Shown: one piece after another, positions 1-64,000 of the stretch | How positions within the stretch are numbered: position 1 is the stretch's first letter | How the letters are laid out: every line of letters begins with the position of its first letter | From: Candidatus Saccharimonadia bacterium | GTDB lineage: Bacteria > Patescibacteriota > Saccharimonadia > Saccharimonadales > 2-12-FULL-41-12 | Direction of reading: 5' to 3' | Assembly: GCA_963717365.1 (NCBI GenBank) | Contig: OY970327.1 | Location: forward strand, 927,752-991,751 | DNA: 64,000 bases | Notes under the pieces: generated by a model | What the model saw: only the letters and a program-made list of their open reading frames with translations | What the model was told of the DNA's origin: nothing | The model's database searches: none | Made by a program: the position numbers and the translations under genes

Positions 1-2
1 TC

Positions 3-1010
3 ACGCAAAATGTTTCTTTTTTGCTGGCGGTATTTTTACCGCCGGCGGCATTGGGCCTATTTTTGGCAATTCCTTGGAGTAGAGAACAGCCAACAGAGGT
101 TTGGGTGCTGGCCAAGTTACGATTCAAGATCAAACCGCGGTCACGCATTTGGGATCAGGCAGGGCTTGAAGAACTGGTAACAGTCACGGCACCTAAAAAG
201 ATTGAAGTGACACGGACGGACGGTCTCAATCAAGATGAGGTACAAAGTCGGCTCAAGGCACTGGCTGACACAATTGACACGCGCGGCTGGGCGACCAAAA
301 ATATTGGGCTGAATGACCGTATACCGGCTGATAATGACCGGTTGATTGCTCCTTCTATGATGCCTCGTGAGGTTCCAGAAATTGATCTTGAATCCTATGA
401 CGATGTTATGGATGCCGATACAACTGTGTCGGAGAATTTTGGCTATATGATGCAGTCCAGCAGCGATACGTTACGACGGGAATCACTTGAAAAGATGGAG
501 CGCGTACGCCGCGGTGAACCTGTTGATGCAGCCCAGCGGCCAGTAGTTAATTTTACGCCGCCAGTAGCTGACGGTAGCCCACAAAACGGTAGCAATAATT
601 CTGGCGATCAGCAGCTGAGCCAGCAGTTACGCAATAATCGTAGTGCTGGAGACCTTGTTAATAGCAATCTGCGAACTTTGCCAACTATCTCTTCTGGTAG
701 CTCGACGTCAGGCGGGGTTAATCATAATTATCTTAATCCGGCTCCGCCGGTGCAACCACCAGTCGTCCAGCCAGCCGTTACTGAAGATCCGGTAGCAGAC
801 GCTCCACCCGTCGACATGACAACAACCATAATTGACGATGACATAGACGACGTAACACCGGTTGAAGAACCACAAGCAGAAATGACAAGGGCCGCGAATC
901 CTGCTATACTTGAGCTTGCTCATAATAACGATTTAGACATCGCTACAATCGCCCGTCAGGCCAAGAGAGATGACCCGGACGAGAACGAGGTGGTCATCTC
1001 GCTTCGTTAA
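3..1010 (+). CDS. PrgI/VirB3-like small T4SS membrane protein, 5' partial (open to window edge)
   Basis: No in-frame stop upstream of nt 21, so the ORF probably starts before the window. Hydrophobic segment LLAVFLPPAALGLFLAIPW is followed by the basic stretch VLAKLRFKIKPRSR, then a long acidic/Pro-rich tail. It sits two genes upstream of VirB4, separated by the 1072..2037 ORF. Confidence 0.5.
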   Translation, partial: TQNVSFLLAVFLPPAALGLFLAIPWSREQPTEVWVLAKLRFKIKPRSRIWDQAGLEELVTVTAPKKIEVTRTDGLNQDEVQSRLKALADTIDTRGWATKNIGLNDRIPADNDRLIAPSMMPREVPEIDLESYDDVMDADTTVSENFGYMMQSSSDTLRRESLEKMERVRRGEPVDAAQRPVVNFTPPVADGSPQNGSNNSGDQQLSQQLRNNRSAGDLVNSNLRTLPTISSGSSTSGGVNHNYLNPAPPVQPPVVQPAVTEDPVADAPPVDMTTTIIDDDIDDVTPVEEPQAEMTRAANPAILELAHNNDLDIATIARQAKRDDPDENEVVISLR

Positions 1011-1071
1011 AGATAAACAGCATTTATACATTAATTTTGTCACAGAAGAACAGGTGGGAGCCGATTCGACG

Positions 1072-2037
1072 ATGAATCCAACCGATCAACAAAATCAGCC
1101 GCAGTACCAGCCAGCTCCTGGACCGCAGCTAGGGCAAGCACCAATTACCGGCGCTCAGGGGGCAGTGTATGTTGATCCTGGCCAACAGATGCAGGGTGCG
1201 ATGCCGGTAGACCCCCGGACCAATTTCATGCCGGCAATGCAACCGGGAGTAGTAGTACCCGGCGACCCCAACGCGCCTATCAGGATGCCTGGCGCTAAAC
1301 CGCCCGTTAACCCCAATAGCACTCAGAACAACCTGTTGATTGCCGAGATTCGGGACGGTATTGTGATTATGAATGATGGCTCCTTTCGGTCGGTTGTCAT
1401 GCTTAAATCAATTAACTTTGACTTAATGAGCCCATCGGAACGAGAAGGTGTTGAGTTTAGTTATCAAGGGTTCCTAAATTCACTATACTTTCCCCTCCAG
1501 ATCTTTATACGTTCCCAGAAGATCGATATCCGCCCATACATCGAACGGCTCGACAAAATCCGCAGCGAACACGACAACATGCTGCTGGCTCTACTGATGG
1601 ATGATTACATCGACTATATTGACCAACTGGCTTCACAAACAAATATTATGTCTAAGAATTTCTATATCGTTATACCATTCTTGCCAAAAAACGAAGCTAA
1701 TACTTCTTCAAAAAAATCCAGTAAAAATATGCTCGACGGTTTCTCAGGCTTATTCAATGGAGCTAAAACCCATGTGGTGATTGACGAAAAAAAGCTGGAA
1801 GAGGCCAAAGCCGAACTACGCAACCGCGTTCAGGCAGTTTTGAGCGGTCTAATGCAGTGCGGCGTCCAAGGATTACCGCTTGATACTCAAGAATTAATTG
1901 AGTTGTACTACGATACCTATAACCCAGATACTGCTACGCATCAACAGCTTAAGAATTTTAATGACCTGCAAGTACCGATTGTTACCAAGGGCGAAGGCCA
2001 GGCACCACAGCCAGGCTTAGAAAGACAGTTGCTGTAA
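1072..2037 (+). CDS. T4SS-associated protein of unknown function (Q/P-rich N-terminus, globular C-terminal domain)
   Basis: The track ORF 970..2037 overlaps the upstream gene, so the start was moved to the in-frame ATG at 1072 (MNPTDQQNQ...), preceded by GGTGGGAG. The stop overlaps the virB4 ATG (TAATG at 2035-2039). The pattern LLIAEIRDGIVIMNDGSFRSVVMLKSINFDLMSPSERE recalls the N-terminal non-ATPase region of VirB4/TraC-type proteins. Confidence 0.6.
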   Translation: MNPTDQQNQPQYQPAPGPQLGQAPITGAQGAVYVDPGQQMQGAMPVDPRTNFMPAMQPGVVVPGDPNAPIRMPGAKPPVNPNSTQNNLLIAEIRDGIVIMNDGSFRSVVMLKSINFDLMSPSEREGVEFSYQGFLNSLYFPLQIFIRSQKIDIRPYIERLDKIRSEHDNMLLALLMDDYIDYIDQLASQTNIMSKNFYIVIPFLPKNEANTSSKKSSKNMLDGFSGLFNGAKTHVVIDEKKLEEAKAELRNRVQAVLSGLMQCGVQGLPLDTQELIELYYDTYNPDTATHQQLKNFNDLQVPIVTKGEGQAPQPGLERQLL

Positions 2038-3953
2038 TGGCCTTTGGTAAAAAACAACCGCCACCAATGGATCCAATCGCGATTGCTCAGGCCCAAAGAG
2101 CCCGTGAAGAACAAGAAGTTGATATGGCCTTTAAAAAAGGCATTACGGCGCTGCGCGATTTTATTGCGCCTAGTTCAATCGAGTATCATAAAACCCACTT
2201 TCAGCTGGGAACCCGTTACGCGCGAACTTACTTTGTATATGGTTATCCGCGTCAGCTGACCACCGGCTGGATGAGCAGCATGGTAAACCTTGATGAAGTA
2301 CTTGATATCTCGTTGTTTATATATCCGGTAGAGAGCTTGGTGGTCCTTAACAACTTGCGCAAGAAGGTAGCCCAGCTTGAAGCTGGTATTCAAATAGATG
2401 CCGAGAAAGGCCGGGTGCGTGACCCTGCTAAGCAGTCGGCTATCCTTGACGCCGAGGAAATGCGTACAAAGCTGCAAGTTGGCGAGGAGCGTTTCTTCCG
2501 TTTTGGCTTTTATTTCACCCTTTACGGTGACACCATGGACGATCTTGAATTTGTCGCCAATAAGGTCGAGTCTATTCTTGGGCAGCAATTGGTATATTCC
2601 AAGCCAGCCAGCAGCCAACAAGAGCAGGCACTTAATAGTTCGGTGCCGCAGTTTATGGACCAACTACAGATTCGCCGCAACATGAACACCGGTGCTGTTA
2701 GCACTAGTTTCCCGTTCACCAGCGCTGACCTAAGCCAAGATAACGGCATATTATACGGCATCAATATGCATAACAGTGGCCTGGTAATTTTTGACCGTTT
2801 TACTCTGGAAAACGGCAATGCCGTGGTTTTTGCCAAGTCCGGTGCCGGTAAAAGCTTTGCCGTTAAGCTAGAAGCTCTGCGCAGCATGATGATGGGCACG
2901 GAAATCTTTATTATTGACCCGGAAAACGAATACCAGCGCATGTGCGAAGCAGTGGGCGGCGCCTATGTGCGGCTGAGCTTAAACTCAACCGTCCGGATTA
3001 ACCCATTTGATTTGCCGCAGGTAATTGACGTTGACGAGGCTGACAACGCGCTGCGAAGTAACCTCATCACCTTGCACGGCTTGTTACGCCTAATGATGGG
3101 CGGTGCAGCGGCGCAGATGTCTGGCGGTGGCGGCGTGATGGCTGGCGTCATGAGCCCAGCTGAAGAAGCCGACTTAGACGCCGCGCTTATTGAAACATAC
3201 GCCAAGGCTGGCATTACCAACGACCCGTTAACACACTCGTCTCTTCCCCCAACTATTACCGACTTATATGACACGCTCCTGCACATGGGTTCTGCCGGCC
3301 CTCAACTGGCTCAACGTCTGCGCAAATACACCAGCGGTACATTCGCCGGCATATTCTCTCAGCAGAGCAATATCGACATTAATAACCCAATGGTCGTGTT
3401 TAACATTCGGGATTTGGAGGATGAGCTTCGGCCTGTTGCTATGTTTATTGTCCTAAACTTTATCTGGAACAAGACAAAAAGCGACAAAAAGCGTCGTATA
3501 CTAATTGTTGACGAGGCGTGGCAGCTGATGAAATACGAAGACAGCGCCAATTTTATGTTTAGCTTGGCCAAGCGCGCTCGCAAGTATAATCTTGGTATTA
3601 GTACCATCACGCAAGACGTTGAGGATTTTATGGGTTCAAGAATGGGACGAGCGATTGTAGCCAACTCTTCCATGCAGATCCTGCTTAAGCAATCGACTTC
3701 GGCGGTAGACGTATTAGCCGACGTATTTAAATTGACCAGTGAAGAACGTAAACGTTTGAGCCAGTTCCCAGTAGGGCAGGGGCTTTTCTTTGCCGGTCAG
3801 AACCATGTACATATCCAAGTTACCGCCAGTGCCACCGAAAATAATCTGATAACCACTAACCCAGAGCAAGTAAAACAAATTGAACAAGCGGCCGCAATGA
3901 TGGCTGGGGAAGCTACGATTGACTTAAACAACCGTCTTTCACCAGGAATGTAG
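2037..3953 (+). CDS. virB4: VirB4/TrsE/PrgJ-family type IV secretion ATPase
   Basis: Walker A is VVFAKSGAGKSF and Walker B is RRILIVDEAWQLM. ISTITQDVEDF and SMQILLKQ motifs are typical of the VirB4 C-terminal ATPase domain. 638 aa. Confidence 0.9.
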   Translation: MAFGKKQPPPMDPIAIAQAQRAREEQEVDMAFKKGITALRDFIAPSSIEYHKTHFQLGTRYARTYFVYGYPRQLTTGWMSSMVNLDEVLDISLFIYPVESLVVLNNLRKKVAQLEAGIQIDAEKGRVRDPAKQSAILDAEEMRTKLQVGEERFFRFGFYFTLYGDTMDDLEFVANKVESILGQQLVYSKPASSQQEQALNSSVPQFMDQLQIRRNMNTGAVSTSFPFTSADLSQDNGILYGINMHNSGLVIFDRFTLENGNAVVFAKSGAGKSFAVKLEALRSMMMGTEIFIIDPENEYQRMCEAVGGAYVRLSLNSTVRINPFDLPQVIDVDEADNALRSNLITLHGLLRLMMGGAAAQMSGGGGVMAGVMSPAEEADLDAALIETYAKAGITNDPLTHSSLPPTITDLYDTLLHMGSAGPQLAQRLRKYTSGTFAGIFSQQSNIDINNPMVVFNIRDLEDELRPVAMFIVLNFIWNKTKSDKKRRILIVDEAWQLMKYEDSANFMFSLAKRARKYNLGISTITQDVEDFMGSRMGRAIVANSSMQILLKQSTSAVDVLADVFKLTSEERKRLSQFPVGQGLFFAGQNHVHIQVTASATENNLITTNPEQVKQIEQAAAMMAGEATIDLNNRLSPGM

Positions 3954-3956
3954 GAT

Positions 3957-6900
3957 ATGGCAACCGGGACTAAACAACCAGAAAAAAACGAGCACGGCGA
4001 CGAGGTTAAGAAACCTTTATTTCCGGCTGGCGGCAATGAAGGATCGGTTGACTCGCTTAATGAGAAATTTCATGGGCCGACCACCGATAGCCGATTTGAT
4101 CAGATACGAGACCTCCAAAAACAATCAGAGTTAGATGGTTCTGGGTATAACCCCGATGATCCGAGTTCAAAAACAGGTTCGCGAGGTGATATCGGCACGC
4201 GTGAAGCGGCGGGCGGCGGAAGTGGCGCTAGCAGTGCTGTCTCGCCAGCTGAAAAATCATTACAGGCCGACCCTGCGGCAATGGCCGAAGCTAAAGGCAA
4301 AGCCAAGCGCGATGGCCTGTACAGCGGCAAAGAAAAGGAAGGCCGCTTTGGGGGCGGCAAGCCGGGCTCGTTGCGAGCACGACTTACTAATACCGCCAAG
4401 AAGCGGATTACGGTAATAGCTGTGAGCGGCACTTTAGCTGGTGGAGGCATCTTCGGTGGCCAGATTTTGTCCGGGCCCTTCCAGTATGTTCATTTCGCGA
4501 AGCAAATTGGAAAACACTTTAAGAGTAATGAGGAGTTTGGAAACGACCGGACTTCTAAATTATTGTTGTATGCGCTTGTCACCCGAGGCACCCAATCACA
4601 AAAAGGCCGTCTTGGGATCACGACGAACATAGCAGCTAATAAATTTGAGAAAAGACTACTTGAAAAAAGCGGCATGCGACCGGTCTACCAAGCGGGTCTT
4701 GGGCGGTTTATCGGTTTTGAAATTGTAGATGATGTTAAAGCCCGAGAGGTCTTGGGAGATGTTGGGGACAACGATAATCGCGCTTCGCGGCGAGTTGAAC
4801 AATCTATGGGACGTGGAGCAGAGATACGAACAGCCGGCGAAGCTAGGAATGGTAACAATACTACATTACTTCGACCTGATGGCAGTGCCCTGCCTAACGA
4901 CCAACGTTTGGTTGATTTATCAGAAGTTGGAGCCGCCGACCGGCGATCATGGATTAAAACTATAAATAGAGCAAACGGAACCCATTTTATTTCAAGTACT
5001 ATTAGTTCACGAATACTGATTAAGCGGGCAGGTGTTAATTTTCACCCCCTCAATAAAGTTAAAGGGAAAATTGATGCCGCTATTGAGAAAAAGATTATTG
5101 ATAAGCGAGACAAGGAGATTGCTCAAGGAGTAAAGAGTGTTGACGGGCTCAAGGCCGAGAATGATGCGGTAGATGAGAATGGGGATCCTGTCGCCCCCAC
5201 CCAAGAAACAGTTGATGCCACCGATAGCACAAAGAGTTATATTGATGATTTTAAGAACTCTGGGGCGTTTAAAACTACCACAAACGCTGCGGTAATTATT
5301 GGAGTGTTGTGCGCCGCTAAACAGTACGGGGAGGGAATTGAAGATTATAAATATCAAAATAATGTTCTACCGATGATTCGCCTGGGCTTTAATTCAATGG
5401 CCGCCGGTAACCAGGTTATGAGTGGTAGTGACTTGGACATTGGAACATTAGGGGTATTAGTTAAATACATGTACGACAAAGAAAGCGGAACATCTTGGCA
5501 GCATTCAGAGAGCATTCGAGCCGAGCAAGGTAAATCAGGGGGTGTACCAATAGCAAAAGAAGCTGATCTAAGAAATGCCGGCGATAAGCCGCAGTTATTT
5601 GATATTTTAGACAGCGTTCCATTACTTGGGACTGCTTGTGGCGCCGTTAACGGGTTCTTTGGCTTGCCTGTGATAAAAGAAATATCCGGGGCCATTAGCG
5701 CAGTAGCCACCGGGAGTCTTGATCTGGCGCTAAAACCCTTTAACACGAGCACTGGTGAACTTCTAGAATCTTCCATGAAAGCAGTCGCTGGTAAAAGCGT
5801 TGATACTGCAGCCAAGGGCGCACCGTTTGGCAGCCTGGCAAACACTGGTAACTTTTTAGCTGCCAACGATCAAGCAACTTCAGGGGGGGGCCGTGAGGTA
5901 AGTCAGGCTGAGTGGGACAACCTTGATGGCGCCCAAATGGTATACGACGAACAAGACCGGCAAGAACAGCCATTTATTGCCCGGTATTTTGACCCGTACG
6001 AGAGCACTTCTGTAGTAGGCTCTATGATTGATGCCGCGCCGCTTACCCCGTCTCACGCCGCCAGTATGGTGATGAGCCCTATCAATAATATCGGCGCTAG
6101 TTTCTCTGGACTCTTTTCTAGATTCAGCCCTACGGTGAAGGCAGACGCTCCTTATGATTATGGCACTCCTAAGCGCGCGTTCTCACTACAAGAACAGCGT
6201 GATCCATTGTATGAAGATCCGTACGAGAACGGCTTGAGAGACGGCTTGGAAGATGATCTTCCGCGGCTCAACGAAGAATATGGCAAAATATGTCACGGCA
6301 TGTCCGTAACGGTGGATGACTCCGGTGTACATGTTGAAACGACAGCAGCCGTCAATGTATTTAAACTTAAAAAAGAGCACCCAGAGTGTGACGAAAAAGC
6401 AAAAAATGACCCGCGGATCAAGCAATACCGGATGTACCTTGCCGACGCCCAAAATGGGCTAGCCTTAGCCTGCTGGGAAGGAGACGGCGCCTCTTGTCCT
6501 AAGACCGGCTCATCAGGAGCGGGCAGCGCTGGAGTGGGCACAGGCGCAGCAGCCGGCGGATCTACGGCAACACCCGGCCAAGGAGCAGCCAGTATTGTTG
6601 GGGTTGCAGAGGCAGAATATGCCAAGAACGGTAATAAAGCACTCGAAACCTGCGGCCCTAATTGCGGCCCAGAAGTTCAAAAGTATACGGGTGGCCCAAG
6701 CGGCGCAGACGCGCCGTGGTGCGCCTGGTTTGTTAGCTGGGTATACCGCGAGGCTGGGTACGAATTTACCGGCGCTCCAGCTGGAGCAGACGGCAATATA
6801 CCTGGAGTTTCAAACCTAGTTGCGTGGTTTAAGCAGCACGGAACACACATCCCCCAAAATTCCGGAACGAAGCCCCAGCCGGGCGACGTGGTTATGTATG

Positions 6901-7076
6901 GCGGCAGCGTACATACCGGCATAGTGGTTAAAGTTAACGGTGACAATATTGAAACCATAGAAGGGAATACCAGCGGGGACGGCAGTTTTAACGCGGACGG
7001 CGGGACGGTGGGCCGCAAAAGCTTTAACTACAAAACATATTCTTCAAGAAGTATTGAATTTGGAAGGCTAAAGTAA
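3957..7076 (+). CDS. Large polytopic membrane protein with C-terminal CHAP (cysteine/histidine amidohydrolase-peptidase) domain; PrgK/TcpG-like T4SS cell-wall hydrolase
   Basis: The C-terminus carries PWCAWFVSWVYREAGY (catalytic Cys), GGSVHTGIVV (His) and IETIEGNTS. There are several hydrophobic segments (ITVIAVSGTLAGGGIFGG, AAVIIGVLCAA, LLGTACGAVNGFFGLPVI) and a disordered Gly/Ser/Lys-rich N-terminus. It starts 3 nt after the virB4 stop. Confidence 0.8.
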   Translation: MATGTKQPEKNEHGDEVKKPLFPAGGNEGSVDSLNEKFHGPTTDSRFDQIRDLQKQSELDGSGYNPDDPSSKTGSRGDIGTREAAGGGSGASSAVSPAEKSLQADPAAMAEAKGKAKRDGLYSGKEKEGRFGGGKPGSLRARLTNTAKKRITVIAVSGTLAGGGIFGGQILSGPFQYVHFAKQIGKHFKSNEEFGNDRTSKLLLYALVTRGTQSQKGRLGITTNIAANKFEKRLLEKSGMRPVYQAGLGRFIGFEIVDDVKAREVLGDVGDNDNRASRRVEQSMGRGAEIRTAGEARNGNNTTLLRPDGSALPNDQRLVDLSEVGAADRRSWIKTINRANGTHFISSTISSRILIKRAGVNFHPLNKVKGKIDAAIEKKIIDKRDKEIAQGVKSVDGLKAENDAVDENGDPVAPTQETVDATDSTKSYIDDFKNSGAFKTTTNAAVIIGVLCAAKQYGEGIEDYKYQNNVLPMIRLGFNSMAAGNQVMSGSDLDIGTLGVLVKYMYDKESGTSWQHSESIRAEQGKSGGVPIAKEADLRNAGDKPQLFDILDSVPLLGTACGAVNGFFGLPVIKEISGAISAVATGSLDLALKPFNTSTGELLESSMKAVAGKSVDTAAKGAPFGSLANTGNFLAANDQATSGGGREVSQAEWDNLDGAQMVYDEQDRQEQPFIARYFDPYESTSVVGSMIDAAPLTPSHAASMVMSPINNIGASFSGLFSRFSPTVKADAPYDYGTPKRAFSLQEQRDPLYEDPYENGLRDGLEDDLPRLNEEYGKICHGMSVTVDDSGVHVETTAAVNVFKLKKEHPECDEKAKNDPRIKQYRMYLADAQNGLALACWEGDGASCPKTGSSGAGSAGVGTGAAAGGSTATPGQGAASIVGVAEAEYAKNGNKALETCGPNCGPEVQKYTGGPSGADAPWCAWFVSWVYREAGYEFTGAPAGADGNIPGVSNLVAWFKQHGTHIPQNSGTKPQPGDVVMYGGSVHTGIVVKVNGDNIETIEGNTSGDGSFNADGGTVGRKSFNYKTYSSRSIEFGRLK

Positions 7077-7086
7077 AGGGCTGTTA

Positions 7087-7506
7087 ATGATGAGTGCTTT
7101 GTTTAAACAAAAAGTCATAGTTATACCAATATTATTGATTGGAGTTGGAATTTTACTTGTTATTTTACTTAAGCCAGATCCGAAAGTCTCTAACGAGCAA
7201 GCTGATTCAGCACTCACCTTAAGGAACGTGGAAGGGGAGACACGCAACCCAAACAGCGAACTCAGCAAGGTGAATCCTGAGGAGTCGAATCCTCTCCTCG
7301 TACAAGCTGGCTTGCCCTACGAAAATGACCAATATGCTATTACGTATCGTTTTGATCAGCAGAAACCGTCCGGAGTTGTCTTAATCGTCATTGATAAAAC
7401 CAACACCGGCGCGGTTTCCGTCGATGTTCGGGCGGCAACCGCACGATACTTAAACGATCGTAATATTCCATTAAACTCGGTAACTATCGAGTATAAGACA
7501 CGGTAA
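7087..7506 (+). CDS. Small membrane-anchored protein, unknown function (T4SS cluster)
   Basis: N-terminal TM helix VIVIPILLIGVGILLVILL. Co-directional with and tightly packed in the cluster. No recognisable motif. Confidence 0.5.
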   Translation: MMSALFKQKVIVIPILLIGVGILLVILLKPDPKVSNEQADSALTLRNVEGETRNPNSELSKVNPEESNPLLVQAGLPYENDQYAITYRFDQQKPSGVVLIVIDKTNTGAVSVDVRAATARYLNDRNIPLNSVTIEYKTR

Positions 7507-7513
7507 ATTCACT

Positions 7514-9424
7514 ATGATAATTTCTAAGTATTTCTTAAATCAAGTCGGAGTCACGTTAATCAGGCGTTTGCTAATTTTTGCTAGCGTGGTGATCTTTTTA
7601 CTAGCCAGTTCCGCTCCTTATGTTCAGGCGCAGGAAGAATTAAGCCCAGAGCAAATCAAACTGTACAATAAAAACATTTTCTATTTTGAAGATAAAGCTT
7701 GCGGCGCAGACGGCCAAACTTCTCCATCGGCTGCAAGCGGTCCGGTCACAGCAGGAACGGGCGAGCCAACAGGAACTACTTTCCCAAGTCTTTCTCCCGA
7801 CGCTATGGCCCAAGCTATTGATAAATATATCGAAGACACTAATCCAAGCAGCAAATTGTCAGGACTTGGCTCAACAATTGTTGCCAGCTCCAAAAACTCT
7901 AATATAAGTCCGTTCTTAATTGTTGCGATTGCCCAAAAGGAATCTGGCTTGGCAAACCCAAGCGACTTTAACGTCAGGAATGGAAATAATGCTTTTGGAC
8001 GCACCGCAACAACAAGTCAGCCTAATTTTCAGGGAGCACGGCTCTGGTATAAATGGACTTCCGTAAAAGCCAGTGTTGATCATACCGCAACAGAGAATAA
8101 AAATGCCACCGGAGGCGGAGATGTACCTTCCTATATAAGGAAACAGTATGCCTCAAACATAGACGCGGGTGACATGCGAGGCTTCTTTAATAAGTACGCG
8201 CCGGCTTTTGAAAACGATACCGCCAAATATATTACTGACGTCGGTAAGGGAATCGAAAAAATGGCGAGTCTGGCAGAAGCTTCCGCCGGCGGATCCGGCG
8301 CACCCCCTACTGCTCCGGCTGAACCAGCCGAGACAAGTCCGGCGGCGCCTACAGAACCAGCAGCTTCGACCCCGGGACTTTGCCAGTGCGTTGATATAAC
8401 TGGCGGAACATCCGGAGGAGGTTCCGGCGGCAGCGTATCGGTAGAGAAAAACGCCAAAACAATTTTTGACTTCTTTGTTGGCGAGGGTTATACGTCCGAG
8501 CAGGCTGCCGGATTTATTGGTAACTTTTATGCTGAGTCGGAGTTAGATCCGGGCAAAAAGCAAGAGGGTGGTGGCAATGGCTATGGACTTGCGCAGTGGG
8601 ATGACAGACGCGATGAGCTAGAAGCTTACGCTCAGCAGAAAAGTAAACCGGTTGACGATATTATGCTTCAGCTTGATTTCGCAAAGTTTGAACTTGATGG
8701 CACCGAAGGAGCCGCCAAGTCGGCTATCAAAGCAGTGACCGGATCCGGCATCCCAACAGTTGAAAACGTTACCGAAGTTATTATGCTGAAATACGAAAGA
8801 CCAGGCGTACAGAGACTAAGCGAAAGGATCGAAAAAGCTCTCGAATACTACGAGAAGTTTAAAGATAGTTCCAGCGCAGTTGAGGCCGCCAGCAACGCTA
8901 CGGTAAGTTCAGGTTCTGGATGCGGCGGCGGCGCGAGTGGTGGCGGCTCAGGTACCGGCGTTGCAAGCGGTACTTTTGCGTGGCCAATAGAGAAGGCAGT
9001 CGGACCGGTGACGAGTTGTTATGGTATGCGTAGGAGTCCTACTTCCGGAAATATGGCGCTACATACTGGACTTGATATTGCGGCGGCGGCCGGTACAAAA
9101 ATAGGTGCTTCAGATGGAGGAAAGGTAGTTCTAGCCCGCAACACTGACCCCGGTGGTTTTGGAAAAGCCGTTATCATTGAGCACGAAAATGGCAAATGGA
9201 CTCTGTATGGGCACATGAGAGTTGTAACGGTTGCGAAAGACGATAAAGTTGACCAGGGCCAAAAAATTGGAGAAGTAAATAATACCGGATCTTCTGCCGG
9301 AGATCATCTGCATTTTAATATTCAAACAGCGGCGGCCGAAGGAGAGGGGTCTGTTGATCCACTTGATTTCTTGCCTAAGGATGGCCGCGCAGTTAGCGGC
9401 TCAAATTGCCCGGCCTCCCTGTAA
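7514..9424 (+). CDS. Secreted three-module peptidoglycan hydrolase (N-terminal glycosidase-like module, phage-tail-lysozyme-like module, C-terminal M23 metallopeptidase)
   Basis: Signal/TM segment LIFASVVIFLLASSAPYVQA. Module 1 carries SPFLIVAIAQKESGLANP. Module 2 carries GFIGNFYAESELDPGKKQEGGGNGYGLAQWDDRR. M23 motifs are HTGLDIAA, GHM and GDHLHFNI. Modules are joined by P/A-rich and G/S-rich linkers. Confidence 0.8.
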   Translation: MIISKYFLNQVGVTLIRRLLIFASVVIFLLASSAPYVQAQEELSPEQIKLYNKNIFYFEDKACGADGQTSPSAASGPVTAGTGEPTGTTFPSLSPDAMAQAIDKYIEDTNPSSKLSGLGSTIVASSKNSNISPFLIVAIAQKESGLANPSDFNVRNGNNAFGRTATTSQPNFQGARLWYKWTSVKASVDHTATENKNATGGGDVPSYIRKQYASNIDAGDMRGFFNKYAPAFENDTAKYITDVGKGIEKMASLAEASAGGSGAPPTAPAEPAETSPAAPTEPAASTPGLCQCVDITGGTSGGGSGGSVSVEKNAKTIFDFFVGEGYTSEQAAGFIGNFYAESELDPGKKQEGGGNGYGLAQWDDRRDELEAYAQQKSKPVDDIMLQLDFAKFELDGTEGAAKSAIKAVTGSGIPTVENVTEVIMLKYERPGVQRLSERIEKALEYYEKFKDSSSAVEAASNATVSSGSGCGGGASGGGSGTGVASGTFAWPIEKAVGPVTSCYGMRRSPTSGNMALHTGLDIAAAAGTKIGASDGGKVVLARNTDPGGFGKAVIIEHENGKWTLYGHMRVVTVAKDDKVDQGQKIGEVNNTGSSAGDHLHFNIQTAAAEGEGSVDPLDFLPKDGRAVSGSNCPASL

Positions 9425-9448
9425 ATTAATGGTGAAGGAAATGTATAT

Positions 9449-10987
9449 ATGCAAATAAAAAACCCAAGACGACTTATCAAGATTCTAGCAGGCCTAACGC
9501 TGCTTTTATTGCCGCTCTGGTTTTTATTAAACTATAGCTTTTTGACCATTACCGGCACCGATACGCAAAAGAAGGATGTCTATGTGGTAGGAGATAAATT
9601 TTATAAACAACTAGAGTTAACCAACAAATCAGAGTCTATGCTGATAAAACGCGGCTCGTATCGAATTGAGGTAAGTTCAGGTGATAAGTTATCCCTGTAC
9701 AACCGTAAATTTGGGGGTATGAGTAAAAATACAGTAAACATAGAGCTGTCCGATCAAAAATCTTCACAGTATCTGGGCTCAAGTCCGCTGCCGTGCGCAC
9801 AACAGGCTGCCGAAAACACTTCGATTTTTTACTCTTGTGGTAACGACGTACTTGGTATTATTGCAAACGACAAAGCAAATGCAGCCACTCCGCCTGACGC
9901 AAATCCTTCCGGACCTATATCAACGGTGATTAAAAACTATAACGACGACTTTTTGGAAGCAAAACTTTCAAACAACAAACTCGAGATACGAGCCAAGAAT
10001 GATTCAGGCTATTTAGCCGCTAAAGGCGCCGTTGTGATCAATGATTTCCAGGGAGAAATAACAGATAGTTATCTTGGAGTTTCACAGGATTCGGATAATT
10101 TTGCCGTATTTGATACTCGAAGTAAAAAATTACATGTTTATAAGGGCCTGGCTGATAAAAACCCAGTTATCCATGAATTGAATGATAAACAAGTTGATAT
10201 GCTAGCTTATTCTACGGCTGTTATCACCGGCAAGAATTTCACTTATTTAATGAATTACGGGGTGGTGTCAGACGAAGTTGATGTTGGCAGCACTGTTGAT
10301 AATGGCGAAAGCGAATATACTTCTTCCAACATTAAACCTCGTGTTCTGGTTTATAGTCATCAAGAAAATAAACTAAAAACCGAACATATACTGCCGATTA
10401 AATGGCAGATCCGAAGTCTAGCTGAGGGCCCTGGAGATCAGGTTGTATTTTTCTTAAGCGGCAATTTAAATAATGAGGCATACCGCATAGCAGCTGGACA
10501 AAAACCGGAGCAGTTAGCGATCCCGACGGAAGTTCCGCAGGAAGCTTGCTGGAAAAATAGTGATTCATTCTATTATCTTTCTGACGCGGGAACGAAGATA
10601 TATCACTATTCGCAATCAAAGCAGGCCGCTTTCTTGGTCTATGGAAATCTTATGGAAGGCACAATAATTCGCGGCTTACATTGCGCGCAAGGGAAAGTAT
10701 CTTTCTCGATTGGAAATGACAAAGACGGCGACACGATAAATCATTATCACTATACATTAGGCGAAGCTGCTCATTCTTTAGTCAGAATAGAGTCTATCTT
10801 ACCAATTTATTTTGATAGCGGTCCAAAGACCTATAAAGCTGTTACTGATAAGGCGGGCGTAAAAGTACAACTTATTGGCAGTGGCGGCGCCGTTCCCAAT
10901 GAAGTCAGAGATGGCATACGTAGCTTGGTTTTAGAAAGGCTGGAAGCTAAGGGCGCTAGCCCAGCCAATATTAACATAGTTTTTTAG
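9449..10987 (+). CDS. Membrane-anchored extracytoplasmic protein, unknown function (last gene of T4SS-like cluster)
   Basis: N-terminal TM helix ILAGLTLLLLPLWFLLNY. 512-aa ORF, co-directional with the cluster. No motif recognised. Confidence 0.55.
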   Translation: MQIKNPRRLIKILAGLTLLLLPLWFLLNYSFLTITGTDTQKKDVYVVGDKFYKQLELTNKSESMLIKRGSYRIEVSSGDKLSLYNRKFGGMSKNTVNIELSDQKSSQYLGSSPLPCAQQAAENTSIFYSCGNDVLGIIANDKANAATPPDANPSGPISTVIKNYNDDFLEAKLSNNKLEIRAKNDSGYLAAKGAVVINDFQGEITDSYLGVSQDSDNFAVFDTRSKKLHVYKGLADKNPVIHELNDKQVDMLAYSTAVITGKNFTYLMNYGVVSDEVDVGSTVDNGESEYTSSNIKPRVLVYSHQENKLKTEHILPIKWQIRSLAEGPGDQVVFFLSGNLNNEAYRIAAGQKPEQLAIPTEVPQEACWKNSDSFYYLSDAGTKIYHYSQSKQAAFLVYGNLMEGTIIRGLHCAQGKVSFSIGNDKDGDTINHYHYTLGEAAHSLVRIESILPIYFDSGPKTYKAVTDKAGVKVQLIGSGGAVPNEVRDGIRSLVLERLEAKGASPANINIVF

Positions 10988-11047
10988 GACGAATTATTCG
11001 ATAATTTGCCAATCAAGTAATAGTGCACGTGGTGTATCAAAATATGA

Positions 11048-11077
11048 TTGACAGTGCACATCTTATAGTGTACACTA
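11048..11077 (+). promoter_or_regulatory. Sigma70-like promoter with overlapping 12-bp palindromic operator upstream of the TA pair
   Basis: TTGACA (11048-11053), a 17-nt spacer, then TACACT (11071-11076). The perfect palindrome TAGTGTACACTA (11066-11077) overlaps the -10. An AGTGCAC motif is repeated at about 11024 and 11054. Confidence 0.4.
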
Positions 11078-11083
11078 GGAACT

Positions 11084-11308
11084 ATGAAAAACATTACTTT
11101 GTCGGCACCCGAAGAATTAATTGAAGAAGCTCGCAAGCAGGCCGCTAAAAAAGGCACTACGCTCAACGAGCAGTTTCGCATATGGTTGGCAGGCCAGGCG
11201 CAAACCGGCCAGGACCGGGCGCAAAACTACCACAAACTAATGGAAAGTCTCTCGCACGTTAACGCCGGCCGCACATTTACCCGCGAAGAAATGAATGAGC
11301 GGCGCTAA
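11084..11308 (+). CDS. Antitoxin (putative ribbon-helix-helix type) of a VapBC-like pair
   Basis: 74 aa. The N-terminus MKNITLSAPEELIEEARKQAAKKGTTLNEQFRIWL resembles RHH/CopG-type antitoxins. The stop overlaps the toxin ATG (TAATG). Confidence 0.65.
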   Translation: MKNITLSAPEELIEEARKQAAKKGTTLNEQFRIWLAGQAQTGQDRAQNYHKLMESLSHVNAGRTFTREEMNERR

Positions 11309-11736
11309 TGGCCACTGCAGCCCGGGTTTTTATTGATACTAATATATTTGTTTACCAGTTTGACCAGACAAATCCAAGTAAGCAGGCACGGGCAAAAAAT
11401 ATTATCGGTCAGGCTCTGGCCAGTAATAACGGGGTAATTAGCACGCAAGTGGTACAGGAATTTATGAACGTTGCCCTAAAAAAATTCTCTACGTCCATAA
11501 CCGTCCCGGAACTATTGGCTATTATGGATGGGGTCTTCGAACCGTTGTGTCACCATAGTCCAAGTTTTTTATATTATAAAAAAGCGCTAAAACTATATAA
11601 TGATAGCTCTCTTGGTTTTTACGATGCCCTGATTATCCAAGCCGCGCTGGATACTAGCTGTTCGGTTCTCTACAGTGAAGACTTGCAGGACGGACATGTT
11701 TTTGGAAGTTTGGCCATACAAAATCCATTCAAATAA
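11308..11736 (+). CDS. vapC: PIN-domain ribonuclease toxin (VapC-like)
   Basis: VFIDTNIFVY supplies the first acidic PIN residue. Conserved E (VVQEF), D (FYDALI) and the C-terminal SEDLQDG are present. 142 aa, translationally coupled to the antitoxin. Confidence 0.8.
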   Translation: MATAARVFIDTNIFVYQFDQTNPSKQARAKNIIGQALASNNGVISTQVVQEFMNVALKKFSTSITVPELLAIMDGVFEPLCHHSPSFLYYKKALKLYNDSSLGFYDALIIQAALDTSCSVLYSEDLQDGHVFGSLAIQNPFK

Positions 11737-11766
11737 AGCATGTTGTCCTTGACTGCTGTTCGTAGT

Positions 11767-12828
11767 TTAGCCAAGCGCGATAACATTGCACTTATTACTA
11801 AAGTGCCGCACCACAATGTCCGCATCGGTGGTAGTAATAATCGTCTGATAATCCTTCAACAGACTGGTTAGTGCCCGCCTGCGTGCGCCATCCAGTTCGC
11901 TGAAGACGTCATCCAGAAGAAGTATGGGGCGGACGCTGCGCTCTTTTTCGAGTATCTTTAGTTCGATGATTTTTAGCGACAAAATTAATGTTCTGGTTTC
12001 ACCACGGGAAGCAGACTTCACCGCCGGCTGATCACCAAAATAGACAACCATATCATCGCGGTGCGGCCCATTGCCAGTGAAACCACGGGCGGTATCGAGC
12101 TGAACAGAAGACTCCAGCTTTTTTAATAGATTAGTCCCGTAGTTTGAGGTGTCGATGGAAGATTCGTAGCGGATTTTAATATTTTTATCATGCCCGGCAA
12201 TCATAGTATAGATAGACGAAATTGACTCATTAATTTCGTCTATCAATGACAGACGCCGAGTTACCAACTGCTCGCCTAAATCTACCAGCCGCAGGTCCCA
12301 GGCAAACAGTTGGGAGGTGCCGCGAGAGCCTTGTTTCAGCAAGGCATTACGCTGTGCCACCACGCGCTTATAGTGGCTTCTGTGTTGTTCGTAAGAAGGT
12401 ACATACTGCTCTAAAAGGTCGTCAAGGTAGCTTCGCCTGAGGGTAGGCTCACTCTCTATCAGTTGAAGGTCGTTTGGCTCAAACAAAACTACCGGTTGTT
12501 TATGAATGGCAGGGAACCGTTTATAGACTTTACCGTCTACTTCAAACGTCTTCTGCAGACGGTCTGTTGCGTCAGTTTGCAGTTTAGTAGTACGAAGTAC
12601 ACTATCGGTAGTATGCACGTCCACGCGAGCCCAGGAATGGTCGTAACTCACTAATGCCGTGTCACGCGCCCGGTAGGATTTACCAATAGCGCTAACCATA
12701 ACTGCTTCAAGCAAATTTGTTTTTCCGGCAGCGTTTGGACCAACTACAATATTAACACCAGCGCCAAGCTCAAAAGAGGCGTCGCTGTATGAGCGGTACT
12801 GCTGTAGACGCAAGTCGGTAAATATCAT
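11767..12828 (-). CDS. recF: DNA replication and repair protein RecF
   Basis: MIFTDLRLQQYRSYS... with Walker A GPNAAGKTNLLEAV and Walker B-like ILLLDDVFSELD. Canonical position after dnaN. Confidence 0.9.
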   Translation of the reverse strand: MIFTDLRLQQYRSYSDASFELGAGVNIVVGPNAAGKTNLLEAVMVSAIGKSYRARDTALVSYDHSWARVDVHTTDSVLRTTKLQTDATDRLQKTFEVDGKVYKRFPAIHKQPVVLFEPNDLQLIESEPTLRRSYLDDLLEQYVPSYEQHRSHYKRVVAQRNALLKQGSRGTSQLFAWDLRLVDLGEQLVTRRLSLIDEINESISSIYTMIAGHDKNIKIRYESSIDTSNYGTNLLKKLESSVQLDTARGFTGNGPHRDDMVVYFGDQPAVKSASRGETRTLILSLKIIELKILEKERSVRPILLLDDVFSELDGARRRALTSLLKDYQTIITTTDADIVVRHFSNKCNVIALG

Positions 12829-12873
12829 AGGTTACTCTCAGTATTATACGTTGGCCTGAGACTTGTCCTAGCG

Positions 12874-13965
12874 CTAGCTTTTTAGCGGCATAATTAAATG
12901 TAGGTAGTCTTTGTCTTCGGTGCCGCGGATAACACAGGGCTCTAGTTTGCCATTAAATGCCAAGCTGACCTCGGGGTCACTGATTACACCTAGCCCGTCC
13001 AATATAAAGCGTGAATTCAATGTGATACTGGCAGTTCCGGCTACTTTAGCGCTAGCCGTGGCGGTATTTTCACCAAGCTGTGATGCAATTGAGCGGATAC
13101 TGATCTGTTTCTCGTCTTCATCTAAATCCAATGTCACACTTCCAGCACTCTCGCGGGCGAACAAACTTGATACTTTGGTTATATTCACCAGTTCTGATTT
13201 GGGCAAAGTAGCAGAAGTTGAGAATGAAGCCGGAATTAGCTTACGGTAATCTGGATATGACCCATCTATCAAGCGGGTAACAAGTTCAATATCACCGACG
13301 GTGAATAAGACTTGTTGGTCATCATGGGTCACTGTTACTTCTTCATCATTGTCACTGATAATTCGAAGCAGGTCTAGCATGGCACTGGCCGGAACAAGTA
13401 ATTTTACGTCTTGAGCTAGTTTGATGACTCGCTTTTCTGCTAAACGGTAGCTGTCGGTGGCTGCTATATACAGACTTCCTTCGTGGGTATGGAAATAAAT
13501 GCCGGTCAGAATTGGACGGGCATCATCATTACTAGCCGCTAAGACAACTTGCTGTAGTGCTCGCTTAATGGCAGCCGCTGAAACACTCCAGGTAGTACCG
13601 TCCTTGATTTGCGGCATAACCGGGTAGTCTTCGGCCGCCGTACCGTTTATGGTTGAGTTATATTTATCGGCTTTAATTCTTAATTTTGTTTCTTCAACGT
13701 TCACATCAATAATTCCGGGCGGTAAGCTAGCGACAAAATCCTGCATAAGCCGAGCAGGGACGGTGATTGAACCGCCCTGGCTGACCTTTGATCCAATGTA
13801 GTGCGTAATACCTATATTAAGGTTGGTGGCCGCGATACAAACTCGGTTATCAACGGTCTTAATAAGTACGTTGGATAGAATCGGTAATGCGTTCTTAGTG
13901 CTAGCAACGCGAGCTACGTTATTAAGCGCACGGGTTAGATTTTCTTGAGTTACTTGCAATTTCAT
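12874..13965 (-). CDS. dnaN: DNA polymerase III beta sliding clamp
   Basis: MKLQVTQENLTRALNNVARVAS... is a typical DnaN N-terminus. 363 aa, directly downstream of dnaA. Confidence 0.93.
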   Translation of the reverse strand: MKLQVTQENLTRALNNVARVASTKNALPILSNVLIKTVDNRVCIAATNLNIGITHYIGSKVSQGGSITVPARLMQDFVASLPPGIIDVNVEETKLRIKADKYNSTINGTAAEDYPVMPQIKDGTTWSVSAAAIKRALQQVVLAASNDDARPILTGIYFHTHEGSLYIAATDSYRLAEKRVIKLAQDVKLLVPASAMLDLLRIISDNDEEVTVTHDDQQVLFTVGDIELVTRLIDGSYPDYRKLIPASFSTSATLPKSELVNITKVSSLFARESAGSVTLDLDEDEKQISIRSIASQLGENTATASAKVAGTASITLNSRFILDGLGVISDPEVSLAFNGKLEPCVIRGTEDKDYLHLIMPLKS

Positions 13966-14238
13966 GAGGTGGTATTCCCGCTCCTTATTATTATGGTTTG
14001 ATTAAAATTTAATATAGTAGGCCCAGTAATAGGCGGTGTGGATACTGTGGACAGAACGGTTTTTATAGAGCCACTTAATGAAATTTTAATGTTCATAACC
14101 CGGCGTACAAACAGTTCATAACAATACGAAACCCAAGCACTTATGCGCAGTTCATTAAATGTTAATAAAAGTCCTGAGTATAAAAAAGAGTTTATAGACA
14201 GACTTACCAGGCAACTATACCCAGCTCGTCCACAGACA
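13966..14238. other. dnaA-dnaN intergenic region with DnaA-box-like motifs (candidate oriC half)
   Basis: Tandem TGTGGATAC/TGTGGACAG at 14037-14054 are the reverse complement of TATCCACA/TGTCCACA. CGTCCACAG lies at about 14228-14236. The stretch is AT-rich, and GTTCATAAC is repeated at about 14091 and 14113. Confidence 0.5.
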
Positions 14239-15624
14239 TTACACATACAAACGCTCCTTAATATCGGCAATAGCCAAGCTGACTTCATTATCAAATGCCT
14301 TTTCTTTCTCTATTTTTTCAACCGAATGGATGGCTGTAGTGTGGTCTTTCCGGCCCAGCTCTCGGGCAATTTTCGGAAAACTCAAATGCAATTCACTACG
14401 AAGTATATACATAGCAATCTGACGCGGTACCACGATCTCTTTATCCCGTTTTGGGCCAAGTAACTCCTCTACGCTGAGCTGGAAGTGTTTGGCGGTTCGT
14501 TCCACCACCTGTTTAGCGCTCAAATGTTTGGGTCGAATCTTGGCGTTACCGAGCAGCGCAATGGCGATTTCTACGGTTGGCGCTAAATTACGCATTTCGC
14601 AGAACGCGATTAGTTGGTTGAGTGCTCCTTCAAGCTCACGAATATTGTTCTGGTTGCGGTTGGAAAGATGTTCTACGACCTCTGGAACCAACGAAAGATT
14701 GTGTGTAGCGGCCTTGGACTGGATAATGGCGCAACGCGTCTCAAAGTCAGGCACTTGCATATCGATAGCCATACCCATCTGGAAGCGTGAACGAAGACGG
14801 TCGGTTAGGGTTGGAATGTCCTTTGGTCGTCGGTCACTCGTAATGATAATTTGTTTATTTGCCTGATGCAGAGCATTAAAGGTATGAAAAAACTCGTCTT
14901 GGGTTTTTTCTTTACCGGCAATAAATTGTATATCATCAATAATCAGTACGTCAGCGCTGCGGTAGACGGCGGCAAAATCGGTGTTCTTTTTGTACCTAAT
15001 AGCATCTAGAAATTCCTGGATGAACTGTTCAATCGACACATACACAATACTGGCAGACCGGTTATTGCTTATAACGCTATTGCCGACAGCTTGAATTAAA
15101 TGAGTCTTGCCAATACCCACGCCGCCGTATAAAAATAGCGGATTATACTTTGTTCCTGGCGATTGGGCGATTGCCTGGCAGGCAGCATACGCCAGTTCGT
15201 TGCCGGAGCCGACAATAAAGTTTTCAAAAGTATAGCGTTCGTTAAGCCCTTGGCGGTAGGCGTGAGTTAGGCTGCTTGAAGGAGTTGACGCCCGATTAGT
15301 CTTTGTGCCAGTATTGCCTTCCTGCCGTTGGTTCTGTAAAACAACCGACTCGTCTTCCACTCGGCGGTGAATTGATGACGCTGGCAAAATCTTATACTCA
15401 ATTGTTTCGTACGTTACACCATTTTTTTTGAGCGTTGTCTCAATTAGATCGTTAAACTTTTTCTCCAGCTGCTGCTTAATAAAAACATTAGGTGCGCCAA
15501 CCTGCACAACACCGTCTTTTACTTTAAGCAAACGAGTATTTTTGAACCAGGTTACATAATTGCCTTTTGAGACACCAAGTTCAATTTCCCCAAGTACTGC
15601 TTGCCATAAGCCGGTCGTGTCCAT
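14239..15624 (-). CDS. dnaA: Chromosomal replication initiator DnaA
   Basis: Walker A is LFLYGGVGIGKTHL, Walker B is LIIDDIQF, and the C-terminal DNA-binding helix is DHTTAIHSVEKI. The start was moved from the track's 15696 to the ATG at 15624 (MDTTGLWQAVLGEIE), preceded by GGGAGA. Confidence 0.95.
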   Translation of the reverse strand: MDTTGLWQAVLGEIELGVSKGNYVTWFKNTRLLKVKDGVVQVGAPNVFIKQQLEKKFNDLIETTLKKNGVTYETIEYKILPASSIHRRVEDESVVLQNQRQEGNTGTKTNRASTPSSSLTHAYRQGLNERYTFENFIVGSGNELAYAACQAIAQSPGTKYNPLFLYGGVGIGKTHLIQAVGNSVISNNRSASIVYVSIEQFIQEFLDAIRYKKNTDFAAVYRSADVLIIDDIQFIAGKEKTQDEFFHTFNALHQANKQIIITSDRRPKDIPTLTDRLRSRFQMGMAIDMQVPDFETRCAIIQSKAATHNLSLVPEVVEHLSNRNQNNIRELEGALNQLIAFCEMRNLAPTVEIAIALLGNAKIRPKHLSAKQVVERTAKHFQLSVEELLGPKRDKEIVVPRQIAMYILRSELHLSFPKIARELGRKDHTTAIHSVEKIEKEKAFDNEVSLAIADIKERLYV

Positions 15625-15719
15625 TATCCCTGATGTTCTCCCTCGTTCGCGTTTGTAAACCTTTGGCCGCATCCGTTGCAACCACTTCGTATACATAGAC
15701 TATAGCAACTTTCCCAAAC

Positions 15720-15844
15720 TTTTCCACAGGTGTACCGAAATCACAGTAATTTTAATCAGAATCAAGCCAAACAGAGTAATAGTTATGCACACACCAGCGC
15801 CTAACCTGTTAATGTGTGGAAAGAACTTGGATAATAGTGGAAAA
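15720..15844. other. Cluster of DnaA-box-like motifs upstream of dnaA (second candidate oriC half / dnaA autoregulation)
   Basis: TTTTCCACA at 15720-15728 and TTATGCACA at 15783-15791. TGTGGAAA at 15815-15822 and AGTGGAAAA at 15836-15844 are reverse complements of TTTCCACA and TTTTCCACT. Confidence 0.45.
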
Positions 15845-15941
15845 CTTGGTATAGTTTAGGGTAATACTATTGTTAATTTGACGTAGTTTGGGTTACGCCG
15901 TTTGACGACGCGTGCCCGAAACACCTATAGTTAGAGAGATT

Positions 15942-16079
15942 ATGCCAAAACGAACTTTTCAACCCAAGAAACGCTATCGCTCCCGCGAGCATGGTTTTTT
16001 TAAGCGTATGGCCACCAAAGCTGGCCGCAACGTACTCAAGCGCCGTCGCATCAAAGGCCGCGTCCGTCTGACCCACTAA
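15942..16079 (+). CDS. rpmH: 50S ribosomal protein L34
   Basis: Hand translation gives [45 protein letters not shown] (45 aa), absent from the ORF track because it is shorter than 60 aa. Canonical position upstream of rnpA. Confidence 0.9.
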
Positions 16080-16129
16080 ATTTAAACGTTTTCCTTAAGT
16101 CTGATCTTTTTTCAGTTATCCTTAGTAGT

Positions 16130-16474
16130 ATGATTTCCCGCAGGAACCGCTTCCACGGCTATAACTCGCTCAACCATGTCTATCGCACCGGCAAGTCCGT
16201 TCGTGGCGAATATCTGGGCTTACGTTATGTGTCGTCTAAGAAGCCCGACTACCGTCTGGCAGTAGTTGTAAGTAAAAAAGTAAGCAAGTCAGCTGTGGTA
16301 CGCAACCGTCTTCGCCGCAGGATTTACGAGACCGTTCGTCTGCATCGGTTGGAATCAGACACTGCCTGGCCGCGAGATATGATCATTAGTATCTTTGACG
16401 AGCGTGCCGTAGCGGCACCGTTTGTCGAACTTGAGACAAACGTCCGGCAGTTGATGGGCAAATCAGGCCTGTAG
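16130..16474 (+). CDS. rnpA: Ribonuclease P protein component
   Basis: 114 aa, basic. Contains RFHGYNSLNHVYRTGKSV, LAVVVSKKVSKSAVVRNRLRRRI (the RNR motif region). rpmH-rnpA-yidC synteny. Confidence 0.85.
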   Translation: MISRRNRFHGYNSLNHVYRTGKSVRGEYLGLRYVSSKKPDYRLAVVVSKKVSKSAVVRNRLRRRIYETVRLHRLESDTAWPRDMIISIFDERAVAAPFVELETNVRQLMGKSGL

Positions 16475-16536
16475 CCACGGGGTGGAATAATTGAGTACCG
16501 ACATGCTACAGTAGTAACAAGGAGTAAAGTAGTTTT

Positions 16537-17514
16537 ATGTTTGACACGTTTATAGTTCAGCCTGTCTTTAATCTCTTAGAACTGATTTACGGTGTTGTAC
16601 CAGGCCATGACCTGGGTATTGCTATTATTATATTTACAATCTTAATCCGGCTGGCGCTCTGGCCGCTGGTTAAAAAGCAGTTGCATCACGCGCAGGCAAT
16701 GCGCAAGCTTCAACCACAGCTCAAAAAATTAAAAAAAGCTGCCGCCGGCGACCGTCAGAAAGAAGCCCGTTTACAGATGGAGCTATATAAAGAGCGGGGG
16801 ATTAGGCCGTTTGCATCTATCGGCACGCTAATTATTCAGATTCCAATCTTCATTGGGCTATACCAAGCAATACTTAAAATGACCAATAATCCTCAAAGCT
16901 TGATAGATTTTTCATATAGTTCGGTTAGCAATCTCCCTTGGATTCAGCAACTAACTAGCGACATTAGTAAATTTGACGAAACCCTACTTGGTCTGGTTGA
17001 TCTGACGAGACGAGGTGTGGAAGCCGGCGGTCCAGGGATTTATATCCCAGCCGTGATTCTAGCGATCGTCTCCAGTATTATGCAGTATTACCAGACAAAA
17101 TTAATGATGCTGAACAATCAAGATTCCCGTAAGTTGTCGATTATTCTTAAAGAAGCTGCCGCCGGCAAAGAAGCCGATCAAGCAGAGGTTACGGCCGCGA
17201 TTAGCAAGTTGATGCTATATTTTCTTCCGTTTATCACGTTTATATTTGCTTTAATCGTGCCCGCGGCACTATCGCTGTATCTGCTAACAAGCAGTACCGT
17301 CGGCTATATACAACAACGTTATGTGTTTGGTAAGGATGCCGAAGAAATGCATAAACTTGCCGATGAAGAAGATACGCCTACCAAAGCAGAACGGGAAGCC
17401 GCACTGCTGGCATCCGCCAAAACAAAAAAATCAGCAAAATCCAATAAGAAAAAAACCGCAACCAAAAATAAAACCAAAGCTAAAAATTCATCCAAAAAGA
17501 AGAGGAAAAAGTGA
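16537..17514 (+). CDS. yidC: Membrane protein insertase YidC (short Gram-positive type)
   Basis: Contains GIAIIIFTILIRLALWPL and MRKLQPQLKKLKKAAAGDRQKEARLQMELYKERGIRPFAS. Lys-rich C-terminal tail. Synteny supports the call. Confidence 0.9.
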   Translation: MFDTFIVQPVFNLLELIYGVVPGHDLGIAIIIFTILIRLALWPLVKKQLHHAQAMRKLQPQLKKLKKAAAGDRQKEARLQMELYKERGIRPFASIGTLIIQIPIFIGLYQAILKMTNNPQSLIDFSYSSVSNLPWIQQLTSDISKFDETLLGLVDLTRRGVEAGGPGIYIPAVILAIVSSIMQYYQTKLMMLNNQDSRKLSIILKEAAAGKEADQAEVTAAISKLMLYFLPFITFIFALIVPAALSLYLLTSSTVGYIQQRYVFGKDAEEMHKLADEEDTPTKAEREAALLASAKTKKSAKSNKKKTATKNKTKAKNSSKKKRKK

Positions 17515-17981
17515 TGGAAGAGTCAATTCTGTACGCCAAAAAATACCTCGAAGACCTTCTGTCATTTTTTGGGCTTAACACCGAAGTCCATGCAACTAAC
17601 AGCGAAGACGAAGTAATTGAGCTGCATGTACCCTCGTCTCACCTCAACGGTTTTTTAATTGGACAGCATGGTGAGACAATGCACGCTTTGCAGTTTCTGG
17701 TTAGTAGCGCGCTCAAAAGCAACGATTACGAAGTAAGTCGTGTCAATGTCGATGTTGCTGAATATAAACTACAGCGTGCTGCCCGTTTGAGCGAGAAAGC
17801 ACTCACCTGGATTACGTCAGTGAAGGAAGCTGGGCAAGCGATGCCACTTTCACCAATGAATGCTGCCGACCGGCGAGTCATTCATAAACTTGCTGGCGAA
17901 TATGGACTTTCCACTCAGTCCGAAGGAGAGGGCCGCGAACGGCATATCATTCTGCTACCCGATCCAACACCGGATAAATAA
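17511..17981 (+). CDS. jag: Jag/KhpB-like RNA-binding protein (KH + R3H domains)
   Basis: R3H motif is NAADRRVIHKLAGEYGLSTQSEGEGRERHIIL and the KH-like region is GFLIGQHGETMHALQFLV. It overlaps the yidC stop (GTGATGG). Confidence 0.85.
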   Translation: MMEESILYAKKYLEDLLSFFGLNTEVHATNSEDEVIELHVPSSHLNGFLIGQHGETMHALQFLVSSALKSNDYEVSRVNVDVAEYKLQRAARLSEKALTWITSVKEAGQAMPLSPMNAADRRVIHKLAGEYGLSTQSEGEGRERHIILLPDPTPDK

Positions 17982-17997
17982 CACTAATAAGTTCCGG

Positions 17998-18582
17998 CTA
18001 TCGTTTCTTTTTCTTTTTTGATTTACCGGCTTTGCGTTTCTTTGCGGCTTTTGATTTCGGCTTGACTGGTTCGGGTTTAATAATGGGTGGATCAGGAGTA
18101 GGAGCGGTAGACTTATCCCGAATAGTAATAACAGGCCTAACTCTGAAGTTATAAGTCACGACAACCAACCCAATAATAAACAACCCTGCAGCTATGAGTA
18201 CCCGGTTTCTACCTGAATTGTCTTCCGGTTTTGGCGACAAGTCTGTCTTTAGTGTGCTGCTGGGTGTAACTATGGCATCCGGCGTTGTTTGATTTGGGCT
18301 AGAGACAACACCAAGCGGACGATTACCATTTTGACTAAGCAATGAAGTTCCGTTATTGTCCTGAACGGTTCCAGTTTCTTTCTGAGTGTTCAAAGAATCC
18401 TGTGCTTGACCTAATTGAGGTTGAAGCCCGCCGCTACCACTTTGGAGACTTGCTTGCGCGCCAGCTGAGCTCGTCAATAGTAATACATAGACAAGGGCCA
18501 CCAAAAGACTCAAACAGGGGTAAATAATTCTATGTGTTATCAAGATATAGGTATTGTAAACGCTTACAGCCTCCTTCGCCAC
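17998..18582 (-). CDS. Secreted protein with C-terminal TM anchor and poly-Lys tail, unknown function
   Basis: Signal-like LSLLVALVYVLLLTSSAGAQA. Low-complexity S/T/Q/P region. TM helix VLIAAGLFIIGLVVV and the tail KSKAAKKRKAGKSKKKKKR. The start is uncertain (it overlaps the upstream stop by 19 nt). Confidence 0.5.
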   Translation of the reverse strand: MAKEAVSVYNTYILITHRIIYPCLSLLVALVYVLLLTSSAGAQASLQSGSGGLQPQLGQAQDSLNTQKETGTVQDNNGTSLLSQNGNRPLGVVSSPNQTTPDAIVTPSSTLKTDLSPKPEDNSGRNRVLIAAGLFIIGLVVVTYNFRVRPVITIRDKSTAPTPDPPIIKPEPVKPKSKAAKKRKAGKSKKKKKR

Positions 18583-21341
18583 TTTCTAAGTAGTAAATAA
18601 GTGGCTATCAAAATTATTATGATAATTACGCTCAGAGCCAGTAGTGTTTTGATTGTATCAAAACGGGCATATTTAGAAGTCTGCTTTGTCGCTAATTCGG
18701 ATTGATTGTCTGCTCCAGGCCCCGGAGTTAGATGAGCAGATATCATAGAGCCAAGTGCTGAGCCTGAGCCCGTGTCCTGAGAACTTTCAGCAACACTCGT
18801 TTCAGGATAAGTGGTTTGATTATCGTTTGGGTCTGAGCTTGATTCGACCTGAGTTGAAGGAGCCATGTCAGTAATCAAAGAATGTTCAGAATTTGCTATT
18901 GTTTCATTTGTCGGTGGGGTAGCTGGCGTCTCATCGATAAAGCCATCACAAGCATCATCGGTACCATCTTGGTCTTTGTCTTGCTGGGCCGGGTCAATAA
19001 AAAGACAGACCTCATCTTTATTGTCCACACTATCGCCGTCGATATCTGTTGCGGTAGCTGCTACGTAGACTATTTTTTGAACATCAATTGCTTCACCGGC
19101 TTTATTTTTTGTCTCCATATGAACGGTATGAAAGCCGGAGACTAGACCGCTAGGTATGGTAAAAGTACTGGTGAGCGCGCCGTTGCTATTTGCCGAGGGG
19201 CTGGTAAGTGTAACTGACTGAGAATCTATCCGGAGTACAGCATTACTATTTGGCAGAAGGTCTTTAGTTGTAAGAGTGACAGTTTGTCCCCGCGCAATGA
19301 CATTTTGAACCAAATTATCTTTAAATAGTATTTTCCGGGAAGCCAGCAGATAAGGTCCTGACCCAACTAAACTGTTTGCCCCCGCAAAAGAGGGCTCGAC
19401 AGTAGAGTGGTTAGCCGTCGGCATTGAGCTTTTAAAATTGTTGGTAGCACCGGCAATCGCATCGCTTAATAAACGGTGGCCAAGCTGGTTCGGGTGAAAG
19501 CTTTCGCGCCCAGTAAAGTAACCATCCAATGTATAGTCTCCGCCAATAGGTATAGAAAAGGATTTATCGTCACCGACAGTGACGCCATGGACGGCCACTT
19601 GACTGCTTTTAGTCTCGCAAAGACGGTAGCCTTCAAAGGCCTGCTCAACGTCAATGTATTTAACGCCTACCCTTGCCGCTGCAGCTTTTATAACAGAATT
19701 TAAATATTCTATGAGTTCATTAGAAAAACGAATTTCTGCCTGATCCAAACGGACATTTACGGCACAATTACCATTTGGGTCAGCTAAAGAAGGGTAGCCA
19801 ACTACATATATCGCTGCTCCGCTGCCTGCTCCGCTTTTTACACTCTCAAGCGTACTCACCAGCTGGTCAAACTTTGAATTAATAGTATAAACTACGTTCA
19901 AACGATCTTGCTGACTTGCGTAACATGTTCCGGGCGCCAAACAAGCAAGGATAATCTTGCCAAAACCAATGTCATTACCTGATATTGAAACCGTGACATG
20001 GGCGGGTTTATTGCGATCAATAAAATTTACCTGTGGCCGGTACCCCGGCAAGTAATTCGTCAGTATCTCATGGTCATGACTTGGATCGTTTCGCCCCTTT
20101 GACTGTGCGGCAGTCTCTGAGTAGTTATAACTAACAATGTCTTGGAGTCGAGCGCCAGAACAGGCAACCGACTGTACGCTATTGAGGGCAGTCCGTACAC
20201 CAAGCAGATAAGGGTACGACAAGGTTGATAAGTGGCAGCCGTTAAATGGCTGCCGTACATCAGTGCCAGGCTTGTAACTAAATGCCCCTTCTCCGGATGC
20301 GAATGAGTCACCGAGGGCCAGATAATCGAGCAAGGATTCCTTTTCGCCATAAGCTGTTAGCGTTAGGTAACTAAACTGACCGGTGGTTTTTCCGAGGTAA
20401 AGCCGGAGCGTATGGTTGGTACTAAAACGGACATGTCGGACGCCATTAAAATTTACAATCTGACTTTGCGCTAAGGGTAAAATATTTCTAAACTGACAAT
20501 TGGCTGACAATAAGGGATTAGCATTAGCGACGCACGTGGATAAATCATACAATCTGACAATGCCGTACGAAAGATCTGAAGTGAATACAAAACGTCCGTC
20601 GCCCGAAATTGCCGAAACAAAGTGCGGCCGGGTGCCTACCCCATGATTGTAGCCAGACTGGAATAATAGCGATTCGCCGGTTTCTAAATTAATACGCCGC
20701 ATACCTTGCATATGGATATCTCCAACTGCCCACTTGGCATTATCCGAGAAATATACTTCAGTGAGGTCTATTAGATTTCTTGCTGGGTCTGTTAGCCCAA
20801 CACCGGCAACACCAGATTTAAGTCGGTGGATAATTGTGCCATCTGGCTGAACTTCTGTAGTAATATTGTCCGCTACGTTCTTTATTAGATAGCGGTAAGA
20901 TCCATACAGTCCCCCGCTCATATATAAGGCGTCACGGCTGTTTGGGATTGGCTGCAAAGTTAAGTTACCGCCAGCAGAATTTTTAAGCGGTCCGGCAACT
21001 GAATGATCGTGTAGTCTAATTAAGTTATCTGTGGCAGACTGATGGCCAAAAGCAGTCTGAACGGCACAGACCTGACGTGAAATCTCGGCTTGAGCACCGG
21101 CTAATTTCTGGGGCGTGGTTACAAATTTTGTATTGGCGGCACAATCTTTATTGCTATAAGCAGGTAAAATATTTGCCGCCACATTGCTAGTCAACTCTTT
21201 AAAAATCGGTGCTTCAACCTTGAACCAGGCAGAGTCTGAAGTGGTTTGCGCGCTAGCTGAAGGCAGGCCAAGCAGTGCGGCAAACACCACTCCGGCTAAG
21301 GGCAATAAAAACCACTGGTAGTGAAATGTTGGCATACGCAT
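18564..21341 (-). CDS. Large secreted SGNH/GDSL-family hydrolase with thrombospondin-type-3-like Ca-binding repeat and C-terminal TM anchor
   Basis: Signal peptide LPLAGVVFAALLGLPSASA. SGNH block I is LALGDSFASGEG, with a later block ISGNDIGF and a C-terminal block HPNQLGH. D-rich repeat DIDGDSVDNKDEVCLFIDPAQQDKDQDGTDDACD. C-terminal TM plus RKWRRRL. Confidence 0.7.
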   Translation of the reverse strand: MRMPTFHYQWFLLPLAGVVFAALLGLPSASAQTTSDSAWFKVEAPIFKELTSNVAANILPAYSNKDCAANTKFVTTPQKLAGAQAEISRQVCAVQTAFGHQSATDNLIRLHDHSVAGPLKNSAGGNLTLQPIPNSRDALYMSGGLYGSYRYLIKNVADNITTEVQPDGTIIHRLKSGVAGVGLTDPARNLIDLTEVYFSDNAKWAVGDIHMQGMRRINLETGESLLFQSGYNHGVGTRPHFVSAISGDGRFVFTSDLSYGIVRLYDLSTCVANANPLLSANCQFRNILPLAQSQIVNFNGVRHVRFSTNHTLRLYLGKTTGQFSYLTLTAYGEKESLLDYLALGDSFASGEGAFSYKPGTDVRQPFNGCHLSTLSYPYLLGVRTALNSVQSVACSGARLQDIVSYNYSETAAQSKGRNDPSHDHEILTNYLPGYRPQVNFIDRNKPAHVTVSISGNDIGFGKIILACLAPGTCYASQQDRLNVVYTINSKFDQLVSTLESVKSGAGSGAAIYVVGYPSLADPNGNCAVNVRLDQAEIRFSNELIEYLNSVIKAAAARVGVKYIDVEQAFEGYRLCETKSSQVAVHGVTVGDDKSFSIPIGGDYTLDGYFTGRESFHPNQLGHRLLSDAIAGATNNFKSSMPTANHSTVEPSFAGANSLVGSGPYLLASRKILFKDNLVQNVIARGQTVTLTTKDLLPNSNAVLRIDSQSVTLTSPSANSNGALTSTFTIPSGLVSGFHTVHMETKNKAGEAIDVQKIVYVAATATDIDGDSVDNKDEVCLFIDPAQQDKDQDGTDDACDGFIDETPATPPTNETIANSEHSLITDMAPSTQVESSSDPNDNQTTYPETSVAESSQDTGSGSALGSMISAHLTPGPGADNQSELATKQTSKYARFDTIKTLLALSVIIIIILIATYLLLRKWRRRL

Positions 21342-21501
21342 ATCCTCTCCTGACGCACCACGACATAGGTGTTATAAGAGAATATTGACAGCCAATTATG
21401 AATCCGTGGTTAAACTTTTAAGGTTAACCAAACGGACATATTTATATGCATGTACTTCCTTGTTTACAAGTAGGCTTAAACTCTAGCGTCTTTACAGCAA
21501 C

Positions 21502-21546
21502 CTGCTAGCCAAATTTCATGAGAAGTTAATGAAGTTTCGCTAGCAG
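21502..21546 (-). terminator. Stem-loop downstream of the GT4 gene (possible terminator, no clear U-tract)
   Basis: CTGCTAGCCAAATTTCAT ... ATGAAGTTTCGCTAGCAG forms an imperfect stem of about 16 bp around a 9-nt loop. Confidence 0.35.
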
Positions 21547-21584
21547 TAAATGCATTGTACCCAGGCGACTTTTGAAATACGGGC

Positions 21585-22691
21585 TTATATGAGAGCTTCT
21601 TTATAGACATTAAGCGTCTGCTCGGCCATCGTTTGCCAGGAATATTTCTGAACTTGTTTGTGGCCGTTCAAGACTAGTTTTTTACATAATTTTGAGTCAT
21701 CAAGAACATCTTCAATAGCCGCTGCGGTTTCTTGCAAGCTATACGGATCAAAATAATGGGCTGCGTCCCCATAAACCTCAGGCAAACAAGTTGCGTCGCT
21801 GCTTACCAGCGGACAGCCATGCGCCATTGCTTCTAGGCCCGGCAGGCCAAAACCTTCACTTAACGAAGGCAGCACATAGGCAGCGGCATTTTCATATAGC
21901 CACTTCAGTTCATTGTCATCTATAAAGCCGGTAAAGCGGATAGACGAATAGGAAGAACGCTCCTTAGCCCATTGTTCAAGTTCTTTGAAATAAAATTCTT
22001 TTTTCCCAATCAACACCAGTGTCAGATCTGGTTTCCGTGTTAACAGTAGCTCAAACGCCTTAATTAGATGACGTAGATTCTTGTGGGGGAACGGGCTGCC
22101 AACATGCATAATGAACGGCTTTTTAATATCATCGAGCGGCTCTGCCGGCTGATGAATTGGCGGCTCACTGGCTTCGTAGGTGACAGCAGTTTTACCTCTG
22201 GTGAAGGGATATAAATCAGCCAGATCTTTGGCAACAAACCTAGTGGGTACGATAATTCGTTCACTTTTCTGATGGGCAACCAAAAACATGATCCGGTAGC
22301 CAAGTTTTTTTAGCCAGAAAATAGGTAGCGGCGTCTTTCCGGCACGTATAAACCGGAGCATAGTTAGGTCATGCGTGGTAGTTACTGTCCGTCCCTGGTA
22401 GGTAAGCGGCTGTTGGGTCATTGTAAAGTGAACTAAATCCGGCTGCAAGGAACGCAACTGGTAAGAAAATCGGAAATCATTCAAAGGGTTAAACGAAAAC
22501 TGAGGAAACGGACAAGGCTGGACGTCAAAATTCAGCGCTCGGGCGCGCCACGGGTCATCTGGCTGGACTAAAACGGTAAAACGATGGGAAGAGCGGGTGG
22601 TTTGCAAATGCTCAAGCAGGCGGTCGATATAACGCCCCGTGCTGGAACGGCGAATCCGCGCGTCAATGACAATATGTTTACTTTCACTCAT
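21585..22691 (-). CDS. Glycosyltransferase family 4 (GT-B, GT1/GT4 type)
   Basis: C-terminal GT-B motif is LPSLSEGFGLPGLEAMAHGCPLVSSDATCLPEV. 368 aa. Confidence 0.85.
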   Translation of the reverse strand: MSESKHIVIDARIRRSSTGRYIDRLLEHLQTTRSSHRFTVLVQPDDPWRARALNFDVQPCPFPQFSFNPLNDFRFSYQLRSLQPDLVHFTMTQQPLTYQGRTVTTTHDLTMLRFIRAGKTPLPIFWLKKLGYRIMFLVAHQKSERIIVPTRFVAKDLADLYPFTRGKTAVTYEASEPPIHQPAEPLDDIKKPFIMHVGSPFPHKNLRHLIKAFELLLTRKPDLTLVLIGKKEFYFKELEQWAKERSSYSSIRFTGFIDDNELKWLYENAAAYVLPSLSEGFGLPGLEAMAHGCPLVSSDATCLPEVYGDAAHYFDPYSLQETAAAIEDVLDDSKLCKKLVLNGHKQVQKYSWQTMAEQTLNVYKEALI

Positions 22692-22718
22692 ATAGGTACT
22701 GTTACAATTATACGAGCA

Positions 22719-24020
22719 ATGGATACATTTAAGAAATATCTGTACTGGACGGCTTTGGCGCTATTTATCTATATGCCTTTCCATATTTTTCTGTCCCAAT
22801 GGCTAAGTACTTACACGAACGGCCTGGACGCCTGGAAAATCGGCAAAGATGTCGTGACTGCCCTCCTTGTGGCAGCACTAGTCGGTACCGTACTATTGAC
22901 ACGAAAATACACTAAACCCTATCTGGTACTGCTTGGTTTTGCCGCCGTATATTTTTTGCTGCATATTGTATTGTGGTTTGGTACGAACCAGCCAAACGAT
23001 ACGGGCCTATTGGCAACCGTATATAATAACCGGCTGATCTGGTATGTGTTGATTGGTTACAGCTTGGCAATTTTGGCCCCCAAGCTGGCTAAGCCGCGTC
23101 GGTTAGTGGAAATATTCCTGATTATTAGCACAGTCGTAGCCGTACTGGGAATTGTCCAGCGATTTCTGCCGGCCGATTTCCTGACTAATTTTGGCTACAG
23201 TATCGAGCGGGGAGCCAAGCCTAGTTTTGCAATTGACGACAAGCCCGACCTGCCTCGAATTTTTTCCACCATCCGCGATCCAAATTCGCTTGGTGCATTT
23301 TTAATCTTGCCCTGCACGATTCTAGGGATGGCCTTGGTGCGCAGATGGCGTACCTCGGAGCGTATGCTTCTGGCAGGGTTGCTTATGCTGCACGTTCTGG
23401 CACTATTGCTGACTTTTTCGCGCAGCGCCTTGATCGGTGCGATTTTGGCGGGTATTGCCGGCTTAGCATTTATTTTCCGGCAATCCATCCGGGCACATCT
23501 ACATAAATTTGTATGGCTATCCGTCGCTTTATTTATCATGCTGGGCGGCATAGTATTTATTCTCCGCGACCAGTATGTCGTACAAAACGTAGTATTCCAT
23601 GCCGATGAGAGCACCACGCTGGATGATCCGCAGGAACTGCGCGTAGACTTCCTGCAAAAGGGACTGAACGGCGTGGCTGACAATCCGGAAGGAAATGGCC
23701 CCGGTACGGCAGGGCTGGTCTCTACGCGTCTGCCACAAGGTGGTCTGCTGACTGAAAATTACTATCTGCAGATTGCTTACGAAGTAGGTATTGCCGGCCT
23801 GCTGCTATTCCTGGCCTTTCTCAGTTTTGTACTGATACAGTTATGGACTCTTCGCCAGAACCGTATCGTCCAAGCGTTGCTTGCCAGTTTTGCCGGCCTG
23901 ACATTTATTAATCTGTTATTCCATGGCTGGAGCAACGAAGCGGTGGCGATTGCCTGGTTCATGCTGGCCGGTGTGGCGCTTGGCTCGCCTGTCAAGACGC
24001 TACAGCGGCTAAGTAAATAG
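22719..24020 (+). CDS. O-antigen ligase/polymerase-like (Wzy_C-type) polytopic membrane protein
   Basis: About 10-12 hydrophobic helices. The LLLTFSRSALIGAILAGIAG motif region is typical of O-antigen-ligase family loops. The start was moved from the track's 22584, which overlaps the divergent GT4 gene, to the ATG at 22719 (MDTFKKYLYW). Confidence 0.7.
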   Translation: MDTFKKYLYWTALALFIYMPFHIFLSQWLSTYTNGLDAWKIGKDVVTALLVAALVGTVLLTRKYTKPYLVLLGFAAVYFLLHIVLWFGTNQPNDTGLLATVYNNRLIWYVLIGYSLAILAPKLAKPRRLVEIFLIISTVVAVLGIVQRFLPADFLTNFGYSIERGAKPSFAIDDKPDLPRIFSTIRDPNSLGAFLILPCTILGMALVRRWRTSERMLLAGLLMLHVLALLLTFSRSALIGAILAGIAGLAFIFRQSIRAHLHKFVWLSVALFIMLGGIVFILRDQYVVQNVVFHADESTTLDDPQELRVDFLQKGLNGVADNPEGNGPGTAGLVSTRLPQGGLLTENYYLQIAYEVGIAGLLLFLAFLSFVLIQLWTLRQNRIVQALLASFAGLTFINLLFHGWSNEAVAIAWFMLAGVALGSPVKTLQRLSK

Positions 24021-24091
24021 TGTGATTTAGCCTATTTTCAAAAGTGTATCGTTCGTGTATCACTATTCAATGTTTTACCCCTGTTATTTCG

Positions 24092-24126
24092 TACGAATGT
24101 GATACATGCGATGTATCACATTCGTA
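24092..24126. terminator. Perfect 16-bp hairpin between convergent genes
   Basis: TACGAATGTGATACAT-gcg-ATGTATCACATTCGTA. It lies between the stops of the 22719..24020 (+) and 24187..25152 (-) genes. No U-tract on either side. Confidence 0.5.
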
Positions 24127-24186
24127 AGTAGTAAAAATACAAAGAGCACAGCAGATTTTAAGCCTACTGTTTTCCTGCTTAAATTT

Positions 24187-25152
24187 TCATAAAGTAGGGA
24201 TTTTGGGCGGACGCCCAATGTGTAATATCTCTTCAAGCTGGTCAGAATGCAGCTTTCGGTTCTTTTGAATTGCGTGCCGGTCACGCAGTATGCCCGGCAG
24301 AAAGCCAATAAAACTGAAAACGGAGCGCAGCCAGACGTGCGGTTTTAGATCCATGAGCGAACGGGCGGTAGTGCGGGCAAACTGATACAGAAAAAACGGC
24401 AAATATTTCCAGTACAGCTTTGCCGGCATGTTTTTTGTATAGAGCATTAAAAAATTCTTAATTGAATGGTAGCGGGTAAAGTCGCCCAGTTTTGAGCTGG
24501 TACCGCCGACGTGGTGGTAGGCAACCGCGGACGGTATGTACATTACGCTCCAGCGGGCTAGCTGGGCTCGGAAAGAGATGTCCACGTCCTCAAAATAAGC
24601 AAAGAACCGTTCATCAAATAAGCCTATATCGCGGAACATTTTTGCATTGTATAAACTGGCTCCGCCAGAGGCTCCAAATACGATGTTCACCGTTTCGTAT
24701 TGCCCGGTATCTTTTTGGTTGCGCCCCCTGGGGAATGAAATGCCCCAAGTGGAATAATAATCGCCGGTACTGTCAATATGGATCTTGTCGTTGCGCATAA
24801 GTTTGCCGGTGATGATGCCGGCATCCGGATTTTCACGGAGTTGTTTTACCAGTTCTTCCAGCCAATTTTTGGTAGCAATGGCGTCGTTATTGAAGAGGGC
24901 TACCGCGTCAGCGCCATTATTAAGCGCGTGTTTAATGCCAATGTTAACCCCGCCCGCAAAACCATAATTCCGTCTCCTCTTTATAAGTTTTACCTCAGGG
25001 AAACGCTTCTCAATAATAGCCACAGAATCATCTTCTGAACCATTATCGACCACAATAATATATGCCTTCATGGACTGCGCCTGCAAAGACTTCAGGCAGT
25101 CAGCAATCATGTCAGCGCCGTTCCAGTTGGGAATTACAATAGCTGTCTTCAT
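24187..25152 (-). CDS. Glycosyltransferase family 2 (rhamnosyltransferase-like)
   Basis: AIVIPNWNGADMIADCLKSL, IIVVDNGSEDDS, LFNNDA and the DVDISFR (ED-like) motif are typical of GT-A/GT2. Confidence 0.85.
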   Translation of the reverse strand: MKTAIVIPNWNGADMIADCLKSLQAQSMKAYIIVVDNGSEDDSVAIIEKRFPEVKLIKRRRNYGFAGGVNIGIKHALNNGADAVALFNNDAIATKNWLEELVKQLRENPDAGIITGKLMRNDKIHIDSTGDYYSTWGISFPRGRNQKDTGQYETVNIVFGASGGASLYNAKMFRDIGLFDERFFAYFEDVDISFRAQLARWSVMYIPSAVAYHHVGGTSSKLGDFTRYHSIKNFLMLYTKNMPAKLYWKYLPFFLYQFARTTARSLMDLKPHVWLRSVFSFIGFLPGILRDRHAIQKNRKLHSDQLEEILHIGRPPKIPTL

Positions 25153-25267
25153 TTCTTATGTAATCTTACCACTTATGCGGCCCTCTTAAAGCCAATTCTT
25201 ACCTATCTGAGGTATCTTCGCTCAAAACTCCATAGAAGTACGCTATAATAAGGGGCAAGCAAACCAT

Positions 25268-26074
25268 ATGAAACATGTATTTTCTAAGCAAAACCGGGCG
25301 CTGCTTGCAGAACTGGTTAGAACCGATTTTAAACTTCGCTACCAAGGCTCGGTTCTTGGCTATGCCTGGTCGTTGCTACGTCCGTTGCTGTTATTTTTGA
25401 TTCTCTATATAATTTTTGCTAAATTTATAAAACTGGGCGGAAATATTCCATATTTTCCAATTTACCTGCTACTCGGTATTGTGCTCTGGACCTTTTTTGC
25501 CGATATGACCAGCCAAAGTCTTGGGTCTATCGTGGGACGCGGCGATCTTATTAGAAAAATTCGTATCCCGCGGTGGATAATCATTATCTCGTCCAGCGTA
25601 TCGGCACTCATTAATCTTGCGCTCAACATGCTGGTAGTCGTGATTTTTATGATCTTTAACAAAGTAGATCTGCTACAAACTACCTTGTGGTTGCCCCTGA
25701 TTTTAATCGAAGTATTTATACTGGGGCTTGGCCTGTCGCTCTTTTTGGCAGCCGCCTTTGTAAAATACCGCGATATCAGTTATATCTGGGAAGTAATTCT
25801 CCAGGCTGGATTTTACGTCACGCCGATCTTGTATGCCATGACATTTATCACCAATGTCGACTATCAGAAAATTTTACTTATGAACCCAATGGCCCAGGCA
25901 ATCCAGGATGCCCGCTACGCCGTGGTTTCACATCATCCTGACGTTATAACAATTGGTAGCGCGTTTAATAATGATTTGATTAGGCTAGTGCCGATTGGAA
26001 TGTGCGTACTGGCGCTAGTGGTTGGCGTGCTGTACTTCAAAAAAGAAGCCAAGAGCTTCGCGGAGAACTTGTAA
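25268..26074 (+). CDS. wzm: ABC-2 type polysaccharide exporter permease (Wzm/TagG-like)
   Basis: N-terminus ELVRTDFKLRYQGSVLGYAWSLLRPLL is the ABC-2 signature region. Six hydrophobic helices. Immediately followed by the ATPase. Confidence 0.85.
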   Translation: MKHVFSKQNRALLAELVRTDFKLRYQGSVLGYAWSLLRPLLLFLILYIIFAKFIKLGGNIPYFPIYLLLGIVLWTFFADMTSQSLGSIVGRGDLIRKIRIPRWIIIISSSVSALINLALNMLVVVIFMIFNKVDLLQTTLWLPLILIEVFILGLGLSLFLAAAFVKYRDISYIWEVILQAGFYVTPILYAMTFITNVDYQKILLMNPMAQAIQDARYAVVSHHPDVITIGSAFNNDLIRLVPIGMCVLALVVGVLYFKKEAKSFAENL

Positions 26075-27283
26075 ATGCCGGATAATATAGCGATAAAAAT
26101 CAGCCATCTGGATAAGTCTTTCAAGCTACCCCATGAAAGGCACTCGTCGCTTAAGGGCGCCTTCGTTAATATTCTTAAAACAAAGCGCACGTACGAAAAG
26201 CAACATGTTCTAAAAGACATTTCGTTTGAAATAAAAAAAGGGGAATTTTTTGGCATCGTCGGCCGCAACGGCAGCGGCAAGAGTACGCTCCTCAAGCTTC
26301 TGGCGGGGGTTTACTCGCCTGATAAGGGAGACATAAGTATAAATGGCAAACTTACTCCTTTTATTGAACTGGGCGTTGGCTTTAACCCTGAGTTGACTGG
26401 CCGTGAGAATGTCTTTCTAAACGGCGCGCTGCTTGGATTTTCGCGGAAAGAAACCGAGCTTCTCTATGACGAAATCGTAGAATTTGCAGAGCTTGAAAAT
26501 TTCATGGACCAGAAACTTAAAAATTATTCATCGGGTATGCAGGTGCGTCTGGCATTCTCGATTGCTATCCGGGCAAAAAGTGAAATTCTGTTGCTGGATG
26601 AAGTGCTGGCTGTGGGTGATGCTATCTTCCAAAAAAAATGCTACGACTATTTTAAGCAGCTCAAAAGAGATAAACGGACAGTCGTTTTTGTGAGCCATGA
26701 TACCGGCGCGTTGCAGGAGTACTGCGACAGCAGCGTACTGATTGAGGCCGGCGAACTTGTGTACAAAGGCGGCATCGACACCACAATTAAAAAGTATCTT
26801 GATATTGTTAATGAATCCGAAGACGAGACTGCTTCAGAAGAAGTGCGTACCAGATGGGGAACTGGTAAGGTACTCATTGATACGACCGAGATAATTCAGA
26901 ATAACAGTAAAAAGACCCGAAAACCGTTCCGGGAGGGCGAGTCCATCGAAGTTATTGTCAGCGCCACTGCCGCCGAAGACGTCATCAGCCCTGTTGTCGG
27001 CATTACACTACGGGACCTGACTGGCAAGATAATCTTTCAATCCAATACCTTATGGTGCCAGGTAAAAACCAATGACCGCAAAGCCGGCGAGACAATCAGG
27101 ATTGGCTGGAAAATCCCCAATGTCTTTAACACCGGGACGTACGCCATATCACCGGCAATTTCTGACTCGTCGGGTATTGAGGTGTATGATTGGCTGGAAG
27201 ATGCAGCCGAGTTTAAAGTTTCTAAAATACAAAAAAGCCACGCTGTTGTAAACTATGAGCATGAAATTAAGTTGCTGCCATGA
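26075..27283 (+). CDS. wzt: Polysaccharide ABC exporter ATP-binding protein with extended C-terminal domain (Wzt/TagH-like)
   Basis: Walker A is GIVGRNGSGKSTLL, the signature is YSSGMQVRLAFSIA and Walker B is ILLLDEVLAVGD. About 150 extra C-terminal residues lie beyond the NBD, where O-antigen-end-binding domains occur in Wzt proteins. Confidence 0.9.
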   Translation: MPDNIAIKISHLDKSFKLPHERHSSLKGAFVNILKTKRTYEKQHVLKDISFEIKKGEFFGIVGRNGSGKSTLLKLLAGVYSPDKGDISINGKLTPFIELGVGFNPELTGRENVFLNGALLGFSRKETELLYDEIVEFAELENFMDQKLKNYSSGMQVRLAFSIAIRAKSEILLLDEVLAVGDAIFQKKCYDYFKQLKRDKRTVVFVSHDTGALQEYCDSSVLIEAGELVYKGGIDTTIKKYLDIVNESEDETASEEVRTRWGTGKVLIDTTEIIQNNSKKTRKPFREGESIEVIVSATAAEDVISPVVGITLRDLTGKIIFQSNTLWCQVKTNDRKAGETIRIGWKIPNVFNTGTYAISPAISDSSGIEVYDWLEDAAEFKVSKIQKSHAVVNYEHEIKLLP

Positions 27284-28476
27284 ATAAGCTTCAGGACTTG
27301 CGGAATAATCTTGATTATATTCGTCCCGCCCAGAATCTTATTGTAGAAGAATCAGCTGGTTTTTGCGACGCCTGCGGCGGCTTTGGACCGTTTCAGTTCT
27401 CGCCAATTATTACCGATAAGTTGGCTAACGAATGGTCGCTCAATAAAAAAGAGCAACATGCTTTTAGCTCGCGCGAATCAATGTTTTGTGTATTTTGCGG
27501 CTGCTCGTACCGCCTTCGGGCGCTGGCCAAAGCTATTGTTATCGAAGCGGGCAAAAACCCTAAGCAGAGCCTAAAACAATTAATCAGCAAGACAGATTTG
27601 CAGGAATTTTCTATCGCCGAAATAAATTCTGCCGGAGTTTTGCATGATATATTGCGGCATAGCAAGAAGTTAACATACTCTGAATATTGCCCGGTGGATA
27701 AATCAGTTGAACATCAGGATCTTCACAACCTCACTTATAAGGACAATTCATTTGACATAGTGCTAACGTCGGATACGTTTGAACACGTGCCTGACTACGA
27801 GAAAGCCTTAGGAGAAATTTACCGAGTCCTAAAAACGGGCGGAAAACATATTTTTACCGTACCGATGCGAACTGATAAAAAAACGAAAAACCGCACCGTG
27901 CTGCAAAACGGCAAGCCAAAGTACATAGAAAAAAAGTCATACCACGGCTCAGGAGAACCTGATTACCTGGTTTGGAACGAATTTGGAGGGGATTTTATTC
28001 ACATACTCGAAAAAGTCGGGTTTAGCGTGCAATTATACTTTCAAAATACAATTCACCTGGAAGACCCAAGCTGCGTGATTGTGGCCGGCAAGCTCAAATC
28101 CGGCTCCAAGCCAGCCAGCCAGCCTGTAAAGGTCGATATGCGTTATAGCCAGCCAAACCATCTGGCGGACCTAAAAAGGACCTATAAATTAGACACCAAA
28201 ACGGTTGATATCGGAATAGATTTTGACGAACAATACCAGCTCAAAAAAGTTGGCGAACTTGCCAACAAGGTCAGGCTTACAGGCGAACATGCTAAAAATG
28301 TCGAGGATATTAGTAAGTCGTACTTCGCGGAGATTGAAAAACTCCGGAGGTACATTGAGTCGCAGAATACTGAACTAAAGGCTAAAGATAAAGAAATCGC
28401 CGTCTTCAACAGTTCGCTGACCGGGAAAGTTTACCGCAGCAAACACGCTATTAAGCGAAAGATCACAAAAGGTTAG
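27280..28476 (+). CDS. Class I SAM-dependent methyltransferase with N-terminal Cys4 ribbon and C-terminal coiled-coil
   Basis: Cys motifs CDACGG...CVFCGC. Methyltransferase motif FDIVLTSDTFEHVPDYEKALGEIYRVLKTGGKHIFTVP. The C-terminal heptad-like region is KVGELANKVRLTGEHAKNVEDISKSYFAEIEKLRRYIESQNTELKAKDKEI. It overlaps the wzt stop (ATGA). Confidence 0.75.
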   Translation: MNKLQDLRNNLDYIRPAQNLIVEESAGFCDACGGFGPFQFSPIITDKLANEWSLNKKEQHAFSSRESMFCVFCGCSYRLRALAKAIVIEAGKNPKQSLKQLISKTDLQEFSIAEINSAGVLHDILRHSKKLTYSEYCPVDKSVEHQDLHNLTYKDNSFDIVLTSDTFEHVPDYEKALGEIYRVLKTGGKHIFTVPMRTDKKTKNRTVLQNGKPKYIEKKSYHGSGEPDYLVWNEFGGDFIHILEKVGFSVQLYFQNTIHLEDPSCVIVAGKLKSGSKPASQPVKVDMRYSQPNHLADLKRTYKLDTKTVDIGIDFDEQYQLKKVGELANKVRLTGEHAKNVEDISKSYFAEIEKLRRYIESQNTELKAKDKEIAVFNSSLTGKVYRSKHAIKRKITKG

Positions 28477-29806
28477 TTGGCTTTGTGGCGAGAGTCTCAA
28501 TAGTTTTTGAGAGTGCTGCCACCCAGTCACGCTGGATAGTGGATTTTTGCGCATTTTCGGCCCGTTTTGAGCCGCTGAGTTTTGAAGCTTCCAAAATAGC
28601 ATTCTTGAAAGCTTCTTTTTCTATATCCGCTATAAAAATGTTTTCGGAATACGAACTCAAATCCTGTTTAGTCTCCCATTTCGTTGTTACAACTGCAGCG
28701 CCTGCGGAAGCAAATTCCAACGTTGGATAGTTAGGGTGCGGCGCCATCATAGGTGATATCGCCAAGTCGGTAGACTGTACAAGTTCGTAATAATTTTGCA
28801 TATCCATTTTGCCTAAGTTAGTAATCTTAACTCCGGAGGGAAGCACGGTATCGGCTAAACTATCCTGGCCAGCCATACAAACCTCCCATTCGGTTGGCAT
28901 AAGCTGGCTGTCGGCAAACAGTTCGTCGACCGCTGTCAGGGCGAAATAAAATAAGTTTCGCGCCACAGATGGCCGCCCGTAAATAAACATTTTTTTCTTA
29001 CCGCCCTTGGTGCTCATCTGGTTGCCTACCGCGCTTACTGCCACGGCCGGCTCAAACCAAATGCCTTCTTTTTCTATGCGCTGGTAACCTTTGCTTGCCA
29101 TAAACGTATGCATAAGACGGGTATTGCAAACCGGTATAAAGCGGTCGCTTTTATATGTCCGTTCGGCTAAAACATATTTGTCGCTATTGTTATAGAAAAT
29201 CGGTTCGTAATCCTGGATAAGGTAGATGTACTTGCTCTGGAGCGGCAGCTGGTCCAGCAAGTGGGCGTCCCACCAGGCCGAAGCCATGTAGATATCCTGT
29301 GGATGGATGTCCAGATATCCATAGTGGTTGTAGCGCCGTGCCGCTAAATCCACCAGGACAATTTTATCCTCGCTTACCGTAATATTATTAGCCGCGAAAA
29401 AAGCCGTTAATTGAGAGGTTCTGGCACCGCCGTGCCGCAAGGTTTCTACTATGCGTAGCCGGTAGCCTTTTTTGTTGGCTAATAATCCCGCTAGTATCAA
29501 CGCTGTTGCTGTACCGCCAAAAAAAGAGCTGTTCTGGAGAGATGGTATTAACAAGGTGACATATGGTTGCCGGCCCGCGAGCGGCAACGCGGGATGAATA
29601 GGTGTAATTTCTGATAATGCCTCAGCTGCCATCTTCTCAAATAGAATAGTGTCATGAATTTTAATAGTAGGGTCAGTGCCATGGATAACACGGTCCGCTT
29701 TCTGCTCCACTCGCCCCGAGAAATTAGATGCCTTAGTAGAAAGCTTGCGGGTGATATGGGCAGCCTTTCTGACTCCGCGAAAGACGTTCGCTTTCTTATT
29801 ATTCAC
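28463..29806 (-). CDS. Putative glycosyltransferase (WsaF/rhamnosyltransferase-like GT-B), low-confidence function
   Basis: 447 aa. GGTATALILAGLLANKKGYRLRIV and the C-terminal PNYPTLEFASAGAAVVT resemble GT-B folds. Operonic with the GT2 gene upstream (4-nt overlap). Confidence 0.5.
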   Translation of the reverse strand: MNNKKANVFRGVRKAAHITRKLSTKASNFSGRVEQKADRVIHGTDPTIKIHDTILFEKMAAEALSEITPIHPALPLAGRQPYVTLLIPSLQNSSFFGGTATALILAGLLANKKGYRLRIVETLRHGGARTSQLTAFFAANNITVSEDKIVLVDLAARRYNHYGYLDIHPQDIYMASAWWDAHLLDQLPLQSKYIYLIQDYEPIFYNNSDKYVLAERTYKSDRFIPVCNTRLMHTFMASKGYQRIEKEGIWFEPAVAVSAVGNQMSTKGGKKKMFIYGRPSVARNLFYFALTAVDELFADSQLMPTEWEVCMAGQDSLADTVLPSGVKITNLGKMDMQNYYELVQSTDLAISPMMAPHPNYPTLEFASAGAAVVTTKWETKQDLSSYSENIFIADIEKEAFKNAILEASKLSGSKRAENAQKSTIQRDWVAALSKTIETLATKPTNLL

Positions 29807-30642
29807 CTCATAAACTCCGTAATTTTAGGCAGGAACGGATCACCTTTAGCCAGGTCATACCCATTCATATATGAACCGTAGGAATGATAGAAGTCAACAT
29901 AGGGGACAGGCTTGTAGGCGCGCGACTGGCTTTCCTTATGGATTATATGCCCGCCGCCCTGGTACCATGTTTGGTAGCCTTTTTTATTGAGACGGATACA
30001 GAGGTCAACGTCGCCACCACAAATAATGAAGCGCTCATCGAAGCCGCCGACCGAATCAAATTTCTTCCGTTCAATCATCTGGACGGCGCCGGTCACTGCT
30101 GTCATGGGGCGCGAGGCGTTCACATCGTAAGGAAATTCTTTACTATTAGCTTCCTGAACAGCTTTTTTATAAGATTTTCCAACGTATACGTGGTCGCCAA
30201 GGATGCCGGGCCGCAGGAAAACCCCACCGTGCTGGATAGTTTTACCGTCTCCATAAAGCAAGAGGCAGCCCACCATCCCAAGAGTGGGCCGGATAGCTTG
30301 CTTATGCATTTTCTCAAGCAGCCCCACTGAATTAACCGTGAACTCAGTATCGTTGTTGAGGAACAATATTGTGGAACCGGCGCTCTGCTTTACGGCCCAG
30401 TTATTTAGCTTTTGGTAATTAAAAGGCTGGTTATATTCGACTATTTTCGCGTTTTTAACGTCCGCTAAGAGCTTTTTAAGCTCTTGCAGTTCGCTTTGCG
30501 AGGAATTGTTGCTTATTAACAAAAATTCCGTTACACCAGGACCATGTTCGACGAACGAAGTTACGGCTTGGGCCGTCATTTTTGCTTTGTCTTTAAAGGG
30601 AATAATAACAGATATATCTAAGGCCAGATTTTTTTCACTCAT
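29803..30642 (-). CDS. Glycosyltransferase family 2
   Basis: ISVIIPFKDKAKMT, ILFLNNDTEF and GGDVDLCIRL are typical GT2 motifs. Confidence 0.8.
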   Translation of the reverse strand: MSEKNLALDISVIIPFKDKAKMTAQAVTSFVEHGPGVTEFLLISNNSSQSELQELKKLLADVKNAKIVEYNQPFNYQKLNNWAVKQSAGSTILFLNNDTEFTVNSVGLLEKMHKQAIRPTLGMVGCLLLYGDGKTIQHGGVFLRPGILGDHVYVGKSYKKAVQEANSKEFPYDVNASRPMTAVTGAVQMIERKKFDSVGGFDERFIICGGDVDLCIRLNKKGYQTWYQGGGHIIHKESQSRAYKPVPYVDFYHSYGSYMNGYDLAKGDPFLPKITEFMR

Positions 30643-30679
30643 CTGTGAAAATTATATCACAATGCGTAGGGCAAGCGCT

Positions 30680-33034
30680 TTAGTAGCTTGACCCGGTCGG
30701 CGAGTTGCTTATGAAAGAATCGCTCGCTCCGAAAGTATTGTTTGCATTGCCTCCAAGGTTGCGGTAGGTTGAAAAATCGCCTATAGGATGTTTTTGGCCA
30801 TCTTTTCCGTAGTAAATTGTCCCTTTGTGGTAGGCGAAAGATGCTGTTACGGAAGATAGGGGTATATTGTTTAGCAATGTGGTATCAAATGTTTGATAAC
30901 TGGTAGGGTTTATCCCCCATAAAGCGTTTACCCCTGGCGTGGCAGATATCTTTGTGCCATCTAGTGTGATGATGTATTTGTTTGAGACCGCATCAGAGGC
31001 CAGATAAGGTAATTCTTTTATAGTTTGGGTGTAGTAAGTAAATGCTTGAGTGTCTACACCATAAACGCGATTCATGCTTAATCTAAAGGTAGAAAAGTCT
31101 GACATATTACCCAGACTATAGGCAATATTATTCGAGCCAACCACGTATATGGCGGGGTTAGTGGAGAACTTAATGGAAGCACCGGGGTTAAGAACACCTG
31201 GGCCAATACCAATTCCGGAGATTGAGTCACCTGAAACTCCAAAAACATTTTGAGCCAAAGATCCACTGAGCAGGAACTCACTTATTGAGTAGAAGTAATT
31301 TACTTTACCGTTTTCAACTTTAAATATAGCGCCCGAAGGGAGTTGCCATGTGCTGGCGCTAGTAACGGGCACTACGGGAATACGATCTACCAGAGCCGTG
31401 AAATTCGTGGCATCGGTAGGCATTGGCCAAGAAGTACTAACACTGGTAAGGTCAAATTTCCTATACTGGTCAACTAAGTACTTTTTACCACCGTAGGATA
31501 TTAAGGGAGGGGGTATTGAGCTAACTACTGTGGGTGGAGTCGAATTATACGCCGATATATTATCTCCAAATACCTTATCATTCGCAGTGAACCAAGACCG
31601 GAAAGACGTAAAGGAAGGTATAGCGTAGTAGTTATTATTTAAATAGTAATAAATTGCAGGTGAAGCCGCGAACTTAACGAGTGAACTATTTTGGGAATAA
31701 CTCCGTCCCATTTGTTGCGAAGCATTGAGCTGCGTACCAACAGCTGAGACACTACCCCATCCATAACCCTTATCAAAAAGTGCCTGGGGGCTTAAGAAGG
31801 GCTCTTTCTTACCGTTATTTAACAAATACACGGTTCCCTGATGGTTCATTAAAGGCTGCAATGTTCCAGCAGGCGCAAGAATAGCTGCAAGCTGGGGAGT
31901 TAGGACTGCAACGTTATTAACGCAGTCGATAGCCCAGTGGACGCATGCGCTGCCCGAGGGGATGCCGTAACGGCGGCCGTTATCGGCCATATAAACAGTC
32001 CCATCGCCCTCTATTCTTAGCGCATTTGTCAGTAAGCCGCCATTTTGTAGGCTGCCCAGATATATGTCAGATACTGGAGTAACGGGCGTACTGGCCAGAC
32101 CGTAAGCATCTAACACGTTTCCGCTTGGAACGGCGTACTTCCTGCCTTCATGGACTAAGTATACTGTTGATCCGCTACCCATTTGGAGGAGAGTAGTAGC
32201 GACCGGATTGCCGAACCAATCGTTAAACAACCGCCAGAAATTACGGTTACCGTAGGCGCTGCATCCATCCCCGGTGCCGTATAAATTAGCTAAAGCAGCC
32301 GCATTGGGCTGGTATGGCGTATAAATATACAGGCCTGAGGTCGCTTGGTTTTGCACATAGACATTGGTACCACCACAATTAGCGTTAGGATTATACTGGA
32401 TGTAACTGGTAACAAATGGCCGGTAACTAGTAAATATGTGCCCATCCTGGGCGTAACGCTTAAACTGGCGCGCGCCGAAATAGACCTGCTTGAAGAAACC
32501 GGCAAAATTCGGATCACAAGCTGCTGTGTCGGGGCAGGCATAACCTGTTGCAGCGTTGTATTGCTTGCTCCACGGCCAATCATCAGTTACCAGTGATTGT
32601 TCCTTCTGGAGCGTGATAAGTATTACTTTTTGATTAATACCACAACTCATCCCGACTTCATATATAATCTGTGCAGCGGATTTATGCCCACCGGAAAAAC
32701 CGTTACACAGGCCGTCGCCCGCTATAGCATGAGTATCCTGCCGGTAATCTTTCATGCACGTATAAGGCGGGGGATAGCCCTTGGATGCACCGTAAGCGCC
32801 AGCCGTCGTTCCTGCGTATGGCTGCGAGCCATTAGTATCACAGTTAGGTACCTTGGAATTTAGAAAAGCCTGAACCTGGTTAGCATCCATCCCGTTGCCG
32901 TTAAAAAATATTGCGTCATCGGCAATGCGCCCGGCCTGAAACTCTGATCCGGATAACGCCTTAGCAGCATTGGCTGGAATAACGGACAGACATCCGATAC
33001 CCAGTACAACTAGCATTAATAGTTTTAGTTTCAT
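30680..33034 (-). CDS. Large secreted protein, unknown function (possible glycan/cell-wall-active N-terminal domain)
   Basis: Signal peptide LMLVVLGIGCLSVIPANA. The N-terminal region includes SAAQIIYEVGMSCGINQKVILITLQKEQSLV, reminiscent of muramidase/glucosaminidase-type modules. The long Gly/Tyr/Asn-rich C-terminal part has repeated ...YLV/YAIPS... segments. Confidence 0.6.
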   Translation of the reverse strand: MKLKLLMLVVLGIGCLSVIPANAAKALSGSEFQAGRIADDAIFFNGNGMDANQVQAFLNSKVPNCDTNGSQPYAGTTAGAYGASKGYPPPYTCMKDYRQDTHAIAGDGLCNGFSGGHKSAAQIIYEVGMSCGINQKVILITLQKEQSLVTDDWPWSKQYNAATGYACPDTAACDPNFAGFFKQVYFGARQFKRYAQDGHIFTSYRPFVTSYIQYNPNANCGGTNVYVQNQATSGLYIYTPYQPNAAALANLYGTGDGCSAYGNRNFWRLFNDWFGNPVATTLLQMGSGSTVYLVHEGRKYAVPSGNVLDAYGLASTPVTPVSDIYLGSLQNGGLLTNALRIEGDGTVYMADNGRRYGIPSGSACVHWAIDCVNNVAVLTPQLAAILAPAGTLQPLMNHQGTVYLLNNGKKEPFLSPQALFDKGYGWGSVSAVGTQLNASQQMGRSYSQNSSLVKFAASPAIYYYLNNNYYAIPSFTSFRSWFTANDKVFGDNISAYNSTPPTVVSSIPPPLISYGGKKYLVDQYRKFDLTSVSTSWPMPTDATNFTALVDRIPVVPVTSASTWQLPSGAIFKVENGKVNYFYSISEFLLSGSLAQNVFGVSGDSISGIGIGPGVLNPGASIKFSTNPAIYVVGSNNIAYSLGNMSDFSTFRLSMNRVYGVDTQAFTYYTQTIKELPYLASDAVSNKYIITLDGTKISATPGVNALWGINPTSYQTFDTTLLNNIPLSSVTASFAYHKGTIYYGKDGQKHPIGDFSTYRNLGGNANNTFGASDSFISNSPTGSSY

Positions 33035-33042
33035 AGCATACT

Positions 33043-33582
33043 CTATTTGACTTCAAATTTTCTAGGATCTGACATGCCGGTTGCCGATAGCGAGTCATAT
33101 TTAATTGATACAGACCACTCGCCCTTACTTGTAAATTCGCCAATCGGCACACTAGCCGTGGGGCAGTATACGGATTTTCCTTCTTTGACCCCGGCAACTT
33201 TCCGGGTAATAACAACACTGGCTTTAGTAAAGGTTGTCGTGCACTCTCCACCGTCTTCAAAAACATCTGATACCACTCCGGCAACATCAATTGTGGCGGC
33301 AGTTTGATTTATGTAAGTAACCAGGGGTTTAACGCTCCGCTTGCTCCCTGCTGGTGCCTGGGCTTGTTTTTCGAGCAATTTCTCTCTTTCAAGGATTCGC
33401 TCTTTATTATCAGCTGCAGCTTGTTTGTCTTCTTCTCTCGGAGGGTCAAGATTCACTGACTCGCCCGCATCAGGCGTATTGGTAGGCCGGGAAGAATCAT
33501 ACCGGATATACGCAAACGCAAGTGCTCCGATTAAGGCCGCAGGCAATAGAATGAATAGTATGATTTTTTTCTTATTTTTCAT
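33043..33582 (-). CDS. Membrane-anchored small extracytoplasmic protein, paralogue A
   Basis: N-terminal TM helix IILFILLPAALIGALAFAYI. The C-terminal ~95-aa domain aligns by eye with the 35149..35706 product (KP-VTY...V-G-V--V-EDGG-C...C...EF--KG-WSV...S...G-SD-R--E-K). Confidence 0.6.
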   Translation of the reverse strand: MKNKKKIILFILLPAALIGALAFAYIRYDSSRPTNTPDAGESVNLDPPREEDKQAAADNKERILEREKLLEKQAQAPAGSKRSVKPLVTYINQTAATIDVAGVVSDVFEDGGECTTTFTKASVVITRKVAGVKEGKSVYCPTASVPIGEFTSKGEWSVSIKYDSLSATGMSDPRKFEVK

Positions 33583-33694
33583 TGTGTTTATCTTATTACT
33601 TTGTGTAATTAATGTACCATGTAAATCAAATATTTGAAAGTATGAAAAGCACTATCCACGTTGTATAGTAGGTTATTGAAAACCACTATAATAC

Positions 33695-35140
33695 ATGAAA
33701 ATATCCATTGGCAAATTGACTCGTAAACATCGCTATAAGCCGTATACTCTATTTGTAATCCTAGCTCTTGTCTTCGGTACTTTTTTTGCTCTTTTGGTCC
33801 CACCATTTTGGGGAGCTGATGAGTCTACTCATTTTGCGCGCGTATATGATATATCGGAAGGCCATCCTCTCCCCAGGCCTGTATCAACGGGAGGATATGG
33901 GAATCAACAGCCAGCTAATTTAGTGGAACTTCTAAAATACTCACTTAATGATGTAGAAAATATTCAAACACAAAAACCCTTTTACGATAGAAATGATATA
34001 GACAACGATAATATGTATAAGACTTATGAGAGTCAAAAATTTAGCGCTCAGCAAGCAGAGCATGACTTTACGGGTGCGGCAGGCTCATTTCCTGCCGCGT
34101 ACGCCGGACCGCTTACAGGCACCTTATTCGCACGCGCGTTACATCTTAACATTGGTCAAACATTAACAGCAGCTCGACTACTTAATTTACTCACATACGT
34201 TATATTGGTAGCCGCCGCACTTCTTATTCTTAGGAATAGCAAGTGGGCTTGGCCAATGTTTATTATTGGGCTTTTTCCGATGGCTATTTTCCAGGCCTCA
34301 ATAGTCAGTGTGGATCCGCTTTCAACCGGTTTGGTCTTTATATTTTTTAGCTTATTAATAACTGTTTGGGCCAAGAAAACAATTATTACAAAATGGGAAA
34401 TACTCGCATTCCTATTTCTTGCCGCCGCAATCCCTCTCACTAAGCAGCCGTATTTTATTCTTTTATTACCCCTCCTCTTGCTACCGCATAAAAAGTGGAC
34501 CTTAAAAAAACACTCATATATATTTAAAGTAAGTTTTTTCGCCCTTCTAGTGACACCTATGCTTGCGTGGGTTCAGATTATCAAAGATATTTCTGTCGCA
34601 GGGCTGTCATCCTTACGAGGATCAGAGATTGCTTCACAGGTTAGCACTTCCGGCCAGATAAAGTACATTATTACTCATCCACTCGATTTTACAGAAGTAT
34701 TCTTCCAATCTATAGTGCAATTTGATGGCTACTGGGTAGGTGGAATATTTGGGCTACTGGGTTGGAATGTTGTCGGACTTTCGAGCATACTGGTATTGCT
34801 TCTAGCTTCTGCCTTGGTCTTAGCCACATTTTACGCTAAAGAAGACAATATAAAAGAGAAGAATTTAGTTAGGAACTTGTCTATATTGTTTTGTTCTGTT
34901 GGGTGTGTAGTTTTTACAATCGTTATCTTTTATCTTGTATACACGCCCGTGGGGTATGACCTCATCGAAGGCGTACAAGGGAGGTATTTTATTCCGGCTA
35001 TTCCATTCATTGTTTATGGTATAGGTAAAATTGTACCTATACGTGTACTTATGTCTGAAAGAGCCGCAACAGTATTATTTAGCTCTGTTGCTATGATTGG
35101 TCTCTTAGGATCATTGCTTATTTATCGCGCAGTCTTATAG
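33695..35140 (+). CDS. DUF2142-family polytopic membrane protein (GT-C-like, glycan-locus associated)
   Basis: VPPFWGADESTHFARVYDISEGH is the characteristic DUF2142 N-terminal motif. More than 10 TM helices. Confidence 0.7.
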   Translation: MKISIGKLTRKHRYKPYTLFVILALVFGTFFALLVPPFWGADESTHFARVYDISEGHPLPRPVSTGGYGNQQPANLVELLKYSLNDVENIQTQKPFYDRNDIDNDNMYKTYESQKFSAQQAEHDFTGAAGSFPAAYAGPLTGTLFARALHLNIGQTLTAARLLNLLTYVILVAAALLILRNSKWAWPMFIIGLFPMAIFQASIVSVDPLSTGLVFIFFSLLITVWAKKTIITKWEILAFLFLAAAIPLTKQPYFILLLPLLLLPHKKWTLKKHSYIFKVSFFALLVTPMLAWVQIIKDISVAGLSSLRGSEIASQVSTSGQIKYIITHPLDFTEVFFQSIVQFDGYWVGGIFGLLGWNVVGLSSILVLLLASALVLATFYAKEDNIKEKNLVRNLSILFCSVGCVVFTIVIFYLVYTPVGYDLIEGVQGRYFIPAIPFIVYGIGKIVPIRVLMSERAATVLFSSVAMIGLLGSLLIYRAVL

Positions 35141-35148
35141 CATTATCT

Positions 35149-35706
35149 TTACTTAATCTCTAGCTGCCGTGAGTCTGAATCGCCCGATGCGGTAGCCGAA
35201 GAGTATGATACCGTAACGGACCATGTGCCCTTTTGCTGAAATTCATTAGCTGGCGCGCCCATAACAGGACAATCCATTGAATTTGCTCCACGGGCTGCCT
35301 CAACCTGGCTGGTCATTGCTTCGGCTCCTTTTTGGAAAACTGCTTTGCATATTCCAAAATCTTCCACAACCCCAGTGACATATCCTCCTACTTCAACTTG
35401 GTCGTTACGCTGTTCCGCATAGGTGATTACCGGCTTTACTGCTTTTTTACCGTCAGGCCTGATTTGCCCTTCCGGGGTAACATGACGGTTTTGAGTACCC
35501 GTCTCTTTATTTTCTTCTGAGTGCTTTGTTTCTTCGGGAGGGGTCGGAGTTGAGTTTGGGTTTTCTTCCTGGATATGTTCAGGCTTTTCCATAACTTGAC
35601 CTGAATTATTATTAGCCCGTATGTAATAACCGCCCAATGTACTAATAAGAATAAGGGCGAGTGCGCCAAGTACTATTTTTTTTGAGGACTTTATACTTTT
35701 TAACAT
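35149..35706 (-). CDS. Membrane-anchored small extracytoplasmic protein, paralogue B
   Basis: N-terminal TM helix IVLGALALILISTLGGYYI. The C-terminal domain is homologous to the 33043..33582 product, with the two Cys conserved. Confidence 0.6.
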   Translation of the reverse strand: MLKSIKSSKKIVLGALALILISTLGGYYIRANNNSGQVMEKPEHIQEENPNSTPTPPEETKHSEENKETGTQNRHVTPEGQIRPDGKKAVKPVITYAEQRNDQVEVGGYVTGVVEDFGICKAVFQKGAEAMTSQVEAARGANSMDCPVMGAPANEFQQKGTWSVTVSYSSATASGDSDSRQLEIK

Positions 35707-35711
35707 AATTG

Positions 35712-36062
35712 TTATTTCTGGTTAAGAAAAACAAGCCCCGTCATTATGAGGATAATCCCAACGATTTTAGTGGCGGTAAATACCTCGTCAAAAACAAAGT
35801 ATGAAGCCACAAAAATAAGTATGTACACAAACGCAGCTGCAAGCGGGATAATGTAGCCCAGATCAAACTTTGAGATCAGATAGATATATAAGATAAAACT
35901 AAGACCATATAAGAGAAAGCCGCTTATTATGTAAGGGTTAAGGTTAAATTGAAGCTTATCGTTTATATAGCTAACCGGCAAACCAGTGGTAGTCCCTAGT
36001 TTGAGGATGACTAAACCAAGACACGTAGTAAGTATATAAAGGACGAGTATAATTTTTGACAC
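35712..36062 (-). CDS. Small 4-TM DMT/SMR-like membrane protein (possible lipid-linked sugar flippase subunit)
   Basis: 116 aa with four hydrophobic helices. Resembles EamA/ArnE-type small transporters. It sits just downstream of wbuB. Confidence 0.55.
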   Translation of the reverse strand: MSKIILVLYILTTCLGLVILKLGTTTGLPVSYINDKLQFNLNPYIISGFLLYGLSFILYIYLISKFDLGYIIPLAAAFVYILIFVASYFVFDEVFTATKIVGIILIMTGLVFLNQK

Positions 36063-36082
36063 TCATTCCATTGTACGCAAAA

Positions 36083-37306
36083 TCAACTAAAGATGAAATT
36101 GTATAACTTCTTCAGAATAATATTCCGTTCAAAGTGTTTGAAGTGATAAGTCCGCCCGCGTTCACCCATTTTCCGCCTTTCCGGCTCAGGTAATAGATAA
36201 ATTTTCTTTATATTCTTAGCCAGCTCTTTCGAGTCTCCGGTAGGACTGGCGTAGCCGCAGCGGGCCTTATTATTAACAAGATCCTGTACTTCGCCGTCCA
36301 TCGCCAGGACCATCGGTTTGCCCGATGCAAAATAGGACATAACTTTAGCCGGGATAGTTGCTTCTAGCAGTTCGCTTTTGACCAAACAGCCAATCAGAAG
36401 ATCTGACAAAGTTGAATATTTCGGTATATCTTCTAGGGGTTTCATGCCTTCAAAATAGAAATTAGGCAGTTTTGCTTTATTTACTTCTTTTTCCAGCCAT
36501 TTCCTGGACATGCCATCACCAACAATTATCCAGTTAATATCGATTATTCCATCCTCTTTAAGGTATTTGGCTGCACCAATGATGGTTTCGAATGACTGTG
36601 CCGGACTAATATTTCCAGCGTACAGAATATTGAAGCCTTTCTTAAATTTATTGGCTAGAATTTTGTCGTACTTATCTGTTTCGTATATTTTTTCGCTGGT
36701 TTGCGGCAAAACCAAAATTTTTGATTCTGCCAGGCCAGTTACCTCAACAATGCGATCTTTCATTCTCTCAGACAGCACCACTATCTTATCCACTTTTTTA
36801 TAATGCCAATGCGAAATTTTGGTTACCAGCTTCCGCAGGAATGGATTTTTAATGTCTAAAACAGAGAATAAGTTTTCGGGCCATAGATCAAGCACATACA
36901 TCGTAGTTGGAGTTTTTTTGATTTTACCAATGATGATCCCGGCAAAGGACATCATCACAGGGGAAAGCTGATAAAGGAAAATTTGATCGTACCTTTTTGT
37001 CAGAAGCCGGGGTATGTGGAAGATGCTGGCTATTGGAAACGATATATAGTTAATGAGTATTCGAAAGTTTGAATTGTTTCCCCGTGGAATCTCGGAAACC
37101 CGCCTAATGGCTATGCCGTTCCTTTGCTGCTTTTTATTCCTAAAAAAATAGTAGCCTTTAAAGAATTTACCTTTTGGGTAATTTGGTATCCCGCATAGTA
37201 CATCTACCTGGCATTCCTGTTCTACAATGTAATCGGCAATATCATTTATTCTGAATGACTCAGGCCAAAAGTGCTGGCAAACAATCAGGACTTTCTTGTG
37301 TTTCAT
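36083..37306 (-). CDS. wbuB: GT4 glycosyltransferase WbuB-like (L-FucNAc transferase type)
   Basis: N-terminus VLIVCQHFWPESFRINDIADYI is typical of WbuB. It sits downstream of the fnlA-fnlB-fnlC-type genes. Confidence 0.8.
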   Translation of the reverse strand: MKHKKVLIVCQHFWPESFRINDIADYIVEQECQVDVLCGIPNYPKGKFFKGYYFFRNKKQQRNGIAIRRVSEIPRGNNSNFRILINYISFPIASIFHIPRLLTKRYDQIFLYQLSPVMMSFAGIIIGKIKKTPTTMYVLDLWPENLFSVLDIKNPFLRKLVTKISHWHYKKVDKIVVLSERMKDRIVEVTGLAESKILVLPQTSEKIYETDKYDKILANKFKKGFNILYAGNISPAQSFETIIGAAKYLKEDGIIDINWIIVGDGMSRKWLEKEVNKAKLPNFYFEGMKPLEDIPKYSTLSDLLIGCLVKSELLEATIPAKVMSYFASGKPMVLAMDGEVQDLVNNKARCGYASPTGDSKELAKNIKKIYLLPEPERRKMGERGRTYHFKHFERNIILKKLYNFIFS

Positions 37307-37308
37307 GG

Positions 37309-38094
37309 CTAATAAGTCTTAGAGTTTTTTTCAAACAGACCAATAAAGACATCGCCTTTGTGTTTGAAAGAAAAGTAACGGAAAAGAACATACCAAACAT
37401 CATGCATGAGTTTGGAGAGGCGGCCCATTTTAGCAGTTGAAGTTTCGGAATAATTCTTAAAGAAAATCTGTGTAAGGTCGCGCAGAATTGGCGAGAAGAA
37501 CGGGAAGCCGGCGTAGAAGGTCTTAACGGTGGTATAGCCCTGCGATTCCATAAAAGTTTCTACCTGGTCTCGTTGGAAATTCCGGTAATGCCCGATATTT
37601 ACTTCGTAGGGGCGCATTCTTCCGGTTGGAAAAGAGAAAATTATGTACCGGTTATTTACTTTGATTAATTTTTTAACTAAGTCTTCCCAGTCATCGACAT
37701 GCTCAAGGACATCAAAGGCAGTTATCAGGTCGTACTTCTTTTTATAATTGGCTTTAGTAATATCTTCGCACGAGAATTTTATGCCTTGCGGCTTGCCGTA
37801 GGCTGTCTTTGCTACTTTTATAGCAGGTTCGGCAAAATCAAATCCGCTGACGTCCGCTTTTCTAAAATACTTTTTTAATATTGAAGTCTTATGGCCGATC
37901 CCGCAGCCTACGTCTGCGACTGACTTTACGTCTTTGGGGTTTACTTCCTCCATGGTCATAGTAAGCAAATCTTTAAACCACCGGCTGCCGGAGCTTTTTG
38001 AAAGATAGTCGACAGTGTTTTCATTAAAGAATTCGCCAAAAAACTCCTGGTTTACTTCTTCAACTGTTTTTACCTTTGCTTTTTTGTTTGCCAT
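37309..38094 (-). CDS. Class I SAM-dependent methyltransferase
   Basis: VADVGCGIGHKT is the SAM motif I. DLITAFDVLEHVDDWEDLVKKL is the post-I/II region. Confidence 0.75.
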   Translation of the reverse strand: MANKKAKVKTVEEVNQEFFGEFFNENTVDYLSKSSGSRWFKDLLTMTMEEVNPKDVKSVADVGCGIGHKTSILKKYFRKADVSGFDFAEPAIKVAKTAYGKPQGIKFSCEDITKANYKKKYDLITAFDVLEHVDDWEDLVKKLIKVNNRYIIFSFPTGRMRPYEVNIGHYRNFQRDQVETFMESQGYTTVKTFYAGFPFFSPILRDLTQIFFKNYSETSTAKMGRLSKLMHDVWYVLFRYFSFKHKGDVFIGLFEKNSKTY

Positions 38095-38108
38095 TTATAG
38101 ACGCTCCT

Positions 38109-39233
38109 TTATTTATCCCAAACTGTTTTATTGATTATTTTTGTGTAGCTCTGAATAATTTTTACTACTTTTGCAGATACGTTAGTATCGCTATAATCTG
38201 CCGCCAAAACAAGTTGCTCATTGTTTTGCTTCATTTCCCGGGATAACTCAATCGCCTGCTCTATATCGATAGTTTTAATGCCGCCAATGATTACCGATCC
38301 CTTGTCTATTACTTCAGGACGTTCGGTAGAAGTCCTTATTAGTACTCCGTTAAAATTAAGCATTGCACTTTCCTCGGAAAGAGTCCCGCTATCAGACAGC
38401 ACGCAAAACGAATTCTTTTGTAATTTGTTATAGTCAAAAAAACCAAACGGCTTTAAATTTTGTACCAGCGGATGAAGCTTAAACTTACGTTTTTTAATTC
38501 TATCCAAACTACGGGGATGAGTAGAATATATGACGGGCATTTTATACTTTTCGGCAATAGCATTTATAGCGTTCATGAGCGAGGTAAAGTTTTCCTCGTT
38601 ATCAATATTTTCTTCGCGGTGGGCAGAGACCAGAATATAACCGTCTTTTTTAAGTTTGAGGGTAGTAAGAATGTCGCTCGCTTCAATTTTAGATTTGCAG
38701 CTGCTTAAGACTTCACTCATTGGTGATCCGGTAACAAATATATGTTCTTTTCTGCCGCCTTCGGACAGTAAGTAGCGCCGCGAATGCTCCGTGTAGGGGA
38801 GATTTATGTCAGATATATGATCAACTATTTTTCTATTTATCTCCTCGGGAACATTCTGGTCGAAGCAGCGGTTGCCGGCTTCCATATGAAAAATCGGTAT
38901 TTTTAAACGTTTCGCGGGTATGGCGCTGAGCGCGCTATTCGTATCTCCAAGAATCAGCAGGGCATCAGGTTTTTCAGCGGCAAGGACTTTGTAACTTTTT
39001 GCGATAATGTTGCCAATCGTTTCACCCAGGTCGCCCCCCACGCTTTCCAGGTAATGGTCCGGTTCTCTAAGTTCAAGGTCTTCAAAAAATACCTGATTAA
39101 GCGTGTAATCCCAATTTTGTCCGGTGTGCACAAGTATGTGGTCAAAGTATGCATCGCATTTCTTTATCGTCGCCGACAAACGGATAATTTCCGGACGGGT
39201 ACCGATAATAGTCATTACTTTTAATTTCTTCAT
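38109..39233 (-). CDS. fnlC: UDP-N-acetylglucosamine 2-epimerase, non-hydrolysing (FnlC/CapG/WbjD type)
   Basis: VMTIIGTRPEIIRLS, LILGDTNSAL and VLSDSGTLSEE are typical WecB-family motifs. It abuts the fnlB stop. Confidence 0.85.
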   Translation of the reverse strand: MKKLKVMTIIGTRPEIIRLSATIKKCDAYFDHILVHTGQNWDYTLNQVFFEDLELREPDHYLESVGGDLGETIGNIIAKSYKVLAAEKPDALLILGDTNSALSAIPAKRLKIPIFHMEAGNRCFDQNVPEEINRKIVDHISDINLPYTEHSRRYLLSEGGRKEHIFVTGSPMSEVLSSCKSKIEASDILTTLKLKKDGYILVSAHREENIDNEENFTSLMNAINAIAEKYKMPVIYSTHPRSLDRIKKRKFKLHPLVQNLKPFGFFDYNKLQKNSFCVLSDSGTLSEESAMLNFNGVLIRTSTERPEVIDKGSVIIGGIKTIDIEQAIELSREMKQNNEQLVLAADYSDTNVSAKVVKIIQSYTKIINKTVWDK

Positions 39234-40346
39234 CTACACCTCCAGGTAGTAAGTGTCCGGATTGCCGGGATCGAATACTTCATCTGTCCAGAATAGCGTT
39301 ATTAGATCCGATACACCAGTATTCTGGATAGAGTGGATGTAGCCAGCCGGTATATCGACAACGCTAAGCTCTTCGCCAGTGACGCTGTATGTCAATATTT
39401 CATCAGAGTCCAGGTTTCGAAATTTAATATCAGCGAGCCCCTCTATAACAAGAAATTTTTCTATTTTTGTATGGTGCCAATGGTTCCCTCTGGTGATCCC
39501 CGGCTTTGTCCGCGATATAAATACTTGCCCGGCATTTTTAGATTTTATAAATTCCGAAAGCCAGCCCCTGGGATCGCGTTTCATTTCTAGCTTATAGGAA
39601 AAGTCTTTTTTGGGCAGGTATGAAGTATACGTGGCATATAAGAAACGCTCGAAAGGATCAATAAAATCAGGAATCAGCAACGTACTTCGGATCTCCTCAA
39701 AAGCAGTAAGCTTGCCTGCCAGTTCGCCTAAACTTACTTTAAAATCCCGGGGAACAGTACAGTCAGCCTGCAAACCAGTACGCTTATTTGATTTCATTTT
39801 CAGGATAAATTCTTTTACTACATCATCGATATAGACAAGTTTTAACACGGTAGCAGGGTCATTAATCTTTATTTCCAGACCGCGCGGTATATTATGGCAA
39901 AAGGTGGCAACAACAGAGTTGTAATTGGGCTTGCACCACTTGCCAAAAACATTCGGCAGGCGATATATGTACGCGGCCGATTTTGTTTTTTTGGCCCATT
40001 TCTTGATGAGATCTTCGGCCGTTTGTTTGCTTCTTCCATATGGATTATTAAGTTCGGCCTGCATTGACGAGCTAAATAGTAACGGAATATTGCGTTTACA
40101 CTCTGTGATTAGCGAAATTATTTGCTGGGTAAGCTCGTGGTTATCATTAAATTCAACCTCATCTTTTGGGCGGTTTACCCCAGCCAAATGAAATACAAAA
40201 TCAGCTTTATTAATATTTTTCTTTAAATCTTCTAATGAGTGGGTGCGGTTATGCTCTAGTACCTTCAGGTCCTTTTCCAGCCGCAGCTGGGCGCATAGGT
40301 TTTTGCCGATGAAGCCGGACGAGCCTGTTACAAGTACTGTTTTCAT
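39234..40346 (-). CDS. fnlB: FnlB/CapF/WbjC-type reductase (SDR N-domain + cupin C-domain) of UDP-L-FucNAc pathway
   Basis: Rossmann motif VLVTGSSGFIGKNL. The C-terminal cupin carries RGNHWHHTKIEKFLVIEG. Positioned between fnlA and fnlC. Confidence 0.8.
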   Translation of the reverse strand: MKTVLVTGSSGFIGKNLCAQLRLEKDLKVLEHNRTHSLEDLKKNINKADFVFHLAGVNRPKDEVEFNDNHELTQQIISLITECKRNIPLLFSSSMQAELNNPYGRSKQTAEDLIKKWAKKTKSAAYIYRLPNVFGKWCKPNYNSVVATFCHNIPRGLEIKINDPATVLKLVYIDDVVKEFILKMKSNKRTGLQADCTVPRDFKVSLGELAGKLTAFEEIRSTLLIPDFIDPFERFLYATYTSYLPKKDFSYKLEMKRDPRGWLSEFIKSKNAGQVFISRTKPGITRGNHWHHTKIEKFLVIEGLADIKFRNLDSDEILTYSVTGEELSVVDIPAGYIHSIQNTGVSDLITLFWTDEVFDPGNPDTYYLEV

Positions 40347-40353
40347 GGATGGG

Positions 40354-41370
40354 CTACTTTATAGCCTTCAGCTGATGCTTTATGTAGTCAGTCGTTTTCA
40401 GTTTTTTAATAATCTGTGCTACGTTCAGCCGTTCTGTATTGTGGGACGTATATTCTTCTATGACTGTTACTATTTTTTCACCTTCAATAAAATACTTGTC
40501 GTAGTTTAAGTCGCGGGTATCGGCTGGAACGCGAAAATAATTTCCCAGATCAGTGCACTTAGCTTTTTCTTCACGGGTGAGTAGTGTTTCGTGAGCTTTT
40601 TCACCATGTCGAGTGCCTATTACTTTTACCTTTGTGTCTGCATTGAATAATTCTTTCAATGCTTCGGCTAAATCCTGGACAGTACTGGCAGGAGATTTTT
40701 GTACAAACAGGTCACCTTGCCTCGCATTGTTAAAGGCGAATAGCACAAGATCAACCGCTTCGTCTAAATTCATAAGAAAGCGGGTCATTTTAGGATCAGT
40801 AATGGTGATGGCCTTACCTAGCTTAATTTGTTCTGTAAAAACGGGAATAACAGAACCTCGGGAAGCCATAACATTTCCGTATCGGGTACAGCTGATATTA
40901 GTTTTCGCAGGATCAACATTTCTGGACTTTGCAATAATTACCTTTTCCATCATAGCCTTGGAGGTTCCCATGGCGTTAATAGGGTAGGCCGCTTTATCCG
41001 TAGATAAGCAAACAACTTTTTTCACGCCTTCATCAATAGCTGCCGTCAGTACATTGTCTGTGCCTAAGACATTTGTGCGCACTGCTTCCATGGGGAAAAA
41101 CTCACAGGATGGGACCTGCTTAAGCGCGGCGGCATGAAATATAAAATCGACGCCTCTGACGGCTTCCCGGACACTTTCGAGGTTCCTGACGTCGCCAATA
41201 TAAAACTTTAATTTATCGCTTTTGAGAGCTTGTCTCATGTCGTCCTGTTTCTTTTCATCACGCGAGAAAATTCTAATTTCAGCGATATCGCTACTTAGAA
41301 ATCTTTTCAAAACCGCGTTGCCAAATGACCCAGTCCCACCGGTAATTAACAGTGTTTTGCCTTTAAACAT
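40354..41370 (-). CDS. fnlA: UDP-GlcNAc 4,6-dehydratase/5-epimerase (FnlA/CapE/WbjB type)
   Basis: KTLLITGGTGSFGNAVLKRFL, IRIFSRDEKKQ, YGNVMASRGSVIP and a conserved C-terminal tail. Confidence 0.9.
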   Translation of the reverse strand: MFKGKTLLITGGTGSFGNAVLKRFLSSDIAEIRIFSRDEKKQDDMRQALKSDKLKFYIGDVRNLESVREAVRGVDFIFHAAALKQVPSCEFFPMEAVRTNVLGTDNVLTAAIDEGVKKVVCLSTDKAAYPINAMGTSKAMMEKVIIAKSRNVDPAKTNISCTRYGNVMASRGSVIPVFTEQIKLGKAITITDPKMTRFLMNLDEAVDLVLFAFNNARQGDLFVQKSPASTVQDLAEALKELFNADTKVKVIGTRHGEKAHETLLTREEKAKCTDLGNYFRVPADTRDLNYDKYFIEGEKIVTVIEEYTSHNTERLNVAQIIKKLKTTDYIKHQLKAIK

Positions 41371-41442
41371 GGAGCTCCCTTAAGCTTAGCTATCTTTTAC
41401 TATTTTAACAGATTTACACCTTCCAGACTAACCCGGCCGAAA

Positions 41443-41805
41443 TTATTTTTTGGAATCGCGCGACATTTTAATTGAAAGTTCTTCATGCAAGTCTGAAACC
41501 TTCCTTTCCAGAAGATCAATTTTGGCGTAAAGCCGTATACATAGGGAAAGCGCTAGCATAATTCCAGTTACTAACACGACATCCGCAAGACTAAGCGGCG
41601 TAGTGTCGGTCAGCTGATTACTAAATAGGAAATTATAGAGGGTTTCAGCAAAAACTAATCCGGCAAGAATTACTCCCCAAAATAGCAAACGGTTCAATAA
41701 TCCGATCCTGCGAATCGTGCCTTCTTTGTACATAACAAAGGCTTTTATCAAACCGAATACTACAAACGGCAGGTTAAGGATGATGAGGAGGGTATATTTA
41801 TCCAT
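41443..41805 (-). CDS. DUF2304-like small membrane protein
   Basis: 120 aa, 3-4 TM helices plus a C-terminal amphipathic/coiled segment. It overlaps the upstream GT2 gene by 8 nt, the usual GT2+DUF2304 pairing. Confidence 0.55.
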   Translation of the reverse strand: MDKYTLLIILNLPFVVFGLIKAFVMYKEGTIRRIGLLNRLLFWGVILAGLVFAETLYNFLFSNQLTDTTPLSLADVVLVTGIMLALSLCIRLYAKIDLLERKVSDLHEELSIKMSRDSKK

Positions 41806-42529
41806 GGAAAATGCCTAATAGCCTTCTTTTTACCAACTGTCGGATTATCAGAATTGCTCCCCAGTTTTTCTGCCCTTTTTTCAGAGAGTAATCGGTATAT
41901 ATGGCTTGGATGGGGACTTCTTTAATACGCAAGTTCTCGCGGTGGGCTGACCATATCATCTCTGAACAGAAAGCATAATGGTTGCTGTGGAAAGATATTT
42001 TCCTTAGCGCCAGTTTGTTGTAGGCGCGGAGACCTGACTGTGAGTCCCCGACAAACACTCCAAACACTAAAAATGTGATAAAGCTTAACCCTTTATTTCC
42101 TAGAATTCTATACCAGGGCATGCCTTTCGTTTCGATTAAACGGCTGCCAATAATGTAGTCAATATCATCTTGGGCAATAGCCTTGGCGAGCTTGATAACA
42201 TCTTTTGCGCTGTGCTGGCCATCGCCATCCATTGTTATTACATAATCCGAGTTAAGTTTATTTGCCAGGTTAAATCCGGTACGGGTAGCCGCCCCCGCCC
42301 CCGAATTAAGCAGATGGTTGATAAGGTACACGTGTTTTCTCTTGGCCGCTATCGCTGACGTATCGTCATGCGACCCATCATTTACCACGATAATATTAAC
42401 CTGAAGATTATGGCTGTCGGCTTTAATCATTTTAGGTAAGCCATCGAGCACTTCTCCAATAACCTGACCTTCATTGTAAGCGGGGATAACAATAGAAAGT
42501 ATTTTATCCACGTCTTTAGTTGCTGACAA
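41798..42529 (-). CDS. GT2 polyprenol-phosphate glycosyltransferase-like
   Basis: [30 protein letters not shown] and ITMDGDGQH (DXD) are motifs of DPM1/GtrB-type GT2 enzymes. Confidence 0.85.
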
Positions 42530-43379
42530 GCCGCTTAAGGTATTTCCCGTAACCGCTTTTTACCAAAGGTTCGGCAATTTTTGCAAGTTGTTCGGCGTTT
42601 ATAAACCCTTGCTGGTAAGCGATTTCTTCCGGACAGCCAATTTTAATGCCTTGGCGCTGTTCTACGACTTCAACAAATTGTGATGCCTGGTTCATGCTCT
42701 CAAATGTTCCGGTATCCAGCCAGGCGGTGCCGCGGTCAAGCAGACAGACTTTAAGCTTGCCCTTTTGCAGGTAGGCGTCAAGCACAGAGGTAATTTCAAC
42801 CTCGCCGCGTTCACTTGGTATAACATTTCTGGCAATCTCAACCACGTCGTTATCACAGAAATATAAACCGGCGTTGGCGTAATTTGATTTTGGCTTAGCT
42901 GGTTTTTCCTCAATAGAAATGACATTCATATCCTTATCAAATTCATAAACGCCGTACCGCTCTGGATCGGTTACCTGGGAAGCAAACCCAATCGCTCCGT
43001 CAATATCTACAAATTCCTTGAGCTGCTGGTCCATTTGCGAGCCATAAAATATATTATCGCCCAGAATCATAGCTACTTTGTCGGTACCTATAAAATCGGC
43101 GCCAATAGTGAAAGCCTGTGCCAGCCCTTCTGGCTTAGGCTGAACTTTATAGCTGAGATTAATACCCCATTCCGAACCATCACCAAGTAACTTGATAAAC
43201 TGGTCCTGCTCATGAGGGGTGGTAATAACCAGAATATCTTTTATACCAGCGCTCATCAGCGTGCTGAGCGGATAGTAAATCATCGGTTTGTCATAAATGG
43301 GCACCAGCTGTTTGCTGATACCTCGGGTAATTGGGTAGAGACGCGTGCCTGAGCCGCCAGCTAAAATAATTCCCTTCAT
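42516..43379 (-). CDS. rfbA: Glucose-1-phosphate thymidylyltransferase
   Basis: [42 protein letters not shown] is the near-canonical RmlA N-terminus. Confidence 0.95.
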
Positions 43380-43441
43380 ATCTTGTAAATTATACCAACA
43401 ATTGATATAAAAACTACTAGAAACAGATAGAAAGTGAGATT

Positions 43442-43924
43442 GTGAATCAATCAGGCTACTGGTTCAGTGATGAAGACTATTCCGCAATACTAGATAACCT
43501 GGTAGTTGTCTGCGTGGATACGCTACTGTATGACTCCCGGGGCAGAATTTACCTGGGGATGAGAAAACGCCTACCGCTACTGGACTGGTGGATCTTTGGC
43601 GGCAGGATGCAGGCAAAAGAAACTAATATCGAAGCGGCTCAGCGCGGCTTGGAGCGGGAAGTTGCATATCTGCCTAAAAATGCACCTGAGCTAATTGGCT
43701 ATTTTGATTTGAAGTGGGACCGGCGGGCGGAAGTCCCGCAGGAACATGGCTGCCACGTACTGCTTGCTGCTATGAAGTGTAAACTCGAGGATGATGAAGT
43801 AGATTTGGTACAAGCCCAAGGCGAAGACCATTCCGAAGGACGTTGGTTTAGCCAGAATGAACTTATGCAGACCGAACTTAACCCATACCTGACGGCAATA
43901 ATTAGGCAGAGCCAGATTTTATGA
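43442..43924 (+). CDS. Nudix-family hydrolase (GDP-sugar hydrolase-like), GTG start
   Basis: Nudix-box-like [22 protein letters not shown] matches G-x5-E-x7-R...E-x-E partially. 160 aa. The start codon is GTG at 43442. Confidence 0.55.
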
Positions 43925-43943
43925 GTCTGTTAAGGATAAAAGA

Positions 43944-44915
43944 ATGAATGAACGTATTGCACAACATTCGCAACTAACGGAATATATTTCAGACAAACTG
44001 AGCCACGAGCTAGACGAGGATTTGCGCTTTAAGGAATTTCAGGGTGGCTTCACTCCTATTAAGAAATTTATTGCGGAGAAAGACGGCCACAAAGTTTATT
44101 TTATAAAATACGTAGAGCGTTCATCGGAGCCGGTGCATGCTGCCATGACTGATTTTGAAGCAAAATTTTATGGTATTGTGGCGCAGATCGGGGAAGCTAA
44201 GGGGTTGTTCCCAGAGCTCCAGTTTCAACAATCAACCAATGAATACTCGCTTATCGCGTTAAGTTATGTAGACGCTGCTTGGGGCGTAACCAATTCTGTT
44301 GACCAAGTGGATCAACTGGCACAGGGGTTGAAGGTGCTATCCTCTACTGGCATAAACAACGATCTGAAGACAGAATTAAAATATATTGATAAAGCGAGAA
44401 AAAAGTTTTTGTCAGTACATGATCCTAAAACAGTACCCCGCACTCAGCAGCCGGAAAATATCAGGCAGGCATGGAGCGGCAATGGGTTTCTAGATAGTGT
44501 AAACCGGGATGAATACACACAATCAGACCCAGATATATACCAGGAAATTATCAATGCCTCTTCTCACTTTAAAGATACGGGCGGAATAGTTCTGCGGGAT
44601 TTGAATTTTGGTAATTTTGGCGTTACCTTACACGGTGCAGTATTTATTGACCCAGCCTTTGCCGGATTTGGCAGTGCGGCAGGTGACAGGGCTACGCTAG
44701 GATTAAACTTGTTGCTTGAGCCATCTTTATCAGAAGAGGTAAAGGAGCATGTGCGTCTAACGTTACTAGAGGACAGAAAAGCCTTAGCCTATAAGGCAAG
44801 CCAATATGTTGTAGCCGGTAGTTTGCCATACAACCCAGTCGATGAAGCAGAAACAGCATGGATAAAGTATCACCAGAAAGTAGCTGGCTTAGCTATTGCC
44901 GAGCTGAGAAAATGA
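43944..44915 (+). CDS. Protein-kinase-like/aminoglycoside-phosphotransferase-fold protein (putative small-molecule or sugar kinase)
   Basis: VLRDLNFGNFGV resembles the catalytic-loop HxDLxxxN motif. VFIDPAFAGFGS resembles the DFG/IDWE metal-binding motif. No clear Gly-rich loop was seen. Confidence 0.4.
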   Translation: MNERIAQHSQLTEYISDKLSHELDEDLRFKEFQGGFTPIKKFIAEKDGHKVYFIKYVERSSEPVHAAMTDFEAKFYGIVAQIGEAKGLFPELQFQQSTNEYSLIALSYVDAAWGVTNSVDQVDQLAQGLKVLSSTGINNDLKTELKYIDKARKKFLSVHDPKTVPRTQQPENIRQAWSGNGFLDSVNRDEYTQSDPDIYQEIINASSHFKDTGGIVLRDLNFGNFGVTLHGAVFIDPAFAGFGSAAGDRATLGLNLLLEPSLSEEVKEHVRLTLLEDRKALAYKASQYVVAGSLPYNPVDEAETAWIKYHQKVAGLAIAELRK

Positions 44916-45410
44916 CTCTACGCTCAGTCCAATAAACTCTAGTTGCGTAGCCACAATATTTTCTGGCAACGAAGTACTATTATAAAAAGTTCCTACCGGA
45001 GGTTCGCCCTCAATTTCAACAAAGAAAATTAATGCTAACTCAGAACCGCGGGCAACCTGATGGAAGGTGTTAGTTACAAAAACTGGCTGTTGTTTTAATT
45101 CTAATTGCAACTCATCTGTAAAAATTCGCCGGAAGGCATCTGAATAACTACCCTTTTGATCAGACGGGCGTAAGACGGTTCCTGGAGTGTGCTGTTGGCC
45201 AGGCCAATAGGGATCATCGGCCGGCCTTTCCAGCAACAAAACTTCAATATTCCCACCGTTTTTACGAAGCGGCACTATCTCAATAATAGGAGTTACTGAT
45301 AAACGCGTGATCTCCATAAAAATAGGTAACGGTAAGAACCCTGGTTGAAGATTAGATAAACCTTTGGCCGTGATCTCTATCTCGTTATCTTCCATCAAAT
45401 TGTTATCCAT
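44889..45410 (-). CDS. Nudix-fold-like protein with degenerate Nudix box, translationally coupled to rmlD
   Basis: VLLLERPADDPYWPGQQHTPGTVLRP...AFRRIFTDELQL has Nudix-like spacing but lacks the canonical G-x5-E. It overlaps the rmlD stop by 8 nt. Confidence 0.4.
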   Translation of the reverse strand: MDNNLMEDNEIEITAKGLSNLQPGFLPLPIFMEITRLSVTPIIEIVPLRKNGGNIEVLLLERPADDPYWPGQQHTPGTVLRPSDQKGSYSDAFRRIFTDELQLELKQQPVFVTNTFHQVARGSELALIFFVEIEGEPPVGTFYNSTSLPENIVATQLEFIGLSVESFSQLGNS

Positions 45411-46269
45411 TGCTATTCTTGGATTCCGCGGAAATATAACGCTTTAAATCTTCCTTCCAATCTTTGGGACTAAAGCCAGCTGCTTCAATCTTTGATAGAT
45501 CAAGCGTGCTTTTGAGCGGCCTGGGCGCTATACCTTCTTTTCCGGCGTAGTATTCTTCAGTAGTAGTATTGGTGACTGTTAGGTCATCCCGGCCAAGTTC
45601 CTGGAAAATACTTCGTGTTATGTCGGCCCAGCTGGCAGGCTCGCCGCTGTTGCTAAGGTTATATATTCCGTAATTAGCCCCAGTTGTAAGCAAATGGTCA
45701 ATAGCGCTTACTAAATCAGTAGTGAACGTGAGTCGTCCAACCTGATCATGTACAACCGTAGGGGAAATATTGCGCTCTGCCAGACTCATCATAGTTCGGA
45801 CAAAGTTTTTGCCGTCACCAATCAGCCAGGAAATGCGGAGAATGTAATGTTTGTGGCTGGTAGATACAGCTATATCACCGGCAGCTTTACTGGCTCCATA
45901 TACGGATAACGGGCTGGCCCCCTCGGTTTCAGTATGCAGTTCGCTAGTACCGTCAAAAACATACTCTGTTGAGATATGAACCAGTGTTATGTTGTGCTCG
46001 TCAGAAATCTTGGCCAGATTGGCAGCAGCAGTGGCATTGACTAGCCAGGCGGCCCGTCGTCCCTCTGTTGTCTCCGCGCCATCTACGTTAGTATAAGCTG
46101 CCGCATTGAGTATGTGGGTAACCCCAGACCAACTATAAGAAGCTAAGGCGGCAGGGTTTGAAATATCAAGCTCATTACTGTCAACGGCTGTAGCACCTGG
46201 GTATTTCGCTTGCAGAGCTTTGCCAAGTTGTCCATTTGCGCCAATGATAAGTATGTTGGATTCGTTCAC
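45403..46269 (-). CDS. rfbD: dTDP-4-dehydrorhamnose reductase
   Basis: ILIIGANGQLGKAL, the YGASKAAGD (YxxxK) motif, size and position after rmlC. Confidence 0.9.
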   Translation of the reverse strand: MNESNILIIGANGQLGKALQAKYPGATAVDSNELDISNPAALASYSWSGVTHILNAAAYTNVDGAETTEGRRAAWLVNATAAANLAKISDEHNITLVHISTEYVFDGTSELHTETEGASPLSVYGASKAAGDIAVSTSHKHYILRISWLIGDGKNFVRTMMSLAERNISPTVVHDQVGRLTFTTDLVSAIDHLLTTGANYGIYNLSNSGEPASWADITRSIFQELGRDDLTVTNTTTEEYYAGKEGIAPRPLKSTLDLSKIEAAGFSPKDWKEDLKRYISAESKNSNG

Positions 46270-46271
46270 TG

Positions 46272-46826
46272 CTATGCTCCAATCGGTGATAAGTCTTTAA
46301 GAAACGGATGAGCTTTATCTTTATCGGAAATAAGCTCATCACTAATCGGGATTGGCCATTGAATATTAAGATCGGGGTCACGCATATTAACAAATGTATA
46401 TTTAAGTTCCGGTGACCAATGGGCGTTAACCAGGTAAGTATATGTCACATTCTCGTCAAGCGTTTGGTAACCATTGGCAACGCCGCGCGGTACGAAGACA
46501 GCTTTTTCGGGCGTGATTTCAATAGTCAGAACCTTGCCAAATGAAGGTCCTGCCCGCAAATCTACCCAAGCGCCAAAGACGCTGCCATTGGCGACTGAAA
46601 TAAACTTTTCCCACGGTTCGGCATGCAAGCCGCGGGCAACGCCCTTTTCGGCGTTGAAAGAGAAGTTATTCTGGACAACTTCAAAGGCAGGCAAACCCAG
46701 AGCTTCCAGCTTTTCCTTTTGATAGTTTTCTTTAAACCAGCCGCGGTTGTCGCCGTGGACAATCAAATCGACTTCAAAAAACCCGGGGATGATTGTTTCG
46801 CGGACGGCAAGTTCTTTTGGCATCAA
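46272..46826 (-). CDS. rfbC: dTDP-4-dehydrorhamnose 3,5-epimerase
   Basis: HGDNRGWFKENY, RGLHAEPWEKF and VPRGVANGYQTL are cupin RmlC motifs. Confidence 0.9.
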   Translation of the reverse strand: MMPKELAVRETIIPGFFEVDLIVHGDNRGWFKENYQKEKLEALGLPAFEVVQNNFSFNAEKGVARGLHAEPWEKFISVANGSVFGAWVDLRAGPSFGKVLTIEITPEKAVFVPRGVANGYQTLDENVTYTYLVNAHWSPELKYTFVNMRDPDLNIQWPIPISDELISDKDKAHPFLKDLSPIGA

Positions 46827-47845
46827 TTGCCTTGTTTTGATTTAGTGTTATAGAGACCGCTATTGCGCATAAGGTCAAAGCGTTCTTTGTAGGTATGCCA
46901 CCATTCTTGGTTCTCTTTATACCAATCTATGGTTCGCTTGATGCCTTCTTCAAACGAAACACTTTGCTCCCAGCCCAACTTATTCTGGATGTAGGTAGGA
47001 TCGATGTCATAACGCATATCATGCCCCGGCCTGTCCTCTACAAATTGGAGTAAATCCCGAGACTTGCCGAGAAGATCAAGTACCGTTTCGGCAATTTGAA
47101 CCCCATTGCGCTGCGCTGCGCCTCCTACGCAATACGTTTCCCCAATTTCTCCCTCATGGATAGCTAAATCTATTGCTGAACAGTGGTCTTCAACAAAGAG
47201 ATAGTCACGGATAGCTTGTCCATTTCCGTATACTGGCAACGGCTGGTCATTTAAGGCGTTAGTTATAAAAACAGGAATGACCCGACCTGGTGAATCCCAG
47301 GGGCCATAATTATTCGAACAATTGGTAATGGTGAACGGAAGGCCATAGCTTTCACCGTAAGCTCTTACTATGTGGTCGCTTGATGCCTTGGAAGCTGCGT
47401 AGGGGCTCCGGGGGCTGTAAGGGGTATTCTCGTTAAATCGTACCGGGCTGCCTATCTCAAGCGTTCCAAACACCTCATCGGTAGACACATGATGAAACCG
47501 TTTTACTCCCTGCTTGATAGCTGCCCGCGCTACAGAGTCCGTTCCTAATATATTAGATTGGAGAAAGGGTCCTGGGTCGGCAATAGAGCGGTCAACGTGC
47601 GAGTAAGCCGCAAAATGAGCCACAACATCGGCACTTTTCAAAATTTCAACCATCTTCTGGTAGTCGCAAATATCAGCCTCTATGAAAGTAATATTATTAC
47701 TAATTGCCTTTAGCCGGTCACGGTCACCTGCATAGGTAAGCGCGTCAACTACGGTAATTTTATAATCAGGATATTTGTTTGCAATATAATGGGCGTAGTT
47801 GGAGCCAATAAAACCCGCTCCGCCAGTCACAATAATCTTATTCAT
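46823..47845 (-). CDS. rfbB: dTDP-glucose 4,6-dehydratase
   Basis: IIVTGGAGFIGSNY, HVSTDEVFG and YAASKASSDH (YxxxK). Confidence 0.95.
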   Translation of the reverse strand: MNKIIVTGGAGFIGSNYAHYIANKYPDYKITVVDALTYAGDRDRLKAISNNITFIEADICDYQKMVEILKSADVVAHFAAYSHVDRSIADPGPFLQSNILGTDSVARAAIKQGVKRFHHVSTDEVFGTLEIGSPVRFNENTPYSPRSPYAASKASSDHIVRAYGESYGLPFTITNCSNNYGPWDSPGRVIPVFITNALNDQPLPVYGNGQAIRDYLFVEDHCSAIDLAIHEGEIGETYCVGGAAQRNGVQIAETVLDLLGKSRDLLQFVEDRPGHDMRYDIDPTYIQNKLGWEQSVSFEEGIKRTIDWYKENQEWWHTYKERFDLMRNSGLYNTKSKQGN

Positions 47846-47858
47846 CTGAACTAGTATA

Positions 47859-48356
47859 TCACTTCGCAGTAAGTAGTTTCTGGAGGTCCTTTACGGCGTT
47901 TTCGCAATCAATAAATGCCATTTCCGGCATAGTATCCAACTTGCACCAGGCATGCTCGTTGTTTTCTTCTGACAAGATTACATCTCGGGTCTGACTCTCG
48001 AACAAATAGCTAGTTGCTAACGTATGTATCCCCGTTTCTCCATAGACTGATGGATATGTGCCAAGGTATGTAATTGGTTCGACTGCAAGCCCAGTTTCTT
48101 CTTTGATTTCTCGAATCAATGTATCAAGGGCTGTTTCTCCGGGTTCTACAAAACCTCCGGGTAGATCCCAAAAATCTTTACGCGGTGCACGAGCCCGTTT
48201 AATAACCAGATAATCATCATTATTTCGTATTAACGCTAGTGTGGCGGCCACTGGGGTAGGGTATCTGGTGAAGTGGCCTTTGGGACAAGTTGGGCAATTC
48301 TCTTTACCAGCTATCAACTGAGCGGTGCACTCTGGGCAGTATTTGTACTGGGTCAT
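47859..48356 (-). CDS. Nudix hydrolase with N-terminal zinc ribbon
   Basis: CPECTAQL...CPTCPKGH Zn ribbon. Canonical Nudix box GGFVEPGETALDTLIREIKEETGL. Confidence 0.85.
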   Translation of the reverse strand: MTQYKYCPECTAQLIAGKENCPTCPKGHFTRYPTPVAATLALIRNNDDYLVIKRARAPRKDFWDLPGGFVEPGETALDTLIREIKEETGLAVEPITYLGTYPSVYGETGIHTLATSYLFESQTRDVILSEENNEHAWCKLDTMPEMAFIDCENAVKDLQKLLTAK

Positions 48357-48428
48357 CTCAAATTATTGTACTGTTTAATTTTTAGCGTGGCTAGGTTGGA
48401 AACAAGATTAACGTTATAGTAAAGGCCA

Positions 48429-49469
48429 ATGATTACAGCGATTATCGCCGGCGGTTCCGGCACGCGCCTTTGGCCGCTTTCAACCTCTGACTACCCGAAG
48501 CATTTACTGGCTTTGGCGGGAGAAAAAACCATGGTCCAGAATACTTATGACAGGGCAAAGATTATGTCTGCCGATGTATATGTGGTTTCTGATATCAGCC
48601 ACGCCCACCATGTAAAGAAACAGCTTCCAATGGTAGACAAAGAGCATTTTATTATTGAGCCTGGTCGTCGGGGGACAGCAAACTGTATCACAGCTACACT
48701 TGCCTATATTGCTAAACGCCATGACCCTGATGAACCGGTGGCTTTTTTATTCGCAGACCACCATATCCGGGATGTTACCGGATTTATCCGATCATTTGAA
48801 ATCGCAGCTGATCTGTCCCGGCAAGAACAGCAAATTGTGTTGATTGGCATAGAACCGACCCACCCAACAACCGGTTTTGGGTATATTGAACGGGGTGAGG
48901 AAATGAAAGATAATGCAGGGATTCACCACATTAAAAGTTTTAAAGAAAAGCCTGATTTTAAAACTGCAAAAGAGTATCTTGCAACCGGTAATTACCTCTG
49001 GAACTGTGGCTATTTTGTTGGTTCAGTCAATGCCTTTACCGGTCAAATGAAACGCAGTGCTCCTGAACTAAAAGCCCGCTTTGACAAATTATCTGCCTTT
49101 GATGACATTAATGCAGAAACCTATAAAAATACCTATCTGGAGTTTGCTTCTGAAGTAATTGAACTAACGTTAATTGAAAAGTCCAAAGATCTCATTGTTG
49201 TTTCAGCTAATTTTGACTGGATGGATCTAGGCTCGTTCCAAGACCTACACGCCGCTAACGAACTAGATGAGAAGGGTAATCATTTGCGCGGTAAAAATAT
49301 TTATGATGAAGCAGTCGAAAATTCATATATCCGCAACGAAGAAGATAAGCCGGTGGTTGTTATCGGGCTCGACAACATCGTGGTTGTTAATACGCCAGAC
49401 GGAGTATTAGTTACCCGAAAAGACATATCTCAAAAAGTTGGTGACATCGCCAAGCGGATTGATCAGTAG
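48429..49469 (+). CDS. manC: Mannose-1-phosphate guanylyltransferase (ManC-type, transferase domain only)
   Basis: [39 protein letters not shown]. Confidence 0.8.
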   Translation: MITAIIAGGSGTRLWPLSTSDYPKHLLALAGEKTMVQNTYDRAKIMSADVYVVSDISHAHHVKKQLPMVDKEHFIIEPGRRGTANCITATLAYIAKRHDPDEPVAFLFADHHIRDVTGFIRSFEIAADLSRQEQQIVLIGIEPTHPTTGFGYIERGEEMKDNAGIHHIKSFKEKPDFKTAKEYLATGNYLWNCGYFVGSVNAFTGQMKRSAPELKARFDKLSAFDDINAETYKNTYLEFASEVIELTLIEKSKDLIVVSANFDWMDLGSFQDLHAANELDEKGNHLRGKNIYDEAVENSYIRNEEDKPVVVIGLDNIVVVNTPDGVLVTRKDISQKVGDIAKRIDQ

Positions 49470-50473
49470 CCGTTTGGATTCTGCGATTGCCATTTCCAGG
49501 CATCGGCGCAGGCATCATTTAAGGACAATTCTGTCTTCCATCGCAGCATTTTATTAGCCTTTGATGGATCAGCGTAGCAGGCTGCGATATCGCCATCACG
49601 GCGCTTCACAATCTTATAGGGAACAGGCTTTCCTGAAGCTTCTTCAAATGCTGTGATTACCTCGAGTACCGAACACCCGGTTCCACTGCCCAGGTTAAAA
49701 GGTTCAAAATTATCCGATTGGCCAATATGCTGCAAAGCTGCCACATGGCCGTGTGCCAGGTCCATGACATGTATGTAATCCCGCACGCCGGTTCCATCAG
49801 GGGTCGGGTAATCATTTCCAAAAATGTTTAATTCTTTACGCTTGCCTACCGCCACTTGGGCGATATACGGCATCAAATTATTCGGTATGCCGTTCGGGTC
49901 TTCGCCGATTAAGCCGGAGGGGTGCGCTCCTACGGGGTTAAAATAACGCAGACATGACACATAAAAATCAGGCTGGGCTTTGCAAATATCCCGTAAAATC
50001 CGCTCAATCATAAACTTGGTCTCACCGTATGGGTTAGTAGTGCTGAGTGGAAAATCCTCTCTAATGGGAACAGTTTCTGGGTCGCCGTACACCGTGGCCG
50101 ATGAACTAAACACCAATTTTTTTACGCCATATTTTATCATTGTTTTACATACATTAAGCGTTGAAACCAAGTTATTTTGGTAGTAGCGGAGTGGCTCCGC
50201 TACTGATTCTCCAACTGACTTAAGTCCTGCGAAGTGTATAACCGCGTCAAATGCATGGTTGCTAAAAATATTTTCCAGCTGTGAAGCATTACACAGATCA
50301 GCCTTTATTAGCCCGACATTTTTATCGGTTATTTTTTCGACCCGTCTGATTGATTCCGGGCTGCTGTTAGAAAAATTATCCACTGCCACCACTTCGTAAT
50401 TTGCATCGAGCAATCTAATAATTGTGTGGCTGCCAATGTACCCTGCTCCGCCAGTAACCAATACTTTAGCCAT
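49463..50473 (-). CDS. galE: UDP-glucose 4-epimerase
   Basis: VLVTGGAGYIGSHT, YGETKFMIE (YxxxK), RYFNPVGAHPSGLIGEDP. Confidence 0.92.
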   Translation of the reverse strand: MAKVLVTGGAGYIGSHTIIRLLDANYEVVAVDNFSNSSPESIRRVEKITDKNVGLIKADLCNASQLENIFSNHAFDAVIHFAGLKSVGESVAEPLRYYQNNLVSTLNVCKTMIKYGVKKLVFSSSATVYGDPETVPIREDFPLSTTNPYGETKFMIERILRDICKAQPDFYVSCLRYFNPVGAHPSGLIGEDPNGIPNNLMPYIAQVAVGKRKELNIFGNDYPTPDGTGVRDYIHVMDLAHGHVAALQHIGQSDNFEPFNLGSGTGCSVLEVITAFEEASGKPVPYKIVKRRDGDIAACYADPSKANKMLRWKTELSLNDACADAWKWQSQNPNGY

Positions 50474-50567
50474 GTGCTTAGTGTACTAAATCTTGAGATC
50501 ATCCCTAAAAAAGTTATACTAAAACGGATACAACTAATCTGAAAAACACAATATTAAGGAGTGATGG

Positions 50568-51335
50568 ATGAAGCAATTAATAACATTTGATTTAGACGGT
50601 ACGCTCGCTCCCAGTAAATCCACACTGCCACCACGTATGACCGGCCTTATGAACCAACTCCTTGAAAAATACCAGGTCTGTATTATCTCTGGCGGCAAAT
50701 ACGAGCTCTTCCAACGGCAGGTACTAACTCAGATCACAACGGATCCGGCGTTGCTGGGCAAGCTGCACCTGATGCCTACCAGCGGCACCCGTTATTACCA
50801 TTTTGAAAATGGAGAATGGGTAGAAAAATATGCCGAAAATATTGACGAAGCAGGCAAGAAAAGAATCACTAAAGCCCTGGAAGAGGGCTTGGAAGAATCC
50901 GGTTACCGCGAGGAAAAACTTTATGGCGATATTATAGAAGATAGAGACAGCCAAGTATCGCTGTCCGTTCTTGGCCAGGAGATAGTAGCTGAGCTCGGCG
51001 ACGAAGGAGTACGTATTAAGGAGGAATGGGATCCTGATGGTACAAAGAAATTAAAACTTCGTGACATTATTGCTCCAAAAATACCAGAATTTGAAGTCAG
51101 GGCGGCTGGAGCAACGACCATCGATGTAACGTTGCCCGGTATAGATAAAGCTTACGGCATGCAAAAACTAATTGATGCAACAGGCTTGCAAAAACAGGAT
51201 ATTTTATTCATGGGTGACAAGATTATGGAAGGCGGTAACGATTTTGCCGTCCTTAAAATGGGCATTGACTGCATCGCGGTCCGGAACTGGGAAGATACTT
51301 CTTACGCCATGGAAGCACTGGTTAAGGTTAGTTAA
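50568..51335 (+). CDS. HAD-IIB family phosphatase/phosphomannomutase-like (eukaryotic PMM type)
   Basis: HAD motif I is FDLDGTLAPSKS and the C-terminal motif is MGDKIMEGGNDF. Size and cap region resemble PMM-type HAD-IIB enzymes. Confidence 0.65.
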   Translation: MKQLITFDLDGTLAPSKSTLPPRMTGLMNQLLEKYQVCIISGGKYELFQRQVLTQITTDPALLGKLHLMPTSGTRYYHFENGEWVEKYAENIDEAGKKRITKALEEGLEESGYREEKLYGDIIEDRDSQVSLSVLGQEIVAELGDEGVRIKEEWDPDGTKKLKLRDIIAPKIPEFEVRAAGATTIDVTLPGIDKAYGMQKLIDATGLQKQDILFMGDKIMEGGNDFAVLKMGIDCIAVRNWEDTSYAMEALVKVS

Positions 51336-51338
51336 GCT

Positions 51339-53171
51339 CTATTCCACTGTCACTGATTTAGCCAGGTTGCGCGGCCGGTCAACATTGAGACCTTTTTCTA
51401 CCGCCACATAGTATGAAAACAGCTGTAGTACCACCGCAATCAGCAAGGGCTGCAATTGCTCAATTGTTTTGGGGATATAAATTATATCCCGGATGAGTTG
51501 CTTAACCTGCTTATTGCCCTCACTGGATATTGCCAGAATAGGACCTTTGCGGGCACGGATTTCTTCTATATTAGACAGAGTTTTATCAAGCAGCGGCGAG
51601 TCGCAGGCCAGTGCAAAAGTGGCAAAATCCTTATCAATCATAGCCAGCGGCCCGTGTTTCATTTCTCCGGCAGCATAGCCTTCGGCGTGGATATACGAAA
51701 TTTCTTTTAACTTGAGGGCACCTTCCATTGCGCAAGGGAACGAGTAGCCGCGGCCAATAAACAGCATATCGCGGTAATTGGCATATTTCTTGGCCAGCTT
51801 GATTATGCTGGTCGTGTCTTCTAAAATTGTTTCAATTTTTTCCGGCAGCCTTAATAGCTCTTCCATCACCGGTTTATAAAGCGGGGTACGGCCTTGGCTT
51901 AGATGTAACGCAACTTCTGTAAGTACGGTTACCTGGGCAATGAATGCTTTCGTACTGGCAACCGATTGTTCGGGGCCGGCATGGCAGTAGACGCCAGCGT
52001 CGGTCATGCGGGCGATGGTTGAGCCAACGGCGTTGACAATACCAAGCTTCAATACCCCATAGCCCTCTACTTTTTTGATGGCTGCAATTGTGTCGGCTGT
52101 TTCACCGGACTGTGAAATAGCTAGCAGGGCGGTACTCCGTGAGAATGGCTCGCTTCTATACTTAAATTCGCTGGCCAGATGTACTTCTACCGGAATACCG
52201 GCAATCTCTTCAATTAAATACTCTCCAACCAACCCGGCGTAATAAGAAGTACCACAGGCCACAATCACAATGCGGTCGATATAGCGCAGCTGTTCCTCAA
52301 CAGTTTCCAGCCCTCCCAATTTGATCGTGCCAGACTTCGGTCGGACGCGGCCGTTGGTCGCCGAACGGATCGTATCGGGAGTCTCATTAATTTCCTTGAG
52401 CATAAAGTGCGGATATTTACCCAGACCAACCTGTTCGATGTCGTAGTCAAGTTCGGTAGCATTATGTTTGACCAATTTTGTACTTTTACTATTTTTCACC
52501 GATACGTCAGTTGGGGTTACCTTGGCAATTTCATAGTCATTCAAAAAGATAACTTTTTTAGTATGTTCAGCGATGGCACTCGGGTCTGATGCAATAAAAT
52601 TTTCTTTTATGCCAATACCAACTACCAAAGGGCTGCTCAAACGGGCAATATAGAGCGTATCAGGTTCGTGCGTGGTAGCTGCCGCGATGGCATAAGCGCC
52701 GTGCAGGTCTTGAATCGTGGCGGTAAAGGCTCTCTGGAAGTCCTGATGTTGCTTTAGATGATAGTCAATCAGGTGAGGAATCACTTCAGTATCAGTGTTG
52801 GAGACAAATACATAACCAGCCTTAGTAAGCATCTTCCGGATTTCACGGTGGTTTTCTATAATGCCGTTATGCACCACAAAGATTGTTTCATCGGTATTAG
52901 TGTGTGGGTGGGCGTTGGCGGTAGTTGGTTCACCGTGCGTAGCCCAGCGGGTGTGCCCGATGGCAGTATGAGCCGTGTTGGCTAATGTATGGGCTGTGCT
53001 AGCTGCTTCGATATTCTTAACGCGGCCAATCTCTTTAAAAGTTATCGCGTCGGTTTTGTTGAGCAGAGTGACCCCAGCTGAATCGTATCCTCGATATTCT
53101 AGGGACTTAAGCCCATCAAGCACCGGTTGCAATGCCATTTGTTTTCCAGTATAGCCAACGATTCCGCACAT
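51339..53171 (-). CDS. glmS: Glutamine--fructose-6-phosphate aminotransferase
   Basis: N-terminal catalytic Cys in MCGIVGY. GHTRWATHG. Two SIS domains. C-terminal ...LAKSVTVE. Confidence 0.95.
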   Translation of the reverse strand: MCGIVGYTGKQMALQPVLDGLKSLEYRGYDSAGVTLLNKTDAITFKEIGRVKNIEAASTAHTLANTAHTAIGHTRWATHGEPTTANAHPHTNTDETIFVVHNGIIENHREIRKMLTKAGYVFVSNTDTEVIPHLIDYHLKQHQDFQRAFTATIQDLHGAYAIAAATTHEPDTLYIARLSSPLVVGIGIKENFIASDPSAIAEHTKKVIFLNDYEIAKVTPTDVSVKNSKSTKLVKHNATELDYDIEQVGLGKYPHFMLKEINETPDTIRSATNGRVRPKSGTIKLGGLETVEEQLRYIDRIVIVACGTSYYAGLVGEYLIEEIAGIPVEVHLASEFKYRSEPFSRSTALLAISQSGETADTIAAIKKVEGYGVLKLGIVNAVGSTIARMTDAGVYCHAGPEQSVASTKAFIAQVTVLTEVALHLSQGRTPLYKPVMEELLRLPEKIETILEDTTSIIKLAKKYANYRDMLFIGRGYSFPCAMEGALKLKEISYIHAEGYAAGEMKHGPLAMIDKDFATFALACDSPLLDKTLSNIEEIRARKGPILAISSEGNKQVKQLIRDIIYIPKTIEQLQPLLIAVVLQLFSYYVAVEKGLNVDRPRNLAKSVTVE

Positions 53172-53227
53172 AGGTATATGCTCCTAAAGATTAAAATTTT
53201 GTAAGGCGGTAGAGTCTAGTATATAAC

Positions 53228-54340
53228 TTATATAACTTTTACAATCTCTGCGGTCATGTTTTCCACAAATTTTTCGTTCGAAAAGCGTTCGGCGGCTTTC
53301 TTTATATCGCTGGACGAATATTTGCTTGCGTCAAACGCTTTTAAAGCCCGTACCAATGATTTCACGGTTTGCTCTTTAAAGAACAGACCGGTTTTTTCGG
53401 TTACGTAATCCAGAGAACCGCCGGCTTTGTAGGCAATTACAGGCGTACCGGCTGCCAGTGCTTCTACCGGCGAAATGCCAAAATCATCGACACCGGGGAA
53501 TAAAAAGGCTTCTGCTCCGGCTACTAAATCTGCCACTTCCTGGTCGCTCACAAAGCCCGGAAACACCACGCTTGGACCGGCCATTTTACGGAGACGCGAA
53601 TTATCGGGGCCGTTGCCGATCACCGTTAATGGCAGATTTAACTGGCTGCAGGCCTGAACGGCCAAGTCGATCCGCTTATAAGGTGTCTGGCGGCCGGTGA
53701 TCACAAACCCATTACGTTTTGTCTCCGGCCGAGTATTTTTAAACCGTTCAGTATCTACCGGTGGAAATACAACTACACTGTCACGCTGGTAGTACTGCTT
53801 GATTCCTGCCTGCGTATGACTAGAATTTGCTAACAAGTGATGGGGCTTTTGAGCAGTTTGAAAGTCCCAGTTACGCAGCGGTTTAACTAATAACTTCAAG
53901 CCAATTCGTGCCAAAGGGTCAAGCCGGCCAAAACCAGGATGTTGCATGTATTCATCGTAACGACTCCAGTAGTAGTGGGTCGGCGCATTTATGTACGCTA
54001 TATGTAGCGCCCCTGCTGGAACGCTAATGCCCTTCGCTTCAGCTCCGGAACTACTGATTATAAGATCATATCCATGCAAGTTAATCTGCGAAAACCACCA
54101 GACACGTAAAAACGGCACAAACTTGCGTAATTTTGGGAAGAGCCCCTTTTGCAGCCAGCCAGTGATGACTTTATTATCAAGCCGTGAGCGCCACTCAGGC
54201 GTGCAATATGACGCGTAAATAGGGGCATCAGGGAACATATGGTGCAGCTCAAGCACAACCTTCTCAGCCCCGCCAGCAATCAGCCAGTCGCAGACAATGG
54301 CTACTTTTTTTGATTGGAGTTGTGTGTCGTCCGTTTTCAT
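53228..54340 (-). CDS. Glycosyltransferase family 4
   Basis: VAIVCDWLIAGGAEKVV at the N-terminus. GT-B C-terminal motif LFPGVDDFGISPVEALAAGTPVIA. Confidence 0.8.
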   Translation of the reverse strand: MKTDDTQLQSKKVAIVCDWLIAGGAEKVVLELHHMFPDAPIYASYCTPEWRSRLDNKVITGWLQKGLFPKLRKFVPFLRVWWFSQINLHGYDLIISSSGAEAKGISVPAGALHIAYINAPTHYYWSRYDEYMQHPGFGRLDPLARIGLKLLVKPLRNWDFQTAQKPHHLLANSSHTQAGIKQYYQRDSVVVFPPVDTERFKNTRPETKRNGFVITGRQTPYKRIDLAVQACSQLNLPLTVIGNGPDNSRLRKMAGPSVVFPGFVSDQEVADLVAGAEAFLFPGVDDFGISPVEALAAGTPVIAYKAGGSLDYVTEKTGLFFKEQTVKSLVRALKAFDASKYSSSDIKKAAERFSNEKFVENMTAEIVKVI

Positions 54341-54349
54341 GGTTAAGGG

Positions 54350-54748
54350 TTATTTTACCAACTGCACAAGCTTAGGTAATTTGGCGGCCAGTTTTTTATC
54401 GTAAGTGAGTAACGGAAGATCATTATTAAGTTCGGCATAAACTGCTAGGCAAACATCTACAAAAGATAGCGTTGGATGGGCGACATACAGGGGAACAGCT
54501 TTTTGCAACATAGCCCGGTTGCAGTTAATTTGTGGAAGGCCCACCAATGTCTCGATATTAGCAGCAATAGCATCTCGGCTTTGGGCGTGGGCTGGTCCTT
54601 GCAGAATCCAGACTACCTCTGCAAAAACATAGTCAGCTACCGCAAATTCTTGCCCTGACTGCGCAATAAGCTGCTCGATCTGGCTGGACTGGGCAGGAAC
54701 ATCTCCTAGCAAGAGACGTAAAACAATATTTGTATCAAGACTTTTCAT
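54350..54748 (-). CDS. vapC: PIN-domain toxin (VapC-like)
   Basis: LDTNIVLRLLLGD supplies the first Asp. Later motifs are FAEVVWIL and SFVDVCLAVYAE. It overlaps the antitoxin stop by 1 nt. Confidence 0.8.
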   Translation of the reverse strand: MKSLDTNIVLRLLLGDVPAQSSQIEQLIAQSGQEFAVADYVFAEVVWILQGPAHAQSRDAIAANIETLVGLPQINCNRAMLQKAVPLYVAHPTLSFVDVCLAVYAELNNDLPLLTYDKKLAAKLPKLVQLVK

Positions 54749-55038
54749 TACCTAAGGCTGTTCTGATATTTTTCCAGGGCTGCTTGTTCTGCTGCTTGGT
54801 TGATTGCATCATCCAACTCTTCGTCGGACATAGGTTTTATGTTATTTTTTCGCATATGGGCTTGATTTTTGGCTTGGATTTTACGCAGATCAGATAACCA
54901 ATCTATTTTCTCTATAATTACTTTGTTGCCCTGCATATTAATAGATAGCCGTTCACCCGGCTTAATGCCAAGTTTTTTACGAAACGGAGCAGGCAAAGTC
55001 ATTTGGCCTTTGCTGGTAACTTTTGTTTGATAGGTCAT
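54748..55038 (-). CDS. vapB: AbrB/SpoVT-MazE-fold antitoxin (VapB-like)
   Basis: KVTSKGQMTLPAPFRKKLGIKPGERLSI is the classic swapped-hairpin AbrB-type DNA-binding motif. 96 aa. Confidence 0.8.
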   Translation of the reverse strand: MTYQTKVTSKGQMTLPAPFRKKLGIKPGERLSINMQGNKVIIEKIDWLSDLRKIQAKNQAHMRKNNIKPMSDEELDDAINQAAEQAALEKYQNSLR

Positions 55039-55103
55039 AATGTTGCTTTACTTTTCATAAGTATTACTTTATCAAATGTAATACCAAATGTCAAGGTATT
55101 ACT

Positions 55104-56528
55104 TTATTTAGCCCCAGCGCCGGCAATAATTGCTCGCACCGTCTTCAGCAAAATTACTAAATCAAGCCAGAAGCTCCAGTTCTGTACATAGTAGGCATCC
55201 AGTTTACGCCGTTCCTCAAAACTGATATCGCGTCGTCCTGACACCTGTGCCAGACCGGTTAGTCCAGAGCGAACACTTAACAGATTATGCTTGTGTGGAT
55301 AGTTTTTGAGCTCTTCCGGGACCAAGGCTCGTGGACCAATTAGGCTGATATCGCCTTTTAAGACATTAATCAACTGGGGTAGTTCGTCGATACTGGCGGA
55401 CCGTAAGATGTTTCCGCTCCGGGTGATACGCGGATCATGGCGAATGGTGTCGCCGCCGGCGCGGTATTGTTTGGCTAATTCGGCCTTCCCAATCATGGCA
55501 AATGCTTCCTCTGGGGTGGTACCATCGAACTTTTTGTACTGACTGCGAAATTTATAGACCTTAAATGGGCGATCAAACTGGGTTAATCTAATCTGTGAAA
55601 ATACCAGAGTTTCCCGAGGATTCAGTAGTTTCATTATAATTATCGCTACCAACATAATTGGGCTAGTAACAACTAATAAAATAATGGCTGCCAAAATATC
55701 GAACAATCGTTTCACTATACGGCCCCAGCCAACCAGCGCGGTCTGATGGACGGTTACTACCGGTGTCCCACGAAATAACTCAACCTCGATGTTGCCAATA
55801 AACAACTCACTATTACCAGGGATGAAACGATATGTAATATGATTGTTTTGAGCGTAGCTCATGATCTCGTCATTTTTGAGACCGTCTTTGTATAGTTCGG
55901 TCTGCACGATTGTATGAACAGTCGTATTTTGGAGATTACTAACTGCTTGTTCAAAGCTATTAAACTGCTGGAACTTGCTGGTTTTACCAACAACCCCAAC
56001 AATGCGATAACCGGAGTGCCGGGTATGTTCAAGTTCGGCAATCAAGCCAGCCCGGGCGCTATCCTCGCCGCCGATGATCAATACGTTCGTCACGCCGCTG
56101 CCAAAGCTAAAGAACACACTGCGCAGCAGCCGTGCGACACCCCTAAAGAACAATAGATAACTGAACCCAAGTAACAGAGCGTAGACCACGACCAGCCGGG
56201 CAGGGAAGAGTTCCTCGTTTGAAATAAAGTCGTAGCCAATAACGACCAGGATACCCAAGAAGGAACCAACAATCAGTCTCCCAAACTCCCTAAAGCGGTT
56301 TTCATAGGTGTTGCGGTGGTACAACCCAATCAGGGCATGGACAGCAATCCATAAGGGTATAACCGCCAGAAAGGCGTACAGGTAGGTCTCGGCTGGAATC
56401 TGCTGGATCAGTGGACGGTCATCTACCTTAACGCGCAAAATGTAGGCACTGGTAAAAGCTGCCACCAGTGCCAAAAAGTCGCCGAGTATCAGGAATAGCG
56501 CGTAAACTAGCGAAGCATTATTTTTCAT
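55104..56528 (-). CDS. Polyprenyl-phosphate hexose-1-phosphate transferase (WbaP/CpsE-type initiating sugar transferase)
   Basis: Four to five N-terminal TM helices and a central Rossmann-like region. The C-terminal bacterial sugar-transferase domain carries KRLFDILAAIILL, RPFKVYKFRSQ, DELPQLINVLKGDISLIGPRA and YVQNWSFWLDL. Confidence 0.85.
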   Translation of the reverse strand: MKNNASLVYALFLILGDFLALVAAFTSAYILRVKVDDRPLIQQIPAETYLYAFLAVIPLWIAVHALIGLYHRNTYENRFREFGRLIVGSFLGILVVIGYDFISNEELFPARLVVVYALLLGFSYLLFFRGVARLLRSVFFSFGSGVTNVLIIGGEDSARAGLIAELEHTRHSGYRIVGVVGKTSKFQQFNSFEQAVSNLQNTTVHTIVQTELYKDGLKNDEIMSYAQNNHITYRFIPGNSELFIGNIEVELFRGTPVVTVHQTALVGWGRIVKRLFDILAAIILLVVTSPIMLVAIIIMKLLNPRETLVFSQIRLTQFDRPFKVYKFRSQYKKFDGTTPEEAFAMIGKAELAKQYRAGGDTIRHDPRITRSGNILRSASIDELPQLINVLKGDISLIGPRALVPEELKNYPHKHNLLSVRSGLTGLAQVSGRRDISFEERRKLDAYYVQNWSFWLDLVILLKTVRAIIAGAGAK

Positions 56529-56564
56529 GGGTTAACTATATTGTATCATCGGTTAAACCTCCCT

Positions 56565-56734
56565 GGAGCTAATTCACATCTATCTGCTATGAGCGAAACT
56601 TCAGCAGCTGCCTTAATTTTCAATTGGTTTTCTCGGTTTTTGGTCGTACCTACGGGTACGAGCCGAAAACGAAAAACCGATTGAAAGTGGCAGACCTGAG
56701 GTTTTTAGCTAGCAGATAGATGTGAATTAGCTCC
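56565..56734. repeat. 170-nt extended imperfect palindrome with perfect 25-bp terminal inverted repeats (structured RNA or MITE-like element)
   Basis: GGAGCTAATTCACATCTATCTGCTA (56565-56589) is the exact reverse complement of 56710-56734. The interior arms also pair down to a CGTACC-tacg-GGTACG tip at about 56645-56660. It occupies the divergent intergenic region between the WbaP-type gene and gtrA. Confidence 0.75.
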
Positions 56735-56776
56735 GAGTGATATACTGAACGATAGATATTACCAAAAAGTTAAAAC

Positions 56777-57286
56777 ATGGCGCAAAAAACAAAGAAACCT
56801 AAAAAAACCGAACTACGGCGTTTCACCGAATATATGATAAGCGGTGGCGCCTATTTCTGGTCAGGCTATCTGGTATTTTTCTTTATTGATAAGGGCTTGG
56901 GTATGACCTTTTTCTGGGCCAAGTCAATTTCTACTCTGGTGGGCTGGAGCGTTAACTATGCCTTGCAGCGTTACTGGGTATTTAAAAATCCAGAACTCGC
57001 TAAGCACAAAACCCAGGTTACCAGCCGCTACACTTTCATCACGCTGGTCAACTTTGTGCTCGATTATCTTATTGTCTTTGGCCTTAAAACCATCGGCATA
57101 ACCCCATACATTGGCCAATTTATCTCTTCGGCGTTCTTTACCGTCTGGAACTACCTTTGGTACAAATATTGGGTATTCCCTGACAAATTTGATAAAAAGA
57201 AAACTAAGCGGGTCAAACAGACCCCAGCGCATGTATTGGCTCATCATGCCCACGGCCACACTGCTTACCGAGTACACCCAAAATGA
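56777..57286 (+). CDS. gtrA: GtrA-family membrane protein (polyprenol-linked sugar translocation family)
   Basis: Four TM helices. YMISGGAYFWSGYLVFFFI, NYALQRYWVFK and VWNYLWYKYWVF are typical GtrA-like repeats. Extended basic/His-rich C-terminus. Confidence 0.75.
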   Translation: MAQKTKKPKKTELRRFTEYMISGGAYFWSGYLVFFFIDKGLGMTFFWAKSISTLVGWSVNYALQRYWVFKNPELAKHKTQVTSRYTFITLVNFVLDYLIVFGLKTIGITPYIGQFISSAFFTVWNYLWYKYWVFPDKFDKKKTKRVKQTPAHVLAHHAHGHTAYRVHPK

Positions 57287-57741
57287 GCACGGTTGTCCGC
57301 CCAACCAAAAAACAGCGCGAGCTGCTGACCTTCCTTGATGAATTTATCACCCAGCACGGCTACAGCCCCAGTTACCGCGAAATCATGTCCGGATGCAGCT
57401 ATACGTCTGTGGCTACCGTCGCCTTGCACGTTAACAGCTTGATTAAGCGCGGCCACCTTCGTAAAAAAGACCGCTCGGCTCGTTCGTTAGAAGTTATCAA
57501 AGAAACCGAAACGGCAGATCTTGCAAAAATACAAACCACCGCCTTAAAAGCCAGCGAAGAAAAATGGTTGGTAGAGAAAATCGATTATAAATTTAGACAG
57601 TGTGAAGACTCATCTCAGCCAAGTGAAGCTGACATCGATGGATTGTATGTATTGGTCGGTGCTCTAAAAGTATTGCAGCTGGAGGGCGCGGCCAGCTCGT
57701 TTATGCCACGGCTGAGCGAACTGAAAAAACAATTTAAATAA
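57283..57741 (+). CDS. LexA-N-terminal-domain-like winged-helix DNA-binding protein lacking the S24 peptidase domain
   Basis: TKKQRELLTFLDEFITQHGYSPSYREIMSG...SVATVALHVNSLIKRGHLRK matches the LexA DNA-binding domain. The remaining ~80 aa show no Ala-Gly cleavage site or Ser/Lys dyad. ATGA overlap with gtrA. Confidence 0.7.
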   Translation: MSTVVRPTKKQRELLTFLDEFITQHGYSPSYREIMSGCSYTSVATVALHVNSLIKRGHLRKKDRSARSLEVIKETETADLAKIQTTALKASEEKWLVEKIDYKFRQCEDSSQPSEADIDGLYVLVGALKVLQLEGAASSFMPRLSELKKQFK

Positions 57742-57880
57742 TTATGAAAACGCATTTGTTGCATGCGCAGCCAGTTGACAAGCATAAACGTGAGCATATA
57801 AGCTGGTACTTAAGACGCTCATGGTAATGGACCTAACATGTAGTACAGTGAAATTAACAAAAACAACCAACCAAGGTGGG

Positions 57881-57910
57881 TTGACAAAAAATCTCTAATG
57901 TTGCTATCAT
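57881..57910 (+). promoter_or_regulatory. Sigma70-like promoter of candidate sRNA
   Basis: TTGACA (57881-57886), an 18-nt spacer, then TATCAT (57905-57910). A second TTGACA-16-TATAAG lies at 57773-57800. Confidence 0.45.
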
Positions 57911-57916
57911 AGTAGT

Positions 57917-58025
57917 CCTGTGTCAAACAGGAATATTTAGATAGCCGCGTTAAACCGGCTAAGACTCAAACGAAAGTTTGAATCGCAACTGTAGCAAAAA
58001 AGCACCCGTAAAAAGGTGCTTTTTT
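57917..58025 (+). ncRNA. Candidate ~110-nt small RNA bounded by promoter and intrinsic terminator
   Basis: Three local hairpins: CCTGT-gtcaa-ACAGG, GCCG-cgttaaac-CGGC, and GACTCAAAC-GAAA-GTTTGAATC with a GNRA loop. These are followed by the terminator AGCACC-cgtaaaaa-GGTGCT + TTTTTT. No ORF and no + strand gene downstream. Confidence 0.4.
57996..58025. terminator. Bidirectional intrinsic terminator
   Basis: AAAAA-AGCACC-cgtaaaaa-GGTGCT-TTTTT gives an A-run and a T-run flanking a 6-bp GC-rich stem. It can serve the + strand sRNA candidate and the - strand 40-aa ORF. Confidence 0.7.
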
Positions 58026-58066
58026 GTTGAGTTGTTTATAACGGTTAACAGCCCGTCTTAAATTAA

Positions 58067-58189
58067 CTACTTTCTACGACGAATTGTCTCGGTCTGCGTG
58101 ATCTTGGGGCTTGTAACTGCTTTACGCGGTTCTACAAAGCGACCAGTGATAGAGCTACGCACTACCTTGATAGGTTTTGAATTAGCCAT
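58067..58189 (-). CDS. 40-aa basic small protein (not in ORF track)
   Basis: Hand translation gives MANSKPIKVVRSSITGRFVEPRKAVTSPKITQTETIRRRK. A strong SD AGGAG lies 7 nt upstream of the ATG, and the bidirectional terminator follows. It resembles a widespread family of tiny ...SGRFV...TT.TET... proteins (recalled from memory, unverified). Confidence 0.55.
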   Translation of the reverse strand: MANSKPIKVVRSSITGRFVEPRKAVTSPKITQTETIRRRK

Positions 58190-58262
58190 GCTAATACTCC
58201 TGCCTGATTAAGCCATGCTTGATATTAAAAGAGAGAGCCGCATGTGTGGCTTACCAATCTTT

Positions 58263-58379
58263 TGGCGGCGGGAGAGGGATTCGAACCCTCGACGCGTATT
58301 TGAATTGCAACTGTAATTGTTCATCGTTTCACGTATCTGTTTTGGAGACAGGCACATTAAACCACTCTGTCATCCCGCC
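58263..58379 (-). tRNA. Atypical 117-nt tRNA-like gene (class-II/Ser-like body, anticodon loop CUCCAAA = CCA, 45-nt variable region, encoded CCA end)
   Basis: Acceptor GGCGGGA/UCCCGCC, discriminator G, 3' CCA. D arm ACA-GAGUGGUUUAA-UGU. Anticodon arm CCUGU-CUCCAAA-ACAGA (4 bp + C:A). T arm GAGGG-UUCGAAU-CCCUC. 45 nt (UACGUG...UACGCGUC) lie between the anticodon stem and the T stem. Confidence 0.6.
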
Positions 58380-58431
58380 ACTTTGGTGTTATTTTCTGTT
58401 AATTCATTTTGATTTCTCAATAATTTCAGAA

Positions 58432-58536
58432 CAAAAAAGAAGTTCACACCAGCCTCGGAGTGTAGGTGCCGGTTAGGCTTCTACGCTTTGGAGCGTTGGT
58501 ACTTCTACCTACTACTCCAAGCTGCTATGAACTTCT
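58432..58536 (-). terminator. 99-nt extended hairpin followed by U6 on the minus strand (terminator or 3' end of a structured RNA)
   Basis: On the minus strand, AGAAGUUCA (58536-58528) pairs with UGAACUUCU (58446-58438). Inner helix CAGCUUGGAGUAGUAGGU/CACCUACACUCCGAGGCUG. Apical ACGCU-ccaa-AGCGU. U-run at 58437-58432. Confidence 0.5.
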
Positions 58537-58624
58537 AACTATGCTAACCGAATCTTTGACGGGTACCAGCCGTGTTTGTGAATGAACTCACACCTTGTAA
58601 CACTAGTCTAGCGTTAACAATATA

Positions 58625-58653
58625 ATAGTAACGCTAGCTATAGCGTAATGCAA
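58625..58653 (-). promoter_or_regulatory. Candidate minus-strand sigma70-like promoter
   Basis: On the minus strand, TTGCAT (58653-58648), a 17-nt spacer, then TACTAT (58630-58625). It overlaps a 9-bp hairpin CTAGCGTTA/TAACGCTAG (58608-58637). Confidence 0.35.
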
Positions 58654-58704
58654 GCTTTTTACGTAGTGTTAATTACACAGTTTTACAGGTAATAAGTCTT
58701 CGAT

Positions 58705-60873
58705 TCAACCAATCTGAACCAACTGATTGTGCCTAACCGCGTCCATAATTACTATTTCGCCCATGGCAGGTGTAATGTTTATAAAGCTGCGCCACGGATT
58801 AGTGATGGAAACTACTCTAGACGTAGGCAAATCAAGTGATGATAGGCCGCGGGCGCCTTCGATAGCCTTGAGCCAGGCAAGCGGTGTTTTGCCAAAGCGA
58901 CCCTCTTCGCTAGCGGAGCCGTCCATGCGCCATTTGGCGTAGGTTGTGCTTACTTGAGCTTTATCGGAGTCAGAAAGTACCACCCGAGCCGCGCCAGCAT
59001 TCTCCATGGTCTCTAGTGCGTATGTCGGGCTGTCAATACCAGGAGCAATCACTACTGAGTAAACTTTTTCTATGCTGCCATGTTCTTCTAGTCTCGCAAG
59101 GCCGGAGAGCACGGCAATATCCTGGTCGGGGGAAGTAGTAACTCCATCATTTGGGTTATTATCACTGCGGTAGAGCGAATCGCCGCCCGTATCTACGCCA
59201 ACTACAATTTCCGCGTTTACCATGTCCGCCAGTTCGCGAATATTTTGCTGCACGACCTCCGGATCGGTACTGGTAAGAATGAATATCCGGTTGTTCTCAC
59301 TGCCGTCCTCAAATGGAATAGCTTCTAAGAAACGCCAGTCGCTGGCAGCTTCTGTTTCTTTAGTTATCTCAACCAGCGCGCTGCTTACGCGTTCGCCCGG
59401 ATTAGTAAGAGGTTTCTCGCCGTTTCTGACAGAGACAATCGCGCTTGTTTTGCTGCCATACTTTTCTTCAAATATCTTGCTCAGCATTGCTGCCTGTAAT
59501 CCGTCAGAACCGCCGCCCATGCCCACAAACAGTACGCGCTTGTCGTGTAAGCCGGTATAACCTTCAAACATAGGCAAGCTGTTTAGGTTATCCAGGCTTT
59601 GTTTTTGAATTTCTGGAACAAACATATTGCCATGGCGGTTAAATCGTATAATTGCATCTTCTAGCTTGAGCGTGCCTTGGTTTAATGCACGCGTAAGATC
59701 GCCAAGTTCAGCGGTAACTACGCCTGTTTTTCCATTTCTACGAGCATCAATATCTGCAATATGTGCTTCTTGTAGAATATGGGCAAAGTAGGTTAAAGCA
59801 GTTTCCATTTGGTGTTGTTCCGATAGGGCTTTTAGCAAGGCCGGTCCGTAGTAGGGCAACGTAGCGCGGTCATCAATGCCGGTTTTATTAAGTTCAGTGG
59901 TCAGGATAGTTTTAACCGCTAGAGCCAAATTATCGTAGGCTTCTTTTAACGGCTCAAATTGTTCTGGTGATGCGTAACGGAGCATACAACCTAAGCGTAC
60001 TTGGGCTTTAGCTTCAGCGATTTGGTCTGTTCCCAATTCTTGGGTATTAACTCCAAGTTGTTGTGCTCGGTATTCAAGGTAGGTGTTGTAGCGTTCGGTT
60101 GCGCCGCTCAACTCAGTGCTAGAAAGTGCCGCGGTGGCCCGGGACATGCTCATATAGGTGGGAAAGGTAAGAACAATAGAGCTGTCAGGGTTTACGTGCC
60201 CAACCACGCCGGCTAAATCCAGCATGGCATGCATAACGTACATGCTTCGGGTTTTTTCCTCTAGATCTTCTGGTATTGCTTCAAGACTAGCCGCCGGTCC
60301 TTCGGTTTGTAGGAACTGCGCATAGTTTAGGCGGATGCCAAATATTCTTTGGATAAGCTTCTGTTCTTCTTCCGGGAATTTGCCATAACTTGGCAAGAGA
60401 CTTTCCTGCTGTGCGGCATACTGCGAATTTCCTAGTAAGCTGGTAAGAACTTCATCATGGTCAACTTCTTTAGGATCAATACCCATTTCATCAAATACAC
60501 GTCCGCTTTTGCCAATATCATGGATAAGCATAATATATTGCATGGTTTCAAAGCTTTGATGTTCGTCAAGGGTTTCAGTAAACCAGTTATTAAGCTCGTC
60601 AAACTGCTCGCGGGTGAGACGTACTGCTTCATTTTGTACTTCTGTGAGAGCCGCATAATTTTCATCTCCGCCTTCGTATAGGTAACGCAAGCAATTCAGC
60701 GAGCACTGGGTACGCTTTTTCTCGGCGTCAAGGTCAAATTGCCCGGATGCTGCTTCAGGGGTGGCGGCCACATCATATCCGCTTAATAGTTGCCATTCAG
60801 GCAGGGAGTCTATATCAAACTGTGGGTTCGCGGCTGAGTTATGAGGAGGTGAATAAGAGTTGGCTTGCTTCAT
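58705..60873 (-). CDS. Two-domain protein of unknown function: N-terminal HD-motif-containing helical domain + C-terminal DUF1152-like domain
   Basis: HD-like motif is IMLIHDIGKSG, with a later YVMHAMLDLAGVVGH. The C-terminal half has VLFVGMGGGSDGLQAA and IVVGVDTGGDSL, the paired GGG(S/G)D / D-x-GGD motifs I associate with DUF1152 (from memory). 722 aa. Confidence 0.55.
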   Translation of the reverse strand: MKQANSYSPPHNSAANPQFDIDSLPEWQLLSGYDVAATPEAASGQFDLDAEKKRTQCSLNCLRYLYEGGDENYAALTEVQNEAVRLTREQFDELNNWFTETLDEHQSFETMQYIMLIHDIGKSGRVFDEMGIDPKEVDHDEVLTSLLGNSQYAAQQESLLPSYGKFPEEEQKLIQRIFGIRLNYAQFLQTEGPAASLEAIPEDLEEKTRSMYVMHAMLDLAGVVGHVNPDSSIVLTFPTYMSMSRATAALSSTELSGATERYNTYLEYRAQQLGVNTQELGTDQIAEAKAQVRLGCMLRYASPEQFEPLKEAYDNLALAVKTILTTELNKTGIDDRATLPYYGPALLKALSEQHQMETALTYFAHILQEAHIADIDARRNGKTGVVTAELGDLTRALNQGTLKLEDAIIRFNRHGNMFVPEIQKQSLDNLNSLPMFEGYTGLHDKRVLFVGMGGGSDGLQAAMLSKIFEEKYGSKTSAIVSVRNGEKPLTNPGERVSSALVEITKETEAASDWRFLEAIPFEDGSENNRIFILTSTDPEVVQQNIRELADMVNAEIVVGVDTGGDSLYRSDNNPNDGVTTSPDQDIAVLSGLARLEEHGSIEKVYSVVIAPGIDSPTYALETMENAGAARVVLSDSDKAQVSTTYAKWRMDGSASEEGRFGKTPLAWLKAIEGARGLSSLDLPTSRVVSITNPWRSFINITPAMGEIVIMDAVRHNQLVQIG

Positions 60874-60876
60874 TAT

Positions 60877-61521
60877 TTACGAATTTACTTTACTATGTGT
60901 CTTGGCAAAATCGGCAGCTTCTTTGCCGAATTGCCCGCTGGCGATTGCCTGAGCGAACGCATGATTTTCCGCGCGGCCTTCCATAAATCGTAGATAGGCT
61001 GGGTTCTTGGTTTGGGTTAGCTCTATTAAGTTTTTCGCAATACCATACAGGGCAATACTAGTTTCTAGCATTTCATCCAGGGAAGAAACTACAAATACAT
61101 TAGGTGAAGCATTGTTTGCAAGATGAGTAGCGGTCAGTTTCCGAGCTCTTAGAGATTCTTTTCTCGCTACCTCGTTATCTGGCTCTACTGAGTCATCCAG
61201 ATCTAATTCAATCATAGGTATGACAAATTTTGGCAGAGGAGTAGGGGCGCGCAGACTGCTGACTATTGAGTAGCCTGTTTCGGCAAGACTGCCACTACCT
61301 AGAGTCGAGCCGAGTACTGGCCAGCATTGTACGACGTCATGTGCTAAATGGTCAGATTCAATATCGGCCATTTCAGGCTTCCAGGTACCGGGAGCGAGCT
61401 GAGGATTATAATAGTTTATTCCTTGACGCTCATACTCAGGGATAAAGAGTTCCTGCCGAAAAGTAGACTCCCCGCAGGTGCCAAACAAGCCTACAACTGG
61501 TTGTAATTCGAATGCCGACAT
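60877..61521 (-). CDS. Nucleoside 2-deoxyribosyltransferase-like (Nuc_deoxyri_tr2-type) protein
   Basis: VVGLFGTCGESTFRQELFIPEYERQGINYYNPQL..W.PEM...E..HL..DVV..WPVLGSTLGSGSLAETGYSI matches the pattern of the NDT-like family: an N-terminal G-x-CG loop, FNPQ, and S-x-x-E near the end of strand 4. Its stop is 3 nt from the next ATG. Confidence 0.55.
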   Translation of the reverse strand: MSAFELQPVVGLFGTCGESTFRQELFIPEYERQGINYYNPQLAPGTWKPEMADIESDHLAHDVVQCWPVLGSTLGSGSLAETGYSIVSSLRAPTPLPKFVIPMIELDLDDSVEPDNEVARKESLRARKLTATHLANNASPNVFVVSSLDEMLETSIALYGIAKNLIELTQTKNPAYLRFMEGRAENHAFAQAIASGQFGKEAADFAKTHSKVNS

Positions 61522-61618
61522 AATTTTGTCATTATATTATCATAAATAATCTGTAAAGTCAATTTTCTGTGGCAATAATTACCCTGTTAATGAATGTCTT
61601 AGTCTATAATTGATCGCA

Positions 61619-62425
61619 ATGGAAATACTACAAGCAATTCTACTAGGAATTCTGGAAGGTTTTACCGAGTTCCTGCCCATCTCCAGCACTGGGCATCTGA
61701 TAGTAGCCAGTGAGCTGGTAGGCTACAAAGATACGGCTAAAATCTTTACAGTCGTGATCCAGATGGGCACGGTCGCCGCCGTGTTATGGTTTTACCGAAA
61801 TGACCTGATAGCTAAAATAAAAGGCCTATTCCAGCGCGATAAGGCAATTACGCGGTTCTGGGTTGCTTGGGTCGCTGCAACCATACCGGCAGCGCTGGCC
61901 GGCTTTTTATTTAAAGATGCGCTGTCGGTATACGCCGTGTCGCTGACGGTTGCAATTGCGCTGATTATTGGCGGTATATTGATCTGGATTATTGAAACCT
62001 ATCATCAGGCGCCTAAAAACACCTCTGGTGAGCCACAACTTGAGAAGTTATCAATTAGTCAGGCCGCAAAAGTCGGCGCTTTTCAGATGTTGGCGTTAGT
62101 ACCGGGTGTTTCCCGTTCCGGCGCGACAATTATGGGTGGTTTGCTGACCGGGCTAGACCGAGTTACGGCTGCTTCTTTTTCGTTTTATTTAAGTATCCCT
62201 ATTTTGCTGCTGGCGGGCGGCTATCAGCTGGTAAAAGGACATGATGAACTTACCACTGTTAGTGGCGGCGCACCGGCTCTATTAGCCGGAACGGTCGCAG
62301 CGTTCATCACGGCTCTAATTGTTATTAAAAGTCTGCTCAAATACCTCTATAAACACGATTTTAAGATCTTCGCCTATTACCGGATTGTGCTCGGGGTTAT
62401 TATTTTGGTAGCACTGGCGGCATAG
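61619..62425 (+). CDS. uppP: Undecaprenyl-diphosphate phosphatase (BacA/UppP)
   Basis: MEILQAILLGILEGFTEFLPISSTGHL and PGVSRSGATIMGGL are the canonical UppP motifs. I prefer the ATG at 61619 over the track's TTG at 61610. Confidence 0.9.
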   Translation: MEILQAILLGILEGFTEFLPISSTGHLIVASELVGYKDTAKIFTVVIQMGTVAAVLWFYRNDLIAKIKGLFQRDKAITRFWVAWVAATIPAALAGFLFKDALSVYAVSLTVAIALIIGGILIWIIETYHQAPKNTSGEPQLEKLSISQAAKVGAFQMLALVPGVSRSGATIMGGLLTGLDRVTAASFSFYLSIPILLLAGGYQLVKGHDELTTVSGGAPALLAGTVAAFITALIVIKSLLKYLYKHDFKIFAYYRIVLGVIILVALAA

Positions 62426-62459
62426 AGAGATACGCTACAGCTGGTGTAATTTTTACGGC

Positions 62460-62483
62460 TAGCACGCTAGCAGTAGCGTGCTA
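62460..62483. terminator. 10-bp perfect hairpin downstream of uppP
   Basis: TAGCACGCTA-gcag-TAGCGTGCTA. No U-tract. Confidence 0.4.
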
Positions 62484-62661
62484 TAGTACTTATACTTAAC
62501 AAAATATGCTGGAATCACGTGCAATTCGTGAACTGTGCCGCAACGGTGAACGTTTCTCATAAGAAGCCTAAGTCCGATACAGCTACTAACAAGTCTTCCG
62601 AGCAGAAGCAACCGAACTAGTCTTCAAAACCTCCGCTCAAAAAGATAACAAGGATTTACTA

Positions 62662-63792
62662 ATGCCGATATCGATACATGAGAAAGAACCAGCCCTTGCC
62701 CAAGAGCGGGTGGTTGACATGTATGAGCGCCGCTATAATGACACCACAACGCTTGCGGCGGAGATGTTGGACGGCAGTATGCAGTCGTCATTTGAGTATG
62801 AATTTGACGGACAAGAATTATACGCCCAGGACGGCAGTGCTATTGGTGAAATTTTTGAAACTGCTGAAAAAAATGCTCATGAGATTATCCGTGAAGATCC
62901 ACGTTTAGCCTGCGAAATAAGACGCCGTGCCTTAGAAATGAGCGAATATCATGACATGGTTGCTATGGCTAAGGGAGATGGCCCTAATACAATGATCGTT
63001 GTGTCTGATACTCCATGGGAACTTGATGAATGGGAGGAAGACGTTGGAGGTTACAACTACAAACGAAGGCAAACCATGAAACGGGTGATTTGCAGGCTGC
63101 CCAATGGTAATATTCGGGTAACTTCGCAAACTCTTGACGGAAGTGACCGTGACGGGCTAGAGAGTATCTATGCGTACTTTGGCCAACAACCTCAACCAGG
63201 GGAATTATTAGGCCAGAGAATTAAAGTCGATATAGATGCAGATAGGCAAGACTTATTGCCAGATGAGCTTACAAGGGAGTACGACCGGACACTAGAACAG
63301 AAATTTGGCGGTCGTTATTTTGCTGGTCGAACTCCGGCCGATATGGATAATACCTACCAGTTCGTACGCCATCAGGAAGATCTAATAGGTACATTTATGG
63401 GCAAGTCTGGCACCGATCAAGATTTATTTGGCCTGATTGCAGCCTTAGAGAATCGTTGGAATAGCCGTAAAGCGAAACAGGGAGTTTTACCAAAGACAGA
63501 GAACTTTGTGGCGGTTTGCAGAGGATTGTCCCCCGAGCTTGAAATGCAACACATGGCACAAAGAGCTATGCAGCAAGGTAAAACGTACAGTGGCTGCGGA
63601 GTTACACTAAGTGCAGATGGCGAACTGGATGCGCTTGGTTACGGCAATAAAGTACATGAAAAGCAGGAATGGTATGGCCGGCCGGGACAAAAAAAGACTG
63701 GCAAGTGCGTCAATTGCAAAGAAGGCCCAAAAGAAGTAGGTGAGAAAAACTGGTGCAAGGGCTGCATTACCGGGCACTGCGGCACAAAATAG
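62662..63792 (+). CDS. Hypothetical protein with C-terminal Cys4 zinc-ribbon
   Basis: 376 aa. No recognised domain except the terminal GKCVNCKEGPKEVGEKNWCKGCITGHCG (CxxC...CxxC). Preceded by a 236-nt untranslated spacer. Confidence 0.55.
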   Translation: MPISIHEKEPALAQERVVDMYERRYNDTTTLAAEMLDGSMQSSFEYEFDGQELYAQDGSAIGEIFETAEKNAHEIIREDPRLACEIRRRALEMSEYHDMVAMAKGDGPNTMIVVSDTPWELDEWEEDVGGYNYKRRQTMKRVICRLPNGNIRVTSQTLDGSDRDGLESIYAYFGQQPQPGELLGQRIKVDIDADRQDLLPDELTREYDRTLEQKFGGRYFAGRTPADMDNTYQFVRHQEDLIGTFMGKSGTDQDLFGLIAALENRWNSRKAKQGVLPKTENFVAVCRGLSPELEMQHMAQRAMQQGKTYSGCGVTLSADGELDALGYGNKVHEKQEWYGRPGQKKTGKCVNCKEGPKEVGEKNWCKGCITGHCGTK

Positions 63793-63807
63793 CAATGCTG
63801 TCGCTAC

Positions 63808-64000
63808 CTAAGGCAACGGTCCCGACAAATGTGCTTCCAGATAGGCCAAGTGCTTGCGGCGGTATTTTTCGAAATCATGTTTGTTAACTCCGGCGCGTTT
63901 AATAAAGGCGCTCATGCGCTCGCTGCCAATATGGTGGGGGATCATGACGTAGCTGGCACCAGCTTCATACAGATCTGTCGCTTGTTTAATATTATCGGCA
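63808..64000 (-). CDS. C-terminal fragment of an RCK/TrkA-N-domain protein (K+ transport / cation:proton antiporter-associated), 5' end outside window
   Basis: Hand translation of the minus strand gives ...ADNIKQATDLYEAGASYVMIPHHIGSERMSAFIKRAGVNKHDFEKYRRKHLAYLEAHLSGPLP*. The ...AGA.YV..P... segment is typical of the end of TrkA-N/RCK Rossmann domains. Confidence 0.45.
   Translation of the reverse strand, partial: ADNIKQATDLYEAGASYVMIPHHIGSERMSAFIKRAGVNKHDFEKYRRKHLAYLEAHLSGPLP

Follow-up and report, generated by a model that had tools for sequence, protein, structure and literature searches.

Saccharibacteria are obligate epibionts, and to our knowledge essentially nothing is known of their surface chemistry. 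A window of 64,000 nucleotides from a Candidatus Saccharimonadia bacterium contains a Wzm/Wzt polysaccharide exporter followed by a methyltransferase gene. Does this locus encode the means to terminate a surface glycan, to recognize its end, and to set its length? An earlier note on this DNA had proposed that it may, through a chain-terminator and ruler system of the type known for WbdD.

Organization of the locus

All the elements that the note described are present where it placed them. wzm (positions 25268 to 26074, 268 aa), wzt (26075 to 27283, 402 aa), and the methyltransferase gene (27280 to 28476, 398 aa) are open reading frames of the plus strand. They form a translationally coupled three-gene operon, in which the TAA stop codon of wzm directly abuts the ATG of wzt (TAAATG) and the end of wzt overlaps the start of the methyltransferase gene by 4 bp (ATGA). 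A divergent intergenic region read from the sequence (25153 to 25267) separates wzm from a glycosyltransferase gene of the minus strand and carries, upstream of the wzm ATG, a putative promoter element (TATAAT, 25244 to 25249) and the purine-rich AAGGGG (25250 to 25255).

The operon is flanked by glycosyltransferase genes. The product of the divergent gene is a GT2 enzyme of 321 aa (24187 to 25152, minus strand; PF00535, E=4e-26) that matches an NCBIfam rhamnosyltransferase subfamily at 1e-19, under the cutoff of that model. Converging on the methyltransferase gene, with 14 bp of overlap at the 3' end of the latter, is the gene for a WsaF-like GT-B rhamnosyltransferase of 447 aa (28463 to 29806, minus strand; WsaF_N E=3e-22, WsaF_C E=5e-38), the translation of which contains PHPNYPTLE, resembling the rhamnose signature PHPSYPPLE of WsaF (PMC2943079). 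A second GT2 gene (29803 to 30642, minus strand; 279 aa, PF00535) is a conserved member of the same cassette, and a GT4 gene lies on the other side (21585 to 22691, minus strand; 368 aa, PF00534, E=2e-33). Three related loci (L001, L002, and L086) retain both GT2 genes in these positions, and the GT4 gene as well. L086 also contains the gene for the Wzy_C or O-antigen-ligase-like polytopic membrane protein found in the window (22584 to 24020, plus strand; PF04932, E=2e-11), which might act on the exported glycan as a ligase or O-oligosaccharyltransferase. The real start of this gene is probably located 3' of the start of the open reading frame given here.

Further from the operon, the dTDP-L-rhamnose pathway is encoded on the minus strand by rmlA (42516 to 43379), rmlD (45403 to 46269), rmlC (46272 to 46826), and rmlB (46823 to 47845), with matches to NTP_transferase, RmlD_sub_bind, dTDP_sugar_isom, and GDP_Man_Dehyd/Epimerase; unrelated genes are scattered among them (42516 to 47845). 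A WbaP/WsaP-like polyprenyl-phosphate hexose-1-phosphate transferase (55104 to 56528, minus strand; Bac_transf E=1e-56, CoA_binding_3) is a candidate initiating enzyme. The window also encodes a second class I methyltransferase (37309 to 38094), unrelated to that of the operon.

Domain composition of the exporter and of the methyltransferase

Wzm is an ABC-2 type polysaccharide exporter permease (PF01061, ABC2_membrane, E=1e-12) that weakly matches the NCBIfam galactan Wzm/RfbD model, and its gene is located directly 5' of wzt in all related loci. Wzt consists of a nucleotide-binding domain (NBD; residues ~32 to 245, with ABC_tran at residues 46 to 177), a linker helix (residues 234 to 252), and a C-terminal carbohydrate-binding module (CBM). 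The ~150 residues beyond the NBD, to which the earlier note had drawn attention, correspond to an all-beta Wzt_C module (PF14524, residues 259 to 389, positions 26849 to 27241, plus strand; E=4e-24, 85.6 bits for a cutoff of 30.4), which is present in all 120 best Wzt homologs. In phmmer searches of the PDB, Wzt matched full-length Wzt from Aquifex aeolicus (8DKU and 7K2T) over residues 32 to 389 (E=1e-73), and its NBD matched the A. aeolicus NBD (E=9e-62) and TagH/TarH (E~1e-48). The Wzt_C domain by itself matched crystal structures of the A. aeolicus carbohydrate-binding domain (6O14 and 8DKY, E=2e-6). The AF2 model (pLDDT 82.8) has nine beta strands between residues 266 and 401, and its best Foldseek matches were again 8DKU, which is the A. 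aeolicus transporter with its native O antigen bound, and 7K2T (E=8e-39, 35% identity over ~400 columns, TM of 0.8 on the target). Sequence and predicted fold thus agree that Wzt carries a genuine Wzt_C beta-sandwich. The A. aeolicus WzmWzt transporter (6M96, 7K2T, and 8DKU; carbohydrate-binding domain in 6O14) is the best match for both parts of Wzt, although overall identity is 35% and the carbohydrate-binding domain has diverged much further than the NBD, which is what a glycan-specific module should show.

The core of the methyltransferase (residues ~108 to 271, positions 27601 to 28092, plus strand), delimited from alignments and AF2 secondary structure, adopts in its model (mean pLDDT 95.9, pTM 0.90) a class I methyltransferase fold of the seven-stranded Rossmann type. 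Foldseek returned 621 PDB matches at E<=1e-3, and the best 50 were all generic class I methyltransferase folds. In Pfam, Methyltransf_11 was matched at E=9e-14, with an alignment limited to profile positions 45 to 95 in the second half of the profile. Motif I is a variant (I-A-E-I-N-S-A-G; family consensus AEINSCGxLH) that lacks the canonical E/DxGxGxG (GxGxG) loop and retains E114 and G119 alone. S134-E135, at the end of beta2, and S164-D165, of which D165 belongs to motif IV, are nearly invariant, and D159, E168, H169, R182, and H222 are invariant. The core is preceded by a zinc-ribbon-like Cys4 domain (CxxC...CxxC), delimited from conserved columns (residues 26 to 76, positions 27355 to 27507, plus strand). 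Its four cysteines (C29, C32, C70, and C73) do not vary among 26 aligned homologs, and their conservation across 107 homologs is 90% or higher; W52, R65-E66, R78, and R80 are conserved in their neighborhood. This domain has no Pfam family and gave sub-threshold zinc-ribbon noise only (E>0.1). Sequence matches in the PDB were confined to residues 115 to 208, and no WbdD chain was found among them at E<=1 or among the best 50 Foldseek matches. Neither a kinase domain nor a glycosyltransferase domain was found with Pfam, and there is no transmembrane segment anywhere in the protein. The divergence of this architecture from that of WbdD, anticipated in the earlier note along with the Cys4 element, is borne out by the missing WbdD match, the missing kinase, and the additional Cys4 domain.

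The C-terminal part of the methyltransferase is heptad rich, as had also been noted. AF2 predicts a single helix of 62 residues (317 to 378 by DSSP, positions 28228 to 28413, plus strand), referred to here as the stalk, which opens with the family motif Q..K[IV]..L..K..L[TS]..H..N[LI]E and continues with ~8 heptads. The a and d positions are V324, L327, V331, T334, A338, V341, S345, and Y348 in the first half and I352, L355, I359, Q362, L366, K369, I373, and F376 in the second. The hydrophobic periodicity of 3.5 residues in the C-terminal segment exceeds that of shuffled sequences (z=4.7), and 13 of its 18 a and d positions are hydrophobic, compared with 39% overall. Over its first ~25 residues, the stalk is conserved and rich in polar residues, and this motif may lie against the catalytic head; T334, H337, and N340 lie within this first third, and L19, H23, and N26 of stalk alignment A3 are invariant. 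The stalk, of at most 62 residues, would reach no further than ~90 Å (about 93 Å at maximum). It is followed by a basic helix predicted by AF2 (residues 380 to 397, LTGKVYRSKHAIKRKITK, positions 28417 to 28470, plus strand) with a net charge of +7, which is a candidate membrane- or partner-binding element. Its hydrophobic moment of 0.48 did not differ significantly from that of shuffled sequences (p~0.07).

Distribution of the Cys4 methyltransferase family

The Cys4 methyltransferases (Cys4-MTs) make up a family, encoded at no fewer than 541 loci in many phyla, for which neither Pfam nor NCBIfam has a dedicated model. Named homologs of the window protein all belong to Candidatus Saccharimonadales, in agreement with the CPR-type host assumed in the earlier note. 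The stalk motif, the heptad periodicity, the absence of proline, and the basic tail are common to all long forms of the protein, and the net charge of the tail helix ranges from +3 to +8 in 45 of 45 long forms. From the conserved histidine of the stalk to the C terminus, the distance spreads continuously from 38 to 67 residues, with one outlier at 99, and heptad quantization of stalk lengths was not seen. Outside the family, a profile of stalk and tail searched against 1.84 billion representatives matched proteins with sulfotransferase, methyltransferase, GT4, or GT2 heads. In all seven distinct long-form loci (the window, L001/L008, L002, L006, L007, L009, and L086; methyltransferase identity of 41 to 55%), the cassette has the same composition, with a GT2 gene, then wzm, wzt with its CBM, and the methyltransferase gene, followed by the WsaF-like and GT2 genes. 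Across related loci, divergence is more rapid in the CBM than in the NBD. For loci matched in NBD identity, CBM similarity is 0.47 to 0.60 among long-form loci and 0.29 to 0.44 between these and short-form loci with a second methyltransferase (MT2).

Short-form relatives, which have no stalk of their own, are encoded directly after a CBM-bearing Wzt in Patescibacteria, Pyrinomonadaceae, and Abditibacterium, and this adjacency is conserved across three phyla. In short-form loci of Patescibacteria, the gene for MT2 follows, with a coiled coil and a basic tail; MT2 of L012 carries the stalk motif of the window protein (ELTANHVYNLE). Pairing with MT2 is usual in the wider family. Fusion proteins of 631 to 2,388 aa, in which a Cys4-MT is followed by MT2, a coiled coil, and GT2, GT4, or RgpF modules, occur in Pirellulales, Chloroflexota, and deltaproteobacteria; three of them adjoin Wzm/Wzt, and the coiled coil always lies between the methyltransferase heads and the glycosyltransferase modules. 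Among the 80 best family loci in species-representative genomes, 29 have neither Wzm/Wzt nor a detectable glycosyltransferase nearby, and one gammaproteobacterial locus resembles small-molecule metabolism, indicating that the core Cys4-MT domain is not exclusively a glycan terminator.

Proposed chain termination and length control, and alternatives

These observations point to a module for chain termination and export within an ABC-transporter-dependent pathway. Very probably, a rhamnose-containing surface glycan receives a methyl cap, and only chains capped in this way are exported. The glycan would be assembled at the cytoplasmic face, on a polyprenyl-phosphate carrier, with initiation by the WbaP-like enzyme and elongation by the GT4, GT2, and WsaF-like transferases from the dTDP-rhamnose supplied by RmlABCD. 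The Cys4-MT would then O-methylate the non-reducing terminal sugar and stop elongation, recognition of the methyl cap by the Wzt CBM would license export by Wzm/Wzt, and the Wzy_C-type enzyme would move the chain onto an acceptor, which may be an S-layer protein, a lipid, or the wall. By analogy with WbdD, the heptad helix and the basic tail could serve as stalk and anchor, oligomerizing the enzyme and tethering it to the membrane or to the polymerase complex. The head would be kept off the membrane and capping biased to chains above a minimum length. We consider this complete scheme, with the stalk as a ruler, to be reasonably probable. Its terminator half, which the earlier note had also proposed, is well supported by the genomic context; the ruler half is argued from architecture, and the stalk is short. 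The findings that the note had named as refuting it were not obtained: the Wzt C terminus is a beta-sandwich, the methyltransferase has a long heptad-periodic helix near its C terminus, and its orthologs stay with the exporter. In favor of the scheme are the full-length Wzt match, the gene coupling, the conserved cassette, the fusions, the stalk-tail module, and the pattern of CBM divergence. Against it count the noncanonical motif I, the Pfam match to half a profile, the short stalk of continuously varying length, the nonsignificant hydrophobic moment of the tail, and the family loci that lie away from glycan genes.

Comparison with characterized systems very probably makes the operon a small uncharacterized example of a scheme known from E. 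coli O antigens and Gram-positive S-layer glycans. The WbdD-WbdA system of E. coli O9a/O8 (equivalent to Klebsiella pneumoniae O3/O5) also has an ABC-2 exporter with a C-terminal Wzt_C in its ATPase, a polymerase encoded by a separate gene, and a separate terminator with an N-terminal catalytic head. The coiled coil and the basic or amphipathic C terminus of that terminator may have counterparts in the heptad helix and basic tail of the window protein, and a methyl-type cap is likewise expected here. However, homology to the WbdD head extends no further than the class I fold, and the window protein has no kinase domain but an additional Cys4 domain and an atypical motif I. Its stalk is less than half as long as the ~200 Å spanned by the coiled coil of the WbdD trimer (PMC5082667), and it occurs in a monoderm-like CPR bacterium, where the polymer is likely to be a rhamnan-type glycan instead of polymannose.

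In the monoderm Geobacillus stearothermophilus NRS 2004/3a, the slg cluster comprises wzm-wzt-wsaE, wsaF, wsaB, wsaP, and rmlABCD, and the S-layer glycan bears a 2-O-methyl cap proposed as the recognition signal for Wzt (PMC2943079). O-antigen-type capping logic is thus not new in monoderms. The two loci share overlapping wzm, wzt, and methyltransferase-encoding genes, a WsaF-type rhamnosyltransferase with the PHPxYPxLE signature, a Wzy_C-type transferase, a WbaP-like initiator, and rmlABCD. WsaE is a methyltransferase fused to two rhamnosyltransferase domains, whereas the window protein stands alone with a stalk and a tail, and the comparison of the WsaE methyltransferase domain with the Cys4-MT is one of gene arrangement. 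In K. pneumoniae O7 and O12, the layout is terminator, coiled coil, and polymerase (PMC11231755). Five of the Cys4-MT fusions (L018, L024, L031, L041, and L053) share this order with WbbB of O12 and ORF6 of O7, with Cys4-MT and MT2 heads, a coiled coil, and GT2/GT4/RgpF modules. Unlike WbbB and ORF6-O7, the window protein has a single methyltransferase head and no glycosyltransferase modules, and the terminator chemistry also differs (beta-Kdo for WbbB; methyl-phosphate, by a methyltransferase and a kinase, for ORF6-O7). Certain orthologs of the O7 protein "ended after the coiled-coil" (PMC11231755), a layout that the window protein shares if its stalk is such a coil.

Capping does not by itself imply measurement. 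The helix could be an oligomerization, anchoring, or docking element that binds, for example, Wzt, the WsaF-like enzyme, or the membrane, chain length then depending on how terminator and polymerase balance kinetically or on their stoichiometry. In that case the helix would not measure length. The shortness of the stalk, the conserved polar motif that occupies its first third, its continuously varying length, and the operation of short-form Cys4-MTs without a stalk of their own would all fit, as would the dependence of O9a chain length on the WbdD:WbdA stoichiometry as well (cited in PMC11231755). We nevertheless regard this explanation as rather unlikely, though a serious contender, since short-form loci of Patescibacteria keep the coiled coil and basic tail on the adjacent MT2 and since the coiled coil splits methyltransferase heads from glycosyltransferases in the fusions, an arrangement shared with proven rulers (PMC11231755).

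The methyltransferase might instead modify internal repeat residues or another envelope molecule, the CBM reading some other feature, such as a cap added by the enzyme encoded at 37309 to 38094. This is unlikely: translational coupling to wzt, proximity to a CBM-bearing Wzt in three phyla, and location at the coiled-coil-distal end of polymerase fusions, which is the terminator position in all studied systems (PMC11231755), argue against it, even though the locus does have that second, unrelated enzyme and MT2 usually accompanies the wider family. That an ordinary small-molecule methyltransferase lies beside the exporter by chance is very improbable. The top database entries bear generic names ("class I SAM-dependent methyltransferase"), sarcosine, UbiE, and phosphoethanolamine methyltransferases are weakly matched in NCBIfam and the PDB, and certain distant relatives are encoded away from glycan loci. 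Yet these matches score far under the family cutoffs and are confined to the Rossmann half that such enzymes share, and the ATGA overlap stands against chance. In addition, the methyltransferase gene keeps its place beside Wzm-Wzt(CBM) in 7 of 7 ortholog loci, and more distant relatives are fused through coiled coils to polysaccharide glycosyltransferases.

If the termination scheme holds, the cassette predicts a length-controlled, methyl-capped, rhamnose-containing glycan on many Saccharibacteria, following the same logic as Gram-negative O antigens and Gram-positive S-layer glycans, and gives glycan analysis and studies of host attachment something definite to aim at. Nothing is overturned, as methyltransferase-plus-coiled-coil terminators beside a CBM-bearing Wzt were already expected by specialists across bacteria. 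The polysaccharide field would gain a putative, uncharacterized terminator family, and the natural series of stand-alone, split, and fused architectures makes the ruler idea testable with a very small protein.

A broader reading, possible but doubtful in our view, is that the Cys4-MTs are a large family of chain-terminating O-methyltransferases whose stalk-tail module is swapped among partners, being carried by MT2 in some lineages, fused to the Cys4-MT in Saccharimonadales, where it would be the smallest known WbdD-type ruler, and placed before glycosyltransferase polymerases elsewhere. A methyl-capped rhamnan would then have its length determined by this ruler and be linked by the Wzy_C enzyme to a protein or lipid on the surface of these epibionts.

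The Wzm/Wzt exporter operon

Three co-directional ORFs lie on the plus strand, occupying exactly the interval given by the earlier note (25268-28476). ORF1 (wzm, 25268-26074) encodes a 268-residue ABC-2 permease (PF01061, E = 1e-12), ORF2 (wzt, 26075-27283) encodes a 402-residue protein with an ABC domain (NBD, residues 46 to 177) followed by Wzt_C, and ORF3 (27280-28476) encodes a 398-residue class I methyltransferase (MT) with an N-terminal CxxC...CxxC domain (Cys4), a helical stalk, and a basic tail. Reading of the sequence revealed that the stop of wzm and the start of wzt are contiguous (TAAATG) and that a 4-letter overlap (ATGA) joins wzt to the MT gene. The wzm-wzt-MT genes form a translationally coupled operon, and a TATAAT box is present within the divergent intergenic region located 5' of it. 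All the named close homologs belong to Candidatus Saccharimonadales, indicating that the host is a CPR/Patescibacteria bacterium, as had been anticipated.

The approximately 150 extra C-terminal residues of Wzt correspond to the carbohydrate-binding module (CBM) Wzt_C of Pfam (PF14524; E = 4e-24, 85.6 bits for a gathering score of 30.4). In PDB sequence searches, full-length Aquifex aeolicus Wzt (7K2T, 8DKU) aligned with residues 32 to 389 of Wzt (E = 1e-73), and the C-terminal 155 residues alone matched the crystal structures of the A. aeolicus CBD (6O14/8DKY; E = 2e-6). The AlphaFold2 model of Wzt, obtained with 62 homologs as the input (pLDDT 82.8), comprises the NBD, a linker helix (residues 234 to 252), and an all-beta domain (residues 266 to 401). 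The best Foldseek matches of this model were full-length WzmWzt structures, including the structure bound to the native O antigen (E = 8e-39, 35% identity). Full-length Wzt used as the query retrieved thousands of homologs, and PF14524 was detected in all 120 of the best Wzt homologs from the protein collection. The earlier note had named the lack of a CBM-like fold as a ground for discarding its proposal; the Pfam and crystal structure matches and the all-beta predicted domain clearly point to the presence of such a fold. The system belongs to the Wzm/Wzt-CBM family, every testable feature of which was found.

Methyltransferase head, stalk, and basic tail

The Methyltransf_11 match to the MT is limited to the second half of the profile (positions 45 to 95; MT residues 142 to 192, E = 9e-14), and the NCBIfam and PDB sequence matches are all weak, sub-threshold, and confined to the same segment. 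The Cys4 domain and the C-terminal extension matched no Pfam family, even at E ≤ 10, and no transmembrane segment was detected anywhere in the MT. The AlphaFold2 model, built on a 107-sequence alignment (pLDDT 95.9, pTM 0.90), predicts the Cys4 domain (residues ~26 to 76), a Rossmann core (~108 to 271), a small variable beta/alpha insert (283 to 309), one unbroken helix corresponding to the stalk (317 to 378), and a final helix corresponding to the tail (380 to 397). Residues C29, C32, C70, and C73 do not vary among 26 aligned sequences, and their conservation is 90% or higher in the 107, in agreement with the N-terminal Cys4 ribbon previously proposed. In the 26-sequence alignment, the family conserves S134-E135 (acidic beta2 end) and S164-D165 (motif IV), together with an invariant polar set consisting of H122, D159, E168, H169, R182, and H222. 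Motif I is atypical, A-E-I-N-S-A-G (family consensus AEINSCGxLH) instead of ExGxGxG. Foldseek comparison of the model with the PDB returned only generic class I methyltransferases (TM ~0.25 to 0.3 on the query), and WbdD was absent from the top matches.

Long forms of the MT, which carry both stalk and tail, were compared. In all 45 of them (341 to 404 residues), the long helix opens with the motif [WQ]Q..[KR][IVL]..L..K..L[TS]..H..N[LI]E, whose L, H, and N never vary in the stalk alignment (A3), and the helix that follows is devoid of proline, displays heptad periodicity, and precedes a tail with a net charge of +3 to +8. In the MT of the window, the 3.5-residue hydrophobic periodicity of the stalk reached z = 4.7 in comparison to shuffled sequences, with V324, L327, V331, T334, A338, V341, S345, Y348, I352, L355, I359, Q362, L366, K369, I373, and F376 in the a/d register. 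The description of the C terminus as heptad rich is therefore well founded. The hydrophobic moment of the tail (0.48) was not significant in comparison to shuffles (p ~0.07), and membrane binding would therefore lean mainly on charge and analogy. The distance between the conserved His and the C terminus varied continuously from 38 to 67 residues among the 45 long forms, with one outlier at 99. Since heptad or hendecad quantisation of the stalk length was not found in this continuous distribution, the quantisation argument was abandoned.

Conserved linkage to glycan polymerases

Comparative genomics provides the strongest evidence for the MT as a putative chain terminator. A cassette of the order GT4-(Wzy_C)-GT2/Wzm-Wzt(Wzt_C)-MT/WsaF-like-GT2-~780-aa protein-~180-aa protein is present, at 41 to 55% MT identity, in related loci (L001/L008, L002, L006, L007, L009, and L086), that is, in seven of seven distinct long-form loci, the window included. 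Short forms (252 to 303 residues) lack the C-terminal extension. Their genes lie directly 3' of one for a Wzt with a CBM in Abditibacterium, the Pyrinomonadaceae (Acidobacteriota), and further Patescibacteria, and at these Wzt-linked loci they precede the gene for another methyltransferase, of the canonical class I type (MT2). Of the best 80 genome loci, no fewer than 25 have MT2 adjoining the Cys4-MT or fused to it. In the short-form loci of Patescibacteria, the coiled coil and the basic tail are carried by MT2, which in L012 bears the stalk motif of the window MT (ELTANHVYNLE). Thus, the stalk-tail is a module borne by either partner. Searching 1.84 billion representative proteins with the stalk-tail profile produced only 49 matches; the heads of ten non-family matches comprised six methyltransferases (Methyltransf_24/Methyltransf_11), one sulfotransferase, one GT4, one GT2, and one protein without a Pfam match.

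Linkage of the Cys4-MT to glycan polymerases is conserved and extends to protein fusions, in which an N-terminal Cys4-MT is followed by MT2, obvious coiled-coil repeats, and GT2/GT4/RgpF domains. Such fusions were found in Pirellulales (L018, 1563 residues), Chloroflexota/Dehalococcoidia (L024, L041, and L042, up to 2388 residues), and deltaproteobacteria (L031 and L053), and three of the loci (L018, L024, and L041) adjoin Wzm/Wzt. The terminator-coiled coil-polymerase layout is shared with Klebsiella pneumoniae O12 WbbB and O7 ORF6. The Wzt CBM diverges faster than the NBD in the compared loci: at comparable NBD identity, CBM identity to the window was 0.47 to 0.60 for long-form loci and 0.29 to 0.44 for the long form versus short-form loci with MT2. 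This is weakly consistent with a CBM tracking the chemistry of the cap, phylogeny being an alternative cause.

Two of the fusion proteins have additional modules. In L018 (1228-5919), a Cys4-MT is located at both ends of the protein, around MT2-coiled coil-GT2-GT4. In L041 (7953-15119), a radical SAM/SPASM module, unusual within a glycan terminator-polymerase, precedes Cys4-MT-MT2-coiled coil-RgpF-GT4-GT2-GT4.

Surrounding genes, known systems, and proposed mechanism

The genes near the operon encode a GT4, two GT2, a WsaF-like GT-B carrying a version of the WsaF rhamnose signature (PHPNYPTLE), a Wzy_C/O-antigen-ligase-like protein, and a DUF2142 protein. The window also contains rmlA, rmlB, rmlC, and rmlD, an FnlA/B/C-like UDP-2-acetamido-6-deoxyhexose pathway, a further GT4, a further class I methyltransferase, and a WbaP-like initiating transferase. 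This parts list closely parallels the S-layer glycan cluster of Geobacillus stearothermophilus NRS 2004/3a, in which wzm, wzt, and wsaE overlap, the terminal rhamnose receives a 2-O-methyl group from the N-terminal methyltransferase domain of WsaE, the capped chain is proposed to be bound by Wzt, WsaF forms the beta1,2-rhamnose linkage, the Wzy_C-type enzyme WsaB carries out glycan transfer to protein, and WsaP is homologous to WbaP (PMC2943079). The same logic therefore has a published precedent in a monoderm (PMC2943079). We view the system as operating in the manner of both the Geobacillus slg system and the WbdD/Wzt-CBM paradigm. A non-homologous head and the lack of a kinase place it outside the WbdD family, and the absence of GT domains from the window MT sets its architecture apart from that of WsaE.

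In sum, the ATPase of the ABC-2 exporter bears a CBM, and the translationally coupled MT, of class I fold, has a basic tail and a long heptad helix in addition to its Cys4 domain. We infer that the MT would methylate the last sugar, at the non-reducing end, of a rhamnose-containing chain carried on polyprenol, thereby stopping elongation, that the CBM of Wzt would read the methyl cap, licensing export, and that the Wzy_C enzyme would join the exported glycan to an acceptor. We consider this combination of terminator and CBM to be probable. The stalk may oligomerise the MT and the tail may tether it to the membrane or to the polymerase complex; the head, thus held some 50 to 90 Å off, would preferentially cap chains above a minimum length. 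With at most 62 residues at 1.5 Å each, the stalk is predicted to span up to ~93 Å, or ~55 Å should the first, conserved third be packed against the head, versus ~200 Å for the coiled coil of WbdD (PMC5082667). The ruler component is a tentative, somewhat doubtful proposal.

A stalk that merely anchors or oligomerises the MT, with no bearing on chain length, is unlikely, and it is decidedly improbable that the MT decorates internal residues while another enzyme makes the cap. The Cys4-MT family is large: searches of species-representative genomes with the 26-sequence alignment as the query identified at least 541 loci. Among the best 80, 16 had Wzm/Wzt within 3.5 kb, 35 had a GT in the vicinity or a long MT ORF that may be multidomain, and 29 had neither, a figure affected by limited detection that counts against the terminator reading, as does one gammaproteobacterial locus resembling small-molecule metabolism. 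That the MT is itself an unrelated small-molecule enzyme is contradicted by synteny, the overlap with wzt, and the GT fusions, and is extremely improbable.

PMC11231755 and PMC10629545 describe a coiled-coil protein beside a CBM-bearing transporter as the mark of a termination strategy widespread across bacteria and glycan classes, with mostly methyl or methyl-phosphate caps. The system of the window is therefore a further case of a known scheme. Its own interest lies in an uncurated family of candidate Cys4-MT terminators with a non-canonical motif I, in a minimal stalk, in the modular swapping of the stalk-tail between partner methyltransferases, and in its presence in Saccharimonadales, a group with uncharacterised surface glycans.

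Several neighboring genes on the minus strand encode proteins of potential relevance to the glycan. A 784-residue protein with a signal peptide (30680-33034) and a 179-residue protein with a hydrophobic N-terminal segment (33043-33582) matched no Pfam family; counterparts of ~770 to 796 and ~182 to 189 residues are kept in the Saccharimonadales cassette (L001, L002, and L086), and the two proteins could be a surface protein or acceptor, or a glycan processing factor. A secreted, GDSL/SGNH-hydrolase-like protein of 925 residues (18564-21341), whose sequence includes a signal peptide, an acidic region of low complexity, and a transmembrane anchor at the C terminus, is also encoded beside the cassette in L002 and L086; it may act on O-acyl groups of the glycan as an esterase or transferase. 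The polytopic DUF2142 membrane protein (33695-35140, plus strand, E = 2e-50) adjoins the cassette and, as a GT-C-like enzyme, could modify glycans outside the cytoplasm. A minus-strand sub-cluster (36083-41370), encoding a GT4, a canonical class I methyltransferase (37309-38094), a UDP-GlcNAc 2-epimerase, and FnlB-like and FnlA/CapE-like proteins, points to a 2-acetamido-2,6-dideoxy-L-hexose component of the FucNAc, QuiNAc, or RhaNAc type. This methyltransferase was considered as an MT2 partner and rejected, as its similarity to the fused MT2 domains is remote (E ~1e-8) and it does not match the MT2 of L003.

The window is situated at the chromosomal origin region, with recF-like, dnaN, and dnaA genes on the minus strand followed by yidC and a KhpB/Jag-like gene (11767-17981), and the glycan island starts directly beside it. 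An Rfam tRNA match (58266-58379, minus strand; 52 bits) that was not called by ARAGORN is 114 nt long for a 71-position model, with ~42 nt inserted after the anticodon stem and before the T stem, in the region of the variable arm; its anticodon loop, CUCCAAA, contains the anticodon CCA (Trp).

Follow-up and report, generated by a model that had tools for sequence, protein, structure and literature searches.

The hairpin at 56565-56734 is most likely a MITE copy that became inserted between two putative divergent promoters; it represents a new family, whose mobilizing enzyme probably belongs to the IS5 family. All positions refer to the window, that is, the whole stretch of DNA that was analyzed (64 kb). 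This reading follows from the true ends of the element, its dispersal, the duplications at its targets and its absence from orthologous spacers. The element is small, contains no transposase gene and has terminal inverted repeats; copies were found at unrelated sites, orthologous spacers differ in its presence or absence, and an internally deleted derivative also fits a MITE. The preliminary description had considered a leader or regulatory RNA, a processed small RNA and a MITE that landed in the promoter region, and had proposed copy number and target duplications as the means of telling a MITE from a functional RNA. With 12 full-length copies, TAA/TTA duplications and absence in six relatives, this comparison came out for the MITE, and the insertion at this locus is probably an ordinary selfish one rather than a dedicated regulatory RNA.

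Structure and ends of the hairpin

The two ends had been described as exact reverse complements over 25 nt, and the inverted arms (56565-56589 and 56710-56734) are indeed 100% complementary and lie 120 nt apart. The 25-mer arm had no second occurrence in the 64-kb window (0 expected by chance). Alignment with the other copies placed the true ends one base inside (Table 1), and since the ends of the other copies match these positions, the outer G...C pair is flanking sequence. Pairing extends over nearly the full length of the element, with a stem of 74 bp, and the RNA of the window copy is predicted to form one extended hairpin capped by a UACG tetraloop, in agreement with the interior pairing down to a tacg tip that had been noticed before. 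The minimum free energy (MFE) was -103.2 kcal/mol for the + strand RNA (z = -16.6) and -86.7 kcal/mol for the - strand RNA (z = -14.8), both relative to dinucleotide shuffles; the energies of the two strands, whose comparison had been suggested earlier, are thus unequal. The five + strand G:U positions found by hand folding were recovered as G.T/G:U oppositions within the + strand helices, the same set being obtained from the arm-versus-arm alignment and from the MFE structure. The - strand MFE structure had one G:U pair. One A.C opposition appeared in an internal loop of the window copy under one alignment, and none within helices. Hereafter, '+' denotes the better-folding orientation of the element in every family member.

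The sole ORF at the element is a 47-codon, TTG-started frame across its left half. In Rfam, the best match to the window copy was a plant miRNA-precursor model (24.5 bits, where the gathering score is 119) and the copies in L008, L009, L012 and L019 had no match, so that the Rfam check proposed earlier brought up no family near its gathering score. A scan for intrinsic terminators revealed no terminator-like site at the element, and the sequence 3' of the stem (CGAGTGATA) contains no U-tract.

Table 1. Features of the element, its host spacer and the sites of other copies (window positions unless a locus is named)
Feature	Position or locus	Strand	Basis or remark
Probable MITE copy, 168 bp, ends GAGCTAATTC...GAATTAGCTC	56566..56733	+	nhmmer and blastn versus 12 metagenome copies
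Left terminal inverted repeat	56566..56589	+	first 21 nt identical in 7/7 distinct copies
Right terminal inverted repeat	56710..56733	+	arm pairing; copy comparison
Apical tetraloop tacg	56651..56654	+	loop differs among copies (tata, gttg)
G:U pairs	56595/56705, 56600/56700, 56617/56687, 56625/56679, 56641/56665	+	arm alignment and MFE
Left flank CTG, window copy	56563..56565		no matching triplet on right side
Right flank CGA, window copy	56734..56736		3 extra bases versus L003 spacer; unlike left flank
Putative extended -10 box TGATACAAT, WbaP-type gene	56540..56548	-	conserved motif; 11 nt from start codon
Putative extended -10 box TGATATACT, gtrA	56738..56746	+	conserved motif; 30 nt from start
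Polyprenyl glycosylphosphotransferase, WbaP-like, left neighbor	55104..56528	-	Pfam Bac_transf 1.2e-56 and CoA_binding_3
gtrA-family gene, right neighbor	56777..57286	+	Pfam GtrA_DPMS_TM 1.8e-16
LexA_DNA_bind-domain gene, after gtrA	57283-57741		Pfam 3.6e-13
Spacer lengths in relatives	L003, L004, L034, L035, L036, L037		77 bp, 62, 169, 59, 80 and 183, respectively
Site B-a	L005/L007/L012 (three samples)		flanks TAA / TAA
Site D-d	L019		flanks TAA / TAA
Site C-b	L008		flanks TTA / TTA
Short-copy site	L013/L006		flanks TTA / TTA
Site A-c	L009, L011 and others		flanks TAA / TAG or TAA / TGG

Copies of the element and their insertion sites

A scan of metagenome contigs for an exact 20-mer revealed 16 loci, most of which had two inverted matches approximately 148 nt apart. 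At 12 of the 16 loci the copy was full-length, with 168-170 bp and 85-88% identity to the element in the window, and these 12 copies comprise 7 distinct sequences. The polarity of the copies was clear, with the opposite orientation aligning at only about 72%, and the right half of the element was nearly invariant among them. Two contigs (L006 and L013) carried an 82-bp internally deleted derivative in which about 46 nt remain at the left end and 27 nt at the right. A 21-nt solo right arm was located in L014 (298-324) with TAA on either side, immediately 3' of the stop codon of an ORF, and could be a remnant or a product of excision or deletion. At least four different left flanks and at least four right flanks were observed among the copies, none of them like the flanks in the window, and the proteins encoded next to the other copies have named homologues in Saccharibacteria/Saccharimonadales. 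One 20-mer match, in L020, was rejected as a chance match inside a 971-codon ORF. In a genome contig collection, the scan with AGCTAATTCACATCTATCTG found only two chance matches, in orthologous coding regions of Nanoarchaeota; among viral contigs, a 16-mer scan gave 13 single-arm matches that were also attributed to chance, none of them accompanied by the second arm; and phage and plasmid collections contained no match to the element.

Although the full-length copies number 12, they represent about 5-6 independent sites, because several contigs look chimeric across the element. In both L016 and L010, the left flank of one site is joined to the right flank of another, and contigs L005, L016, L010, L019 and L009 from the same samples mix element flanks between sites; L005 and L016 have the same starting base and 630 nt in common up to the element. 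Such mixed-flank contigs are probably chimeric assemblies across the repeat, and recombination between copies is also possible.

A perfect 3-bp TWA duplication was found at four of the five non-window sites, each with a chance of 1/64. The window copy, in contrast, has no target duplication (CTG on the left versus CGA on the right), which counts against the MITE reading, as does the presence of only one copy in the 64-kb window. The length of CGA fits a 3-bp duplication and its sequence differs from that of the left flank. Relatives of other sites did not provide a clean empty site: in L038 and L039, which resemble the L009 site, homology ends before the insertion point, and in L040, which resembles the L008 site, a neighboring 179-codon gene is absent as well.

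Some additional features of these loci were observed. First, several copies adjoin the 3' end of an ORF or extend into it (L012 4390-4659, L008 6224-6230 and L006 2317-2319); in L006 and L014 the TAA/TTA target is the stop codon itself, and in L012 and L008 the reading frame enters the element and stops inside it. Second, a non-coding stretch of L009 (5185-5429, corresponding to L038 9697-9940) located upstream of a comM-like gene is 88% identical between the two contigs, coding regions being about 77% identical. Within this stretch, a 35-nt segment matches in either orientation, and Rfam gave no family at its gathering score.

Comparison with orthologous spacers revealed that the same divergent gene pair, comprising the WbaP-type transferase gene, whose homologues belong to Candidatus Saccharimonadales, and gtrA, is present in six relatives (L003, L004 and L034-L037). 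The host is accordingly a member of the Saccharibacteria (CPR) with a small genome. No match to an nhmmer profile of the element was detected in the spacers of these six relatives. The neighboring genes are those named in the preliminary description, and the element does fill most of the spacer between them (168 of the 248 nt at 56529-56776). In the closest relative, L003 (95% protein identity), the spacer corresponds to that of the window over 37 nt to the left of the element and 40 nt to its right, plus CGA in the window; the sum 77 + 168 + 3 = 248 is exactly the length of the window spacer. The surrounding region appears to contain other insertions. A PIN-domain toxin and a MazE/AbrB-type antitoxin are encoded at 54350-55038, between the WbaP-type gene and a GT4 glycosyltransferase gene; since these two flanking genes are adjacent in L003, L004 and L034-L037, the toxin-antitoxin pair looks like a lineage-specific insertion. 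Similarly, about 3.9 kb (57742-61600) separate the LexA-type gene from bacA in the window and encode two proteins, one of 722 aa with DUF6829 and DUF1152 and one of 214 aa for which Pfam gave no match; because the LexA-type gene and bacA are close together in L034-L037, this segment is another lineage-specific insertion near the element.

With regard to the mechanism, the element would have been mobilized in trans, by cut and paste, by a DDE transposase of the IS5 family that most resembles the IS1031 group. Judged from the termini and the duplication alone, the chance that the mobilizing enzyme would belong to the IS5 family is roughly even. The element starts with GAGC, and 'GAG' ends are given for the IS1031 group in the ISfinder table. 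Its TAA/TTA targets are of the TNA form, with a 3-bp repeat. The IS1031 group prefers TNA and produces exclusively a 3-bp direct repeat, and the inverted repeat of its member ISLrh starts with GAAC (PMC12016507); PIF/Harbinger, with which the IS5 family is grouped, likewise generates 3-bp duplications (PMC12730594). In the window and all loci examined, we found neither a second pair of matching arms (with up to five mismatches) nor a transposase gene or an autonomous element with these termini.

Putative promoters and strand asymmetry

The divergent promoter region recognized earlier was supported by two outward-facing putative -10 boxes that are conserved among relatives. The motif TGnTATACT is present in all seven orthologous spacers, and ATTGTATCA is kept in five of the seven (window, L003, L004, L036 and L037) with one change in L034; this conservation suggests that both motifs are promoters. 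The element sits between the two boxes and outside both of them, and the boxes face away from it. Because it lies upstream of both putative -10 boxes, it would not be in the gtrA leader, and the proposed gtrA leader RNA was not borne out, as the conserved gtrA box TGnTATACT is downstream of the element. The distance between the motifs is 5 nt in L004, 18 nt in L003 and about 100 nt in L034, and thus the gap is unconstrained and tolerates insertions. On the MITE reading, the element would have inserted into a spacer of approximately 77 bp between divergent, outward-facing extended -10 promoters, after which both genes probably kept their own promoters. The hairpin would then be a by-product of the palindromic build of the element rather than a device evolved for the WbaP-type/gtrA locus, and we infer that the insertion was neutral.

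A promoter consensus scan found one + strand site (56522-56549) that would start transcription just before the element, and there may be read-through from it into the element; promoter-like sites are at the level of shuffled sequences (1 found versus 1.2 expected). Inspection by eye for -35-like hexamers that the element ends might contribute to hybrid promoters gave no convincing candidate.

Other inserts were noticed in the same promoter gap. Unrelated imperfect palindromes are present in L034 (2370-2439, 33-nt arms, 73%) and L037 (2404-2442, 18-nt arms, 83%), so that three of the seven lineages have a hairpin-forming insert of some kind between the divergent -10 boxes. Moreover, two short collinear stretches of the L037 spacer (2318-2500), TCTATCTGGTATGA and GGTTTTTAGCTA, match the window copy specifically. 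Their chained score (z of about 4) was reached by none of 300 shuffles, and nhmmer gave no match; this similarity could be what is left of an earlier insertion of this element or of a related one.

These inserts bear on a possible co-option at the DNA level, in which the element would either space or insulate the divergent promoters, or provide a site for protein binding or cruciform formation that uncouples or co-regulates them, for example via the LexA-type regulator encoded after gtrA. We consider such a role quite improbable. In its favor, the two -10 boxes exactly bracket the element, palindromes recur in this gap in L034 and L037, the collinear similarity of L037 points in the same direction and a LexA_DNA_bind gene is part of the gtrA operon. 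However, the gap varies from 5 to about 100 nt without any conserved sequence, three lineages have no palindrome, the similarity of L037 fails in nhmmer, no binding motif was identified, and elsewhere the element is found at the 3' ends of genes.

The strand asymmetry extends beyond the window. All seven distinct copies were more stable in the '+' orientation, by 2.7-17.5 kcal/mol, and had more G:U pairs in it. Among stem sites with transition mismatches in the whole family, 10 give G:U and 3 give A:C on the + strand (p = 0.09), and for the window copy the 5:0 bias toward G:U has a two-sided p value of 0.06. Three of the 10 G:U sites are fixed in all copies, and others are common to several copies; because most wobble sites were inherited by descent, the independent events are fewer than 10. 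Folding with DNA parameters gave the same asymmetry (-57.3 kcal/mol for + versus -49.6 kcal/mol for -), and hence it is not specific to RNA. From a chance of roughly 1/16, the preliminary description had taken the wobble pattern as a hint of selection on an RNA read toward gtrA. The + bias is real and family-wide, whereas its attribution to RNA stays weak, the bias being statistically weak, mostly inherited and equally visible with DNA parameters. The asymmetry fits RNA, single-stranded DNA or a strand-biased mutation history of the founder alike.

Compensatory changes were found at three stem pairs (22/149, 56/120 and 61/115), a number matched in only 3 of 500 shuffles. In each of these pairs it is the window copy that differs from all others, and they therefore represent one lineage. 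Together, the asymmetry and the compensatory pairs say that the palindrome is being kept, and pure neutral decay of a MITE would predict neither a shared better-folding orientation nor three two-sided pair changes. An enrichment of variable columns at unpaired positions (odds ratio 10.5) was rejected as evidence of selection, because in a palindrome any substitution that is not compensated makes its position variable and, by construction, unpaired as well. With regard to orientation, '+' is co-directional with the gene ending just upstream in L012, L008 and L019; two of these three sites are flanked by convergent genes, and the short copy runs antisense to the genes next to it. The three co-directional sites and the short copy are too few for a test.

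One explanation of the asymmetry would be selection on the RNA hairpin of the MITE. The '+' transcript would act on host mRNA as an RNase III substrate, a 3'-end stabilizer or a processing site, as in Correia and ERIC elements, or it would give rise to small RNAs; at this locus, a weak upstream promoter would feed the hairpin toward gtrA. We regard this as unlikely. The five G:U pairs with no A.C within the helices of the window copy, the common orientation of all seven distinct copies and the family-wide ratio of G:U to A:C sites are what it would predict, but the p values are only 0.06 and 0.09, most wobble sites are inherited and the asymmetry is equal with DNA parameters. The compensatory pairs also agree with it, with the reservation that all of them set a single lineage (the window) apart. 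Likewise, the promoter-like site just before the element would supply a transcript, although its match is at shuffle level and the element lies upstream of both conserved -10 boxes here. Co-directionality with the upstream gene at three sites is set against the short derivative, which is antisense to its neighbor genes, and against a stem that has no U-tract following it. Finally, the effects of RNase III and RNase E on Correia and ERIC elements offer a precedent (PMC10969869). A regulatory or processed small RNA is thus unsupported at this locus, and the strand asymmetry keeps that reading weakly alive. It is likewise doubtful that one-strand selection has kept the hairpin of the MITE family as a portable module, either of RNA or of single-stranded DNA, in ultra-small CPR genomes. 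If one-strand selection were true, the element would form an RNase III-type processing or stabilizing site, or a source of small RNAs, wherever it is inserted in a transcript, and would be a portable post-transcriptional control element for gene-poor bacteria.

The asymmetry could also arise from transposition of single-stranded DNA by an HUH/Y1 enzyme (IS200- or RAYT-type) that reads the hairpin on one strand, which we think very improbable. Such an enzyme would account for the strand asymmetry, in line with the persistence of the G.T bias under DNA parameters, and a Y1_Tnp (PF01797) gene is located at L008 7634-8248, about 1.4 kb from the L008 copy. However, the syntenic contig L040 also has this Y1_Tnp gene (351-965) and lacks the element over 9 kb around it, so that no link is evident. 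Moreover, IS200/IS605 and REP elements are not known to leave long perfect terminal inverted repeats or 3-bp duplications on either side.

Comparison with known elements

Assignment of the hairpin to a MITE removes a tempting false lead, namely a locus-specific riboregulator of the cell-envelope glycosylation operon. The MITE family is apparently active in Saccharibacteria, whose genomes are about 1 Mb. The element provides a practical marker of strain-level variation and probably gives rise to chimeric joins when metagenomes with Saccharibacteria are assembled. Its strand asymmetry poses a testable question, that is, whether selection on palindromic elements acts at the level of RNA or of single-stranded DNA. 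Full-text searches of a paper library found no report of a MITE for Saccharibacteria, and Patescibacteria and Saccharibacteria are unmentioned in a large survey of prokaryotic MITEs. The element is therefore a new family of a well-known kind.

Among the known systems, MITEs derived from IS5/IS1031, which are bacterial kin of the PIF/Harbinger 'Tourist' MITEs, are likewise small, non-coding and multicopy. MITEs of the IS1031 group share with the element termini of GA/GAG and a 3-bp duplication of TNA, represented here by TAA/TTA. Two differences could be observed. First, no partner IS or transposase was found here, and the window copy has no duplication. Second, the palindrome takes in almost all of the element and is not limited to the termini.

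Correia elements of Neisseria resemble the element in length (about 100-200 bp), in terminal inverted repeats of about 25 nt and in their frequent location near promoters. They duplicate TA. They have no sequence similarity to the element and occur in a different phylum, and whereas Correia elements have their own promoters and an IHF site, the element here has no promoter above chance. Hairpins in Correia transcripts are cut by RNase III, and effects through promoters, IHF sites and RNase III/E have been documented for Correia and ERIC elements (PMC10969869).

The ERIC/IRU elements of Enterobacteriaceae are also intergenic and share the whole-length imperfect palindrome (about 127 bp in ERIC/IRU), and ERIC affects mRNA when transcribed (PMC10969869). 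On the other hand, the element here has no sequence similarity to them and no Rfam match, and in contrast with the poorly defined mobility and duplications of ERIC, the family described here shows clear 3-bp duplications.

What the first reader, a model, noticed from the sequence alone, without database searches (positions are those of the whole stretch)
58263..58379. 117-nt tRNA-like gene: Ser-like class-II body, CCA (Trp) anticodon and a 45-nt variable region
The acceptor stem (GGCGGGA/UCCCGCC), G73, encoded CCA and a perfect T arm (GAGGG-UUCGAAU-CCCUC) are all present. So is a 3-bp D stem with a G13:A22-type mismatch, as in tRNA-Ser. The anticodon loop reads CUCCAAA (anticodon CCA), with a C27:A43 mismatch. 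Between the anticodon stem and the T stem lie 45 nt, about twice the longest usual class-II variable arm. They can fold as AUACGUG/UACGCGU plus an inner GAA..CAAU-uaca-GUUG..UUC hairpin. The loop differs by one base from the tRNA-Sec loop CUUCAAA. Possibilities include a tRNA with an insertion or intron-like element, a novel long-arm tRNA with ambiguous Ser/Trp identity, or a tRNA-derived regulatory RNA.
Basis: seen in the sequence. Interest (0 to 1): 0.7.

Follow-up and report, generated by a model that had tools for sequence, protein, structure and literature searches.

The report
Long-armed tRNA with antisense partner RNA
The 117-nt gene is a real, conserved serine-type tRNA carrying a tryptophan anticodon, and the extra part of its over-long variable arm matches a small RNA gene next door, so the two look like a co-evolving tRNA/antisense-RNA pair of a kind not described before.

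Summary
Window 58379->58263 (minus strand) encodes a 117-nt cloverleaf: Rfam tRNA 52.3 bits, anticodon CCA, G73, encoded CCA, 45-nt variable region. ARAGORN misses it only because of that arm's length.

It is not an intron, tRNA-Sec, tmRNA or pseudogene. Four relatives in Saccharimonadales-type contigs keep the cloverleaf through compensatory changes (11 of 20 pairs). With anticodon loop and arm left out, all five bodies sit closest to tRNA-Ser, not Trp or Tyr.

The tRNA belongs to a conserved, non-syntenic cassette:
- a long hairpin upstream;
- the tRNA;
- a 40-aa basic ORF;
- a bidirectional terminator;
- a convergent, promoter-bearing ~115-nt sRNA.

In all three complete cassettes, 14-19 nt of the arm tip are complementary to the sRNA's unpaired stretch. 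The sequence differs in each genome but is matched within each (cognate duplex -22 to -28.5 kcal/mol; 0/2000 shuffles). One sister cassette has the same acceptor stem but anticodon GUA.

Best reading, inferred: an accessory Ser-type missense tRNA held in check by its own antisense sRNA. Expression, charging and the presence of a canonical tRNA-Trp elsewhere could not be tested.

The parts
58263..58379 (-). Class-II tRNA gene, 117 nt including the encoded CCA. Ser-type body, anticodon CCA, discriminator G73.
   Evidence: Rfam RF00005 52.3 bits, full model. Cloverleaf covariation in 5 homologues. Body nearest to tRNA-Ser. ARAGORN calls it tRNA-Trp(cca) once the arm is shortened.
58343..58345 (-). 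Anticodon CCA, within the loop CUCCAAA (58341-58347).
   Evidence: Sequence and Rfam alignment.
58291..58335 (-). 45-nt variable region: 5-bp basal stem ACGUG/CGCGU and a weakly structured A/U-rich tip.
58299..58315 (-). Docking segment in the tip of the variable arm, UACAGUUGCAAUUCAAA. It is complementary (16 of 17) to the sRNA seed.
   Evidence: the repeat finder D1. Ungapped score 14 against a shuffle mean of 6.6, 0/1000. Duplex -21.9 kcal/mol, 0/2000 shuffles. Only these two sites occur in the 64-kb window.
58067..58189 (-). 40-aa basic ORF MANSKPIKVVRSSITGRFVEPRKAVTSPKITQTETIRRRK with an AGGAG Shine-Dalgarno. It lies 73 nt downstream of the tRNA.
   Evidence: Homologues sit downstream of the tRNA in L149, L152 and L163. 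The family has 64 clusters at E<1e-3.
58208..58216 (-). Two-codon upstream mini-ORF AUG-GCU-UAA, in a duplicated copy of the start region. Membership in the cassette is uncertain.
   Evidence: Direct repeat D2. AUG-CCU-UAA sits at the same place in L149. It is not seen in L152.
57992..58029 (.). Bidirectional intrinsic terminator shared by the tRNA-ORF unit and the convergent sRNA.
   Evidence: Conserved in L149, L152 and L163.
57881..57910 (+). Promoter of the sRNA: TTGACA-N18-TGcTATCAT (11 of 12 consensus positions, extended -10).
   Evidence: TTGACA followed by a 16-18 nt spacer and a TG-extended -10 is found at the same place in L149, L152 and L163, although the spacers have diverged.
57916..58031 (+). 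Predicted ~115-nt sRNA. Three hairpins (57916-57932, 57942-57961, and 57963-57984 with a GAAA tetraloop), an unpaired seed, then the terminator.
   Evidence: Fold -43.5 kcal/mol, z = -6.95. Four homologues fold independently into the same architecture, z = -5.2 to -6.9. Compensatory changes in hairpins 2 and 3. No Rfam family above chance.
57977..57993 (+). sRNA seed UUUGAAUCGCAACUGUA, complementary to the tip of the tRNA variable arm.
58430..58536 (-). Conserved long hairpin with a branched apex, followed by a U tract, immediately upstream of the tRNA. Arms at 58438-58467 and 58507-58536. Candidate terminator/attenuator or leader RNA.
   Evidence: I1. Homologous and covarying in L149 and L152. 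An analogous hairpin lies upstream of the tRNA in L125.

Best explanation
SHOWN
- The locus encodes an intact class-II tRNA. Its body is of the tRNA-Ser type: G1-C72, G2-C71, C11-G24, G73, and a variable stem flanked by one unpaired base on each side. Its anticodon is CCA (Trp).
- It is one part of a conserved but non-syntenic cassette of Saccharimonadales-type bacteria. In order: long hairpin, tRNA, 40-aa basic ORF, bidirectional terminator, convergent ~115-nt RNA gene with its own conserved promoter.
- In each of the three complete cassettes, the tip of the over-long arm is complementary over 14-19 nt to the unpaired stretch just 5' of that RNA's terminator.
- The matching sequence differs between genomes but is matched within each.

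INFERRED
1. The plus-strand RNA is expressed.
2. It docks on the arm tip of the tRNA or its precursor.
3. A tRNA carrying a ~115-nt RNA on the arm that SerRS reads cannot be charged, or cannot enter the ribosome, or is cleaved. The sRNA would therefore keep the tRNA out of translation.
4. SerRS ignores anticodons. A sister cassette has the same acceptor stem and G73 but anticodon GUA. The free tRNA is therefore most likely charged with serine, possibly also by TrpRS through CCA + G73. It would then read UGG as Ser.
5. The cassette would thus be an accessory, RNA-controlled missense-tRNA module with toxin-antitoxin-like logic: a stable tRNA effector, a dedicated antisense neutraliser, and a fast-evolving specificity patch.

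The role of the small basic protein is unknown. It may bind RNA.

My confidence by level: about 0.9 that the tRNA and cassette are real; about 0.65 that the sRNA pairs with the arm and controls the tRNA; about 0.35-0.4 for the Ser-charged missense / toxin-antitoxin-like reading.
For: The tRNA is real and under selection:
- Rfam 52.3 bits.
- 97% of cells paired, 11 of 20 pairs compensatory; no shuffle of 500 reached the paired fraction, covariation score or number of pairs changed on both sides.

The body is Ser-type:
- The top 10-12 neighbours of all five homologues are tRNA-Ser, among 639 reference tRNAs. The best Ser scores are 33-38 and the best Tyr scores 20-25. Trp appears among the eight best isotypes only for L125, at 18.
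- A long V-arm plus G73 are the SerRS elements (PMC5389517).

The cassette is conserved:
- L149.
- L152/L074.
- L163, ORF and sRNA only.
- L125, hairpin and tRNA only.

The sRNA gene:
- The promoter TTGACA-N16-18-TGnTAYYRT is conserved.
- The same 3-hairpin + seed + terminator fold appears in 4 homologues, z = -5.2 to -6.9.
- The GAAA tetraloop reads as such only on this strand.
- Compensatory pairs occur in hairpins 2 and 3.

Pairing between arm and sRNA:
- Ungapped complementarity is 14/16/14 for cognate pairs and 5-11 for non-cognate pairs; 0/1000 shuffles.
- Duplex energies are -21.9/-28.5/-25.7 kcal/mol for cognate pairs and -4 to -16 for non-cognate pairs; 0/2000 shuffles.
- The seed has no other site in the window.
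- Window and L149 are about 90% identical across the sRNA body, yet differ in a block of 4 seed bases with matching changes in the arm.

The anticodon is not fixed: L149 has GUA with an identical acceptor stem and G73.

The context is accessory or mobile:
- No synteny.
- IS1595 transposases, restriction-modification genes and prophage-like genes lie nearby.

There is a synthetic precedent. Ligands binding the V-arm tip sequester tRNAs, and the V-arm is the SerRS handle (PMC7590224 abstract).
Against: - No expression or charging data exist for any part.
- Only three complete and two partial cassettes were found. Two of the CCA examples were found with CCA-specific search patterns, so the anticodon spectrum is unknown.
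- I could not inventory the genome's tRNAs. If no canonical tRNA-Trp exists, this tRNA must insert Trp.
- CCA + G73 are also the main bacterial TrpRS determinants.
- The 40-aa protein is unexplained. Its wider family occurs without any tRNA.
- In window and L149 the arm above the 5-bp basal stem is irregular, which might weaken SerRS binding. A bulge in the V stem abolishes Ser charging of allo-tRNAs (PMC7590224).
- L130 carries a Ser-type tRNA(CCA) with a 31-nt arm but no ORF or sRNA. The tRNA type therefore exists outside the cassette.
Confidence: 0.42

Rival explanations
1. It is a bona fide, possibly the only, tRNA-Trp of this lineage. It was recruited from a tRNA-Ser gene and is charged by TrpRS through the CCA anticodon and G73. 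The antisense sRNA merely tunes its level or maturation. The GUA sister would likewise be a recruited tRNA-Tyr.
For: - The anticodon loop CUCCAAA and G73 match bacterial tRNA-Trp identity (PMC5370408).
- CCA occurs in 4 of 5 homologues.
- The cloverleaf, G18G19, the T loop and the encoded CCA are intact.
- No canonical tRNA was seen in the 64-kb window.
Against: - The body is Ser-type, not Trp-type.
- The CCA examples other than the window were selected by CCA-specific search patterns.
- The cassette is not syntenic and sits in variable regions, which is unusual for an essential single-copy tRNA.
- The GUA sister keeps G73. Tyr tRNAs normally have A73 (my own knowledge).
- A fast-changing seed is not expected for housekeeping regulation.
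Confidence: 0.25
2. The tRNA is not used as an adaptor. It is a tRNA-shaped processing and stability element in the 5' part of the small-ORF transcript. RNase P/Z cleavage would release the translatable mRNA. The sRNA would then be a type-I-antitoxin-like regulator that pairs with this 5' structure to control the 40-aa protein.
For: - The tRNA and ORF are co-oriented, 73 nt apart, with no evident terminator between them.
- The arrangement of an adjacent sRNA gene with a short (14-19 nt) match to a structured upstream region resembles tisB/istR-1-type or zor/orz-type loci (my own knowledge).
- Other members of the ORF family sit behind structured RNAs or between long-range complementary sequences.
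Against: - RNase P needs only an acceptor/T minihelix. Yet the D arm, the anticodon stem, U33, A37 and G18G19 are all kept through compensatory change.
- The protein is basic and hydrophilic, unlike the known type I toxins.
- The ORF family exists without tRNAs.
Confidence: 0.18
3. The arm/sRNA match is a DNA-level relic and the 'sRNA' is not functional. The match would come from attachment-site or target-site duplication of an inserted segment, or from gene conversion. The gene would then be simply a class-II tRNA that has picked up an insertion.
For: On the DNA the two copies are direct repeats 322-325 bp apart. Integrative elements that target tRNA genes leave repeats of this kind.
Against: - The repeat differs in all three genomes yet is matched within each, while its flanks are homologous.
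- The 3' acceptor strand, which lies inside the putative insert, covaries with the 5' strand outside it.
- No tRNA 3' remnant follows the second copy.
- 14-19 nt is very short for gene conversion.
- The promoter, the GAAA tetraloop and the hairpin covariation all argue for an expressed plus-strand RNA.
Confidence: 0.07
4. It is an intron-containing tRNA-Trp whose insert is removed, or a decaying pseudogene.
For: The 45-nt insert falls where most tRNAs have 4-5 nt, and there is one C27.A43 mismatch.
Against: - The class-II D arm co-occurs with a long arm in every homologue.
- No intron model matches.
- All stems are maintained by compensatory changes.
- The insert itself carries the conserved sRNA match.
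Confidence: 0.03

Closest known systems
Allo-tRNAs (Mukai et al. 2017, PMC5389517)
   Same: They are bacterial tRNAs with Ser identity elements (long V-arm, G73) but non-Ser anticodons. Ordinary tRNA finders miss them. They are often found near toxin-antitoxin or mobile genes, can insert Ser at sense codons, and are toxic in E. coli.
   Different: Allo-tRNAs are defined by an 8/4 or 9/3 acceptor/T branch, a long anticodon stem and a Sec-like D arm. This tRNA is a standard 7/5 with a 5-bp anticodon stem and a tRNA-Ser D arm. Its arm is about twice as long. It also has a dedicated complementary sRNA, which has not been reported for allo-tRNAs.
Bacterial tRNA-Ser
   Same: Acceptor, D-arm and T-arm architecture, G73 and C11-G24 match. 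The variable stem starts one base after the anticodon stem. It is the nearest neighbour in the isotype test.
   Different: The anticodon is CCA, one base away from the Ser anticodon CGA. The variable region is 45 nt, against 13-22 nt in ordinary class-II tRNAs.
Bacterial tRNA-Trp
   Same: The anticodon loop CUCCAAA and discriminator G73 match.
   Different: tRNA-Trp is class I, with a 4-5 nt variable loop and a 4-bp D stem. Body similarity is low: Trp is not among the eight best-scoring isotypes for the window tRNA, whose best Ser score is 37.
Nematode nev-tRNAs (PMC3333845)
   Same: They are class-II tRNAs whose anticodons do not belong to Ser or Leu.
   Different: They are eukaryotic and of the Leu type, with V-arms of ordinary length and no partner RNA.
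Engineered aptamer-tagged tRNAs (PMC7590224)
   Same: The V-arm tip serves as a docking site. A tightly binding partner sequesters the tRNA. The V-arm is the SerRS handle.
   Different: They are synthetic and the partner is a protein. Here the system is natural and the partner is an RNA.
Toxin-antitoxin systems with RNA antitoxins encoded next door (type I such as tisB/istR-1 and zor/orz; RNA-RNA type VIII)
   Same: There is an adjacent small RNA gene with a short, specific match to its partner, and the match diverges between homologous loci.
   Different: The matched partner here is the body of a tRNA, not an mRNA leader or a toxic sRNA. The ORF is not a hydrophobic toxin. No toxicity has been shown.
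tRNA-precursor-derived sRNA sponge (3'ETS-leuZ of E. coli; my own knowledge)
   Same: A tRNA transcript base-pairs with sRNAs.
   Different: There the pairing lies in the discarded spacer and targets global sRNAs. Here it lies inside the mature tRNA body and involves a private partner.

Membership tests
tRNA (Rfam RF00005) | Full cloverleaf scoring above the family's gathering score. | tested here: met
   52.3 bits against 29, model positions 1-71. The homologues score 45-58 bits.
tRNA (Rfam RF00005) | Stems maintained by compensatory substitutions among homologues. | tested here: met
   11 of 20 pairs compensatory and 97% of cells paired; no shuffle of 500 reached either value or the covariation score.
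Class-II (long-arm) tRNA | A variable region of more than 10 nt with its own stem, and a 3-bp D stem with a 13:22 non-pair. | tested here: met
   45-nt region with the ACGUG/CGCGU stem, and G13.A22. At 45 nt it is far beyond the usual range.
tRNA-Ser | Body and identity elements: G73, G1-C72, G2-C71, C11-G24, long variable arm. | tested here: met
   Read from the sequence. The nearest neighbours are all tRNA-Ser.
tRNA-Ser | Serine anticodon (NGA or GCU). | tested here: not met
   The anticodon is CCA here and GUA in L149.
tRNA-Ser | Charged by SerRS. | not testable with these tools
   Needs an aminoacylation assay.
Bacterial tRNA-Trp | Anticodon CCA and discriminator G73. | tested here: met
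Bacterial tRNA-Trp | Class-I body related to other tRNA-Trp. | tested here: not met
   The body is class II. Among 14 reference tRNA-Trp, Trp reaches the eight best isotypes only for L125 (score 18); for the window tRNA it does not, against a best Ser score of 37.
Bacterial tRNA-Trp | It is the genome's UGG decoder and is charged by TrpRS. | not testable with these tools
tRNA-Sec | 8/5 acceptor/T branch, 6-bp D stem with a 4-nt loop, anticodon UCA. | tested here: not met
   The branch is 7/5, the D stem has 3 bp with a 9-nt loop, and the anticodon is CCA.
tmRNA | An alanine-type acceptor (G3.U70) with a tag-encoding reading frame and no anticodon arm. | tested here: not met
   ARAGORN finds no tmRNA. 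The 3:70 pair is C3-G70. A normal anticodon arm is present.
Intron-containing tRNA | A group I intron or a bulge-helix-bulge intron interrupting an otherwise standard tRNA. | tested here: not met
   No intron family matches even at E<=5. The insert is 45 nt, lies in the variable region, and is conserved as an arm with a class-II D arm. Splicing itself was not tested.
Allo-tRNA | 8/4 or 9/3 acceptor/T branch. | tested here: not met
   The branch is 7 + 5 bp in all five homologues.
Allo-tRNA | Ser identity elements combined with a non-Ser anticodon. | tested here: met
Type I toxin-antitoxin locus | A small hydrophobic or otherwise toxic peptide. | tested here: not met
   The 40-aa product is strongly basic and hydrophilic with no hydrophobic stretch. 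Toxicity was not tested.
Type I toxin-antitoxin locus | An adjacent antisense RNA gene complementary to the partner transcript. | tested here: met
   The evidence is sequence only; expression was not tested.

The most novel reading that the evidence does not exclude
The cassette would be an all-RNA toxin-antitoxin or defence module.
- The stable effector is a serine-charged missense tRNA. It reads UGG (or UAY in sister cassettes) as Ser and so damages the proteome.
- The labile neutraliser is a private antisense sRNA. It docks on the tRNA's enlarged variable arm, which is also the SerRS handle.
- The docking patch evolves rapidly, keeping paralogous cassettes from cross-talking.

This would be the first natural case of a tRNA regulated through base pairing at its variable arm, and the first tRNA toxin.
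Probability: 0.25. Interest if true: 0.92.

Novelty: new variant of a known kind. Interest (0 to 1): 0.8.

Why it matters
No natural tRNA is known to be controlled by another RNA pairing to its body. Here the extra length of a variable arm appears to exist in order to carry such a docking site.

If the tRNA is charged by SerRS, the cassette is a natural, switchable source of Trp->Ser (or Tyr->Ser) mistranslation. It sits in a reduced, host-dependent bacterium. This bears on three open topics:
- deliberate mistranslation;
- RNA-only toxin-antitoxin systems;
- how tRNA identity shifts evolve.

If instead it is the organism's real tRNA-Trp, it is a clear case of a tRNA recruited across amino-acid classes (Ser body, Trp decoding).

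There are practical points as well. ARAGORN misses all of these genes, so tRNA inventories of Patescibacteria built with it could be incomplete. The pair also offers a natural blueprint for orthogonal, RNA-switchable tRNAs in synthetic biology.

Tried and rejected
1. Synteny through the upstream 722-aa DUF6829/DUF1152 gene. Four homologous loci (50-64% identity) carry no such tRNA.

2. The genome-contig scan with CTCCAAA...GGGTTCGAATCCC.

3. Homologues of the ParB-methylase next to the L074 cassette. They are abundant in Saccharimonadales but not linked to the cassette.

4. Other members of the small-ORF family (L160, L161, L162). None has a class-II tRNA.

5. Further searches that found nothing:
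- a viral-contig scan for the sRNA motif, 0 hits;
- blastn of the cassette against phages and plasmids, no match;
- Rfam at E<=5, no family for the sRNA or the upstream hairpin.

6. RNAduplex on the whole molecules was uninformative, because huge internal loops are allowed. I replaced it with ungapped and seed-restricted tests.

7. Interpretations rejected, for the reasons given under Membership tests and Rival explanations:
- intron;
- tRNA-Sec;
- tmRNA, including a two-piece-tmRNA idea (no convincing tag reading frame in the sRNA);
- attachment-site or target-site duplication;
- T-box leader (no Rfam hit).

8. The literature searches found no description of long-armed tRNAs or of tRNA-sRNA pairing in Saccharibacteria/Patescibacteria.
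Full report

The gene lies on the minus strand, 58379->58263. Rfam's tRNA model matches end to end at 52.3 bits against a gathering score of 29, E = 2e-8. It is the only Rfam hit in the 64-kb window.

- acceptor stem GGCGGGA/UCCCGCC, G73, encoded CCA;
- T arm GAGGG-UUCGAAU-CCCUC;
- a 3-bp D stem with G13.A22;
- anticodon loop CUCCAAA;
- a C27.A43 mismatch;
- 45 nt between the anticodon stem and the T stem.

ARAGORN reports no tRNA anywhere in the window. If I shorten the arm to 16 nt in silico, it calls tRNA-Trp(cca). The failure is therefore purely a length limit.

The arm itself has a clean 5-bp basal stem (ACGUG/CGCGU) and a weakly paired A/U-rich tip.

**2. Organism and neighbours**

The neighbouring proteins have their best relatives in 'Candidatus Saccharimonas/Saccharimonadales' and 'Patescibacteria group' records. 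The window's own 722-aa protein sits on a 1.19-Mb contig. The window also holds dnaA-dnaN-recF, rnpA-yidC and many cell-envelope sugar genes.

Around the tRNA lie:
- a DUF6829/DUF1152 gene upstream;
- a 40-aa ORF downstream on the same strand;
- a strong bidirectional terminator;
- a LexA-DNA-binding-domain-only protein on the other strand.

**3. Relatives of the tRNA**

Loci fetched through the 722-aa gene do not carry the tRNA. Pattern scans and look-ups found four homologues.

| Locus | Origin | Anticodon | Variable region |
|---|---|---|---|
| L074/L152 | Ca. Saccharimonadales MAG | CCA | ~50 nt |
| L125 | metagenome | CCA | ~48 nt |
| L130 | metagenome | CCA | 31 nt |
| L149 | Logan contig, found through an 80%-identical homologue of the 40-aa ORF | GUA | ~42 nt |

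Rfam scores all of them as tRNAs (45-58 bits). ARAGORN finds none of them.

On the five-sequence alignment, 97% of pair cells are standard pairs and 11 of 20 pairs show changes on both sides. No shuffle of 500 reached the observed paired fraction, covariation score or number of pairs changed on both sides. Sliding the partners destroys the signal. This is a maintained tRNA fold, not a pseudogene.

**4. What kind of tRNA?**

I compared the 5' 32 nt and the 3' 25 nt, leaving out the anticodon loop and the arm. The reference set was 639 ARAGORN-called tRNAs from the fetched loci, including 43 Ser, 48 Leu, 19 Tyr and 14 Trp.

For all five homologues the top 10-12 neighbours are tRNA-Ser.

| Isotype | Best score |
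|---|---|
| Ser | 33-38 |
| Tyr | 20-25 |
| Trp | 18 for L125; outside the eight best isotypes for the other four |

The SerRS elements are present:
- long arm, G73 (PMC5389517);
- G1-C72, G2-C71, C11-G24 (my own knowledge);
- a variable stem flanked by single unpaired bases (my own knowledge).

The anticodon CCA plus G73 are also the bacterial TrpRS determinants (PMC5370408). CCA and GUA are each one middle-base change away from the serine anticodons CGA and GGA.

L149 has exactly the same acceptor stem and G73 as the window tRNA, but anticodon GUA. It also has compensatory changes in the D, anticodon and T stems. The anticodon is therefore not fixed on an otherwise common body.

Features tested and not met:
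- tRNA-Sec (7/5 branch, short D stem);
- tmRNA;
- group I intron;
- allo-tRNA geometry.

**5. The cassette**

Aligning the window with L149 shows homology well beyond the tRNA. L152 and the partial loci L163 and L125 show the same layout.

In the tRNA's orientation the order is:

(a) A long hairpin of about 110 nt with a branched tip and a U tract. It folds at -55 to -58 kcal/mol and its closing helix covaries.

(b) The tRNA.

(c) A 38-41-aa basic ORF with a good Shine-Dalgarno sequence. It belongs to a real family with 64 clusters at E<1e-3 and the motif RSxxTGRFV...A...PKTTxTE.

(d) A bidirectional terminator.

(e) On the opposite strand, converging on that terminator, a small RNA gene:
- The promoter has an invariant TTGACA, a 16-18 nt spacer and a TG-extended -10. 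It is kept in four loci although the spacers differ.
- Then come three hairpins, the third closed by a GAAA tetraloop that exists only on this strand.
- An unpaired stretch of 10-14 nt follows, and then the terminator.

All four sRNA homologues fold independently into this shape (z = -5.2 to -6.9). Hairpins 2 and 3 show compensatory changes. Rfam has no family for the sRNA or for the hairpin.

**6. The arm matches the sRNA**

In the window, 58299-58315 in the arm tip and 57977-57993 in the sRNA region are a 16-of-17 direct repeat on the DNA. The plus-strand sRNA is therefore complementary to the minus-strand tRNA.

| Cassette | Sequence in the arm (tRNA sense) | Match |
|---|---|---|
| window | UACAGUUGCAAUUCAAA | 16 of 17 |
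| L149 | UUUAGCUUCCAUUGCGAUU | 18 of 19 |
| L152 | GCUCGGUAAGCAUU | 14 of 14 |

The same relation holds at the same two places in L149 and L152, each time with a different sequence.

| Test | Cognate pairs | Non-cognate pairs | Shuffles |
|---|---|---|---|
| Ungapped complementarity score | 14 / 16 / 14 | 5-11 | mean 6.6, 0/1000 |
| Seed-versus-arm duplex (kcal/mol) | -21.9 / -28.5 / -25.7 | -4 to -16 | 0/2000 |

Further observations:
- The seed has no other site in the 64 kb.
- Window and L149 are about 90% identical across the sRNA body. Their seeds nevertheless differ by a 4-base block, with the matching change in the arm.
- L163 has yet another seed.
- In the tRNA, the target lies in the poorly paired tip of the arm. 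In the sRNA it lies in the unpaired stretch.

A DNA-level origin is unlikely, whether attachment site, target-site duplication or gene conversion:
- the flanks are homologous while the repeat differs;
- the 3' acceptor strand 'inside' covaries with the 5' strand 'outside';
- no tRNA remnant follows the second copy;
- the repeat is very short.

**7. Context**

The cassette is not syntenic.
- In L152 it lies beside prophage-like and restriction-modification genes, with an IS1595 transposase 3 kb away.
- In L125 an IS1595 transposase is directly upstream.
- Homologues of the L152 neighbour gene lack the cassette.
- L149's flank does not encode the window's LexA-like protein.

This looks accessory or mobile rather than like a housekeeping tRNA locus.

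L130 carries a Ser-type tRNA(CCA) with a 31-nt arm and neither ORF nor sRNA. Class-II tRNAs with CCA, UAU or UGG anticodons also occur in phage contigs; that of L151 has a Ser-like acceptor stem and G73.

**8. Mechanism**

Shown: the anatomy and the co-variation.

Inferred: the sRNA is made and docks on the arm tip. A tRNA carrying a 115-nt RNA on the arm that SerRS grips should be blocked from charging or from the ribosome, or be cleaved.

A synthetic precedent exists. Replacing the V-arm tip with a ligand-binding hairpin gives active tRNAs that a tight binder sequesters. The V-arm is the SerRS handle (PMC7590224 abstract).

The following point to an accessory Ser-type missense tRNA kept in check by a private antisense RNA, which is toxin-antitoxin-like logic:
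- the Ser-type body;
- G73 kept even with a Tyr anticodon;
- the variable anticodon;
- the mobile context;
- the fast-evolving, locus-specific seed.

Allo-tRNAs are the nearest natural analogue. They have Ser identity and non-Ser anticodons, are toxic in E. coli, and are found near toxin-antitoxin genes (PMC5389517).

My confidence: about 0.4 for this full reading; about 0.65 that the sRNA pairs with and controls the tRNA; about 0.9 for the tRNA and cassette being real.

Main rivals:
- a recruited, genuine tRNA-Trp under antisense tuning (0.25);
- a tRNA-shaped 5' processing module of the small-ORF mRNA, with the sRNA acting like a type I antitoxin (0.18).

**9. Limits**

- There are no expression or charging data.
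- There are three complete and two partial cassettes.
- Two of the CCA homologues were found with CCA-specific patterns, so anticodon frequencies are unknown.
- The genome-wide tRNA inventory is the single most decisive computation, and it could not be run. Only 64 kb is held and the collection scans were exhausted.
- The literature held here contains no description of this tRNA type or of such pairing. Subscription journals are not covered.

Noticed in passing
window 58430-58536 (-); L149 ~20-130; L152 ~9500-9610 (-); L125 220-285: A very stable long hairpin (-55 to -58 kcal/mol) with a branched tip and a U tract sits just upstream of the tRNA in every cassette. Its closing helix covaries. 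It could be an attenuator or terminator, an RNase III site or a separate RNA. No Rfam family matches.
   Followed up: partly
window 58208-58216 (-) and 58178-58219: A two-codon mini-ORF (AUG-GCU-UAA) lies in a duplicated copy of the small ORF's start region, 15 nt upstream of the real start. L149 has AUG-CCU-UAA at the same place. L152 does not.
   Followed up: partly
window 58067-58189 (-); P0165-P0227: The 40-aa protein belongs to a widespread, unnamed family of 33-50-aa basic proteins, some with two repeats. The motif is RSxxTGRFVxxxxAxxxPKTTxTE. It has no Pfam, NCBIfam or PHROG model. In L160 the ORF is bracketed by a 24-nt (23/24) inverted repeat. In L161 it follows a large structured leader.
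   Followed up: partly
L152 8670-8793 (-): An Rfam LOOT RNA (RF03000, 73 bits) lies about 250 nt beyond the sRNA promoter of the L152 cassette. The window has no LOOT match.
   Followed up: no
L125 390-1253 (-); L152 5299-6198; L161 1216-1998: IS1595-family transposase genes lie next to or near three loci that carry the cassette or the small ORF. The window has none.
   Followed up: partly
L144 5122-5221 (-), L151 ~9313-9420 (+), L150 ~2190-2290 (-): Phage contigs encode class-II tRNAs with non-Ser anticodons: CCA in a tRNA array of at least 14 genes, UAU, and UGG. That of L151 has a Ser-like acceptor stem and G73. Long-armed tRNAs with unexpected anticodons are thus not confined to this cassette.
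   Followed up: partly
L130 1632-1735 (+): A Ser-type tRNA(CCA) with a well-paired 31-nt arm stands alone. A gene encoding a SWIM-zinc-finger-like motif lies downstream, and there is no small ORF or sRNA. ARAGORN also misses it until the arm is shortened.
   Followed up: partly
window 54350-55038 (-): A PIN-domain (VapC-like) gene and a MazE/AbrB-type antitoxin gene form a pair 3 kb from the cassette.
   Followed up: no
window 57283-57741 (+): A 152-aa protein has a LexA DNA-binding domain but no LexA protease domain. Its best PHROG matches are phage repressor-like families. It ends 140 nt before the sRNA promoter.
   Followed up: no
window 58705-60873 (-): The 722-aa DUF6829 + DUF1152 protein of unknown function is conserved (43-64% identity) in many Saccharimonadales-type contigs, but it is not linked to the cassette there.
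   Followed up: partly
L126 ~10488-10560 (-) and L129 1388-1491, 2092-2344: Ordinary tRNA-Trp genes are followed by a stray tRNA 3' half (T arm plus acceptor strand), which looks like an integration scar. L129 also carries a permuted tmRNA (88.6 bits).
   Followed up: no
L005 486-559 (-) and L117 ~246-320 (-) (Collinsella): A tRNA-like 3' end (GGGTTCGAATCCCTCCTCC...) is preceded by a long hairpin containing CTCCAAAG. It came up by chance in the pattern scan and I did not identify it.
   Followed up: no
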